Shown piece after piece: positions 1-64,000 of a stretch of 64,000 nt of DNA (its first letter is position 1; every line of letters begins with the position of its first letter). A program made the position numbers and the translations under genes. Source of the DNA: Lingula anatina (Eukaryota > Animalia > Brachiopoda); contig CM120643.1 in assembly GCA_051362555.1 (NCBI GenBank), positions 11,630,644-11,694,643 of the forward strand, in the 5' to 3' direction. Below the pieces are notes generated by a model that saw only the letters and a list, made by a program, of their open reading frames with translations, had not been told where the DNA came from and made no database searches.

Positions 1-1787
1 AATTGATTTACTTTTTGGCTATCGTTTATCCAGAGACAGTGAAATTTTGTTTTCAAGTGTGGATAATATCCCCCTGAGTTCCAGTCTCCTGGAAACTCGT
101 CTGTATGAACTGCATTGTGCTGTTTTAATGAAATAGTCTCTGTACTTCGGTACTCTGAACCTTAGGGGATTATGGGATAGGACTACAGGCAGGATGGCTA
201 TGGGGGTTTGAAAGAACTGCCTTTTGGTTTGAAAATTCTCTTTTCAAGATCAAAATTGAACCTTGGTTCTGTGCCATTTTTCAAGGTTGGGTCAACTAAG
301 GGGATGCGAAGGTCCACTTTTTCAGGAAAAGACCCCCTCCCTCCCTTTTAAAATTGCTGGCTTCAGGACTAGACTAACATGAAGTTGTTTCATAATATTG
401 GCAGTCTTGTTAGTTGTAGCTGCCACAGTTGGTTTAACTTATACCCATTTATCATTAATTTCCTTTGGCAGTTTCTGATAGGTTTGTAGTTTAAATAAAT
501 TGGAAAGCATTTCTGCCAACTCTACAGTAATTATCTTGTTTGAAACAGCGTTGGCACTTTTCTCCCTTTTCCTTGAAAATTGCATTCTTCAAGAATGATG
601 TGATTGGTTCTTTTTCTGAAAATTTTTCTCAGAAAATTTTATTGCGTCAATCTTTTGTAGAAGGGAATTTTCCCTAGTAGATTACAGCTTCACTTGTTTC
701 TGCATGTAGGTTGCTTTACTAATCAAGCAGATCAGCTATGGTTCCTTCCCGTGAGATTAAAACACTGTGACATCAAACATTGAGAATAGAAATAACTTAA
801 TTGGCAGGCCCCTATCCAGCAATTTCAAGGGGGGGGGGTATTATTATTATTATTATTTTTTCAAAAAGTGGACCTTTTATCATTAAACCTTTGTGTACCT
901 AAATCAATGCATTTTTAACCAAGAGCGGACCTTTTCCTGGCAAAAAAAGTGGTTCAAACCCCCCCCCCTTCTGTGGACCTGCTCGGTGTACCAAGACCTT
1001 GACAGAAATTTATTTTGTTTATGAATCGCAAAGACAATCTCTGTTATGATAGATAAAATCTGTGAGCAGTCTTTGTTTGCAGTCTTTTGCTAGAATTTAT
1101 TTGAAATGAGAGCTGACAGGTAAAAAATGGTTTGCTTTTGGTCCAAAGATTCTCTATCCATCTTTGTGTGAATTCCTCGTGAGATTATTTGTCAGAATTG
1201 TCTTCAGCATGGAGCATTGATCTGTTTAGCGTGATGGATATCCTTACGAGCTCAGAGTTTTCTCCCCAAGGGCTATGAAGTGGACTATTGAGATAATGCC
1301 ACATATTTAATCCTGCCAGTTATCCTTATTAAGAACTGATGAGATGTGCAGATGCCATGGTGCATAATGAAACGCATTCAAAATAAAAATGCGTGGAAGG
1401 AACAAATGCTGTTGCATGTGGACGTATTGGCATGCAAAAGCATGCATATACACTTTTAAAGACATGCATGTGCATCTCATACACTCATGCATATATGTAT
1501 GCACACACAGTAATTGAGTCATGACTTGGTTGCAAACTATGCCAGAATATTACATATTCTTACTCCATTAAAATACTGTAGTAAGACCACATCCTTCAAG
1601 GACGTTGAAAGTGATCTAGGCAAAATATAAAATGCATTGTTTACATGCATAGCACTTGTTGAGTAGGTTTGTAGACACATTTCTGATGAAGAAGTACATG
1701 CATATATTCCACACACATTTGTCTGCCTCTTCAGTATTTGACAACAAATACAAGATTATCCAAAATTCCATTGCCTATCAACTTCAA

Positions 1788-1791
1788 GAAA

Positions 1792-1833
<42 letters not shown>
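1788..1833. repeat. (AAAT)n microsatellite; similar tracts at 4323-4360 and 37993-38058
   Basis: Read directly from the sequence. Confidence 0.95.
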
Positions 1834-1836
<3 letters not shown>

Positions 1837-4092
1837 AACGGATATAGAATGATATGCTTTCAGATTAGCATATCCTATACCAGACAACCTGCTATGATGG
1901 TATACTATAATAGTTATGTAAACCCATCTTCACTGGAAACGCACCTTAACATTCATCTGAGCATGACTCGTTTCTTATTCCTCGACATGGTAATCTCTCT
2001 TGAGTTGTCAGCTAGGTCTGGGAGATCAATACTATCAATACTTAAAAACTTTTACGTCAACAATGACTGACAAAAATGGCAGGAACTCTTTGATGTACAT
2101 GAAGAGCTGATCTGGACTGATCGTTGTCTCCAGATCTGATCACTTTCTCCTTTTAACATGGCAGGTTTTGCTTTTATCCCATAGCTGACAGAACGTCCAT
2201 GTTTATGTAGAACTACCATGAGCTCATGGATCTTTTTTTATACTGGGTTAACATTTCAAGAGATTTAACTACATTAAAAAGGATGTGCAGGAGTTAGGAG
2301 TAGAGGAGGACCATATGCAAGATAGTTGTGGGTGTAGGCATGCTATTGGCCGTGATGACCCCCTAAAAGCATTAGATAGTGGAGTTAATGTGCTGAGTGT
2401 TTTCCTTACATACTTAGACCATCTTTCATAAATGATTTTACGCATTAATTTCATTTCAATATGATGTTTAGTAAAACCTATGTTGCTGCTATTAAGTAGA
2501 AGAATCTATACTTGTATAGTTATTTTAAGTTTTTTGTCTGGATTATTGTACCGATTAGTCCATTATTGAGATATATTAGACTAGACGTTAGTTTTCTACA
2601 AAGTTGTCTTGTACTTTCTTTACAAGGCTAATACATTTCGGAAATAGCTAACAATAATGAGTAGAAAGTAAGCATGTTGTGATGTGGATTGATTGGAAAA
2701 GAAAAATGAATAACTCGCCCTGACTGGAATAAGTTCCTCACAAGAGCCAATTATTTCATGTAAATCCTGTGGAGACTGTAATATGATCTCCCTGTTGTGT
2801 CTTTTGGACCAAATCGTGTGAAATGATCAACGCTTTGGTAATCATCTGCGCCACTCATTACATGGTATGACTTGATCAATCAATACAGGCTGGCTGGTGC
2901 TTTATGAAATATACCAGACCTTGGCAGCAGATACTGTCTCAGTATTGTGTAGATTTTAACAAGTTTTTTTTTAATTTGTAAAGCAAAGTAGTAGAGGATT
3001 GATATCTGGGCTCAAGACAGCAAGAGCTTTGTCTAGGTCTAAGGGGAAGGTCATAATGTCTACCCAGGTCATATTATGAAAGAAAATCAATGCCAAGTTG
3101 TCAGAAGGTGCTAAAGCACTTTATATTACCTATTGTGGAACTAAATTGTTAGTAGTAATTTGCAAAATATATGTGTGAACAATACTGCAGCAATTGCATC
3201 TAGGAAAGAAAGTCTTGGAAGTTGATGTGCCCAGGTATTGAAAATTACAAATAAAATGATTTATTTGACCAGGTTCAGAACTGATTTGCAATTCTCGGAG
3301 ATTAGGTTTTTCGCAAGACTAATGATATCCTATTCATGAGTGGAAGTAGATGAAGAAGAAATGAGAAAATAATCAAATAAGCTGCGATTGATCATAATGA
3401 GGTGTGAATCGGTATCGATCCTCTGCCACGTCAGGTAGTTCTAAGAATACTAACCAAAGGATGGTAGAAATTAGTTTGAAAGCAGTTTTTGAAATATTAA
3501 CAGGTTGTGTTCAAAACGGAGGCCGATGCTTCAAAATATAATTTAAATGTGACTAAGTAATTTGTCAGCAAAGTGTGATAGTGCCTGTGAATCCAGGAAG
3601 TAATCAGATATCAGGATCAAAACTGATGCTATTGCATTAGTATATGACCTGCAGTAGAGTTATGAAAATTCCCTCTGGATTTTTTACACAGCCCATCTTG
3701 ATCATTGTGTTAGATGAGACAGATTGTGTTAGGTGATGTTAATGTCATCTTGGGTGAGACTGATTGCATTCAAATGGAATTGCAGTAGATTTTTGTTTGT
3801 GTAAAAATATTGATGCTGGTAATAAACAAAGATTTTAAGTTATTATATAGGGCATTTGTGAAACTTGCCATGTCATCATGTGTATTTAGTATTTTTACAG
3901 AGATGCCAGCATGACAGTTCTCAAAATACGTAGATCAACTTAATAACAAAAGAATAATAGTGAACACCTGCAAACAAAGGGAGTCTGTCCTAGTTAATAG
4001 GTAAAATAAGTGTAAATAAAAAGAAAGGCAAATTTTTTGTTTAAGGAGCAAGTAAATTTAAGTTAACTTTCCTTAAAATCAATTTCTTCCAG

Positions 4093-4310
4093 GATTGTGT
4101 TCTGCGCCATCACCATGAAGAGGTATGTGGAAGCCAACATCTCGCAGAAGTCACACACCACCATCAAGTACTTCATGAAGATGATCAGCAGCGTCAGTGA
4201 GACTGTGATATTCGTGTTCCTTGGCCTCTCAACTGTGGTGGATACCCACGATTTCAATGTGGGATTTGTCCTCCTCACTCTGGTCTTCACACTCATATAC
4301 AGAGTCATAG
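4093..4310 (+). CDS. NHE: NHE exon ([17 protein letters not shown]...YRVIG)
   Basis: cag acceptor ends 4092, gtagat donor at 4311; conserved NHE transmembrane sequence. Confidence 0.95.
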
Positions 4311-4324
4311 GTAGATAATAATAT

Positions 4325-4359
<35 letters not shown>

Positions 4360-7300
4360 TAGTACGAAATCCATTTAAAATAAACAGTAAATTTTACATT
4401 AAGTGCTCAAGAACACAATTACCAAGATAACTAAGAATGAAAAATTATTAAGAAAGATTAGCAATCTAGATTTTAAAAATGACCTAATTCCCACATGAAA
4501 CAAATTACAAGTAAGATAATCAATAATTGCAGTTCTTTAAAAAAATCCATTTTTAACTCCTTTCTAAAGTTATCAGTTGATTCACTTGAGATAGTTTTGA
4601 TGTGAAACGTGCAGGTTGGAAGTCTACTAATTTGGTTGAAATGTCAGACGACCAAGTGTTAACTGTTAATTTTACGAAACCAGTGACATTTTATTTGAAA
4701 GTTAATCAGGACATTTTAGGTGAACAGTTTCACTTATCCTGTAGAATGAGAATCAGGAATATGTATCAATCAGGAATATATAACTTGCACTAAAAGTTGA
4801 ACCATCTAGCCCTATTTCACTAAATGAGGTGACCAGACCATCCTTGTTTCCCGGGTGAGATCAAACATCGGTTCAAATATTTCTAACATTTCCCCCTGTT
4901 ATTCGTTCAATATTTCTTTCATTTTTTTCCATCGTCAACACATTCCTCCTGAACATGCTCAACATGTCATGTGGTGTCTTAAATTTCTATCAAACATGTT
5001 CAGTCTAAAGAATAAGATGGAGCTTGCTTTACCAAGTCTGATGCTTCAAGACATTTCGTGTGTTTCAGGTGTGATAATCCAGTGTGCCATTGTGAATCGA
5101 TTCCGTCTGCTTAAACTGAGCAAGGTTGACCAGTTTGTGATGTCATATGGCGGCCTCAGAGGGGCCATTGCCTTCTGTCTTGTGATACTCCTGGATGCCA
5201 AAGTTATACCTGAGAAGAGGATGATGATCACTGCGTGTATTGTGGTGGTCTTCTTCACTGTGTTTGTACAGGTGAGACGAGAAAAAATCCTTTCAGTATA
5301 ACTTTATAGAAACACTCATATCAAACATACTGAAGGACAACATCTGCAGATAATGTTGGTGGTATTTTTCCTTGTGTTGATAATTAGCTCTTGTGTTCTT
5401 TTTTTTTTTATCATTATTTAATAAATGAATTGTTTCAAATTTTCCATTCTTTAATGTGATCATTCTAGGGAATAACAATCAAGCCATTGGTGAATATTTT
5501 GAAAGTGAAGAAATCAGAGAAGCACAAACCCAGTATGAATGAGCAGTTACATGAAAGGGTAAGAAATGTATACACTGCATGAACAAACATCTTTCTACTC
5601 CCCATGGAATAAATTTTGATACTGTAAACATGAAGTGAAAAATTAAATTTGAATAATATGTTACAATGTAAGCTCAATCAATTACTTTTGAATATGAGGA
5701 GAGAATATTTTTGATTCATCATCTTCACAGAAATGAGGTCATAATAATATTTCTTGTTTTAGGCTATAGACCATGCAATGGCTGGGATAGAGGACATCAC
5801 CGGTCACCATGGACACCACCACCTTAGAGACAAGTAAGGGCCCATTTCCAATTAAACTATTGTTCTAGGTAGATAGGTCTAATTTCTCGGTGACTCTTGC
5901 TGAATACAATCAGATTAACTGAGTGACATGACTTCTCTTGTTTGAGACATACTCAGATAATCACCAGCTTTTCTGGCTTTTCTGTATACTCAATGTCAGG
6001 AGAAGGCATGTCAATCTTTTAATGTGATTGCATTTAGCCAGAGTCCCTGCGGAGTTGGCGCCATCTATGTAGAAAGATAATTTCCTTGGGAATGGGCCCA
6101 AAGATGTGGTTCTGGTACTTGGCTCTACAAAAAGTAAAAAGATACAAAATGGATCAAATGGCTATGATATAAAGGATGTACAGATTGCACCTACATTTAT
6201 GATCATACAGCATCACTACACAAGTGCTGGTTCCTTCAGACCATAAATAAAATGGGCTGCCATTGTATGGAAAATCATGGTCTTTTAGAAAAGTTTGAAG
6301 TTGAATTGAAGTTGAATACAGTCAACATTGACCTTAATGTGAACCTGGTATTTAAAAAGTTCTTATGTTTCTCATTAAGGAGAATGTTTTCTTTTTCAAA
6401 TTTCCTTTCAATGGGTCTATAAACTTTACAACCAAAATTATGAATCATAATGCCTTTTCTTTGTATAATATTCCATGCTGCATTTGGAAAACTCTAACCT
6501 CTTGAGTGTCTGGAATTGTAGCACAAACTACATAGGAGATGAATTCCTTTAAATGCAACTACACTGATTGTTTCAGGTTTGAAAATTATGACAACAAATA
6601 TCTTAAGCCACTTTTGCTACGAGAGCGTCCAGTGACCCGTGAGACAAAGATTGTGAAAGTCTCAACAAATTTGAGTTTACGAGATGCTATGGACCATTTG
6701 GCCAAACATGGGTCATTTGCAGTATCCAATGATCTGTACAATGGGAATGAGACTTCACTGGCAAAACTGATAAGGAATTATTCAGCGAGCTCATTGTAAG
6801 TACTTGTGAAAGTTTTATAGCCCAGACTGCTAGTTCACTGAAATTTTCAGCATTGTCATTTTTTTTTTATGAAATATGGTGAAAGCTGAAGGGCTGAGGT
6901 GAGAAGGTTGGGAAGACATGGGATGGAAAGAGTACCTTACCAAAATTAACAGTTTCCATGAAAAAATTATCTTTTTAACTGGTGTAGTTTTTATTGGGGA
7001 AAGTTCTTACTTTTTTGATCATCCTGTATTGTTGTGTCCCATTTCAGAAGAAACGAAATGAAAAACAAGTAAGATGAGACTTTTCTTTGCTTTAAGCTAT
7101 GATTTGAAAAAAGGCGTGGCAAAATTTATTTTTGTGGACAGGATTGTCATGATTTTAAGTCTGTTATTTCTTTTGAGTCCTTGGGTACCACAAAGTAGTT
7201 CACAACCTGGTGTATTTCTGTATAGGAGTAAATTTTTTTTTTGAAAAAATTGTAATGTTATAAAAAAGTTGGAAATTGTTTTGGCAGAAATGCTAAACAA

Positions 7301-10300
7301 CCAAAAAATATATGTACCCCTAATTTTCTTCATAACAAATTTGGATTGCTTAAAAATATTTGTATCACAGTTTGTGACAGAAAAAATACGAAAAAAAAAA
7401 CTTGCATTAATGAGATATCTGTGAGTAATAAACTTTGGGTTATGAGAAAGTTTGAAAAATTTGTGGTTTTTGTTAGGCTAAAGATCACCAGGTTGTGTTT
7501 TGTTTGAAAAAATATGATTATTTGGCTAAAAAAGCAAAAAGTGGGTGTTTTTTCTTGGCATATGCAGTGAAAGGCCCAGACAATTATTTTTTCTTCTTTT
7601 CAGCAAGATGATGCTAATCAAGTTTTGTCACTTTATTTTATTGCTTTGCCTTTATCTTTTGAATGTATAATTTTGCTTCTTATCCAAATAGACATTAGAA
7701 TTAATATTTAATTTCAGACATTTTCCATTGGGTTATATGCCCCCAGCAGGTTTGAGGTACTATTATAAACTGTATTTTGTTTCTCCCCTCACCATGCAAA
7801 CAAACCAGTATAGAACCAAACCAAATCCTCTTCTTCTCTCTACCTGAAGGCCCATTCCCAGTGAACTATCATTCTATGTAGATCAACCACACTCCACAGG
7901 GATTCTCGCTGATTGCAATGAGATTAACAGATTGCCACGCCTCCTCTTGTTTCCAATGTACTTCTGTTATCGCCTCCTTTTCTGTATTCTACAGGAAGAG
8001 GTGAGTTAATCTGATTGCATTCAGCAATATTTCTGGCGTAGTTGGATAGATTTACATAGAGTCTGATCATCAAGTTTGGGAGAGATGGAGATGTTGCAGG
8101 AAAATGAAAACCTCGATTAGTCGTTTTTTCCAAAAAGCGGTGCCTTAATCCTTTTTTGTTTCATTTTTGTAGTAGTTAAATTTACTTTTCTCCATACATG
8201 TTTGAATTCTCAAGTCTTAGCATAACATGTCTGAGTCTTAAATAGAAGAACTTTTTGTTTTAAACAGAATTCATTTCCTTCTCATTATTAAACAAGTGCA
8301 TTAAATTGTTCATTTTGACTTCTACTAATTTATTTGGAACATAAAAATCAGGGCCAGAAATTTAACATAATTTTTCAGTTTAAAATTCTTTTTGTCAGGC
8401 TTGAGATATTTTGTCAAGTTGATGAAGGTGGAAATAGAGAAAAGAGGATCTGGATTTATAAAGACAGGCCCATAGCCAGGGGGTGGTGGTTGGGGGGGGG
8501 GGGGGGGGGCCAATGAACTTCTCTTTTTGATGGGAATGGTCTGCTCTGGATAAAATTTGATTAAGGTACACATCTGGAAAAAGATCCACTTTTTCAGAAC
8601 CCCTCCTCCTTTGAAATTGCTGGCTACGGGCCTGAAAGATTTCACTTCCCCTTCCCTGTTTCAACACACTTAAATTTTCTCCAGTCATGCCCCTGCATTT
8701 TGTCTATGAAATAATACAAATACTGCATGATTTTTTGTTTTTGTATCATCACCAAATTGTCATTACACTGTACCTTTTTATTGATTACCTTTCACAACTG
8801 AAAAAGATGGCACTTATAATATTATTTGTTGATATTCACTATGTATTTATGAGTCCTTTATCTATGATACTGTTGTGAAATGTGAACCTGATAAAAAATA
8901 TGTATTTACCTCGATACAGATTAGTCTTGACTACTTTGTGTGGTGTGTATTAATCTGTTATTTTTATATTGCTGTGAGGTATTATAAGTTTTTAGTATAT
9001 TTACTTAGTTTACTATGCAGCAGTCATGTTAAGTAAATATATAATGTGTTAGCACACTTTCATGTTTTAAATTTTCATACATGTATCATGGTGAAAACAT
9101 CCATAATGGTTTGTCTCCTCTCCGGGTATTTATCTGCTGTGTGACATTGCTGTGAAACTGGTGATATTTTTACATATACAATTTATGCGAACAGAGACTG
9201 TACTGTATTCAGTAATTGGTGCTGAATTTTTGGGATTTTTTAGAGGGACACCTTAAGCTAAACATAAACATGCTAGCCTGACTCTGTGATAGTGTAATTA
9301 AGTCAAATTCTAGATTTGGTATGTGTGAGCACTGCTGTTTTTGATAGTATTTTTGCTATTAATGTGGAAAAAAGTTCATGCCACCCTAGGGTTGTAATAT
9401 CTGTTTAACCCCCCCCCCCCCCCCCCCCTTCCCCTCTTCTCGCCTTGTGCATACCACTCTACCTGTATAAAAATGTCTATAATCTAGCAAAGGAAATGAT
9501 TCATACTAAGGTGGCCGGGGGGTACTTCATTCTCTGTTCACTGCAAGGCATGATGAAGTTATTTGGTTCACAGATTACAAGTTCATTCACACAGTGACTC
9601 ATTATCTTATATGCAAAGCATAATATTCCAAATTTTTTACTGCTACATATTGTGAGGACATGATGCTGAGGTCTTTGTAAGATGGATCATTGCTTCAGTT
9701 CATTGTAATCATTCTGTGAGCATTTCATTTTAAGCTGTTGTTGTTCTTTTTTTAAAGTTTTGTGATATTGACCGTAAAAATGTTGTTATTGTAGCCACAG
9801 TCAACAGAGTGATCATGCAGACAGGGAGGGAGGCATCACCCCCAACAGCACGTGTATTGACATGCAGGCCATTGAGGCCCACTACTGCAAGAAGATAGCA
9901 GACGACACCAAAATTCACCATATTTTGGATAACAGTTTGTTTAAGCCAAGGAAACGGGTAATTTTTGCATGTGAAACATTGAAGAATCAGTTTGTTAAAT
10001 CAGTGTAGTGATTTTTTTTTAATATACAGAAAAACTATGTGTAATTTAAAAGGAATGCAGACAGTGCAGGTATTTTCCTATAGCTTGCTCAAGATTATAT
10101 TTCAACCAAGAAAGTAAATGGATTTTATTCGTGATGAGATGGCTGGTAAATCCCATCTATCTTCATCTGTCGGTTAACTTTCATGGAAGATGATATTTCA
10201 TTGGGCATTCAGTTGATATGTGGTTTTGGTTCAGATTCTTTACCTACCATTACTTCCCAGGGGCAGCCTTGGAGAAATTGCAAAAAACAATTATTGGGAA

Positions 10301-13300
10301 AATAATGTTATATGAATGAATAACTGCATGTCGGACTGAAGGATTAGAACCCAATAAATTTGGAAAGATATTACTACTTAGTTGATCTATTGAGATTTTT
10401 TATTGTTTGTGGCAAGTAATGAATTTTACTTTCCAGTGAAAATGTCCATAATTTTAACTTTCTTTGCTATATTCTTCATATTTGTGAAAATAAGGCTGCT
10501 GCTATACAAGTTAATCTGAATTGGCAGGATAGTCAGTTGTTTAATCTATAGATAGCAGTTGTTTTTAGAATCAAGGGATGTAAAATGCAGATATTGTTTC
10601 AAAACATATTGATCAAGTACCTTATGCTTATTTTATGGGTAAAGCTTATACATATTGGTAAGATTTGATTATGTTCTGATGCCATATATTGTCAGTTTCC
10701 TTTTTGAATTAGTTATGTTAAAAAAAGCTTTGGTGAAAGTGTTAGTTTTCGTCATGATTCACTTGTACATTTCTTTCTTGACATTGCAGTGGACTAAGCA
10801 CCAGAAGCATGAACTGGACACAGAAAATCATGCTCCGTTCCGACATAAGGCTCGTCAGCATATCCGTCACATGATCAGCCAGCATCAGATGAAGCGCAAC
10901 GCCAATAAGGCCAAGGTCAATAAAAACGGCACAAATGGAAAAAGTAGTAAAAATGGTGGGGTTAAATATTTAAACGTCCCTGGAGAAACTGTGCAGAGAA
11001 AACCAACCAAAAATGTCAGTTTTGCTGACGACTTGGATACGGAGGGCAAAGATCATAGTAAGTGTTTGATACGGAATTAAGGTAAAATAAATCACAAATG
11101 GAAGTCGCTTGGAAGTGACACACTTGTATCTGAAATTGTAGATTGTTTCAGAGGAGCCATCACAACCCAGTAACACAACTAAGACATTTTCTGCTTGATC
11201 ATAGAGGCACCAGTAATATAATGTACAGCATTTTTACCCACTGCCATATTACATGTTAAGTCTTTTGAAACTTTTTATTTAGATTGCGTTGCATTTTAAA
11301 TACAAAGCACCTTCATGTGCATCAATTTGATTTGACCCATCAACCATACAAATTTATGAAAGTTAAAAATAGATGAGTAAAAGTACATTGTCTTGAAGTA
11401 CTTAGAAGTGGTGAATGTTTGTTGCTTTTATACATTAGTGGATATGTGATATTGTGTCAAACTTCACCTAAATTTTAAAATGAAAATTCAATTTTTGGAC
11501 CATGAAGATTTTTCATCTGTTTATTGTAGGAGAGCCTCCAGTTAAGTGTAGGTTCAGTGACGTCACTGAAGACAAAGAGGAGGATTCTGATTCCAGCTCG
11601 GAGGCAGGGATCATGTTTACTGCTGGACCAACGGAAGATGAAGAGTCTGAGCCTGGTGAGTAGAAACAGACTGTAGGGGGCAGCACTTTTTCTGTTTCAG
11701 ATTTTTTTTTTTGGTTTATGTAAATGTAGCATTTTGGGATCATCCATTTTTATCATAATTTTCACAAGTCTACAAAGAGTAGAAATTTTTCAGACCCTCT
11801 CTCCCCTCCCTTCATTTAGAGAATACAAGGTGAAACGCTAAAAATGGTGACCTTTGTCAGCACACGCTAGGGGGTGAAGATAATCATTTTTACTATTTTT
11901 CCAAAAGTGTGCGGAGGGCATTAACACACCCGCACCTGGTGTATGCTTTGTAGACTTATGAAGTTGATGATAGATTGTATGACCCCTTTGTTTTATAGTT
12001 CAGTTTGTTGCATTTGTTAGACATACAGCATATCCTGTGACACTGAATTCTACAGTTAAGAGGCAGCTAATTTTTAGTATCTTTTCTAATATTATAAGGT
12101 AGAATATAAACTGAAAACTTAACACTTGTATTGAATCTTTTTCTTTTTTACCTCTATATCAAATTAAAAAACGTAAATTTAGTGGTAGAATTAAATGCTT
12201 ATTGTAATAATTTCTTAGTTGATTATCTTCTTAATTTGGCATTGTTGTTGTTATTGCTCTTATTATTGCTATTATTTTTTTGAATGTGGCAAAGATACAT
12301 GTAGCAAATGAATGCTTTTACCCAAGTTATTAGTTTGATGTTTTACTTGTTGTATTTGTTTTGTAATTGTGTGTTGTGAAGATGATTTGGTTGATTTGAT
12401 TTATAATTCTGAACTCACACATTTGCTGATGTTGTCTTTCAATCCTCACAGGCAAAAACAAGGAAAAATGTATGTTTAAAGATTTCTAGTATTTGGCATT
12501 ATATTTATTTTTTAATACTTTTTTTTGCTGCGTGGTTCATTTGTACACGTTTGCATTATTGGTTTTTACTCTTTAATATTTGTGTATTCTTCATGCATTT
12601 TGACTTATCAATAAAAATAATTCTTAAAGCTTGCATACATTCAAATAACACTTAAATAATACAAATGGTGATTGGTGAAACCAAAATTAAAATTTAAAGG
12701 AATTTGTAAATAGAATATGTTGGGCAAATATATTTTATTCAATAACCATTATTTTGGTATCACCATAAACAACCATAAGAACTAAAACATTTCATTGCAT
12801 GCAGTTAAACTCTTCATACATTGGCTTGACTGTGGTGTTATGCATGCAGTAAACCTCTATATTACAATCAACTCACATAAAGCATATATGGCATACTGCT
12901 AAACTAACTAATTCAGTATTTTAGACTGACACCTAAAACTAACGTGACATAAAGACAAGGAAAATTTTAAGGCTCATTCCCAATGAAAATGTTGTTCTAT
13001 ATAGATCAGTCCAACTCTGCGGGGACTCTTGCTGAATGTAATCAGATTAACAGGCCTCTTCTTTAACTCATATAATCACCAGCCTTTTCTGTATTCTACT
13101 CAATACCAGGAGCAGGCATGTTAATCTGCTAATTTGACTACATTCCACGAGAGTCCCAGAAGTGGATCTATGTTGAATGATAGTTTTATTGGGAATGAGC
13201 CCTTAGAAAAGACATGGTTCCAATGCACCAGATTTTAGAGAGATGATGTTGATGGGCAATTTGGAAATATTTCTGCGCAAAGATTTTTTGTTTTACATGA

Positions 13301-15677
13301 CAATAATAGAAGAGGGCTCTATGGTAGTAATACTTGTAGTTCATGCTGAAAAATTTTATGACTCTTCATAATCTCTCTTTTATCAGTTATCATGGGACTG
13401 TTGTCACATATAAATGCTTTAATAATAATAATAACCAAATGTTGGTGTGATGAATTTCAAAACTTAAGATTGGTCTACTTCTGTCTGGCATGAATTTGAA
13501 GTTGGTCATTAACAAATGTAACTTTTGTTTTGAAACAGTTGCCATTTGTGTGTCATGTTCTGTTATATTATAGGAACAGTATTGTATCTTTGGACAATTA
13601 TATTCTTAAAGTAGACCAAGCTTAGGTCTAAAGTCTTTATGACACAAGTCCCACTAAACCATGCTGGGTGCATTGACAGTAAATCTATGAAACTAAGTAG
13701 TTTGAACCAACTCCATGGGGACTCTAGCTGAATACTATCAGATTAACACGTCCTTTCTGGAATAGAATACCGAAAACTGTTGCTTATAATATACTAGTGG
13801 TGTGCTGAGCTTTCTTTATACAGTGAGAGTCCCCAGGGAGTTAGTTTCATTGTGAATGTACCTAATGTATTTTTGCCTGATAATATTCCATCAAATCTTA
13901 AGAAATAACTTAATATTATGAAAATAGCTATTAGATTCAGACCATAAAATTAATTGATAATGATATGGATTTTGGGGGCAAAATTACACAATTACTTCAA
14001 TTACTTCAGTATCAATATTCCAAAATGTAAAAACAGACTCCTTATCTCTAACATTGCCAAAAATCCTTTGAAAAGATAATGACTAAAAGATATTAAAAAC
14101 TGATTTTTCTAAATGATTAATCAATTAAAGAAGAATTTTCATATTGTATATACATACGTTTGTGTACAGTTTTGGTAACTTGTGTGCATTGATATTTGTG
14201 TGTGTGTGAACATTTGTGTGTTTTTGTTTGTAAAATATGTGTATAGTATAAAAAATAGAGAGAGAGAGTACATGCACACGTGTGTAAATAAAAAATGGAT
14301 GAGTACAGATAAATGAGAAAGGATAAGATGAATGAAAATACATATGACCTGTCAGTGTATGAGATTGACTGTTATTCCAGTCATTTGCCTAATGCTGGTA
14401 TGAGTTCTTACCAAACAGATGGCTGTAAAGTTTTCCAGATAAGATAATGAGGGCATTTACTTAACTCTTTTCCAGGATAAATAAACTTGAATACTTGTAT
14501 TGGCAAGATCAAACCAGACTGCATGCTGTTTCCTCCTTATACCAAAGATTACACAAAAATGAACCAAGTTATTTTTTAAATACTGTTTATAATCAGCTTA
14601 TACAAGTTCATTTAGATATTATTATTTAATGCATAAATAGCAGAAGCTCTTATGGTTGTAATGAGTGTTATTACAGGCAAGGAGTACCAGGTTCGAGGTG
14701 AGTACATGCAACTTTTTTTTTGGAAATGATTACCGGCACATGTGCCTTCAAACAGTAATAGCAGAGAACACCAAACGCCAGAATGCTGAAAGAAAATGAA
14801 AAAATTTAGAAAGTCACAATCTCCATGAGATATTATTTGCTGAAAAGTACCAAGATTTGCTACTGTGACCTTGTTGACAGATTTCAAATCAAGCGTAGAC
14901 CACAGATGATTTAAGATGGTCAACGCAGCTCTTGAGTTCAGCGCCCCGATGCTCTCAACAGCCTACATGATCTATAAAAAACTTTTCTATCATCAGTTCT
15001 TTGCGAGGAGATTGATCTTGACTGGCATTGATTGCAGACAATTACAGGTATGTCTGTCTGGTGAATATATTTGATTTGTTCACACCACTAGGCTGTGTTA
15101 TTTACAGTCATGAGACGATCACTTGTTCCATTCGTGATAAAGGTCGGGTCAGAGGTCAGGTCAGGTCATTCTGCACCCTGAGTTACAAGGTGCTTTCCCA
15201 TCAGTTCCTTTGGGATCCTAGCTAACAGTGTCACAAAACTGCCAATTGCAGTAATAACTAGAAATCAAAGCACAAGGAGAGCACAGACCTCTGTCATGGC
15301 AGCTTGGTGCTCTTTATTATTTGACGGATCTCTACCGAAAGTTAATCATTTCTGAAAAAGCCCATTTCTAACCTATCCTGAAAAATAAATAAAAAAATCT
15401 TGATACATTTTTCAGCTAGGATGTTAAATATCCAACAAACAAATGTTAAAAACAGAGACAAAATATAGCATTCTTTGCAGAGATAATAATGGTTATATTT
15501 ATGATTATAACACTTGTGCCCTAGCATGTACTGATGAAAATGTACAGCTTTACAGGTACAACTACAATATGATGACACTAGCTAGACTACTGGCACGATA
15601 AGGTGACACGAGACCATGTAACCCCATTTGTGCAATCCCTCGGTAATCTGGGAGTTAAGTTTTCAGCAGAATGAACT

Positions 15678-15709
<32 letters not shown>

Positions 15710-18700
15710 AGAACAAAGAGGGTTGATATATAGATTATAGATGGTGATCACCAAACAAAACCATGAAGTTCGTGTTGGAACAGGCTAGGAGGGTATAAAA
15801 CTAGCAAAAAGATCAGTTAATTGTACCACCAGCGTAGGCGCTGGCGGTACACATGGTTTTAGTCCCGACCCGTATGTTCCGCCGGCTCCTGCGGCTCCGC
15901 CGGCTCCTGCGGCTCCTGCGGCTCCGCCGCCAAGTCACCGTTACCGCTTCTCCTCCTAGACGGTAAGGGCCTCCATACCCATCTCTTGGATTTAGGTCAC
16001 CTATAATCTCAACTCGTTCCACGTAAAATTTGGGCTTTGTCGGTATTGGGGTCTAGGTGTGGCACTCATTGCAATGCAACCTTGTCCAAAAATGGCAAAA
16101 TTAAATGCTAATTATCGCCCCTACAGAAGGAATTATGGGAAAAATTTCTACAGACAGCTTTCCAAAAGTCATATGTGTAGATTTCAAATATGCCCTTGGA
16201 TTTGACCTTTGACCTTTATTTTAAGGTCAAACGGGCCAAAATTTTAAAAAAAAACAAAATTTTTGCCGAAAAAAAAATTATTTGCGGTCTTATTCAGACA
16301 CCACACAGACTTAACTAATAATATTAATGGAAAGTGTTACCCTTCAGGTCATCTTTCATCTCCGTGAATTTGGGGTCAATCGGTGCATTTTCACGGGAGT
16401 AGCGGCCATAAGATATCAAAACTGAAAACTGTCTCTAATTCGGGAACCGTTAATGCTAGACACCCATTCTTTTTTGCATTTTGTAGAGCATGTAAAGCCC
16501 AACACTGGAGGTGGTCTCCGTTTTTTTGTATTCCATAGGGTTTTCGAGTTACGCTGTATCAAAAAGTACATATTGGTGGTGAAAGCAAAATGTGCAGTAC
16601 GGTAATGGATAATAAATTTTGAACTCCGGAAAATAAAACATAAGGCTTGGCAAAGCAGACAACTTGTGGTCAAAAATGACATTATTTCATCAAATTTGAA
16701 CATCTGGAACTTCAGAGCACCTCCCATTTCAGGAATTTTGACCAAAATGACCTTTTCTTTATTTTAATTAATTTTTTTTGTAGGAAATTTATGGCACATT
16801 ATGGTAACTCCAAAATTATAACATTTAGTCCCTTATATCTCCAAAACTGGCAGAGATAGGTCCATAGTTACTATTGAACTTGAATAGGAAGTCATACACT
16901 GGCAATCTAAATGTGACCTTAAAATTGACCTTTGACCTGCTTTTCACCATGAACTGAACTTTGCAAATTTTGCTTCCTTTTTATCTCCAAAACTGGCAGA
17001 GATAGGTCCATAGTTTCTATTGAACTTGAATAGGAAGTCATATACTGGCAATCTACATGTGACCTTAAAATTGACCTTTGACCTACTTTTCACCATGAAC
17101 TGAACTTTGCAAATTTTGATCCCCTTTTATCTCCAAAACTGGCAGAGATAGGTCCATAGTCTCTATTGAAGTTGAATAGGAAGTCATATACTGGCAATCT
17201 AAAAGTGACCTTAAAATTGACCTTTGACCTACTTTTCACCATGAACTGAACTTTGCAAATTTTGCTTCCTTTTTATCTCCAAAACTGGCAGAGATAGGTC
17301 CATAGTTTCTATTGAACTTGAATAGGAAGTCATATACTGGCAATCTACATGTGACCTTAAAATTGACCTTTGACCTACTTCTCACCATGAACTGAACTTT
17401 GCAAATTTTGATTCCCTTTTATCTCCAAAACTGGCAGAGATAGGTCCATAGTCTCTATTGAAGTTGAATAGGAAGTCATATACTGGCAATCTAAAAGTGA
17501 CCTTAAAATTGACCTTTGACCTACTTTTCACCATGAACTGAACTTTGCATAGTTAGCTTCCCCTTTATCTCCAAAACTGGCAGAGATAGGTCCATAGTTA
17601 CTATTGAACGTGAATAGGAAGTCATATACTGGCAATCTAAGTGTGACCTTGAAATTGACCTTTGACCTACTTATTATCATGAACTGAACTCTGCTAATTT
17701 CTTTCTCTTTTAACTCCAAACCTGGCAGAGATAGGCCCATAGTTACTATTGAAGTTGAATAGGAAGTCATATACTGGCAATTTACTGTGACCTTGGAATT
17801 GACCTTTGACCTACCTTGCGATGAACTTAACTTTGATTGTACCATTTTTAGTAATATATATATTTTTTGCATATTTTGAAAATTCTTGTTGATTGCATTT
17901 TTACAGCTTGTCAAGCACAAGACTGGTGGCTGTGTTCCTTATTTTGTATATGTGGGGGTCTATATGAATGCGCTTGCTCCAGCTGGTGGTACAATATTCG
18001 GAGGCGGTATCGCCTCTCTGATCCTCTAGTTTTATTTTTGGAGAGAGGGGAGAGGCAAATGATGGTATTTACGAAATTGAAAATCAATTAATATTTAGTA
18101 CTAAAAAAATATCAAATGCATGGTTATTGAAACTTTGACCTTTTTGTTGGATCTCTTAATTTCTTAATTACTGGAAAGTAGCATTTTAAAATATTTAATT
18201 AATCCTCCTCCCATAAGAAGACCTCAGCACTGGGTGGCTATAGAGTACGCCTACAGGTTTTTTTTTTAAATTCTTTCTGCTTGGTTTGTCATACAGTATC
18301 AGATGTTGACTGCCTGCAATGCTCGGATGATCAGTTAAAGATTGCAAATATTAGGTAAAATATTAAGATGAGGTCTGTTTGCCTTCTGCATGTCTCTGAG
18401 TTATTATGAAATGTATATAAATAGCTTTCAGTTACAGTTACTGCATGCGATCCATGCAGTCATGAAGAGCACGGTGGTTTAAAGAACAATGGCAATTTCA
18501 GAAAAAGATAAATGCGGTTTGTTCTCTGTGGGAGGTAGGTATAGGTTATAACACAATTTCAGTTCTAGAAATATGAGAATCATACAGCTTCATTAGTATA
18601 ATGACAGATATTTTTATCTCTCGCCTGGGGATTTGTCTATCCTGTTGCCTCATTAATCTTTTTTCCTCTTTCTATATTTTTTGATTTGCTCTGATTCTGG

Positions 18701-21700
18701 GAAGTACAAGAACGGGTGAGATTATAGATCCATTTGTTACGATAAAGGGTTTACCATTGAGTAGGACTGACTGCTACATTTTGAACAAAACAATGTTGAT
18801 ATTAGAATGACTAAATGTTTGGAAAAGTTCACTAAGTTGTCTTTATTTGACATCATTTTTCCATTTTTTTTCCTATGAATTGAATTATTTATTAAAAATT
18901 GTTACGGAGTTTTATTGTGAGAAAATTTTTTCCTTTATATATTATTAGCTCCTTTTTTTGCTGCTGAAATAACGTAAATGTACAGTATTCTGTTTTCACT
19001 TTTTTTTTAGGAAAAATAGGCAATATTGTTATAATATTTTTAAATTGATCTATAAGATCCAGTTCTGATCCACACAAGATGCTTTATCCCATAGTTATTT
19101 ACTCATTTGTGTGAGTGGCTCTTGGTTTAGTCGTAGACTGTAATATTTTCCTAGAAAATGAAGTTGTTGTTTTTTCTATCAAATTGTATTTTTTTTTTCA
19201 GAGATGATCATCTTAAACAAATCAGAAAATTTCTTGTTACACTGAAAATATTTTTTTTTCCAAAAGGAAAAAGCAATATCTCAAAAGAATTCGAACATTT
19301 TTGGTAGGGAATTGAACGGCATGGCTATATTAAGCCTCTACTTTTATAAGTGTCATTATTTCTCAGACGGAAACACAGTTATTGATCAAGACAGTTCAAT
19401 CATTTTATGTTTCCTAGAACCCCACATTGCACAGAGATGTTATCCTTATGTATACATAGTACGAGTCATCATTGTTTGAGCTCAAGGAAATCTCTATAAT
19501 CACAGTACCCCAAAATCCATTTTTCAAAAATCCTAATATTTATTCCTTACTAAAAGATTTGTACATTATTCTGTCTATTCAGGTCTTTAAATTATTTAAT
19601 ATTTCTGTTATGAGGGTTATCTTTCTTGCAAAGTTGAGTATAATTATCATTCTTCAACCTGGTTTCACAATAGATAGATTTCCTGATCCAAAGTTTTCCA
19701 TTCCCAACAAATTTAAGAGATATTTTTAAAACCAGATGCCTCAATTATTTATTTAGTAAATTTCAAATGATCAAAGCAATTATTGTATTGTGCTTTAAAT
19801 TGACATCATATATTGTTCTGAGTTCAGGGCCTTGTGAATTAATCTAGCACAGTAAACACTCTGCCTGAATCAATACACTCGATGAATATATTGTCGCAGA
19901 TGATCAATCATGGATACCAAATATGATTTAGTTGATGCCGAACGGTGAATGGCCAATCACACAGACTCCCGTATCCACTTCATTGCCTGCTCGGCATAGT
20001 CTTTGTAGGGAGAACTATTGACTACCATGATATTAATGTGACCCCAAATACTCCTACTACTCTGCATCATAATAATAGTAGGAGGACTAAATTGATGTAC
20101 GATAGGCTGGCAGGCTGGTTGGTTGGTTGGTCGCTCTTCCCACAACGGAAACACGCATACTGCTTACTCTGTTTGTTTCTCGGCATTGCTGTCGTGTTCT
20201 GTTCAGAGAGCAGTACATGATCATCATCTAGGACAGACAACTCAGAACAGTCCAGATGGGGAAAGGTAGATATATAGATATAATGTATGTTTTTGATTGA
20301 TTTGGTACCATTATGTCTTTCTGAATATGTCATTTGTTAATGTATTCAGTCAGTGCTCTCATAATGATCAAGTCACACACTTAGAGTGTCGATATAATTT
20401 ATTTAATTGAAAGATGAAATCCATGTCCTCAAGTTCAGCAAAAACTTCCTGAAATCTGTTGCTGTTGTCTATCTCATGGTGAATTATTTCTTTACCAGAG
20501 AAGTATTTTATGATTTGTTTTTGGAACCCAAGTCGTAGATTGCTTTTGCTGGGACAAGAATATGAGAGATTGTAGTTATTTTGATGGACCTGCTACTTTA
20601 ATTTTTTGCTTAGATCATTTTGATAAATAGATAAGTCTGTTTGTAATTCAAAGTTATTCTGTTGCCCGATTTTAAGCTAGCAATTTCTTGTTAAGGGACA
20701 TTTGTACTTAAATTTTGTATTTCTATAGAGCTATGTTATAAAGACACTTGGGGAGGGTTGTGTCATTTTCATATCATATTTATCAATCAGGTATAGATAT
20801 ATTTTTGTAGGGTTTTAGATGGGCTAAGTATGATCTGACATTTGATGCATTTGTGTGTGTTTAAATTAGGAATAATAAAAAATAACCCATTTAATTGATG
20901 TCTTTGTTTGACATCATTACATGATACCAGTTAAAATTTTTTGACTAATTTTTTGGCGAGGACCCATAGTATGTTCTACATGTAGTTTATAGTGAATGCA
21001 CACATTGACTGTTAATAAATGTTTGTACAGACTAGAACTATTTCTGTAAAGTAGAAATAGTTCTGCTTTGCTGGTACTTTTTACTACACCCTTTGGATTG
21101 GAATTAACAATATTAGGTCAGTATGTTGGATTTTAAGAGGAAAAAAAACCCACTGGATTTCTATCTCTGTATTAGTTTGCATGACAGTTGTTATAGGTTG
21201 AAGTTGATTGATGTCTTGATGCCAAGTGCTTTGGTAGACAGATTGCTTGTTTGCTGTACCAAGTAGAGAGAGTTGTTGACAAATACATATATACACCACC
21301 TATTGGAAATCAATAAGGAGTTGTGGCTTGAAAAGGGCACAGTTTAGTTAAGTAATGGATTTGATGTAGATGCCGATCTGGTCAGAAGTTTAAAGTTTTC
21401 CCCAAATGACATAAGATTTTGGTCTTTCACTTTCTGTTAATTTACTGCTAAAGTTTAGAAGACAATGCAAGTTGAATTATGTAATCTGATGGTGAATCTA
21501 ACCTATAAGCGACAATGATATACAATGTTTTATTTTATTTTATTTTATTTCATTTTATTTATTTATTTTTTTTAAAGTTGATTAATATTTGCCAAAAGGA
21601 ACCAATATTTTGTGGTAAAGGCAAGTCTTCAGAACTAAATTTTTTTGTTTCACACACACACACGTCAGTTTGAGACTGCTGTTTATAACAACTGACAAGT

Positions 21701-23546
21701 CATCAGGAAAAACAACCTTAACATCTTTTATTCCAGTGTGAATCTAAAATCAGACAAGAGTGAGAGGCCAATAACTTCTGAAGTGCTCGTTCATTCATTC
21801 ATTTAGTCACACATTTACTGACACATGAATAATTGAGTTGTTTTTGCGCAGACTTGGATACGCCCCCTGTGTGTCGCACCTTGTGAGACATACAAACAGA
21901 AAGCATCATCTGTTATATATCTAAACAGCGGTGATGATGTGTTTACATTATTTATTACTAAGGAGAAAACATTTTAGCAGATAAAAGGTGTGATACAGTG
22001 AAAAAAAGTGGGTGAGTGGGTGGGGGGGGGGGGGGGAGGTAACGTGCAGCAACAGTCTGAAAATACAAAAATAAGAAGAAATTAAAATTCTCCAAACCTT
22101 TCATAATATTTGAAGTTTGAAGCAAAACTGTTACCATGTTTATACTTTTAAACAAAAAATATAAAAATAGGTAATTTTTTTTTTGATAAAATGGTTTACC
22201 AATTTATTCTTAAACAACAACAACAACAGCAAAAAAAACTTGGGCAAAAGTCACCTCGGTCCAACCTGCACCAGTTCATCTGGCTTCAGCCATGAACTTC
22301 AAATCACACATTGTCAACAGTCAATCAATTAAAAAAGGTCTCAGGTTTTTTCAGAATCAATAACCACATCCTGTGATTAATGACGTTTCTGTTTGTAGAG
22401 GTGAGTAGAGTCCAATGCCACCTTGTGCTGATTTTTAGGACTAATCAATTTTTAGTGAAATGACATTACTGTTCCTTAGGTTATCAACATGGAAATATGG
22501 GTGTCAATATTTATTCATTAGTTATTCATTTAAATCTTTATAATAAATATGGATGTAAATGTAGAAGATAATGAAAGTGGTGCAAGGTTGGCAGTTAAAA
22601 AAGTGAAGTGCTTAGATTTGTTGTTTGTCAGACTAAAAGCAGGTTTAGTGTATGTAGGACATTTTTATTTACAAAAATTTATAGCTGGGTGTATGTGTAT
22701 ATGTAGGATTGTCAATTTCTCTTCTTTCATTGAACAAACTTACTGATGACAAATAAATATGGTCAGAAAGGAATATGCTGGTCTTAATATTTAGACCACT
22801 GCCTTTTGTATTATGACCTGCAATGCTGCCGTGTTAATTTAATGAATGTTATGTAGGCTTAGTAGATTTATGGAATGTATTATGTTCAAGGTCTCAGACA
22901 GTGGATGATTTAGCATATTGAATTTATTTTCAATAAAAGCTTTAGAAATGGTTGTCAAAATGCTAGATGACAGTTCTGCAACCTTCCTGTTCATCTTTGC
23001 TTGCTGGGACAATGTAAATAACATTGGGTAAGTGCCATTTTAAGCCCTGATGATTTTTAAAATGACTTTTCAGAAGAGTGAACATTGTATTAAATAAGAG
23101 AGATCTCATGTAGTAGGTTTTTATGTGCCCTATTTCACCTTCCTTGACTTTAGTTGTTGTTGAACAAAGTGATAATTAAGACCTTGGGATTTGTCAGGTT
23201 CCAAGAAAAGCTCTTGTTTATGTCATGAAGCGTACAGCCTGTTTTGCCCTCCAACTGCAAGTCATGCTAATTATTTAGTAAACAACATATGACGTCAAGC
23301 TGGCGTGGTAATGATGTTAATTGTCCTTTGACATTGTTCAAGTTCAGTTACGGTTATGCTGTGCTACTCCCTATGGGATTGTGGGATTGTAACATAGCTA
23401 AGAATTTATACCTAAATTTAGTTGACTGATTGACCAGATTCATGCTATTAAATTAACAGCAACACAAGCTGTAGGAGGTCTCTGTGTTATGAAATGAAGT
23501 TTTTGAGCAGTGTTATCTGGCAGGGTGAGTTAGCTTAATGCCATTT

Positions 23547-23594
<48 letters not shown>

Positions 23595-24865
23595 ATGCAG
23601 GTTTACTTGCATGTGAGAAATTTAATAGTAAAGGAAATTATTGCATTGGGTACCATATGTGGTTGTTGATATATGGTATTGAGCCAATCTTTTCAGTGGG
23701 GAAAATTGTGAATTTAACAGATACTGTATTTTTTCCAGTCATAAGTGCTTAAAAGCTAAGGTAGAATATTCCTTTTGAGTTGCAGCAATAAAATTGAAAA
23801 ACAGGCTACCTTATACCGTAATTCCATTTTATACAATTAAAGCACAACATATGCAATATAGGAATATATTTTCTTTGATTTTAAAATTTAACATCAGAAT
23901 GATTGATAATTTTCCCCATGAAAAAGATCCAAGTCATTACGGTGTGTGTGTGTGTGCGTGTGTTTGTATGTGTGTGTGTGCATGTGTGCATTGATCTAAG
24001 TGAAGATATGAGAGAAGAGTAGTTATATATATATATATATATATAGCATGTATAGGTCAATCACCTGTTAGGTCAGATTCTCTCCTGTGGTGCTCTTGTA
24101 TTCATACCTGCCATATCAAGGACAGCTGGGGGTAAAAGTATCAGGTGTGAAAGGTATAGAAAATAGCTCTAAGAAAAAAAAATCCATTTCTTTTTATCAG
24201 TCTGTTAATATTGAGGTAATATTTGAATTGAGGTAATAATTCATAGCATATATTAGAGCGACAGTTATAGATGTGACTGACACTGGTTAGATTATACAGT
24301 GGTTTTTTTGGTATTGAAATTGCCTGGGTCTTAAGTTTCCTGGAAAGTGTGCTGCCTGAAGTCAATATACCATGACTCAGTTGTCAGGACATTTGCACCC
24401 TGTGTGTCACTGCATTGGTTTCTATGTTTTAATGAAGTTGCATATACAATATGTAGCTCCACAAAGATTTTTTGCAAAATTAGAAATTTTTGAAATTAAT
24501 AGGTGGATAGGTTTATTTTCGAAAATCAGAAACGGGTAGTTACTACAGTGTATATGTACATTTATCCAGCATAGGTTACAGAAAGGAAATTCATGTGGAG
24601 TTCAATTCACGTGGAAGTACATGTAGCACCTTCATGTTAAGAACAAGGTCAGGGTGCTAGATATTTTTATTAGAATCAATAAAAGGTCACTCTTCTGTGC
24701 CCTTGGTATCTATAGATTGTCACGCCAATGTGGTTATAGCTAGGCGTGTGGTCAGCAGTTTCAAAATAGGGTTCTTTTCTGGAAAAAAAAACTGTACCTT
24801 TGAATCCCTTTAGTCAAGCCAGCTTAAAAAATGGTATTAGATAGGATTCCATTCTTTCAGCCCCC

Positions 24866-24912
<47 letters not shown>

Positions 24913-27900
24913 TTAATACAAGAATATATGCTGGGACAGTATTCCTCTCTGAGCCTCTTACCTTTGTGTACTAAACACAATTAGTGAACATGTATGATAT
25001 TTTTGTGGTAAGAAATTCCTACATTTGTCTTTTACCTGGCCATTTTAAGACTGCCTGTTTTTCATATACAGTTCAGTAATCAAATCATTGTATGAGATTA
25101 TCTGATTCAAGAAGCCTGCCTGCATCCTTCCTAGCTTTGGCTAATATATTCTAAAAATACAGCTATGTAAAAATAACCTTCAATTTCAGTATATGCAGTG
25201 CAACCTGTTATCCTTGTATACACTTTGACTTTTAGGCTCTTGACCCAACTTTTAATAGTGATTATAGTACTTAGTAGAGTTATGCATGATTCTACTAAGT
25301 CTGGTTTTTATCAGTCACTGTGGCTAAAATATCCTGGTTTGGCAGCAAAAAAAGTTACAAATCGAAGATAAATCACCCCTCCCCCTCATTCAGCAAAAAC
25401 TCTTAGATATTCAGCTGAATGCAAGCAGAATCCTATAAGTATTAAAATTGAGGATCCTTTTGCTATGGGACGCTGTTGCTGAATTAAGTCATCGACAAGT
25501 GACCCCAATTATTTAGATGGGTCACCCTGGCTGTGCTGTGGACCAGGCTGGTGCTAAAGTCACTGACTTGTTTAGCCTATCAGTGCAGCTGTACCTGGTG
25601 TTCGGTCCCAATCAGGGCAGCATATGTTGTGTACATAACACCCAGCTGTTTAGGCAGGTAGACTGTAGCATGTGAGAGACGCATGCAGGTACAGTTTATA
25701 CGTACCCTCTTTCTCCACGTATAACAAGCCTTTGTTCATTTCGTTGGGCTGGATAACAAGAAATGTATTCTGTGGCATGTAACTGTTTGACTGTAACTGA
25801 TTGTCTTTGGCCGTGATGTGAGGTCGAGGAGTTCAGGCATCATATAGCTGTACCAGACAGGGTCTGCCGGGACTGGACTACATGAATTCAGGGTGGCTAG
25901 ATGACAAATTGAGATGTAAGTTTTCCTGAATTACAGGGTAAGGGGTATATACATCACTTAAAGGCCATTTTATGTGATAAATTAAGTACTGGTACTAGTG
26001 TGCATGCAAGCACTGAGGGGTGATTTTATACTGGAAGGTTCTTCTAATTTATTTGAAAGCTGAACATTGTGTAGCACTCCTACAGTGAATTCAGGTCTTT
26101 GTGTAATGTGTGTAAGTGCTTAAAACACCTAAATCAAGTGGGAAATTAATTTGACTGGATAACAGTAGCGGGCACTTAATTGAAAGATCATTCCATTGTT
26201 TGTGAAATATGCTTAACATGTAAGACTGGTTGATATGTAAATAGAGCATGTGTGTTGAATCTGTTGATGTCTGGTGACTTGAAATATAATCCCCTCAGCC
26301 AGTCCAAGAGATAGGGATGAAGAATGAAAATCCCTGCCCCTCCAAACATAGTTTTTTTTTTAACCAAATTGTGCAAGGTAAAGTACTAGTAAGTAGAGTA
26401 CATGTAAATAGTGTTTTTTCTTCACCAAGTTAACTGGGATTTAATGCTGGTGTACACCAAGCTGAATGCTCTAAATGAATGTTCTTCATTGAAAGACCAT
26501 GTGGTCTCTATAATTATTCTGCTGTTCTTCATCTAGAGAAGGTGTAGGGTTGTACCTGTGGTTAAAACTGGGCATAATTAGAAAACTTAGCTGTGAATGG
26601 CAGCTTTGTTGAGTCAGTTGGTTATCACTTGTAAGAGAAGTAGTGGTAGTTTGTGGTCTCCGTTCAAGACAAAGGAGAGAGAGAGAGTGAACTGACTCAA
26701 TCAGAGCAGGTGTGGTACAGCTAGTACAGTATACAATTGTACAGTACATAAGCAGAGTAGGAGAACAATGGACGTGCTACAATAGCGAGGACACGGGGAG
26801 GTTACGTGTAAAGCAACCAGACGGGTCTTTGGATTGACTTCTATGTTATTTTCCTTCAGTTTTGAGCAGCATGAAGTCTTCGACTAATAAAAAAGGTATG
26901 GTGTGTATATATAGCATGAGTTACTGGGAATGCTTATATTTGGAAACTCCTAAAGTACACAAATACGAAGAGAGATGAACTACAGTGTATAAGAACCATA
27001 AATAGAAATTAAGTAGAAGTTAAAAGACTGAAAACTGGTCAAAAAAAGAATCTTTCAACCTATCCAGCAAATTTCAGTGTCTTTTGCCATGGATAGTTAA
27101 AGGTGATTAAAAATTGTTCAAAAGGTACGGCTTTGGTAATATAGACAAAGAAAAGAAGAAATAAAACCACTATCGGACTGATTATGATACCAGTATGAAG
27201 AAGATGTAGAGATTGAGGGTCAGAGGTAAACTAGGCAAAGTAACTGAAATAATGTAAGAGTAGATTATAAATAATTAGTACTGTATGTCAGTGAAACATG
27301 CCTTGTTTAAGGATTAGTTTACTTTACATAGAATTAGGATTTACTTAAGCCCTATTTTCCTGATGAGACAGAATTTAATACTCTTAATGGTGAGATACAC
27401 CAGCAATTATAATGAGCTTAGCATCCTTTTGTGCCTTAATTAGTAAAAATAGGCAGTAATTGGCCCACTAAGCGGTGTCTTATTCAGCTGCTGTGGTACA
27501 AATAAGGTGTTTTGAAGGGGCATGCACTGCTTTGTATATAAACCGTCTGTTTTGTAAAAAAAATGTTATGCTGGTTTTATGACAAAACAGTATGAGTCTG
27601 GCTGAATTAAGGCAGTTGGTATTGCTTAAAAATTTTCATTATTTTATATTTGTTATTATTCTTATTTTATTTAATCTTTTTTCTTGGTGGGGGAGGGTTG
27701 TCATACATTGTGATAGGTAGGCTTCCATATGTGCATTACAAAAGGGTGCTGTGCAAATGAAAACCATACGGTGTATGATGTGTCTACTAATTGATTTGAG
27801 CTGGATTTATTTACAAGGCTTTTGTCAGTCTCATTGTGGAAGTCCTGTTTACTAAAAAGTGGAATGGCTAGTTAAAAGAAATGGGAAGGTGAAAAATAGA

Positions 27901-30900
27901 TATCAAAGATTATATTAATGACTTATATTCGATAGAGCCATGAACTTACAATAAAGATCAGTAACAGCTAGAGCATAGTAGTCAGTTAAGTATAGTTATA
28001 GGCCCCATTCCCAGAGATTAGATCGATCCAACTAGATCGACCTAACTCCCTGGGGGTTCACGCTAAATAGCTGTCAACCGAGCAGGCACAAAGTTAATTA
28101 CCCCCTTGCAGCATGTAGTAGGCGGGACGGACATTTAAGCCGGATTATCTGACAGTAATCTAGTGAGACTCCCCACGGGGATAGATCGATCTAAAATCTA
28201 TGGGAATGCACTCATAGACTGCCATCAGTTCTTAAGCACTTACATTTTGAGATACAACAAAATTAAGCCATCAGCACAAAGTTTTCGGGTTAAAAGTAAA
28301 CTATATTTTAAATACTCGTCTGGTAGTTTTAAAATGTACAGTTTTGGGATAAGGCTTACTTAAGGATACCGGGCCCTGTTTGACTTCCTCCCATTACTGA
28401 TGGGTGAGCTGCATCACTTCACGTAAAGTTTGTTTGATCCATGTCTGTTTATTTGCACGCACTGAACTTGCCAAATATTTAGTGAAAAATTCTCCTTTCA
28501 CTGATTAAGCCAAGGCAGTAAGTGCATTAAGTGCTCATGTCGGTATTATTAATGAATTGGCAGCTAGCTGGGGTAAAGATAAAAAAGGAATGTAAGATAA
28601 GGAGAAATACATGAATATCTCTTGGAATTTTTGCCAATTTTACAATGATAACAGACAGTGTTGCCATTGCTGTACATTTTGGATAAATCTACTCATTTTC
28701 TAGTGTCAGTTCTTTTTGGGATAAGTTTGATTACTCTGAATGGCATCCTTACGAAGAGGATATTGAGCTGCAGAAGAAACTCTTTAACCTTTCAAACGCT
28801 GCACCTCACATCCAGACTTTTTCATCATATGAGATATAGTTACAAACAATGAATAACTGATTCAATAAATGGATAACGGAAATTAAAATATGATTTGAAT
28901 TCAGTATATTATTTGTCTTACTAAACTTTTGTATTGATATGTTAAATTACAGATAATCTTGTCAGTTTGTCAGTCAGTAAATACCCCTTCTGCTGAAGCT
29001 GGTTTTTGATGCCTTTGTCTCACTGCAGGGGGATGTTACATGTCAGCTGATATGATTTAAGATACATAAAATGTATTCCTTTTTTCCATTAAAATCAGAA
29101 ATTTGTTTTTTTTTCCTGGCTGTTTCCATACCTTAAGCAAGTTCTAACCCCCCCCCCCCCCCCTTCATCTTGGTCACAGTACCACCAAATCATTCTTTTT
29201 TCCTTACAACCCACATTCGTGTCTGCTTCATTTGATTAACTTGCTCTGTGAAGTGATATTAATTTTACCTTATAGAATTACACTGTTTAGTTTATAATGA
29301 GGATGGTTATGAGAGTAGGTGTGGTTTATGCTTTCCATGCAAAGTGCAGTGGATAGTAAAAAAAACATCATTTTTATTGGGTTTACATGAAAGATAATAC
29401 ACTGTCACCTGAGACATGTATGCCAGTACATGTAGAGCTTCACAGAGAGGTATTCAAGGCATATATTGCAAAAGGGTGGCAGTGTGTGATTTGACTACAT
29501 ACTGAAAGAAAGCACTTGCATTTTACTGAAAAACACACCAAAAAAAACGAATAAAGCATATATCGCCACAGTCACGTAACATCTGTAGGTATGTGTAGTG
29601 CAACATCAAGAAAGTAGCATCCAGTTTCTTCTGCAGCTCAATAATCAAACTGATCCTAAAAAGAACTAACACTAGAAAATGAGTAGATTTATCCAAAATG
29701 TATAGCAATAGCAACATGACATTTGACTCAGTGATATGTGTGTTTGTGTGTGAGGGGGGTGTTAGTCTATGCTTGTTTGTGTGTATTTGTGTACAAATGA
29801 GTACATATATGTATCTGGTTGTATATGTATCTGTATTTGGTTGAATCCTGTGTTCCTTGATTTTTACCCAACACCCTTTACCCAAGGCAAATATTCTTGT
29901 AAGTATGCTTCTGACTCTCAATCTTTGATCACTTTTGTCTCTTCAGGTGAAGACACTCCACTCATCTCCGAGGCAACGCCAACAGCTGTGGAGAAACAGT
30001 TACCATGGAAACGAAATTCTGGTCGACAACCAATATCTTCATCCTTGACGCACAGCCTTCCAGATGACGACATTCCACGAATGAGTGAGTGCCCATCTTG
30101 GGTAGACAACCTTGATTACAATCACATCTCTTCGTCTCCTGCCGCTTCACTGAACATCAGCCCCAACAATTCACGGAGCATGCCTGTATTAAGTGTGGTA
30201 CAACAACTAATGCAGCCTGCAGTCCTCGAGGAGGAGGAGGATGAAGGGGACACAGTTGCCATGACAACAGAAAACAGTGATAAGGATGTTAACAGTGACA
30301 TGGTGGAAAAGGTTGTGTTTTCAGCTGGAAGTGAGCATGAACATGAGGGGAATTCTGGGATAGCAGATGCAAGTAAAGAGGAAAAAACGGATGTATCTGT
30401 GGAAAAACAAAATGAGGTTGAAGAAAGTAATGGTGGTTTGTCTTTTTCATTACCATGGCGACGTCAAGATGATGAAAGTGATCAAGGACCGGTAAGATCA
30501 CCATCTGCCAGTCACATAGTAGATTCCTCTCAGAACTTCGCTCCTTTACCCTCCAATCGCAGCTTTACACTTAGTGAACGTGAGGAGTGTCTGGAATCCA
30601 AACACTTAAAACCCATCAACCTGCAGTCTGTGATATCATTGCCAAAATACAACGACACATATCCAGATAGCCACGATGTGTTTTTAGAACAATCTGATGT
30701 GCTGAAAAGTCTACCTCAGTCTGATGATCTTGATCCAGACGACCGTATTCACAAGTGGTTACAACATTCACCGGATGACCTTGGGTCAGAGGAAGAGGAG
30801 GAGATTGAGGAAGAAATGAAAAAGAGGAACAAGAAATGGGAGGAAGGGGACAATGAACCTTTGGAAGTTGTCGTTGTCCCTAATGTTGATACCTCATCTG

Positions 30901-31148
30901 TAAACAACTGTGATAACACAGGGGATTCCACAGCGAGTGAAAAGAACTGTATAGATTCTTCAAGAAATGGAAGTAAATCCAACATTGGGCTTAAAATGGA
31001 CAAGACAGACCCAGTTAAAAGTGAAAATAAATCCAGCTCGGGGTTTGTGTTAGACTGTGGGGAGGGGCCCACTGCCATTATAGTTGTAGATGACAAGAGA
31101 AAAGATCAGACGGAAAATAAGGAGAACGATGCCGAGACATATGTATAA
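4093..31148 (+). CDS. NHE: Na+/H+ exchanger (SLC9A, plasma-membrane NHE-like), 3' part of spliced gene; 5' exons lie upstream of the window
   Basis: Eight GT-AG exons join in consistent phase. Motifs include [44 protein letters not shown] and [12 protein letters not shown]. Confidence 0.93.
5069..5271 (+). CDS. NHE: NHE exon ([11 protein letters not shown]...[10 protein letters not shown]...FTVFVQ)
   Basis: tttcag acceptor, gtgaga donor; GGLRGA signature. Confidence 0.95.
5469..5558 (+). CDS. NHE: NHE exon ([30 protein letters not shown])
   Basis: ctag acceptor, gtaaga donor; 90 nt, phase 0/0. Confidence 0.93.
5763..5833 (+). CDS. NHE: NHE exon ([23 protein letters not shown]), CHP-binding region
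   Basis: tttag acceptor, gtaagg donor; matches the NHE DHxxxGIEDIxGHxGH motif. Confidence 0.93.
5838..6099. mobile_element. MITE family A (Tourist/PIF-Harbinger-like)
   Basis: TIRs gggcccatttcc / gggaatgggccc; internal sequence shared with other copies. Confidence 0.75.
6577..6795 (+). CDS. NHE: NHE exon ([16 protein letters not shown]...NYSASS)
   Basis: tttcag acceptor, gtaagt donor; phase 2/2. Confidence 0.9.
7849..8085. mobile_element. MITE family A copy, right end degenerate
   Basis: ggcccattcccagtgaactatcattctatgtagat start; shared core. Confidence 0.7.
8465..8634. mobile_element. Short MITE family B (caggccc TIR); related copies near 805-980 and ~300-372
   Basis: 15-bp TIR with 14/15 match, aaaga on both flanks, internal G-run and aaaagtggacc-like core. 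Confidence 0.75.
9795..9957 (+). CDS. NHE: NHE exon (...[34 protein letters not shown])
   Basis: Open frame, phase 2/0, joins both neighbours; the HHIL..LFKPR motif resembles NHE cytoplasmic tails; an alternative in-frame acceptor would start the exon at 9801. Confidence 0.85.
10790..11057 (+). CDS. NHE: NHE tail exon ([10 protein letters not shown]...[16 protein letters not shown])
   Basis: ttgcag acceptor, gtaagt donor; phase 0/1. Confidence 0.85.
11530..11655 (+). CDS. NHE: NHE tail exon ([41 protein letters not shown])
   Basis: ttgtag acceptor, gtgagt donor; phase 1/1. Confidence 0.82.
12971..13202. mobile_element. MITE family A copy
   Basis: ggctcattcccaat...attgggaatgagccc, with TAA/TTA flanks. 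Confidence 0.8.
13700..13850. mobile_element. MITE family A internal fragment
   Basis: caactccatggggactctagctgaa...cagattaac...gagagtcccc core without TIRs. Confidence 0.5.
15820..18031 (+). mobile_element. Non-autonomous Helentron/HINE (DINE/pearl-like) element with internal satellite
   Basis: 14-bp subterminal inverted repeat (15820-15833 / 17982-17995), 5' hairpin, (cggctcctg)n microsatellite, central tandem array, 3' hairpin gaggcg-gtat-cgcctc (18001-18016), then CTAG. Confidence 0.75.
16830..17830. repeat. 146-bp tandem repeat, about 7 copies
   Basis: atctccaaaactggcagagatagg recurs at 16837, 16983, 17129, 17275, 17421, 17567 and ~17713. Confidence 0.95.
23552..23593. repeat. (TG)n microsatellite
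   Basis: Read directly from the sequence. Confidence 0.95.
28001..28211. mobile_element. MITE related to family A
   Basis: ggccccattccca...tgggaatgcac termini, internally palindromic. Confidence 0.65.
29947..31148 (+). CDS. NHE: NHE terminal exon, long acidic disordered tail ending ...DAETYV*
   Basis: tctcttcag acceptor in phase 1 matches the 11655 donor; ~400-codon open frame. Confidence 0.8.
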
Positions 31149-34100
31149 TATTGTATAAATTTAGTTTGTACAGTATTTATTTTAAAACAATTAGATTGGA
31201 TAGGTACTATTTATTTATTAAGGCATTTAGTTTGTATAGTGTAGAATATCTTTGTGTTAGTAATTTATTAGCCATTCATTCTCGATGTTAGTATATCTTG
31301 CTTAGTTGGGTTTTTTTTTCTAATTTTTTTTTATTATGATAAGTTGCATTTTTGAAATTTTACCCAACAAACCATAACATGTTTTGAGGCAAATTGGGGT
31401 TTCTGAGTGAAATGGTTTTCTGAGTAATAGAATATTTATATTCTTATGCAAGAGAAAGAGAAATTGCATAAGTACACAAGAGGTGGTTTCTTGTAGACAG
31501 GTAAGTGGATAAGTGTTTGTGTGTGTTGTGGCTTCAGACGATATCTTGCATGGGACACAAGGAAATTAATTTTAGATTAGATTTTAGCAAAAAAATAAAT
31601 GTTGTTTTGATAAATTTTCCATTCTACTAAGAATATATTTTCTTAAAGTAATCTATGGCTTGTGTTAGAAACCAAACATGCATCCAGCTTTAACCTTCAT
31701 AATTATCAAGCATCACATCTCTGTCAGACAGTTACTGAAGGTCAGAAAATAAGTCTAGGAGATTCCTAGAAATGAGGTAAGCGTGGGTGACAAGTCATGT
31801 GAACTTGAATGCCCGATATTCAAGGAAAGGATGACTTCCATTTACAGGAAATGCAAATGCTCTAGGAAAAGATATTTGCCCTCAGCTTTGTGCATATATT
31901 CTGGGGAAATATCAGGTGTCATTAAGCACATTTTCACAACGTGTGATATTTTAAATGATGCAGGTATATTTCTGTGGCAGATGTTCACTTAAGGGCTGTT
32001 CTTACCAAGTAATAATGGCATGGGTCAGATGAGAACGTTGCCAGGTGAAGGTCAAAGTTCAAGGGTCAGAAGGTCATTCTTTACTTTAAGAGAAGTTCTT
32101 ATTGGGACAGGATGGATCATACTGTATGATGCAGCTCTTGATTCTGATGCTTAATGGCAGTGAAGAAGTGACGCACTACACAATATGTTTGAAAGAAATT
32201 AACCAATTAATGTGCTTTTCACCGACCTGCTGAAATGCAGTGAGCACTGTTGAACTATATTTAATACATAATTTAGTTAAATCTTTCTTAAGTCTGAAGT
32301 GACCCAGTGTCATCACATGAAGGCAAAAGTGAATGTTTGTGTCACTTGCTTTGTGTAGAGTGTGGAAAGTCGTTGGAGGGGTGATTGTATTTTTTGATGA
32401 CATGTGTACAGCTTACCTCACAAAAAACTTGCTTTCTGACCTGTATCCAATTAACTTTTCAGAAGATTTGTAGCATTTTTCTTTCTGGATACGACTCGCA
32501 CAAAGCATTGTTTTGAAAAGTAATATACATCACATTGTTTTTTAATTAATTCGGCAAACGCCTTTTGATAGGACTTGCTACAGGAAATGATAGGAAACAT
32601 TATTCTGTCTGTGCAATGAACTTGATGTTGGTGTCAGAATGTGCAGAGGAGGCAAGTATAATTAATACATATTCCCACTCACTGAACAGTTAATTAAGTG
32701 TTGTTTTTTTTCATTCTTCAGGAAACTAATTTTAAGACTTCAAGATAGCAGTAAATGTGATATATCTTATATAATTAGTAGACATAATATAAATATAGGT
32801 AAATGGGTAACTTGGAGAGGATAACCTTCTGTATGAAGTGTCCTTAATGTCTGGACATACTTGAATCTGGTACTAAAAATTGTGAGGATCACACTGATTA
32901 TATTATTTATTGATATTTCAAATAAGTTATATATTCAGTATTTTTTTTTCAAATGATTATGTATTTAGCTTATGTGATTAGATTTAAGGACATCCTGTAC
33001 TTGTTATGTATGAGAAATTTATTGGAAGAGAAAACCAGATTTTTTTCCAAATAATTTTTGTTTGAACTACCTTTTCTCTTTTTTGTGTTTTTATGTGTTT
33101 TTAAAGCCTGTACCTTCAAAGTTTTTTGCAAAATAAACATGACTGAAAAGAAACATATAGTTTATTATTTTTTTTTTTCAAAATTTGAATACATATATAA
33201 AAGTTACTTATGGCATGAAATTGAATTCAGAAATTCCAATCCAAAAGAGATTTATTTTATGATTTTAAATTAATATTTATCCATGTAGAGTATTGAATGA
33301 TTTTATCTTCCTAACACTGTAAATACTCAAATGACTTACAATTTTCAAGGGTTCCTTTCTGCATTACTATAATTGTAAAGCCATGAAACTGATAGGCCTC
33401 CTAGTAGATATTTTGTCTACTTTTAATTAAAACTGATTTGCATTCATGAACAAGACCCTCTTTGTATGATAAAATCATTTCCTTACTCCGACTACAATGA
33501 TATGCATTTTGGCATTCATCTAGTCACCTACTTACACAGTGATTTGCTTTAGAGTACAACCTTCATTGTCGCAAGCAGTCTAATAAAATTTCCACCAATT
33601 TCTATTGTAAAAATTTTTGATGACTATTTACAACAATCATTAGTTTTCTTTTGTTCTTCAAACAAGTCATTTAGTAGATGCCAATTAGTCATACATATAT
33701 ACCAAATAATTCATTTCCTACACTGTTCATTCACAGTATTATTTAGTTTTGAAATTAAATTAATAATCACTTTTTCATTTAGTTTGCCTAATAGTGTGTG
33801 GATTGTTAGAGCACATTTGATAAATCCCAACTAACACAATCCTACTGTTACTCGTAGAAAAGCGTATTTGCTATAACTAATTACACATATTGGTATTGAA
33901 TAATAATTTTATTTTATATATCAAACAAACATTTTTCAACACTTTTAACCAATTTTTATTGCAATGTGTGTCAGTATTCAATTACCTCATATGCAAATAA
34001 TCATAAAGCTCATTATCAATAATAACAACAATAACAACATGAAACAAATAAAGAAAAAAAAAATGCAAAATGTATAAGCATCTGAATATACCACTGAGTG

Positions 34101-35127
34101 CTGCTTTCTATTATTTACCACACAGTCATAATGTTCACTTAATAGATCTACCTGAATGTCTCCAAGGCAATACGTACGAGCAGTTTTCACAACTCAGAGC
34201 AGGTTCTGCCAACTGTAAAGAATAAAGCTAAAAAGTTAAAACATTGAAAGTGACACAATTATTTCACAGGTAACAAGTCACCTGTAGTACAATATAAAAG
34301 AACTTGCAGCACCATCCTTTGGCCACCATATTAAGTATAATAAAATCTTCCTCTGTAACATCACTTTGACACTTATAAACTCTACCATACAGCAGCCTTG
34401 AAGATCTGCAACATTCTGCTTTAACTAGGAAGTACCTTAGAAATGTGTGGAAAGGTAATCTCGTAAAAAGGGGAGAAAATTTGGTTCACTTTTATTGCAT
34501 AGTTAATTTTTATATTTTTATTAAAAGCATCTGGCCTTCAGTTTTCTTTGGTAACATTAGGTGATCTCATGACAGTCATTTTAGTTTTGAGCAAATATGT
34601 TTTTTTTTTTGTTTGATACCCTGTATTTCCCATATATTTCATTGAAATTCAATTTTCATTTATAAGGCAGCAATAATAGAATGATTTTTATGCCCGTTTT
34701 CACCTAAAGCTATTTACGAGTTAAAGGGCCATATATGGCTACATACAGGGTTAGATAAAACTTCTACTACACACTGCCTCATCTATCACCTACTCATTAT
34801 CTGAACTCATTGAAACTGACCCAGGGGCTACAGTTTTCATAAAACTTACCAGAAACAATACAACAAGAAATGCAACTCCTAACATACATTTGCTGATAGC
34901 ATTCTACCTTACAACTTTTTTATCACAAACACAAATAGAATTTTTCTATAAAATTATTTTCAGGATGCAAGGTTTTTTTTAAGTTAAAAATTTCACATAC
35001 ATTAAATTCAAAAGGCTTTAAAATTGTAACTTATAATTTTTCCAAAAGTAATTCAAAAGAAAAACATGATAAATTTTAAGATGTGTGTAAGTTTTATAAA
35101 AAAAATCCAGACACGGACAATCTCTCC

Positions 35128-35535
35128 TTATTGTGTCTCGTACATGGGGTAATGATCATCCAGGTTATGCTGTGTGGGCATGTAAGGGGACTTGGGAGCC
35201 GATATGCCCACTTTCACAGGGAACCGTCTGCCGGCTATATCGATCTCATACTTAGCATTAGGGTCCATCACCCAGTTCTCATTGATAATATTCCTGTTCC
35301 CTGTGTTGTCTGTGAAATCCTGGACATAGCCCAGGCAGATGTGGGATTCGAGGGAGAACCCATAAGCAGCCGAGGTGGTCATGCCGGCAAATTTCCCATT
35401 TCTATATATGGGTTCTCCTCCCCAAGGCCAGGGGTCACTATGGTTGTCGTGGTCTTCAACGAGGAGTTGGACAAATCTCTTCTTGATTCCCTCTTCTTTC
35501 TGCTTCAGCAGGGCTTCTTGTCCTATAAATGGCTT
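35128..35535 (-). CDS. PDPR: PDPR exon 17, terminal (KPFIGQEALL...YETQ*)
   Basis: tttag acceptor, TAA stop; GcvT C-terminal barrel motifs. Confidence 0.92.
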   Translation of the reverse strand, partial: KPFIGQEALLKQKEEGIKKRFVQLLVEDHDNHSDPWPWGGEPIYRNGKFAGMTTSAAYGFSLESHICLGYVQDFTDNTGNRNIINENWVMDPNAKYEIDIAGRRFPVKVGISAPKSPYMPTQHNLDDHYPMYETQ

Positions 35536-38015
35536 CTAAAATGGGTAATAAAGATTTTTTTTTTTTTTTTGACATAACAATGTCATGAACTGTGAAGGGA
35601 TGAAATAATAAACAGTCCATCTACAGAATATGACTTTTTAAAGGGAATAAAAACATGCATTACAAAATTGCAATGCTTTGGAAACATAAGCAAACAAAAA
35701 AAATGTGAAATTTCTCTAACCTGTTAGACAACAATAATTTGGATATTTATCTACAGGTAAACCAATAGGATCGACATGCATATGTGTGTGTGTGCGTGTT
35801 TGTGTGTGTGTGAGAGAGAGAGAGAGAGAGGGAGGAGAAAAACAGGCAGCATCTTCATCTTACATTCTTTTTCACTCTGAAATCTCTCCCACATTCTAAA
35901 GGTGTAGAGTTGGAGTCCAGGTCAATGCCCCAGTAGGCCAGGTACTTCTCTATCCTCAGACTCCTGTGTGCCATCAGTCCCACGTTCTTCAGACCATAGT
36001 CATGTCCCGAGCTGATCAGGGTGTCATACACATGGAGGGCATACTGTGGCGAGAAAATCAAATATCACAGTCTTCCAAACTGATATCAGACTAAGGGCTC
36101 ATTCCCATTGAAAGTATCGTTCTGCATAGATTGATCCAACTTTGTAGGGACTCTCGCATAATGCAATCAGTTTAACATATTAACATGCTGCCTCTTGTTT
36201 CCAGTGTATTGCTATTCTGTATATTTAACTCAATGCCAGGAGGAGGCATGTTAATCTGTAAATCTGATTGCATTCAGTGAGAGTCCACACAGAGTTGGAT
36301 TGATCTACATAGAGTGATGGTCTCATTGTGAATGAGCACTAAGTATCCATGTGCTTTTCCATCATTCAATTTAACAGCCTTCATAGCAAATACAAATGCA
36401 GGCTTAAAAATATGTCTTCTTTGTTGAAATGAAAATGTGGGGAGAAAACCAAAAATCATAGTGTTTGAAAGCATAAGACTACGTATTCAAGTGTTCTTCT
36501 GACATAAACAACTCTTCTATTAAATCAAAATAAAATAACATAAATCAGTGTCTTCTTTGTTACAATTAAAACAGAAAAAAGATGAAACAGAAAGCTTCTT
36601 TACCTTTTAGTATTTAGGGGGCAGGAGTAAATGGGGGCAATCACATTTTTAAACAACAAAAGAAAACGAAACTAATCAAAACCAACCCCTTTTTGTTTAT
36701 ATCTATTTTAAATACAAGTTCCTGTGCCCGTTATTTCATAAAATTGAACGCATTACCTCTGAAGGTATATACAACATCCAGCCGTCATCTCCAGTGTGGG
36801 TAAGACGCATGGCTTTTATACCACTGGCATGGCCCAGGTACATCGTCTGCAGGAAAAATGGAAAAAGAGCACTGAACTGGGCAAAATATTTACCAATTGG
36901 TAGGCCAGAATAGAATAACAGACACTTTTACTGATCACAGTAACCTGCAGAACTGTCCTGACATATCAGTAGAGAAATCCAAAATTGGCAAATCTCAAAG
37001 GAGAGATATTTTAAATTATAAACCTTGAAAATAATATATTCAAGTGCATTTTTTTACGTTTTTCCAAGACATCAATTATCTCATGCTTCACTCATTGTTT
37101 TTCAAATTTCTTCTTTAATTTGCTTAAAAACCACAGCTCTTCAATCATAACTCTTTCAATGATCTCTCTGTTATTCACGTGATAAAACCAGTTTTAGCAA
37201 CCAACCACAAACCTTGACAGTCATGGAGGGGAACTTTGTTATGTGGAGAGGTATTTCTGCCAACTCATGCAGGAAGTCTTTGGCTTTTGGACCAATCACA
37301 TTGAGTGTTGTATACATGGATGAGACATCACTGAGGATAACTGAGCCATTAGCAGGCAAATGCTGTGACAACCAATTGTAGGCACGTGTCTGAGTGGTTG
37401 ATAGAGATATCATCATATAGCTGAAAAAGAGAAAAAACATGAAATAAAATGGCCATATTACCTCAGGCTAAACACAGGAACTTAGCGGAAGGCCAACCCC
37501 AGTTAGCAGGCTAAACATGAGCGCTGAGCTGAAAACCAGATCCCAGTTAGCAGGCTAAACATAAGCACTGAGCTGAAGGCCAGACCCCAGTTAGCAGGCT
37601 AAACATGGGCACAAATGGAAATTAAAATGTTAAGAAACTGACATTGGGTCTGAAACTCAGGATATGGACGTTTAGTTTACAGATAGGAAAGCTTAAGTTT
37701 CTATCATTGAAAAAATTGTGTTAATTTAATACAAGCTTTTAATTTAGACACCAAGGAAAACTGTCTGACTTAGTAAATTCGCCATTATACACAGAACCAC
37801 TATCAGCACCCCACCCCTTTCCATACACAGTTCCTCACCAATTTTCTGCTACCCTGGCTAGACTACAGTCATTCTCATAGCCTCCCTTGTGGTTGTGTAC
37901 CCCTGTATGGATGACCGTACCCACTGGCTTGTCTATGTCATTGGAGCACATCTTCTGGAGAAAGTCCACAACTTCCGTACCTGCAGACTGAAAAATAAAT
38001 AAATAAATAAATACA

Positions 38016-38058
<43 letters not shown>

Positions 38059-41000
38059 AAAATTGTGTTGATTGCACCTTTAAATATGTCACTGTTGATT
38101 AATATGCTAAACTTTAACACCAGGCAATATAAATCAGCTATGCAATATTGGAATTAAGAACATTTCACAACAGACTGGCCTATAATAACAGCAGTTGTAT
38201 ATCTGAATAAGAAGGCTGAGCTGAGGTTATTTGAGATTCTTTGCCAGACCAGGCCCTGGCATCATTTTGGCCTATATTCATATTACAAGACTTACATGTA
38301 ATAACTACAAAACAACCTGGCCACCCTATTGCTTGGCAGCTAGTTGCAGTCTACACTTACCTTTAGTTCTATCTTGGTAACGTAGGACATGTCGAACAGG
38401 CCCACCCCTTCTTTGCATGCCCAGTACTCAGACGCCACTGCATCAAACCAAGATGGCCGATAGAAGGTAAGGCGGGGGATGGTGTTATCAGTGTACTCTT
38501 CTGAAATGTCATGTTATGTTACTTAAAATATTTGTTCTTGGCAATATTCAAAAGTTGATTGGAATGTGTTAAAGAAACGATATCTGTAAAAAATGGTTAA
38601 TTTACTAATAAATACATCTTGTAGTAAGCAGTGCACTAGTGATGCATACACAATTTTCAATATATATCTCTAGTAGAAATTTAAAAAAAAATTATAATAA
38701 TTATCTAATGATGAATAAATATATTTTATATATTTGTTTACAATGATTTTTGTGTACTCCAGGATATTCTTTGGATGCTGTTTTTTTTTTTTTTTTAGCT
38801 AAATGAGAGTACAAGTAAGCTAAATTAAGCCATATCCCAGTGTAACTTCACCCAAAGACTGGTCACATGCAAGAGGACTTTCACAACAGCATTCCAGAAC
38901 TTGAAACCTTTGACTTTGTCTACAAATGCTGATGTTATACACTAAGTTAGTAAAGCAACACTTTCTACATATGCCATACATATAGTAAAGGCACATTAAG
39001 ACAATCTCAACAATGTAACAGTGGTATATTTAAAGCCCCAAACCTTTTTAATTGAAAGACATAATATTATGTTAACTCACTACAACATTCAAATTCAAAT
39101 GGATTTGCACACTTTGGATTTTATAATGTACCTTTACAGTTGAACCTTGGTTAAAAAAGCTATCAGACTATGACACAATAGTTAACGTATATATGGAATT
39201 TTTAACTCATAGCCCAGTTATTTTTCAAATACCTTGTAAGTATTTCAGGTGAGATCATATCTCTGTATGTGCAACATATCATGTGCTTCAGCTAATAAGT
39301 TAAGAAAAGCTTATATTAGTAAGAGTATTCCTTCCTTCTCTCTTTCTTGACTTCCATAATCTCCCTTCTTCCCATCCCCCAATTCTTGGATTCGCCAACT
39401 TTTAACTGATAATTTGAATTATCATAATTAATAAATTATCATAGATACCACTGGTTTTCTTCACCAAGACAGGGATTAGTAGCAAAAAAGAGGGGGCTAT
39501 TTAAGAAATGGAAAATAAATATATATTCTTTTAAATACTGCTGTGTAGGACAATATATATACTAGTATATGACTGTGCTGCCTCCACCACTGCTCTCACA
39601 TCACACTATATACAGGCTCTTCCTAGACTGGCGTTTTGTCACTAATGGCTTATTTCCTAAATATTTTTGGTTAAAGAAAAAGTTGAATGTGTAAAAGAGT
39701 TTACAACTATTGCTTTGCCAAATTTAATTTGACCTAATCAATTTAAGGCATCTGACTCAAATCATTCGTTTTATTTGTGTAAAGGAAAAAAGACTTGAAG
39801 TAAAATAAGATATCAAAATCAAAAATAATATTTTTGAAAATATTTACCCATTTCTTTAAGCCAGTAGGATCAAACCAAACCAGTGTCGAAGAGATCCCAG
39901 TATACAGATATGATAACAGTACAATATGTACCTGGTTTTAAAAATTTGTAGCCTTTGTAAGCCCCTGAAATGTTTTATTTACACCAATATATTATCTTTT
40001 TTTATTATAAGTGAGTGCAACAAGAGATTGACAACCTGTACGTACATGGTGGCTAGTATAAAATGGATTCCCGGTAATTTTCATGAGCAGCATTTATGCA
40101 ATATATTTACAAATACATATTTACTATCAACAGAACTTCAAATTGTTATTCCAAGCTGTTTTGAACTGAAAAAAAAAAAAAAATGTACCATGAGGAGGTG
40201 GATGGCAATATTTATTAAACAAAAGTTAAACATAATTATTATTTCATGATATCATTATATGTGCAGTCATTTATTTTACCTTTTTAAACCTTCATATGTT
40301 TAATTGCCTTTCTTTCAGATCTTAAGCAATGACAGTTTCTGAGACTGAATTCCCCTATTTTGTATTTTGTAGAAATGTTCATCTTGTGAAATCAATCTAT
40401 AATGTTTGTGATAAATAAAGAATACTCGTTGTTCAGTCTTCAGCTCCAAGTAATCTGTAATCATATGTTCCTGGCTCAGTACAGCTGATTTCTGTCAAAA
40501 GAGTATCAACTTAAAATGTTAGATCCCTAGTTCAGAAAAAAAATGACTACAATTTAAACAGTTGTAGTTGCTAAAAGCACTGTCTAAGAAATATCTTTGA
40601 TACACATCATCCCCAACAGCCATAATGCAGAGTTTTCCAAGCTAGGCCAGGCCTGGTACGATCTCACAAAACATGAGCATGCTTCCGATTGGTTGTCTAT
40701 CATCATGTGACACTGCCCCAGCAAAGAATATCCAATTCCCTTATAACAGTCCTTATGATAAATACGTTCACAAAGATCCTCTAGTTTCTGCAAGTATGCT
40801 GCAACTTCTGCCTCCTCGCCACTTTCGTGGGCGCAGATAACACCAAGGAACAGACCAAAGATCGGAGAGTAAAGTGGCAACAGTGTCAGCCTTCCTGTCA
40901 GGCAATCTAGGGCAGGGCTTCCCCCAGGATTACCGGCATAAAGAACATACTGAACTGCCTCTGGGAGACAGGACAAATGTGAAAATTTCACAGGGAAATA

Positions 41001-44000
41001 TAAATCCCAACCAAAGGAATTGGTTTTCATTGCCCAACAGAGTAAATCTGCATGGTCTGTTATCCCAGATTCATTTTCTAGAAGATGCGTTAGTTCTTGT
41101 GGGTAACTATCAAGTGTAGCTGTTTTGTCACAAATGCAAGCTGTAATGTGAAATTTCATATTTTCATGGTCAAGAGCAAACTGAATGTATTTTTTGGCTT
41201 TTTCAAAATACATGGCAGCTTCTTCCAATTTTCCTACAGCTTTGGCTGATTTGCCTCTGGAATAATATAAATTTGCAACTTTCAGTCTACTACCAACTTT
41301 GTCCAAATTGACAGCTGAGAGTAAAAATGTTTCAGCTTGTCTAAAGTAGGAGTCATTTCCCTGTGATATTGCCAACTCTTGGTACATACAACCAAGAGAC
41401 TGAAAACAGAACATTTGAATCAATCTGAACACAAGCCTTCCAACAGTTTTGTTTTTGGTGCTCAAACAAATCTTCTTAATGCGTTTAAAAGACACAGCCA
41501 TGGTTAAAGGGTCCTCCGTCTGAATATCATCTGGTTTTAAGTAAGGTAGGCACTGAATGCCACAGAGGCGAAACTGTAGATTCCCAGTGCCATCTTTTCT
41601 TTCCTTCAAGCTGCTTATCATCATTAGAACTAATGAGATATTAACTCTATAACTCTTTATTGCATATGAAAGCAATTTCAGTTGAACATCTGTAGCAGTG
41701 TCCAACAAATTGTTCTCAGGCACGAAGTATACAGGTAAATAACCCTCGTCAACAAAATATTGGAGTCGTGCCAGACATTCTTTGACACATCTGACCAGAC
41801 TCCCTCTTTGCCAAAGTTCTGGGGGAGTTTCGTGTACCATCCAAAACATTACAGTTTTCATGTGGTACGAACACAGCACATTTTGGTTTTCAAACCTTTC
41901 ACCTATTTCAGCCGCAATCAATGACTTGATATATTTTAAAATGAAATATGTTCTATGCTGGGTATCATTAAAGGATCGAATTAATGTTCTCTCAGCAACT
42001 ACAGTGGATATACGCCACTGGTATCTTTGACGAGGTACAATACTGTTCTTATGACCAACAGGAACAACATGGCAGCCATCTTTCAAAATGGTGGCAATGT
42101 CTACAGTCTTTGGCCAACCAAATCTTCTTGTACGCCTGAACCATTTTCTTACACAATGGGGCCAGCTGGCAAATGGATAGGCAAGGACGTAATCCATGCT
42201 GGTGTCTTTCCTGTTCCCTGATACATTCAAAGAAACAGCCGGGCCTTGTCTTTCAGGACCAAAAAAGGACATGTGCATTTTATATTCTCGGTAAAATGCA
42301 TCTGCTGCTACTCCACTAGACGTGTAACCATTTTTGGAATTCAGTTTGCGCAGCATGCCATATCCATCGTGCATACCTTGGCCGTCCCACTCATAAACTT
42401 CCAAGGCACGGTTGGCACGTGGGAGGTCATCCTTTTCACAAATAACCAATTTTTCTAACTCACAAACCATGATATCACTGTCTGAGGGGACAGGAATAGC
42501 ATCAGCATTCAAACCATAGGAGGAGGACTCTCCAGAGCTTCCCAGACTGAACACTCGGTATTTATCTGGGTCATTGGTATACGAGTTGTCAAGGATTTCC
42601 CGTAAGTCTATGTCCAAGTAGCTCAACTCAAACTGCTTCTTAGACCAACCAAACCTGTCCAAGCCTTGATTCACTTCCTCGTTCTCCTTTATGCTTTGGC
42701 CAGAGGCTGCCATTTTGTGTTTAAATAAAAAAAGAACTGCTAGGGTAAAAACACAAGACTAATATGTTTGTTCTTCAGCACAGCTTTATGTACTGTTACT
42801 TCATGATAAGGTCTGTTCTTCTACATGGTCACATTTACCACTGAGAAGTGATCTGATGTAGTTAATGTTTAACAACATCTTTGTCTTTCAACTCCATACT
42901 TATATCAACACTAACTATGACATATCCTTCTATGATGCAATCACTATCTTGGTCCAGAGCCTCTGTTTAGGTCCAACAGTAAGATATAGAAGCATGGGAC
43001 TGATGGGACACCATATGTTCAATGTTACCAAGTTCAAGTCCATCTCCTATTTTGTCTAGTCACCGATTCCTCTGCAAGATATAACCAGTCCAGTTGACAC
43101 TTGATCTTTACAGCAGCAATCCTCGTTCTTTTCTTCCCTGTTATTCCACAATGACTGACCCGTCAGTTTTTTCCACAACGCTTACAGCTGACATTCCTTG
43201 TTCACTCAAGCATGGATAAACCTCCTTCACAAATCAGCCCATATGGTGACGCGCTTGATACCTTGACAGCTGCTTTCTCTTTAATTCAACCTGTTCTAGG
43301 GGCGGATCTAGAGATACTTTCTGATGGTCTTCCAAATAATCTTTGTTGATCCATCCTCCTTTTTTGACCATCCTCCGACAGAAAAAAATAAGATACCCGC
43401 CAGGGTAAACTTGAACATCTGACCATCTTCCAGAAGACAACCTCAATCCGCCCCTGTGCTCTATCATCAGACTGGGGTTTTTCTCTTATCAAAGTCAACA
43501 AAGCTTCAATGTAAAGTAGGTCACAGTTATTGAATATCGCACTTACAGCACCATGACGTCATTGTAAGACCTAACGTGAATGTCTGGCCTTAACAAAAAA
43601 TCAATACTTTTCAATGCTTAACACAGAAATAAATAATTTAATGTTTTTCAATGCTTAAATAAGTAGAGAAAGTATAATAAAAAACTGAATATAAATGAAA
43701 AAGGGCACCTTTATGTAATACTGGGTATATAAATATATCAAGTATATACACAACAAAATCTAACGACATGTTATAACTAATATTAAGACATACTCCTCAC
43801 AGCTTTCAACAGTCTTGAGCTCTAGCTGTCATGACCAATGTATAATCCTAGCTTCTGTTTGTTCACAAATACACAGTCATGATTTCAGTTACTTGTGTAA
43901 CTGGTTAAAATGAGATTCAATTTTGTTTCATGCATACGAATGAAAATGGGATATTTACCCACAAATAAGGAAATCTGAAGGAATTAAGTTCTAAAGAGTT

Positions 44001-47000
44001 CTTTCCTTAGATACCCAGGACATAATCATCGATGAATATCAAACCATAAAATAAATGACCCAAAATATCAAAAAGGTATTGCTCTTTGCTCCTAGTCTTG
44101 AACATTTTTGCAATCAGTATACACTGATTTGTAGTCAATAAATGACAGACTGCAATATGCCTTAACATGTAATATGTAATTACAAAGCAATATCTGGTGG
44201 AGATTTATCTATTTATACACTGATATAAAAGTAAGTACTGAAAAAAAACCCTCTTAATGCCATGTCATTGACTGTCAGTAAGAGTTAAAAACAGAGAGCC
44301 ATGCCACTGAAGAGAAATGAAACATAAATACAGAAATGGGAACAGAGGATGCTAAAAATCTGAAGACCCCCCCCTCTACACACACACACACACACACACA
44401 CATGTGTGTGCGCACACACATCCCAATGAATTTCTTCTGTTTTGGCACATTTCATAAAAAATCAAGCAACTTCTTTAACTCTCTTCTACACATGAAAAGG
44501 ATATAATCCACACAAAGGGATGAAAATTTCAATCCCTAAAATATCATGTTAGAAAATATAACACTCACAAGATAAAAACCCTGTTTGATGGGGCAGTGTG
44601 GGTATTACAAACTATTGCAAAAAAAACCAACTTCAACACAAACTTTTCAACCATCAAATTGCTTCAGTGACACCTCAAAGAACAGAAAAAATATCATCAA
44701 TGTTAATAATGGCACACTTTTTAACCTTTTGTCATCACGTGCAAAATGCTCTATTTGCATTTTGTAAAAACTAAGAGAACAAACATCATAGATGCAGAAC
44801 TATCTATCGAAATTTTTTTTCACTTTTTTTCATCAATAAAATTGAAGCAGGATAAAAATATTATGCAAAATCACACACTTCTCAAATAGTAACACATCAT
44901 GCCTTGAAGACATAGCATTAGGCTGCGTTCACATGAAAAATCTATTTTCTAAAAATCTTTTTGCGTTATCTTGTGATCACAGTCTGTGCCCTGAATACAC
45001 CATGGTGTAATTACTGGCAGGGCCAAGAATTAATTACAGCTTTGGAAGTAACTGGCTCGCACTGCCCGTTATTACGCCGTTGGGTATTCAGGGCACAGAT
45101 CATGATCACAGGATACAGCAAATATATTTTTAGATTTTCAGAAAACAGATTTTTCATGTGAACTCAGCACTAGTCTACAAGATTAAAAGAATTGTGTATA
45201 CTTGTTTTTAAAGGCGGGGTTCTGGCATAAGAGTAGCGCAAGTATTCTTTATCTAAAAAGAAGCAGAAATGTAACTACTTACAATTTATATACATACATT
45301 TATATATGAATATGAACATGCTATAGTACATAGGTAAGGATTATTGATAAAAAGGAGTACATTTAATGCCAGTATCATCTTCACAGATATTCATTCTTCA
45401 TACTGATACAACATATTTCTGCTTGCAAGTTAAAACATAATACAGCATAAATAATGCCCTGTAGTTATTTATATCAACTACATATGAGAGTCTTATATTT
45501 TAAATGGTAAAAGGTTAACTACTGAAAACACTGCCCCCCCCCCCCCCCCTGCTGGTGGTGAAGGTAGAAATCAAAAGTGAGCTATTTGCTGTAAAAGTAC
45601 CTCTGTATACTTGAATTCAAAAATTAAATGAGATTTATTGAAATTTAATTGAAATTCTATGAAGTTTCTAATACAAATGAGAGGTCATACGAGATTTCCG
45701 TTTTTGCGAGAGCACATGCGCACAATAGTCACTATCTCGAGTGACCAGCATTGCAACTCAGAAATTTGTTGCAATTATAATACCACTATACAACAAAAGG
45801 AATATAAATTCCTTATATGTTTCTCAGATAATATAAAAATTATCTAAGGTGTATTATAAAAATCAACCCATAAATATGGTTATGATTTTTTACATGATAA
45901 CATAAGTTATCTTAGGTTCATTATAAATATCAACCCATAATTGTGGTTTTACGTTTCTATGTAAACCAGGCATTCCCCCCCCTCCCCCTTTTTTGCTGTG
46001 GAAAAGGGGAGGTGGGTGGGCGTATGACCTCTCATTTGTATTAGAAACTTCATAGAATTTCAATTAAATTTCAATAAATCTCATTTAATTTTTGAATTCT
46101 ATTTCGTTTCTATACAAATGAGGTCATACGAGATTCCCGTTTTATGCGAGAGCACATGCGCACTTGCGCATATCTTCACAGTTCAAAGCTTGCTGGTCAC
46201 GAGAGCAAGTTTAGCTCAAAATATAATACTACATAACTTTTCCAATTATTCAAACTGCTTTAGAAAATTCTTTCCCTTCAACAGGTTTATTGTAGTACTT
46301 AGCAAGCTTTGCTTGAAAATCATCAAGCTGCTTTTAAAAATATCATATACGGGAAATTATGCTGCTGACACTGCTGCAGCTTGGGTTGAATGAGCCTTAA
46401 ATGATTCTTATACACATGCTTGGTGCATCAACATCCGAATCCATCTGGATATTGTATCTCTTGAAACGGATGAAAAAAAGGCTTTCAATAACTAATAATT
46501 TTTTTTTTTTTTTTTTCCTTTGCCATTTATTAATGGTTTTGTTCTTTTCAAATATTCTTTAACACATATCAATGTATGCAATCCCCTATTTAGGGGGTAC
46601 CATAAAAATGTAAATGTTGTTGTACCAACACCTGGTCTTGAACTGTTTCAAAGTTTCTTTGATTTTAAATAAAACAGTTTTTGTGAAGTTCTAACTCTCT
46701 GAACTTCAATAAATGCACAAAATCTTTTTGTGCAGATGTAAGAGACATGAGGATGATAAACTTCATTGAAAAAAATCTTTCAATGATAACTGTCTTACTG
46801 GTGACAGTTTTCTTAAGTAATGTTAATCAATTGATACATGTCAAACTTTCTGATATCTGGGTGCACTGGGTCAGTGTTAAAAACTCCTTTCAAGAACCAT
46901 ATAATCTAAGGATGTCTCCCAACCGTCGAAGCAACAATGCCAATAGTTGTTGATAATGCACATCTAGCAGTGTCTATAGCACTGTTATTTGAGCCATCTT

Positions 47001-50000
47001 CATAGAGATGTACTTAAAAGTCTAGCACATTGCTGTAGTTGGTCTATTCAAAATGACCTTCACTTTATTTGAAAACATTCTCCACTTTTTTATATAGACT
47101 GAATAGTGGTTTTTTGCACATGCTTTAAATATGATTTCAATAGCTTTCTCTGTAATTCTATCTGACTTAACAGTTTTCCTGATACTTTGCATGCCAAAAA
47201 TTTCATGCAGTCTCCTATTGGGTGTGTCACCCCTTTCTGGTGAGAAAAGATGTTAATACTGTTGTTGCTGGCAGTAAAAAGAATAGGAATATCTTCTAGT
47301 GAATATTTCCTTTAAATTAATTGCGTCAACCATAAAGGTATCACAACTTAAGCATCTGCCTGATCTTTCCCAAAACTTCTTGATTATCCTGAGCATCAGA
47401 CTGAAAAGGAGGAATACATTCTCCTAAGATATCAAAAACATTGTCGTATTCAGTACCAGGTTCTGGTTTCCAAGCAGCAAATATTCCTCATTTGCTATTT
47501 GATCTTGATAGATCTAATAAAATTTATATGTGGCATAGCTAATATATCTGTCACTTTTTAAATACATAATATTTAGTGACCATTCAGTTGTAATATTCAC
47601 ATTTCTGGATTCCTTATATGCCTTTACATTTTATTCCAGGCAAATAATTAGCAGTAAGCCATATGTCATTTTCAATACAATGATTTTTTTTTTTTTTTTC
47701 TTTTTCTATATTTGTGATACTATTTCATCACAAATTGATCATGAGGATTTCAAAACCTCACGTGTAATATATGCAACTGCAGTAGAATTATCGTATCTTT
47801 GCTTCGATATTTTGAATTAAGGCATGTAACGACATTTTATAACAAGCAATTCAAATGCATTGAAAATATCATGACAGAATAAAATTCTTCAGTAAAGAAT
47901 CCACCAATTCTCATATTTCTACATTCATCTAGCCATGCTAAAGGAGTAGCATTCGATTGAAGTTCAATCTGTGCATTGCCATGATTAATCTTACATGTTG
48001 CATATAAAAATATTTCTAGACCACCATTCTAGGTCTACTTCCTTTATCTGTAAAATCCATTACAGCTTCATAATCATCTTTATTTTCTTTTAATGCTTTA
48101 ATTTTTCCTCTCTCTAGTTCCTATAATGCAACTGTCCATATCAGACTCATGCAAACATGACATTGACATTTTTCTAATATTTTTGCTGTGTCTCTAATAG
48201 ATGCGTCATCTCTTGTTATAAAAACATCAATCTTTTCTTTATGAACTTCTTTCTTTTTGTTGGCAAGTTGCACAGTCATGTTTTCAAAATTTATTTTCAA
48301 ATCCCAAAATACAATTTCTTGAGTTGGGATTAATTATCATACAGACTTTTCTTCATGAATCAAAACCCCACAAGTTTTGAAAAACTTGACAGTTTCTTTC
48401 ACTGCCCAAAGACATTCATTTTGTATATAAATGTCATCTACGTATGATATCATAATATTCCTTTCCTTTTTAATGTTGCACATAATGGCTTTCATAAGTT
48501 TTAAATGCTCCAGAACATCTGAATAGCCACATTTAAGGGCAGAATGTATGATTTATTTCTCCACTCAAATCTGAGAAATTTCTGATGCTCTGTAAATTCT
48601 TAGCATATGATATGCATTTCTGAATCTATGCATGCCATGAACTCTTTATGACATATAAATTTAAACTGTCTTCAAAGTATCCATTTCAAACTTATGGTAC
48701 TTCATAAACCTATTCAAAGGTTAAACATTATTATCTGTCTTATGCCATCTTTTAGGCCTAGTATATATATTGTATTGACAAATTTGTCCTCTTCATTATG
48801 TTTCAACAATGACAACTTATGTAAACATGTTGAAACTTCTGTATCAACAAAATTTTCTTCAGATTCTTTGAATCTTATTTCTTTCAATGGTGTTGTCTGT
48901 TTTGGATGTAATCATCCATAAACGTCAATCTTAGACTTATAACAGTCTGTAACACCCAAGCATCAGAAGTTAACAATTCCCACTGGAATATTCTACTAGC
49001 AATGTTATGTTGAAGGCATACTTTAAATTTTCCTTCAACACTTCTACTTCCAATGATTTTTTTTTTTTTTTTTTTTTTTTGTATCCTATTGCCTGTGAAA
49101 GGTCCTAATTAACCTCTTTTAGTGCCATTTCTTTTGCACATCCATTGCTCTAAGGAAATATCTTCCCCTAGCTCACATGATAACTCTGCTTCCTCTGGGA
49201 GTCCCAGAATATGATGGACCAGTGTCTTAGACACTTGATAATTCATTCTATTTTCATGTAACTGATTCTTTTTACTATTTCATCCCCACCAAACCTATTG
49301 GTACCTGGGATGGAATTTTCACATAAATGTATATGTATAGTTTATCTATGTGAGGTCTTAAAACATCTTCCCTTCTTGAACAAAGTTGAAAGTTTGTGCA
49401 ACTAAATGCTCGAATTGCATTCATAGCATCATAAAATAATTCTTCAAAATCTTCTTCCAGATTCTTTAGTATATGAATCTCATTTACTAATGAGTTTGTT
49501 TATTTCAAGTGTCAAGGAGGAATCACCCTTTTAAATAAATGTTCACTCTGTGAAACCTTCAATCTTATGATTCAGCATCATGACAGATGCTAGGCCATTT
49601 TTCCCTCATTTATTATTATTGGTTTCAAACCTTCACAGTTAGAAGGAGTCAATTTTTATCATTTTCCTGGTAAAATTCTTCCTCTAATTTATTTTCATTA
49701 TTATCATTTATCGTACATGTATCATCTTCATGGGCAGCGTCTGCCATATCAACAAGATGATCTGAATTCTGCACTTCACTACTTGTAAATACTGATGTGT
49801 CATCAGAGATTTTCTACTACTAGTAAACACAGACGTGTCGTCAGAGATTTGGTCTTCACTACTTGTAAACACTAACGTGTCGTCAGAGATTTGCTCTTCA
49901 CTACTAGTAAACACAGACGTGTCGTCAGAGATTTACTCTTCACTACTAGTAAACACAGACGTGTCGTCAGACATTTACTCTTCTTAATAAACATGAGAAG

Positions 50001-53000
50001 GATATTCATACCTGATTTTGTTTTTTAAAATCCTCCATTTGCTTCTAAATATTAAGTTTCATATTCTTCAGTGAGCCAGTTATTTATTCTAATGCTGCAC
50101 TGATTTTCCCACCACAGTCGTGGCATTATCGGTACTCGTTGACGCGCCATTTTCATTTCTCTCATTAACGTTATTCTGCGTCAATGTTTGATTCCGTGTT
50201 AGAAAATGTGATGCGTCACCACTTCTTTTGACTTCCCGTCGGAAGATTTTTGTGGCCCTGCGGCATTTTGTAACTTTTGGTCTATTTCCGACCTTATCAG
50301 CCATAGTATTCATTGAATTTTGTGCCGCTCTCTGGCCTCACGTGCTGTGCTCGCTCGACAAGAAACCGGAAGTGAAGATATGCGCAAGTGCGCATGTGCT
50401 CTCGCATAAAACGGGAATCTCGTATGACCTCATTTGTATAGAAACGAAATAGAACTATATTCATATGTTACAACTTGACCCATTTGTCCCCATCTCAAAA
50501 ATGTAAGAACCTTTCCCCAGAGTTTGCCTTCAAATGTAAGTAAATTCAGTTCAACTTTCACATACCAAATCTTTGATTACAACTACCTAAAGGAACTTTC
50601 TACTATGAAAGCATGTTAGAATATTTTTAGTTTGGTAAAATCATTCTCTTTTACAAACCAAGAATCAACAACAATACAGTTAAAATGCTCAAGTAATTTG
50701 TGATTAATTTACAGAAAGCCAACTAAATACATCTTCACAACTATTACCTGTTCAAAATGGGAGAAATTTTATGAATATAGAATCGGTTTCAAAGGGATCG
50801 ATGATCAAAATAATGATATAATAATTCAATGATTTCACTGGACAAAGTGGCAAAGCACTACTTTTTCTTACCAAATGGTATCAAAGCTAGCCTAGATAAA
50901 TACAGGTCAATGGAGCATCAAAAACTACCGATGTAAGTATACTGAAAATTCCAATAATTCTTAAAGATTCATTGTTATTAGACAAGTGACTGTGTCATAT
51001 TGGAATTCGTAACAATCATTATAATATATAATATAATAATCACTGTAATTTACCTCTGGTTTGTTCCTCAAAATACAGAGGTCTTTCAAACCCCATGGTG
51101 GATCCATACACTGCCCCCTGCTCCAGTAGTATGGGGTAGAGAGGTGAGGTTCGTAACTTCCTGGACGACCTGTAGTCACACTCTGGATACGGTATGCTGT
51201 ATGTTGTCCCTAGAGGGGAAAGGATTAGTTATCATTTAATGTCAAAATCAATTATTCAGAGATGGGGTATGTAACTTTTAGAATGACCTGTTATCACATT
51301 TCGGGTATGGTATACTGAATGTTGTGCCTAGAAAAGAAAGCATTGGTTATCATTTAATTAAAGAGATCTACCTAACACCTCCTTCACCCTGTCTCTCAAA
51401 AACTTCTTGTTGTTGTGAAGGTCAACAAATCTCTTGACGTCCACAGCCCACAGGTCCCAAGTGGGCTCTCCGTTGACGATCCACTCTGCGACGGCGTGGC
51501 CAATTCCACCTGCTGAGACGATACCCAAGCTGCTCATTCCTGCTGCTACAAAGTACTTCCTTATCTAAAAGAATAGATTTTTATCTGATTATTCTGGTAC
51601 ATTTGGATGATTATTAGTAAACTTTCAAGGCAATCAGCTGATTGTGCACTGAAGCAGCTCAGATTCTGCCTGTTACATCATATTATAATCTGCAATGAGA
51701 GAAAGTAAGCATGCAAAAAATTGTATTGTTATATATAGTAACTAATTTGCATTCTTCACCTCTCACAAAAATGTCAGTATCTTAATTATCTCTTTCCTCA
51801 CAACATCCTTATCATGCCACTCTCTCTCACTCTCTCTGGCTCTCTCTCCCACCAATCTCTCTTTCATCTCCATATCTTTCTTCCCCCATATTTCTATCTG
51901 TATAACAGTATTGTTTAATCAATTTTTCCCTTTTTCTTTAACTTGTATTTTATATTGTAGTGTATTAAAAATAATTGGATTTTAGACTCTAAAAAATATC
52001 ACTATAATGTATAATATTATGTCTTTACCTCAGGACATTCTCCCACAATAGCTCTTCCATCTGGGCTGAAGCTTTCTGGACCGTTCGTCAGCTGTCGGAC
52101 CTCCGCTGACTCCATGGCAGGTATTCTGTGAAGAATCTGGTCAAGAAGGATCTCTACAATATGGAAACAGACACTGTCTTTATCAGATGTTACAAATTAT
52201 GTGAAGAATCTGGTGAAGAAGGAGCTCTACTATATGGAAACAGAAACTATCTTCATCAGATGCTACAAATTATGTGAAGAATCTGGTGAAAAAGGAGCTC
52301 TACCATATGGAAACAGAAACGGGACAGAATGTTTGGCAAAACCTGGTCATGGTAGTAGGGGTAGTGTACAGCTACTGTCAGCAAAAGAGTTAAATTTTCC
52401 AGATACACAGCAATAGAGAATACAGCTGTGTACATTCACTGAAATGTTTACAAACTACTTCTACCAATTTCTCCAGCAACTCAAATGATATCTTAAACAA
52501 GTTAAACCCAAATTACTAATTTTTGGTGGTAAATGCAACCTACTTACTTTCCTTCCAGTCTATCACATACAGCTCATAAGCAGAAAATATCTGCGCAAAT
52601 ATCATTTTTTGTTCAATGGCAAGCTATAATATAAGACGCCATGGCATGACGCTCTAAATTATGACATAAAACATTTTCCAGCTTACGAAAGTGATCCCAG
52701 TCTTCCTGAAGTAATTGGAACTCAAACTTTTCTGGGATGTGTTCGTGGAAGACGGCCTTGGCAGTGGGCTCAAACCCTCCAGCAAGTATCCCTCCACTCC
52801 ACTCACGGAAATAGACAGCACCATCTGGGTCACGAATAACTAGAAGATAAGAGAGTAAAATAAATTAGAAACTCAACATTGGAATCAAATACTCAAATCT
52901 GTCAGTCAATAATATATTTTCTGACAAATGCTTAAAACTTGGCAACAAGTACAACAAAAAACTTTTCCAATTTCACAGAATTAATGATCAACCAATGGCA

Positions 53001-56000
53001 GTACATTCGTGATCCCTGATGTCATGTCGAGCGAAGCACCTGCACCTTTTATCAAAAATGTTAAAACAATTTTAAATTTCTCTATAACAATATTACAACT
53101 AACCTGGCATCATAGGATCCACACCGAATGGTTTAGTAACCAGGTGATAGTGTTCACATGAGTGCAGAGGTACTCTAACACGGGGCTCACTTCGCTTCCC
53201 AAGTTCCCGTCCCCACTGGAAGTAATGCATTTATATCTATTCAGTGTTTATCTATTCTCTGTAATTCCGATTCCCTGTCATACTTATACTCAGTATTATA
53301 CTTATTTTGTTAGTAGGTGTCAATGATTTGTGTATCAAAGGCCAAAGGCAATACTAGTATATTCATTCAACACATCTGAAAATGTAGTTGCAGTCCACAC
53401 CCAGCCGTGAACATCAATAACATTTTTATAGGCAAGATCAAAATGTTTTGTTGACTAAAGCTTAAAACAATGAAAGAGAATTTTGTATTTCTTTGAACCA
53501 GCAAAAGTCCACTCTGAATTAAAATTTGATCTAGGTTCTAAAAAATTTCTCAAGATGGGTCAATAAAAGGAGAAAAAAAAATTACCTTCAAAAAAAAATC
53601 CAACTTCCAAACTGCTGAATACAGACCTATAATTACTAGTTTCACAAAAAATTACCAGTGGATATGCTGGATATGTGAGTTTGTTCTCATATTTTCATAC
53701 CCACCTGCCCTGCACAGTTGACAAAATATTCACATCGTATTGTTCCCAGGTTGGTGTCCACTCCTCTCACTTCCTTGTGTTTTTCATCTGTAAGTACCTG
53801 GTTAACTTGGCACTTCTCAATTACCTTAACGCCTGTACAGAGGAGATGAAAACATTTCACTAAATGTTTCCAATTGGCAATGAGCTGACATAACTTTGAG
53901 TGACTGACTGATTCTGACTGATATACAATATGGAGCAACTGTTATTCCCATGTGGATACCAATAAACAGATAAATAAATAAATAAACTTTACAAGTATTC
54001 ATAAAATCTGGGCATGATGCAGAAAAATAAAGATTAAAGAGGTTTCTACCTTTCTGCTTGGCCAGTCTGGCAAATGTATTGACAATGTCACTGGGACTGG
54101 CTGCTCCGTCAGTTGGAAAGAACTGGGCATACTAATAAAGGGAAAGTAAAGAAAATTTAAGCATTTAATTTCGAAAGATTTACGAAAATTTTACAAAATC
54201 AGCAAAACTTTACACATTAAAATACAGAGTTGAACAAGGCAGCAAAGCTGTCAAATGTACAGACAAAAAACAGAAAATAAAGATGCAACAAGGCAGCAAA
54301 GCTGTCAAATGTACGGACAAAAAGCAGGAAATAACAAAATAGGCTACTGTCAATTCTGATGCAGAAGTACATTATGTTAAACTGCAAATTCAACATCAAA
54401 TTTTAATTATGCTCAACAGGTAATACCAATGTAAGTAAAATGTAAAACAAGCATAAGGCTTCAGGCCCATGGGAGTTCAAGTTCACACTTTGAAAATGTA
54501 AAACTTCCAGAAAAAGAAGTCAATTAGACTGCTTTTCCAACTCAGGCTGCATTTTAGTCCTGTATTTCTTTTTTGAAAGTTTGGCAATCATAAGTAACAT
54601 GGTTTTCCCATAATGGTCATCATGGCAGCAGCACCCAAAATTGTGTTTTCTTCTATTCTGATGCAATATTACATAATGGTTAACAGCATAATGACAATCA
54701 ATTTTTAATAACAAAATATATGTATCATGGATTTTCAGAAAATGTGACTAGCCTGGGTCTTCAAGCCTGTGGAACTTCAAAGTCACACCTTGAAAATGCC
54801 AATATGTGAAAAATTAAATTTTCACAAAAAAACTGTTTATCTGGCAGATTGCATTGCCTACTGAAGCTGTATTTTAGTCCCATGTTTCTTTCCTGTAAGT
54901 TTGAGAACAGTAAGTGACATGGTTTTTCTTAAAAGGTAATCATGGCAGCAGTGCCCAAAATAGGTTTTTTTCAAATTTTGATGCAATATTACATAATGTT
55001 TTACAGCATAATGACCATCAATTTTTAATAATAAAATATTAGTATCATGGATATTCAGAAAATGTGACTAGCAAAGGTCTTCAGGCCCATGGAACTTCAA
55101 AGTCACAACCTGAAAATGCCAAAATGTAAACAAGACAGCACTGTTCTGAAATGTTTTTTTCACCATTTTTAACAATTTTTAACATAAAACAAAATTAACA
55201 GTTTACTGCCATTTTTATATGATCAACTAAGAAAATTGATGAGATGAGAAAAGTATCAATAGAGCAGTGTTAAATGTCCAATTTCTTCCATTCTAAGATT
55301 CTGAACATAGTGAATGATTGAATCTGACAAACTGCAATGATATGAGTTTATTTCCATTTTTGAAACTTTATTACACAATACACGATAACATGTTTACCAT
55401 CATTTTTACAAAATCAACTAACAATGTTGTAAAGATGCAGGAAATGTCAAACAAACACTTTCACGTATCTTATTAGTTTAATAATGAGACTGTTAACATG
55501 CCTAAAAATTGAATCTGAGGAAATGTGAAAAAACAGCATACCTTCTAAAATAATGGCACGATTATGCTGATTTACAAACTCAACCTGCATTTTAGTAAAA
55601 TTGACCACTCCTGTGACTTTCATGACAATTGGCCCATCTGTTTTTCTTATATTGTGTTTACAGTGTTGCATATATGCTGAAAAGTGTAAAAAACAGCATA
55701 ACTAGTAAAATGGTGGCCCGATCATGCCGATTTTCGAACTTGACCTGCATTTTAGTAAGATTGATTACTCCTGTGAGTTTCATGACAACAGGTCTATTGG
55801 TTTTCCTTGAAATGTGTAAACAGTGTTGCATATATGCTGAAAAGTGAAAAAACAGCATAACTACTAAAATAGTGGCCCGATCATGCCGATTTTCGAACTT
55901 GATCTGCGTTTTAGTAAGACTGATTACTCCTGTGAGTTTCATGACAACAGGCCTATCGGTTTTCCTTGAAATGTGTTAACAGTGTTGCATATATGCTAAA

Positions 56001-59000
56001 AAGTGAAAAAACAGCATAAATTCTACAATAATGGCCCGATCATGCTGATTTTCGAACTTAACCTGCGTTTTATGAATATTAGTCAGCTCTGTAAATATAA
56101 AGCCAAAAAGTAAAACTGTCTTCCACTTATGGTGTTAACGCTGAAAGTGCACGGCGACGGCGACAGCGACGGCGACATGATCGGCGACGGCGACGGCGAC
56201 GACAGACGCAGGTGATGGCAATATGTACAGACACATCTGTGTCTGTACATAAAAAAGACCTAACACTAAAAATCTTCAAATTAAATCCTGAGATATAATA
56301 AGCATCCTTGTTTCTTCGTAACTTATTCAGTACTGAGTATCAATAGATCAGGCTATCCAATACAAGGTGTGCATGCAGATTTAACTTCAATAAGACTCTA
56401 GCATTTGTCTGAATACTTGTGTACAGGACTACTTCATTTTCTTCTCTGGCCAATTTTCCTTTTTATAACAGAATTTTAACATACTGTATAAAATCATGCC
56501 AGTTAGATTTCCAGTCAAAATTTAAACCTATTGATCCATCAGCTCACCAAGGTGTAAGGGCCTATTCCCAATTTCACCATAATTCTACATAGATCAATCC
56601 AACTCCGCGGGTAATATCTCTGAATGCAATGAGTGTACTAGTAACAGATTATTAAATCTCTTCCAGACACAGAATGCAGAAAAGCTGGTGATTATATGAG
56701 TACGTTGGAAATGAGAGGAGGTATGTTAGTCTGTTAACTTGATTACATTCAGTGAGATTCTCTTCAGAGTTGGATCAATCTTTGTACAATTATATTTCTA
56801 TTGGGAATGAGCCTAAGAAATATGCAGGGTCAAAACAGAAATAGTGGCCCAAAAACAAGTTAACAAAAATTCACTGGCTCTGCTTCATCTTTCTGGTATC
56901 CATGACAAAGACTGCAGACTGAAACATCTTATATCTACCTCAATATCATCTGTCCTCAACAAAGGGGCAAGGTCAAGGGCCTCCTTTGGGGTTATTTCAT
57001 GGCACTCAAGTCCAATTGTTCTACAAAATACAGAACGCAATTCAAATACATGCATATATCAATCAATCCACTTATGAAATGAATCACATGTGCACATAAA
57101 TATCAGATATTAATCACTCAAGAAGGGTAGATCCAGAGATATTTTCCGAGTCTTCCAAATTATCTTTGTTGATCCATACCCCATTTCTGACCATCTTCTG
57201 ACAGAAAAAATTAGATGCATGTCAATGTAAACCTTCAAATTTGGAAGACCCAGAGGACATCCTCCATCCATCCCTGCAAGACACTTAATAATTTCGAAAT
57301 GAAAGCCCAGAGAGCTCATAAAAGTGGTTGCAACTTACTCAACTGTGCTGCAGACTACTATGTACACAAATTTAAATATATGCGGCATCTGGCACCCATG
57401 TGTAGTGTACTGTTGTTGTGGTGAAATGTTCACCAGGCACAATTGTATTAGTGAAGATCATGAGAGAATGTTGGAGAGGGGGAAAAAATTAAAAATAGCT
57501 TTTTGGCGACTTGTTGTTGTATATCAATCTAGGGCAATACGGACATACATGATACTATAACACCACATCTAGAACAGTATGTATTAATTATCTTACTTGG
57601 CAACAGCAGCGTTCCTCTTCATGGCCACCATTCTGTCGTGTGTTCTAGCTATGCTGATGCTGCCACAGGGTTTGAAGCCTATGAAAACATTGTCAACTTG
57701 GTCAAAAACGACAGGGAGTTCAGGACATCAACATTTGAACATTTACTGCTGTTTAGATATTTTTTTTTTTGTCAGCTGTTTTTTTTATTAAACACCAAAA
57801 CAACAGGAAACAATGTAGAGTATTGAACTTCATGCTCATCTAAAACAGAAATGTTTACATGTCAAATTTTTTAGGCCGAGTTATATACCAAGATAAATCT
57901 TACTGCCATAATGCTGTAATGTATTGTATATTTCATATTAATCATTTACTGTAATAAGCACAGAAATTGTGACTTAATTTTGATAAAATAAGTGTTGGGT
58001 TAATTATAAGTGCTAGTAAACATCATCTGGGATGTAAGTATTAACGAGAAAAACAGTTCAAAAAATTATCTCAGCAAACCTGAAAACTCAGTTTCCTGAA
58101 CAAATTGCAAGACATTTTTGGGACTAAGATACATCACTTGTTCTGTGAACTTCTTGAAGCCAATGTCCAATATTTTTCTTTCAAATTTAGTTGCTTGATG
58201 GCATTGCTATCCTCAAAAACTCACTTTTTTTTTGCTATCTGCAACAACATAGTGGTACAGAGGCAGCAGCTGTGCTAATGATTTAGCTAAAACTGACCTT
58301 GTTTTCATAGCTATCATCAGGAGTCACCGTCCACTGAACCATTTGTAAATGTTGCTGCCTGTGTCCAGTCATGATGATGCACATAACACGTTATTAATGA
58401 GAATACAGGGAAAGTATACATCTATGTATGGCTACACAGAAAAGCTATGGCCATCTAAGACAAAACGTTCATAGTATTGAGCAAGCAATGGATCTTAGGC
58501 TTCCTGAAAAATCTCACAGAACAAGAGCTTGTAGTGCTCATATTTCAGCTTCATGCAGATGCTGCATCAGTCATTTCTTTCAGATACGATCAAATTGAGC
58601 ATGCTTTTAGTGACATATCAAAGCCAAATTCAAACCTACTATCTCAGAACTCAATTAGTTAAAAAATGGCTTCAGCTCAAAAGAGAGAGATGGCAAATGT
58701 TTTTTATAATAGCTTTACCGTAATGTCATTTCAATTTCTACCTTTTTGCTTACTAGTAACTTTTTCTTTAATATTTCTAGTATTTATATTTATTTTTCAT
58801 CATATTGTGTGGTCCTAGCAGCTCCCCTCCTACCTGTAGCCTCTCCCTGGTCCTCTAACCTTTTATACAGGTCTCGGCTGTACATGTAAAGTTTGTTCAG
58901 AGCTGTGTTCCCCTTCATCTGGCCAATCAAGCCAGCAGAATGCCATGTCGTACCACAGGAGAGCCTGTTAGAAAACTGTGTTGTTAAAGCAATAGTACAG

Positions 59001-60209
59001 CGAGGGATTTGGGTAGTCTGGGATTGGTATATTATCTTTGGTAATGTGGTTATATATATGAAAGGCATGCTGTATGTGTGTACCATGGTGCAGCAGAAGG
59101 GGATTTTTGAAGATCTTCCAAACTGTACTATTATTTAGCCAGTTAAGTTATTTGGAACACTGGATTCCTGTTTGCTGTACCTTCTGTGGAACTGGTGAGA
59201 AAAGAACCGAATTAGTAAAGAACTGTGAAAGGATATGTTAGAAATGAAGTAACCTTGGTTAAATTTTCAAGAAAAAAAGATATCCAAAAGTCTCAAATGC
59301 AACAACCTTTACCTCCAGAATTGTCATTTTTTCTTTTTGTGAAGCAATATGCAAGCAAACAGACAAGCAAACGTGCAAAAAGTTCATAGTACAGTATGTG
59401 AAGGGACCATGGAGCAAAGAAATGCATGGCAAAATGACATACATCTGGACTTGCTTTCTAGTGACAGACTCATCAGTCTTCATTCAAGATGTCAGTGGTA
59501 GTAGTAAACAGAGTACAGCAAAAGTTTTAAAAACAAGCAAATACAAGTCAGGCAAGCAAGGTTATTAGTATCTTCCCCCCCTCCCCCCCCCCCCCCCCAA
59601 AAAAAAAAAAAAATTGAAAGTACCTAGCGAATGGCCAGCATTCTGAAGTTTTTTATACAGCTCACAACTGTAACTGTTTGACCTGTTGACCACAGGGTGA
59701 CCAACAGACTGGATAAGAACACCTGAGGAGTGCCAAGTAGTGCCGCAAGACAGGCTATGGTAAGAAAACAGGAAGAGAACATGGAGGAATAGTGCATCTT
59801 AGCAGATATCATATATATATGATGGCTCTCGAAAATGTTCATATTGAGGTTCAATTACTTCAACAGTTATAAAAGTATTACAATAACAGGCTTTGAATAT
59901 ACATGATATGAGATCCTTACCACCCTGTAGACATAAAAAAGTAAAGAATTAGCTACACATCTGTGGCATGTGTATGATGTAAAGGAGTACAAATTGGCAA
60001 ACACCCCTGGTGTTATGTGCGATGTGCTCTTACTGACACTATTCAAGGTTACCTATAGCTATGGACATGTTCAGTAAAGCATCTTTCCAAGGGGAAAAAC
60101 CAAAACTAACTTTTTCTTAAACCAATCATGACTCTGCAGTCTCTTAAAATGCTTTTTTTGAATTCTTATGCCAAAGTTATTATTATTATTATTATGTTCA
60201 GAGAATATT

Positions 60210-60258
<49 letters not shown>

Positions 60259-60610
60259 AAAAGTCCACGCTATAAACCAAAGACAAATCAACAACTTACG
60301 ACCCCTGCTCCAATAACACGACATCTGACCATCCTAACTCTGCCAGGTGGTAGGCGACCGAGGTTCCTATCACCCCGCCCCCGCATATGACCACCCTTGC
60401 TTGGTCTGGCAAACCGACGGACGACTCTGCAGATGTAGAGGCTTGTCTAACACGCCCGTCATGATTCCAGGCAGATGAAACTCCTGTTCGTGTGAAGAGA
60501 AACCTATGTTTATGTTCTTGTCTAAGTGAAAGTGAACCGCTTTTTAATTTTTGACAAGTTTTCTTCACGTTCCCCGATCCCAGCCGAATTTTTGAGCGAA
60601 GCGGCAACAT
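35128..60610 (-). CDS. PDPR: Pyruvate dehydrogenase phosphatase regulatory subunit-like flavoprotein (GcvT/DMGDH/SARDH family), 17 coding exons, ~909 aa
   Basis: All 17 GT-AG exons join in frame (2730 nt). It has an Arg/Ser-rich N-terminal presequence, the VVICGGGVIG FAD motif, NGPESFSPDG, ERPLYF, GGYEND and a PDPR-type DPWPWGGEPIYRNG...TTSAAYGFSL C-terminus. Confidence 0.93.
35864..36043 (-). CDS. PDPR: PDPR exon 16 (SLRIEKYLAYWGIDLD...PLECG)
   Basis: AG/GT bounded, phase 0/0. Confidence 0.92.
36095..36339. mobile_element. MITE family A copy
   Basis: taa-gggctcattccc...gaatgagcac-taa (TAA target-site duplication). Confidence 0.8.
36757..36846 (-). CDS. PDPR: PDPR exon 15 (THTGDDGWMLYIPSE)
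   Basis: AG/GT bounded, phase 0/0. Confidence 0.92.
37213..37420 (-). CDS. PDPR: PDPR exon 14 (...DVSSMYTTLNVIGPKA)
   Basis: AG/GT bounded, phase 2/0. Confidence 0.92.
37464..37612. repeat. 44-bp minisatellite, about 3.5 copies
   Basis: caggctaaac at 37464, 37507, 37551 and 37595. Confidence 0.85.
37839..37987 (-). CDS. PDPR: PDPR exon 13 (...NHKGGYENDCS)
   Basis: AG/GT bounded, phase 0/2. Confidence 0.92.
38361..38500 (-). CDS. PDPR: PDPR exon 12 (TFYRPSWFDAVASEYWACKEGVGLFDMS)
   Basis: AG/GT bounded, phase 1/0. Confidence 0.92.
40584..42713 (-). CDS. cGAS-like receptor (cGLR; Mab-21/cGAS nucleotidyltransferase plus C-terminal TPR-like helices), nested in PDPR intron 11
   Basis: 709-aa uninterrupted ORF. 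It has GS(58-59), SDSDIM (D78/D80) and MDYV (D174), plus Mab-21 motifs GCHVVPVG, WRIS..AERTL, SYHMKTVMFW and YFVPENNLL. The C-terminal part looks helical and TPR-like. Confidence 0.9.
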   Translation of the reverse strand: MAASGQSIKENEEVNQGLDRFGWSKKQFELSYLDIDLREILDNSYTNDPDKYRVFSLGSSGESSSYGLNADAIPVPSDSDIMVCELEKLVICEKDDLPRANRALEVYEWDGQGMHDGYGMLRKLNSKNGYTSSGVAADAFYREYKMHMSFFGPERQGPAVSLNVSGNRKDTSMDYVLAYPFASWPHCVRKWFRRTRRFGWPKTVDIATILKDGCHVVPVGHKNSIVPRQRYQWRISTVVAERTLIRSFNDTQHRTYFILKYIKSLIAAEIGERFENQNVLCSYHMKTVMFWMVHETPPELWQRGSLVRCVKECLARLQYFVDEGYLPVYFVPENNLLDTATDVQLKLLSYAIKSYRVNISLVLMMISSLKERKDGTGNLQFRLCGIQCLPYLKPDDIQTEDPLTMAVSFKRIKKICLSTKNKTVGRLVFRLIQMFCFQSLGCMYQELAISQGNDSYFRQAETFLLSAVNLDKVGSRLKVANLYYSRGKSAKAVGKLEEAAMYFEKAKKYIQFALDHENMKFHITACICDKTATLDSYPQELTHLLENESGITDHADLLCWAMKTNSFGWDLYFPVKFSHLSCLPEAVQYVLYAGNPGGSPALDCLTGRLTLLPLYSPIFGLFLGVICAHESGEEAEVAAYLQKLEDLCERIYHKDCYKGIGYSLLGQCHMMIDNQSEACSCFVRSYQAWPSLENSALWLLGMMCIKDIS
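43298..43456. mobile_element. Short MITE family C; second diverged copy at ~57124-57276
   Basis: aggggcggat...atccgcccct termini; shared gtcttccaaat.atctttgttgatccat core. Confidence 0.7.
44921..45170. mobile_element. Foldback MITE
   Basis: Almost entirely palindromic: gttcacatgaaaaatct / agatttttcatgtgaac and tgccctgaatac / gtattcagggca. Confidence 0.75.
46021..46179. repeat. DIRS internal complementary region (ICR)
   Basis: 46021-46099 is the reverse complement of 45613-45691; 46097-46179 is the reverse complement of 50372-50454. Confidence 0.88.
49775..49983. repeat. ~39-bp tandem repeat (about 5 copies) in the DIRS gag-like region
   Basis: ctactagtaaacacagacgtgtcgtcagagatttactcttca-like units. 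Confidence 0.85.
51054..51209 (-). CDS. PDPR: PDPR exon 11 (...RKLRTSPLY...GFERPLYF)
   Basis: AG/GT bounded, phase 1/1. Confidence 0.92.
51372..51564 (-). CDS. PDPR: PDPR exon 10 (YFVAAGMSSLGIVSAGGIG...)
   Basis: AG/GT bounded, phase 0/1. Confidence 0.92.
52029..52153 (-). CDS. PDPR: PDPR exon 9 (...NGPESFSPDG...)
   Basis: AG/GT bounded, phase 1/0. Confidence 0.92.
52128..52320. repeat. 73-bp tandem repeat overlapping the PDPR exon 9 acceptor
   Basis: gtgaagaatctggt at 52128, 52201 and 52274. Confidence 0.9.
52687..52839 (-). CDS. PDPR: PDPR exon 8 (IRDPDGAVYFREWSGG...EDWDHF)
   Basis: AG/GT bounded, phase 1/1. Confidence 0.92.
53104..53215 (-). CDS. PDPR: PDPR exon 7 (WGRELG...PLHSCEHYHL)
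   Basis: AG/GT bounded, phase 0/1. Confidence 0.92.
53705..53832 (-). CDS. PDPR: PDPR exon 6 (VKVIEKCQV...VNCAGQ)
   Basis: AG/GT bounded, phase 1/0. Confidence 0.92.
54050..54131 (-). CDS. PDPR: PDPR exon 5 (YAQFFPTDGAASP...)
   Basis: AG/GT bounded, phase 0/1. Confidence 0.9.
54455..55125. repeat. ~300-320-bp diverged tandem repeat, just over 2 copies
   Basis: ttcaggcccatgg(a)acttcaaagtcaca..tgaaaatg at ~54459, ~54760 and ~55080. Confidence 0.8.
55520..56070. repeat. ~160-bp tandem repeat, about 3.5 copies
   Basis: cagtgttgcatatatgct at 55661, 55821 and 55980. Confidence 0.9.
56558..56813. mobile_element. MITE family A copy
   Basis: taa-gggcctattccc...gggaatgagcc-taa. Confidence 0.8.
56939..57020 (-). 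CDS. PDPR: PDPR exon 4 (TIGLECHEITPKEA...)
   Basis: AG/GT bounded, phase 2/0. Confidence 0.9.
57597..57678 (-). CDS. PDPR: PDPR exon 3 (FKPCGSISIARTHDRM...)
   Basis: AG/GT bounded, phase 1/2. Confidence 0.9.
58834..58964 (-). CDS. PDPR: PDPR exon 2 (LSCGTTWHSAGLIGQ...)
   Basis: AG/GT bounded, phase 2/1. Confidence 0.92.
60214..60253. repeat. (GA)n microsatellite in PDPR intron 1
   Basis: Read directly from the sequence. Confidence 0.95.
60300..60610 (-). CDS. PDPR: PDPR exon 1
   Basis: ATG at 60610; GxGxxG motif; gtaagt donor. Confidence 0.92.
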
Positions 60611-61635
60611 TGCCGGTTAGTTTATGACCAACCTCTCCCTGATACGTTACCCAGGCACCTGGGCAAAGATCGTGCGATAAGGACCTTGTTATGCCATGCC
60701 AGGGTGACGATTGAATGTTTACAAATTACATTCGAGGTTGAATCTGCTCAGTGGGTCATTGAGTAGGCCGTTCTGCTTGTGAACCACTATGATCTCTGAA
60801 ACACTCACCAGATGGAGACTAGATAAAAGACAAGACGCATTACGAAGTCACTTGATACGGCGAGGTGTCAGAAACGCAATATTAATTATTTTATAATAAT
60901 TATTATTATTTCTTGTATTTGCGCATTCCATTGTCATACATTTCCATGCATTTAACAACACTTAAATGTAAACTTACTTTAGAAGTTATAAAACGTTAAT
61001 AACATATAATTTGAAAAAGAGGAGTTTTTATCTTAATTATAAGATTTAAAAAGGCAGTTTGTTCGACAGTTTGGGGCAAAGACGAAAAAGTTAAATTTGT
61101 CTCTTTTTCACAGTGGCTGAGTGTAAAATTGTTATAAAATATAGATTCTAGGTGTCCATGTGCATGTAGTTCAAACTGATATTAATAAGATCATTAGGAA
61201 GCCTAATTCCTGTACTTTTTAAAAGGCGTTAAAAACAGCTACTACACATGAATTTAAATTTAATTATTTCCCGGAATGGTAGACAATTATGAATGTACTA
61301 GTAGATGTCGGTCTCTTGTGACTGGATTAATATGTTCTGGGCTCTATTTTTCCTCAACAGTTGAAAAACGTTATTTCAAGTATTTTATAGAATTTGTGAA
61401 TATCGCACAGTGTTGAAATGGTTTATAAATCTCCATGAGATTGAATAGCACGGTACATCAATTAATGAGCATAAGCAGACCATCATCGGCGTTTTCGAAA
61501 TATCTCCGGTAGTGCAACTGTACAAAGATCAAAATTTAAAGCGCGGTTATTCGACTTCTTCAAATACTAGTAGGCTAGATATGCGCTATATTGTTACTAT
61601 TAATTTTGATTAATCAAAAAGTAGCCTAATTTAGC

Positions 61636-62419
61636 GGGGTCCGCCATATAGATAAACGTCCCAATAAAATATTCGCCCCGATAGATACGTCTCTATACAT
61701 ACACGTCTCAATAGATTTACGTCTCGTTAAATTTACGTTCCGATAGATCCACCAACAGATTCCTATAAACCCACGTATCTTTAGATCCAGGTACCGCTAG
61801 ATCCATCTATCTGACATCGTAATCGGTTAAAAGGCCCATATCAACTTGCGTTGTGAAATTTAGAACACATTTTTATTTTCTTTTTTGTTTTGTTTTGTTT
61901 AGAACACATTTACATGTAAATTCAGAACACTTTTTACGTGTTCGAATGTTGCATTTTGAGAACGCTTTAAACAGTGTTCTGACGCTAGAACAGTAATTAA
62001 GCGTTGTGAAATATAGAACACACTTTTGTTCTTTTTATGTTCTTTCACTGAGTATTGTGTGAAAACGATCTAGTAGAATAATATATATTGCTGACTGCGT
62101 ACTGCCGTTTTAAAGAAGTGCATTTTATGTACTGAGTAGCATACCAACCATTTCGAGCAATAGTGTACCTGTAATGGATCTATCGGTATTTGGATCTAAA
62201 AATACGTGAATCTATAGGTGTGCGGATTTGAAGGACGTGGGTTTATGAGGACGTCATATCTATAGGAACGCAAATATATAGGACAGCAGAAAAAAAATCG
62301 GATCTATCGGTATTTAAATCTAAAAAGACGTTTTTTCCGTTTTTCCTTTATGTATCTATCGGTAACGGGAGTATAGGGACGTGTAATATTTTGGGACTAA
62401 ATTTTATCCGTACGTACCC
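61636..62419. mobile_element. Degenerate non-autonomous DNA transposon with long, repeat-rich TIRs
   Basis: Flanked by direct repeat aatttagc (61628-61635, 62420-62427); subterminal cgatagat / atctatcg units in inverted orientation. Confidence 0.6.
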
Positions 62420-62598
62420 AATTTAGCAACTGCTGCCAGCAACTTGATTTAAATCAGGGTCTAATCAAACAGCTAGGTCATTTAATGTACCTTAAGTTTC
62501 AAGGCACTGTTAAGCTAGATTGCTCACTATAGGCCTATATATACCTTTTCATGTGTTGGCTTTATTACAGTGTATTGCTGATGTGGGTTATAAATATA

Positions 62599-63634
62599 GG
62601 GTAGACCGGGGCTAAACGCCCCCCTTAAGCAAGAAACATCACAATTTTACCTGCTGAAGGTATAGACCGTTCAAAGTGGGTGTTAACTATGAAGGGCTGA
62701 CTAGACTACAAACTGATACTAACACTTTTGGAAACAAACAAAAGAAAAACCTTATAGGTAAAAAATAGGTAAATTATAAAATCGGCCTTTTTGCCCCATG
62801 GCTGGGGCATTACGCCTCGCACCACGGGGCTAAACGCCCACCGTGGGCGTCTTGCCCCAAACTATAGGCGTTATGCCCCGCCTTTGTACAAAGCAAAATA
62901 AAGTCAAATTATATTTCTACGAGACAACTTAGTAAGCCTTTAAAAGCAACAAATTATATTTTGGGGTACTGAGATAATAAAAATACCCATCAAATTTATT
63001 CAGAATGAGCTGTAATTCTACTCTTTACGACAGGGCACTGTGATACTTCCAAAATTAAGTTCCTAGTACAGCCACTTGCTTTGGCTTTTCCCCATATAAG
63101 TGTTATAACTGATGATATACAATAAAAAAACATGCATGAAAGAACACTTCCGCATCTTTTTAGAATTATTTTTTATTTAAAAACGAAAGGGGGCAAAACG
63201 CCCAGTGATCGGGGCAAAACGCCCACCATAGGCATTTTGCCCCATATCAGCATGGGCGTTTTGCCCCAAAGTGAGATTTTGTATATTTTTTCAAAATTCG
63301 TCGGGAAAAGTTTTATACAATCTGACTTCATCGAAACTTGTATGGAGGTCTGATACCATCCTATCTGTCACCAACAAAGTTTTTGGAATTCGTGCATTTG
63401 GTAGGTGGTGTCACTGATGTTAAGGAAAAGGCTAAATAACAGTAAACAAGGCAAAAATGAACAAATTATCATAAAATGCTTATTTTTTAGTTTGTGATCA
63501 TCTCCGTCATGGAGGATAAGTCTGCTGGAAATCGGAAGTGGACAAAACATCACGAGACGCGTATTTATACGTAATACCTGAAAAAAAGCGGGTGGGCGTT
63601 TGACCCCGACTGGGCGTTTAGCCCCGGTCTACCC
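62599..63634. mobile_element. Non-autonomous DNA transposon (~1.04 kb) with perfect 23-bp TIRs
   Basis: gggtagaccggggctaaacgccc / gggcgtttagccccggtctaccc, TATA on both sides; internal ggggc(t/a)aaacgccc repeats. Confidence 0.85.
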
Positions 63635-63894
63635 TATATAAAATCAAGCTGGCAATACCGAAATCTAGAACCTAGGGTAATTTAATGTGACATCTCACTG
63701 AAACTGACAGCCTATCTGTTTGGAAAAAATGATTACTGCCATGGACTTAATTGCAATCAGCCCACTCATGTGATTGAAATTGACAGCCGGACTTGGGTTT
63801 TCGTTTCTAACACGAGGTGAAATATCTACTACAACTTTTGATGAAGACTAGCCTCGGCTTCGATGCTGCATCTGTTGCGCGCTGGGAACTTCAA

Positions 63895-64000
63895 CCAATC
63901 CGATTGTGACTTTCACTTCGTGTAGCGCTGGATCCCCTTATTTGCATAACGCATTGTATAAATATAAAACACTCCTATCCTCCAACATTCAAAAACAGAC
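63895..64000 (+). promoter_or_regulatory. Pol II promoter with CCAAT, GATCC, octamer and TATA elements (histone H2B-like)
   Basis: CCAAT 63895-63899, GATCC 63931-63935, ATTTGCAT 63940-63947, TATAAA 63957-63962, CATTC ~63986-63990. Confidence 0.5.

What the first reader, a model, noticed from the sequence alone, without database searches (positions are those of the whole stretch)
40584..42713. Intact cGAS-like receptor (Mab-21 NTase plus TPR-like tail) nested inside a mitochondrial metabolic gene
Seen: a 709-codon uninterrupted ORF in otherwise stop-rich intronic DNA, on the same strand as PDPR and inside its intron 11, with candidate polyA signals downstream (minus-strand AATAAA at ~40270 and ~40211). 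Known: GS followed by DxD and a third Asp (here G58-S59, D78, D80, D174) is the metal-binding triad of cGAS/DncV-like nucleotidyltransferases, and animal cGLRs make cyclic dinucleotides for STING signalling. Inference: this is a catalytically competent innate-immune sensor whose ~330-aa TPR-like tail may set ligand specificity. It probably arrived by retroposition or transposition.
Basis: partly seen in the sequence, partly recalled or inferred. Interest (0 to 1): 0.85.

Follow-up and report, generated by a model that had tools for sequence, protein, structure and literature searches.

The report
Brachiopod cGAS-like receptor inside PDPR intron
An intact, transcribed gene for a cGAS-like enzyme with a predicted TPR-like tail lies inside an intron of a brachiopod mitochondrial-metabolism gene; it is likely an innate-immune signalling receptor, but it is one more member of a large known family and its nested position looks incidental.

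Summary
A 709-codon ORF (42713-40584, minus strand) lies in an intron of PDPR, on the same strand, between two alternative micro-exons. It is 98% identical to Lingula anatina RefSeq LOC106177725, an 'uncharacterized' gene. Pfam, profile and AlphaFold/fold searches show a complete cGAS/cGLR nucleotidyltransferase (residues ~5-370). G58-S59, D78, D80 and D174 fall on near-invariant family columns. The ~310-aa tail is a predicted TPR-like helical solenoid shared by 92 of 93 full-length relatives. RNA reads cover the ORF at 5-21x in three runs, with empty intron bins on both sides. PDPR splices across it, and 29 listed read differences give dN/dS of about 0.16. Long cGLRs with C-terminal TPRs are published (Li et al. 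2023), including 13 Lingula cGLR genes; this gene is missing from their table. Catalytic activity, ligand and the tail's role are untested. Retroposition is not supported: no target-site duplication, A-tail or parent gene was found. Two possible PDPR-cGLR fusions got no read support. Verdict: new member of a known kind, modest interest.

The parts
40584..42713 (-). Single-exon CDS of the long-form cGAS-like receptor, 709 aa
   Evidence: 692 of 708 residues identical to Lingula anatina LOC106177725; RNA depth 5-21x in X18-X20
41604..42701 (-). cGAS/Mab-21 nucleotidyltransferase domain (about aa 5-370) with G58-S59, D78, D80, D174
   Evidence: Pfam Mab-21 E 1e-7 and Mab-21_C E 1.8e-16; Foldseek TM 0.70-0.74 by target for the top cGAS rows; VIA Z 26.4, rmsd 4.0, 314 aligned to Cv-cGLR1 8GJW; motif columns
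40587..41516 (-). C-terminal helical, TPR-like solenoid (aa 400-709), shared across the family
   Evidence: tail HMM from 92 relatives scores the query 97 bits, best control 5.2; tail model pLDDT 82.8; best VIA Z 12.3, mostly TPR proteins
40211..40583 (-). Candidate 3' UTR with AATAAA at 40275-40270 and 40216-40211
   Evidence: RNA depth falls from about 9x to about 1x between 40637 and 40137; cleavage site not determined
42714..42745 (-). Acceptor-like pyrimidine tract and tandem AG, 26 and 23 nt before the ATG, in phase with PDPR's phase-1 donors; no read shows it in use
   Evidence: X19 reads run on colinearly and lack the tandem AG, and 3 of 4 X17 reads carry a 1-nt deletion at 42727
51055..51213 (-). 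PDPR coding exon 11, the constitutive exon upstream of the nested gene
   Evidence: its end appears as loose ends at 38502 and 39966
45202..45252 (-). PDPR alternative micro-exon A (51 nt; RefSeq X1/X2)
39932..39964 (-). PDPR alternative micro-exon B (33 nt; RefSeq X3), downstream of the cGLR
   Evidence: joint 38500-39932 with GT-AG ends in X18, X19, X20
38361..38500 (-). PDPR constitutive exon downstream of the nested gene
35131..60610 (-). Host gene PDPR (pyruvate dehydrogenase phosphatase regulatory subunit), coding span
   Evidence: GT-AG joints in RNA

Best explanation
This is an intact, transcribed gene for a long-form cGAS-like receptor, nested in a PDPR intron that the host transcript splices out; it likely works as a ligand-activated nucleotidyltransferase making a cyclic dinucleotide for STING, with the predicted TPR-like tail likely acting as a regulatory or partner-binding module. 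Shown: open frame, expression from the minus strand, PDPR splicing across it, cGAS-type fold in the model, conserved GS and three Asp, purifying selection on the tail, and a tail shared across the family. Inferred from cGAS/cGLR chemistry: ligand binding orders the GS loop, D78/D80/D174 hold two metals, two NTPs are cyclised, and the product binds one of the two Lingula STING proteins counted by Li et al. Inferred more weakly: its own promoter (start site not found), dsRNA as the most likely activator (pI 8.0-8.7 is borderline for the nucleic-acid-sensing class), and no functional tie to PDPR.
For: Pfam and PDB sequence hits. A family profile matches Sp-cGLR1 at E 5.6e-44 with the GS and three acidic columns on its catalytic motif. 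G, S, D, D, D are kept in 86, 85, 90, 88 and 91 of 93 relatives, and all five in 85 of 94 aligned sequences. AF2 pLDDT 83.7, pTM 0.85; fold matches to cGAS and cGLRs. RNA: 5-21x over the ORF in X18-X20, 0-0.2x in intron bins 38634-38800, 39302-39468 and 42809-42975. Stranded X12, X15, X16 and X17 give the same read orientation as PDPR exons. cGLR depth is at or above PDPR exon depth in X18-X20 but several-fold below it in X12 and X15, which fits separate control. dN/dS about 0.16, p 1.4e-5. Seven of 15 active cGLRs respond to dsRNA and two to dsDNA (PMC9980059 section 6); Lingula has 13 cGLR and 2 STING genes (Table S5).
Against: No activity data. Only 15 of 140 screened cGLRs were taken forward as the active panel, and the two Lingula long forms carry no active label. 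Position 63 is Ser where 81 of 93 relatives have Gly. The strict published motif is not matched: L57 for Q/T, polar S79, and a 93-residue spacer against 50-90, although relatives deviate alike (median 105). Full-length pI is 6.9. dN/dS covers only codons 579-709 and rests on 29 ORF rows among the 40 shown of 212 listed places. The best-covered runs come from a divergent population (about half their reads 90-95% alike), so the depth contrast may reflect population or tissue. Inter-residue distances in the model were not returned.
Confidence: 0.62

Rival explanations
1. The protein is a real cGLR-fold gene product but is not an immune cyclic-dinucleotide synthase. It may be catalytically silent or work as a scaffold or other nucleotidyltransferase, as with MAB21L1, MB21D2 or MiD49.
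For: The model also matches MB21D2 (Z 25.1), MAB21L1 (Z 21.8) and MiD49 (Z 19.1). Most screened cGLRs were not taken forward as active, both Lingula ones included. S63 departs from the family Gly.
Against: All five catalytic-motif residues are kept, as in 85 of 94 aligned sequences. A 631-aa oyster construct, Cv-cGLR2, is in the active panel (its tail was not compared). The family is very large in molluscs, as immune receptor families tend to be.
Confidence: 0.22
2. The ORF is an alternative last exon of PDPR: a PDPR phase-1 donor splices to the acceptor 26 or 23 nt before the ATG. This gives an in-frame PDPR(1-518/535)-cGLR chimera, or a PDPR-driven transcript.
For: A pyrimidine tract and tandem AG precede the ATG, and both AGs are in phase with the exon 11 and micro-exon A donors; phase alone has a 1-in-3 chance. 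No independent start site was found, and depth is near zero at 42809-42975.
Against: No listed joint or loose end links 42739/42736 to PDPR (the tables showed 15 of 48 joints and 17 of 19 loose ends, and depth there is only 1-4x). Six X19 reads run colinearly upstream and lack the tandem AG; 3 of 4 X17 reads have a 1-nt deletion that shifts the phase. RefSeq keeps the two as separate genes.
Confidence: 0.07
3. The cGLR is spliced from an internal donor at 40765 to the PDPR exon at 38500, giving the 1040-aa cGLR-PDPR fusion held in one database record.
For: Record P0010 joins cGLR residues 1-650 to the PDPR C-terminal half in frame.
Against: Reads run straight through 40765-40764, and the GT reads as AG in 9 of 9, 10 of 10 and 11 of 11 reads of X18, X19 and X20. 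The only joint listed in the 5-kb lay is 38500-39932. The fusion would cut off the last helical repeat, the best-conserved part of the tail.
Confidence: 0.03
4. It is a recent retrocopy or transposon-carried passenger, transcribed only as intron read-through and not maintained by selection.
For: Single coding exon; lower GC3 than the host (0.40 against 0.54); low depth in X12, X15 and X17.
Against: dN/dS about 0.16 with no stop among 29 differences. A compensating indel pair at 42554/42557 keeps the frame in X19. Flanking intron bins are empty. No target-site duplication (12-nt best repeat, reached by 20 of 100 shuffles) and no adjoining A-tail. No close parent: the next hits are 28-43% identical over the matched stretches.
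Confidence: 0.06

Closest known systems
Animal cGAS-like receptors (cGLRs) of Li et al. 2023 (PMC9980059), long forms with C-terminal TPR
   Same: NTase core plus helix bundle, GS loop and three acidic residues, about 650-780 aa, TPR hits near the C-terminus (Table S2: 51 'TPR' occurrences, 30 seen, at residues 465-775). Nine of the 10 Lingula rows seen, of 14 in Table S1, are 643-816 aa.
   Different: This gene (LOC106177725/LOC112041235) is not in their Table S1; a control LOC id was found. It lies on a long branch (1.6 against a median of 0.59) with no well-supported close relative, and has Ser for Gly at 63.
Solved cGLRs Cv-cGLR1 (8GJW), Sp-cGLR1 (8GJY), Tribolium cGLR (7LT2) and vertebrate cGAS
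   Same: Same two-lobed fold: Z 22.8-26.4 over about 300-317 residues; profile match E 5.6e-44 to Sp-cGLR1.
   Different: Only 16-21% identical; those chains are about 345-390 aa and match none of the 310-aa helical tail.
Oyster Mab-21/cGAS-plus-TPR proteins noted in PMC8195603 (XP_011454060.1)
   Same: cGAS-like domain followed by TPRs (passage).
   Different: Those carry N-terminal HEPN, immunoglobulin and DED-TRADD-N domains; this protein has none.
Lingula anatina RefSeq LOC106177725 and LOC112041235
   Same: 17 and 19 residue differences in 709; both records lie on contigs of the same length as PDPR records (684,446 and 28,833 bases).
   Different: Named only 'uncharacterized protein'; the window holds a further allele (exact sequence not in the collection).
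Same-strand nested genes (Drosophila survey, PMC3814207)
   Same: Nearly 10% of fly genes are in nested structures, and 72.5% of same-strand nested genes have one exon.
   Different: Different phylum; the same-strand orientation is the minority class (about 29% in flies).

Membership tests
cGLR (Li et al. 2023 criteria) | G[S/G] activation loop and [E/D]x[E/D]...[E/D] catalytic triad | tested here: met
   G58, S59, D78, D80, D174 align with near-invariant columns and with the Sp-cGLR1 motif through the family profile
cGLR (Li et al. 2023 criteria) | Literal pattern h[QT]GS X8-20 [DE]h[DE]h X50-90 h[DE]h | tested here: inconclusive
   L57, S79 and a 93-residue spacer depart from the letter of the pattern, but relatives do too (median spacer 105), and Lingula proteins accepted in Table S1 have first spacers over 20
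cGLR (Li et al. 2023 criteria) | Homology across both the NTase core and the C-terminal helix bundle | tested here: met
   Pfam Mab-21 and Mab-21_C both above cut-off; profile covers 8GJY residues 44-373
cGLR (Li et al. 2023 criteria) | Predicted structural homology to cGLR/CD-NTase enzymes | tested here: met
   AF2 pLDDT 83.7; Foldseek E 4e-11 to cGAS; VIA Z 26.4, rmsd 4.0, 314 aligned
cGLR (functional sense) | Ligand-activated synthesis of a cyclic nucleotide second messenger read by STING | not testable with these tools
   needs biochemistry; Lingula has 2 STING genes per Table S5
Nucleic-acid-sensing cGLRs | Basic NTase domain, pI above 8.5 | tested here: inconclusive
   pI 8.67 for residues 20-375, 8.04 for 1-375, 6.94 full length; criterion from section 6
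TPR repeat proteins | 34-residue repeats above Pfam cut-off | tested here: not met
   TPR_2 18.1 bits (cut-off 27), TPR_12 17 (30.1), TPR_1 14.4 (27.8) for the single protein
TPR repeat proteins | Stacked helical-hairpin solenoid fold | tested here: inconclusive
   tail model is almost all helix; best Z 12.3, rmsd 3.9, 188 aligned, mostly TPR proteins but under the tool's threshold of about 13 for helical repeats; Foldseek best E 0.004; family profile hits consensus TPRs at E 1e-16 over its last ~40 positions
Retrogene | Target-site duplication, genomic A-tail, intron-bearing parent | tested here: inconclusive
   no duplication above chance and no adjoining A-tail, but these decay with age; no genome held for a parent search
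Nested gene | Lies wholly within an intron that the host transcript removes | tested here: met
   exon 11 joins 38500 and micro-exon B directly in reads; RefSeq X1-X4
Nested gene | Own transcription start | tested here: inconclusive
   colinear reads upstream of the ATG in X19, but no start site called

The most novel reading that the evidence does not exclude
In some haplotypes PDPR's exon 11 or micro-exon A donor splices to the in-phase acceptor just before the cGLR start, producing a PDPR-cGLR chimera whose PDPR N-terminus carries a cyclic-dinucleotide synthase into mitochondria, next to mitochondrial nucleic acids.
Probability: 0.04. Interest if true: 0.8.

Novelty: new member of a known kind. 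Interest (0 to 1): 0.3.

Why it matters
It adds a divergent, expressed, selectively constrained receptor to the brachiopod cGLR set that the published catalogue missed. The open question belongs to the family, not this locus: 92 of 93 full-length relatives share a ~300-aa TPR-like tail, and none of my literature searches returned a functional study of it. Pfam sees this tail poorly, so published TPR counts probably understate the class. A single-exon member is an easy construct for asking whether the tail gates activity or binds a protein or RNA ligand. The nesting in PDPR is ordinary unless a chimeric transcript is found.

Tried and rejected
No whole genome is held, so no parent or paralog search was possible. 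No RNA holder was listed by the run index; same-label raw-read runs were laid instead. The metagenome scan with the single protein gave 18 pattern matches and no relative, and the alignment was too diverse for patterns, so intron state and synteny of relatives were not seen. The word-index search found only 6 homologs both times; the exhaustive search found 3,021. A Pfam scan of all aligned members was over the size limit and not repeated. The 1040-aa fusion record was rejected as a likely gene-model artefact. Repeat searches found no terminal repeats or target-site duplication around the ORF. The NTase tree left the protein on a long branch with weak support (0.74), so no sister group is claimed. 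The IFIT1 match of the family tail profile (E 1.3e-7) was not upheld by fold search (E 0.05-0.09 among many TPR proteins) and is a lead only. The sigma-70 promoter scan does not apply to an animal and was ignored. Earlier scan findings: none. Gerdol et al. 2018 on Lingula immunity was seen only as a reference-list entry, and Li et al.'s supplementary figure PDF was too large to read; either may mention this gene or class.
Full report
Observation. The minus-strand ORF 42713-40584 encodes 709 residues. It is the longest of 22 ORFs of 100 aa or more in the window, and chance cannot give it (about 1e-19 at the window's stop density). The named residues G58, S59, D78, D80 and D174 are present, as are AATAAA hexamers starting at 40275 and 40216. 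The protein matches Lingula anatina LOC106177725 at 692 of 708 residues and differs from LOC112041235 at 19 positions. The window is therefore Lingula, and the gene already exists in RefSeq as 'uncharacterized'.

Host gene. Lingula PDPR isoform X2 maps to 18 coding blocks on the minus strand between 60610 and 35131. The ORF lies between coding exon 11 (ending near 51055) and the exon starting at 38500. Two alternative phase-1 micro-exons flank it: 51 nt at about 45252-45202 and 33 nt at 39964-39932. RefSeq isoforms X1-X4 already use one, the other or neither. Reads show exon 11 joined directly to 38500 and to the 33-nt exon, and that exon joined to 38500. PDPR thus splices across the ORF.

Domain one. 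Pfam gives Mab-21 (151-246, E 1e-7) and Mab-21_C (258-352, E 1.8e-16), both above cut-off. An exhaustive search found 3,021 representatives at E up to 0.001 and 1,725 at 1e-10; 89 of the 149 listed relatives are 600-800 aa. Of the 19 looked up by name (PDPR aside), the NCBI-named ones are bivalves and one tubeworm; the Atlas clusters are mostly Mollusca. I aligned 90 of the 149 (620-850 aa) plus three oyster proteins. The query's G58, S59, D78, D80 and D174 fall on columns holding G, S, D, D, D in 86, 85, 90, 88 and 91 of 93 relatives. One departure stands out: Ser63 where 81 of 93 have Gly. A 113-sequence profile matches Sp-cGLR1 (8GJY) at E 5.6e-44 with those columns on its catalytic motif. 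The AlphaFold model (pLDDT 83.7, pTM 0.85) puts D80 and D174 on confident strands, D78 just before the first of them, and the GS at a strand-helix turn. It matches cGAS by Foldseek (E 4e-11) and Cv-cGLR1 by VIA (Z 26.4, rmsd 4.0, 314 aligned), with MB21D2, MAB21L1 and MiD49 also high. Distances between the acidic residues were not returned.

Domain two. Residues 400-709 score below Pfam's TPR cut-offs. An HMM built from the tails of 92 relatives, without the query, scores the query tail at 97 bits; the best of 200 shuffles and the reversed sequence reaches 5.2 (tail boundaries came from an alignment that included the query). The tail alone folds as an almost all-helical solenoid (pLDDT 82.8). 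Its fold matches are mostly TPR proteins but modest: best Z 12.3, best Foldseek E 0.004. 'TPR-like' is fair; a specific TPR family is not identified. The tail is a family trait, not a feature of this locus.

Expression and selection. In three oligo-dT runs (X18-X20, one study) the ORF is covered at about 5-21x, while intron bins 38634-38800, 39302-39468 and 42809-42975 hold 0-0.2x; a few other intron bins carry scattered reads of up to about 5x, some belonging to micro-exon B. In stranded runs X12, X15, X16 and X17, depth is 0-3.3x, all in the orientation of PDPR exons. cGLR depth equals or exceeds PDPR exon depth in X18-X20 and is several-fold lower in X12 and X15. That fits separate regulation, though study, tissue and population are confounded. 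X18-X20 come from a divergent population. The tool showed 40 of 212 differing places; 29 lay in the ORF, all in codons 580-709. They split 18.5 synonymous to 10.5 non-synonymous, giving dN/dS about 0.16 (binomial p 1.4e-5), with no stop. Unshown rows could shift this, and the NTase domain was not measured. A compensating indel pair at 42554/42557 in X19 keeps the frame.

Fusion tests. One database record (P0010, 1040 aa) joins cGLR 1-650 to the PDPR C-terminal half. Its donor GT at 40765-40764 reads AG in all 30 reads of X18-X20 there, and the junction is not listed; it is probably a modelling artefact. Separately, a tandem AG 26 and 23 nt before the ATG is in phase with PDPR's donors. No listed joint or loose end uses it. 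Six X19 reads continue colinearly without it, and 3 of 4 X17 reads carry a phase-shifting 1-nt deletion. Depth there is 1-4x and the tables were cut (15 of 48 joints; 17 of 19 loose ends), so a minor isoform is not excluded. The start site was not found.

Origin. The longest exact direct repeat flanking the ORF is 12 nt, reached by 20 of 100 shuffles, and no A-tail adjoins the polyA signals. No terminal repeats bracket the ORF. No close parent appears: after the Lingula gene itself, hits are 28-43% identical over their matched stretches, and the protein sits on a long branch. No genome was available for a paralog search. In Drosophila 72.5% of same-strand nested genes have one exon (PMC3814207, passages), so a single exon does not by itself point to retroposition. 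An old retroposition remains possible and untested.

Mechanism. By established cGAS/cGLR chemistry (own knowledge, and PMC9980059 sections 5 and 6), ligand binding would order the GS loop, the three aspartates would bind two metals, and two NTPs would be cyclised into a messenger for STING. Lingula has 13 cGLR and 2 STING genes in that paper's Table S5. dsRNA is the commonest known activator (7 of 15 enzymes), and nucleic-acid sensors there have pI above 8.5; this NTase domain is borderline at 8.0-8.7. Against over-confidence: 15 of 140 screened proteins formed the active panel, and the two Lingula long forms have no active label, though a 631-aa oyster construct does. The tail likely regulates or binds partners; ligand selection by it is conjecture.

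Comparison and novelty. Li et al. state that some cGLRs carry TPR modules. Their Table S2 has 51 'TPR' occurrences (30 seen), and Table S1 has 14 Lingula rows (10 seen, 9 of them long). This gene's LOC ids, accession digits and two peptide strings were not found in the six readable supplements, while a control id was. PMC8195603 (passage) also notes oyster cGAS-plus-TPR proteins. Searches listed no paper on this gene, on a cGLR nested in PDPR, or on the function of the tail; subscription papers such as Gerdol et al. 2018 were not readable. The protein meets the three bioinformatic criteria for a cGLR, apart from the literal spacing pattern that its relatives also break. It is a new member of a known kind, with interest 0.3.

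Noticed in passing
window 59756-59628 and 58963-58835 (minus): PDPR has a tandemly duplicated, mutually exclusive exon 2 in the FAD-binding region; RefSeq X2 uses the first copy and X1, X3, X4 the second.
   Followed up: partly
window 45252-45202 and 39964-39932 (minus): Two unrelated in-frame PDPR micro-exons (17 and 11 aa) are used alternatively or both skipped, in a linker that varies among other lophotrochozoan PDPRs.
   Followed up: partly
window 43305-43456, second copy 57130-57276: Short dispersed repeat with inverted ends, MITE-like, about 600 nt upstream of the cGLR ATG; heavily covered by reads from other copies. Could supply a promoter; untested.
   Followed up: partly
window 44922-45168: About 250-nt imperfect hairpin repeat directly after micro-exon A, abundant in RNA reads on both strands.
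   Followed up: no
window 45613-46179 and 50372-50454: Perfect 79-nt and 83-nt inverted repeats within PDPR intron 11, probably nested young elements.
   Followed up: no
window 49736-50025: 42-nt tandem repeat; this region and 49936-50599 show PDPR-sense read depth in X12 and X15, possibly an alternative PDPR 3' end after exon 11.
   Followed up: no
window 4828-31148 (plus): Sodium/hydrogen exchanger exon at 4828-5301 (Pfam E 2e-10) and a 460-codon acidic, Pfam-blank ORF at 29766-31148 that may be that gene's long cytoplasmic-tail exon; it converges on PDPR.
   Followed up: no
records P0009 and P0008 (28,833-base contig): The second RefSeq cGLR copy lies on a contig of the same length as a PDPR C-terminal fragment identical to PDPR X2, so it is likely a haplotig of this locus, not a paralog.
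   Followed up: partly
runs X18-X20 laid on window 38300-43280: Reads under the same species label differ by roughly 5-7% over the cGLR, which suggests a cryptic species or deep population split.
   Followed up: no
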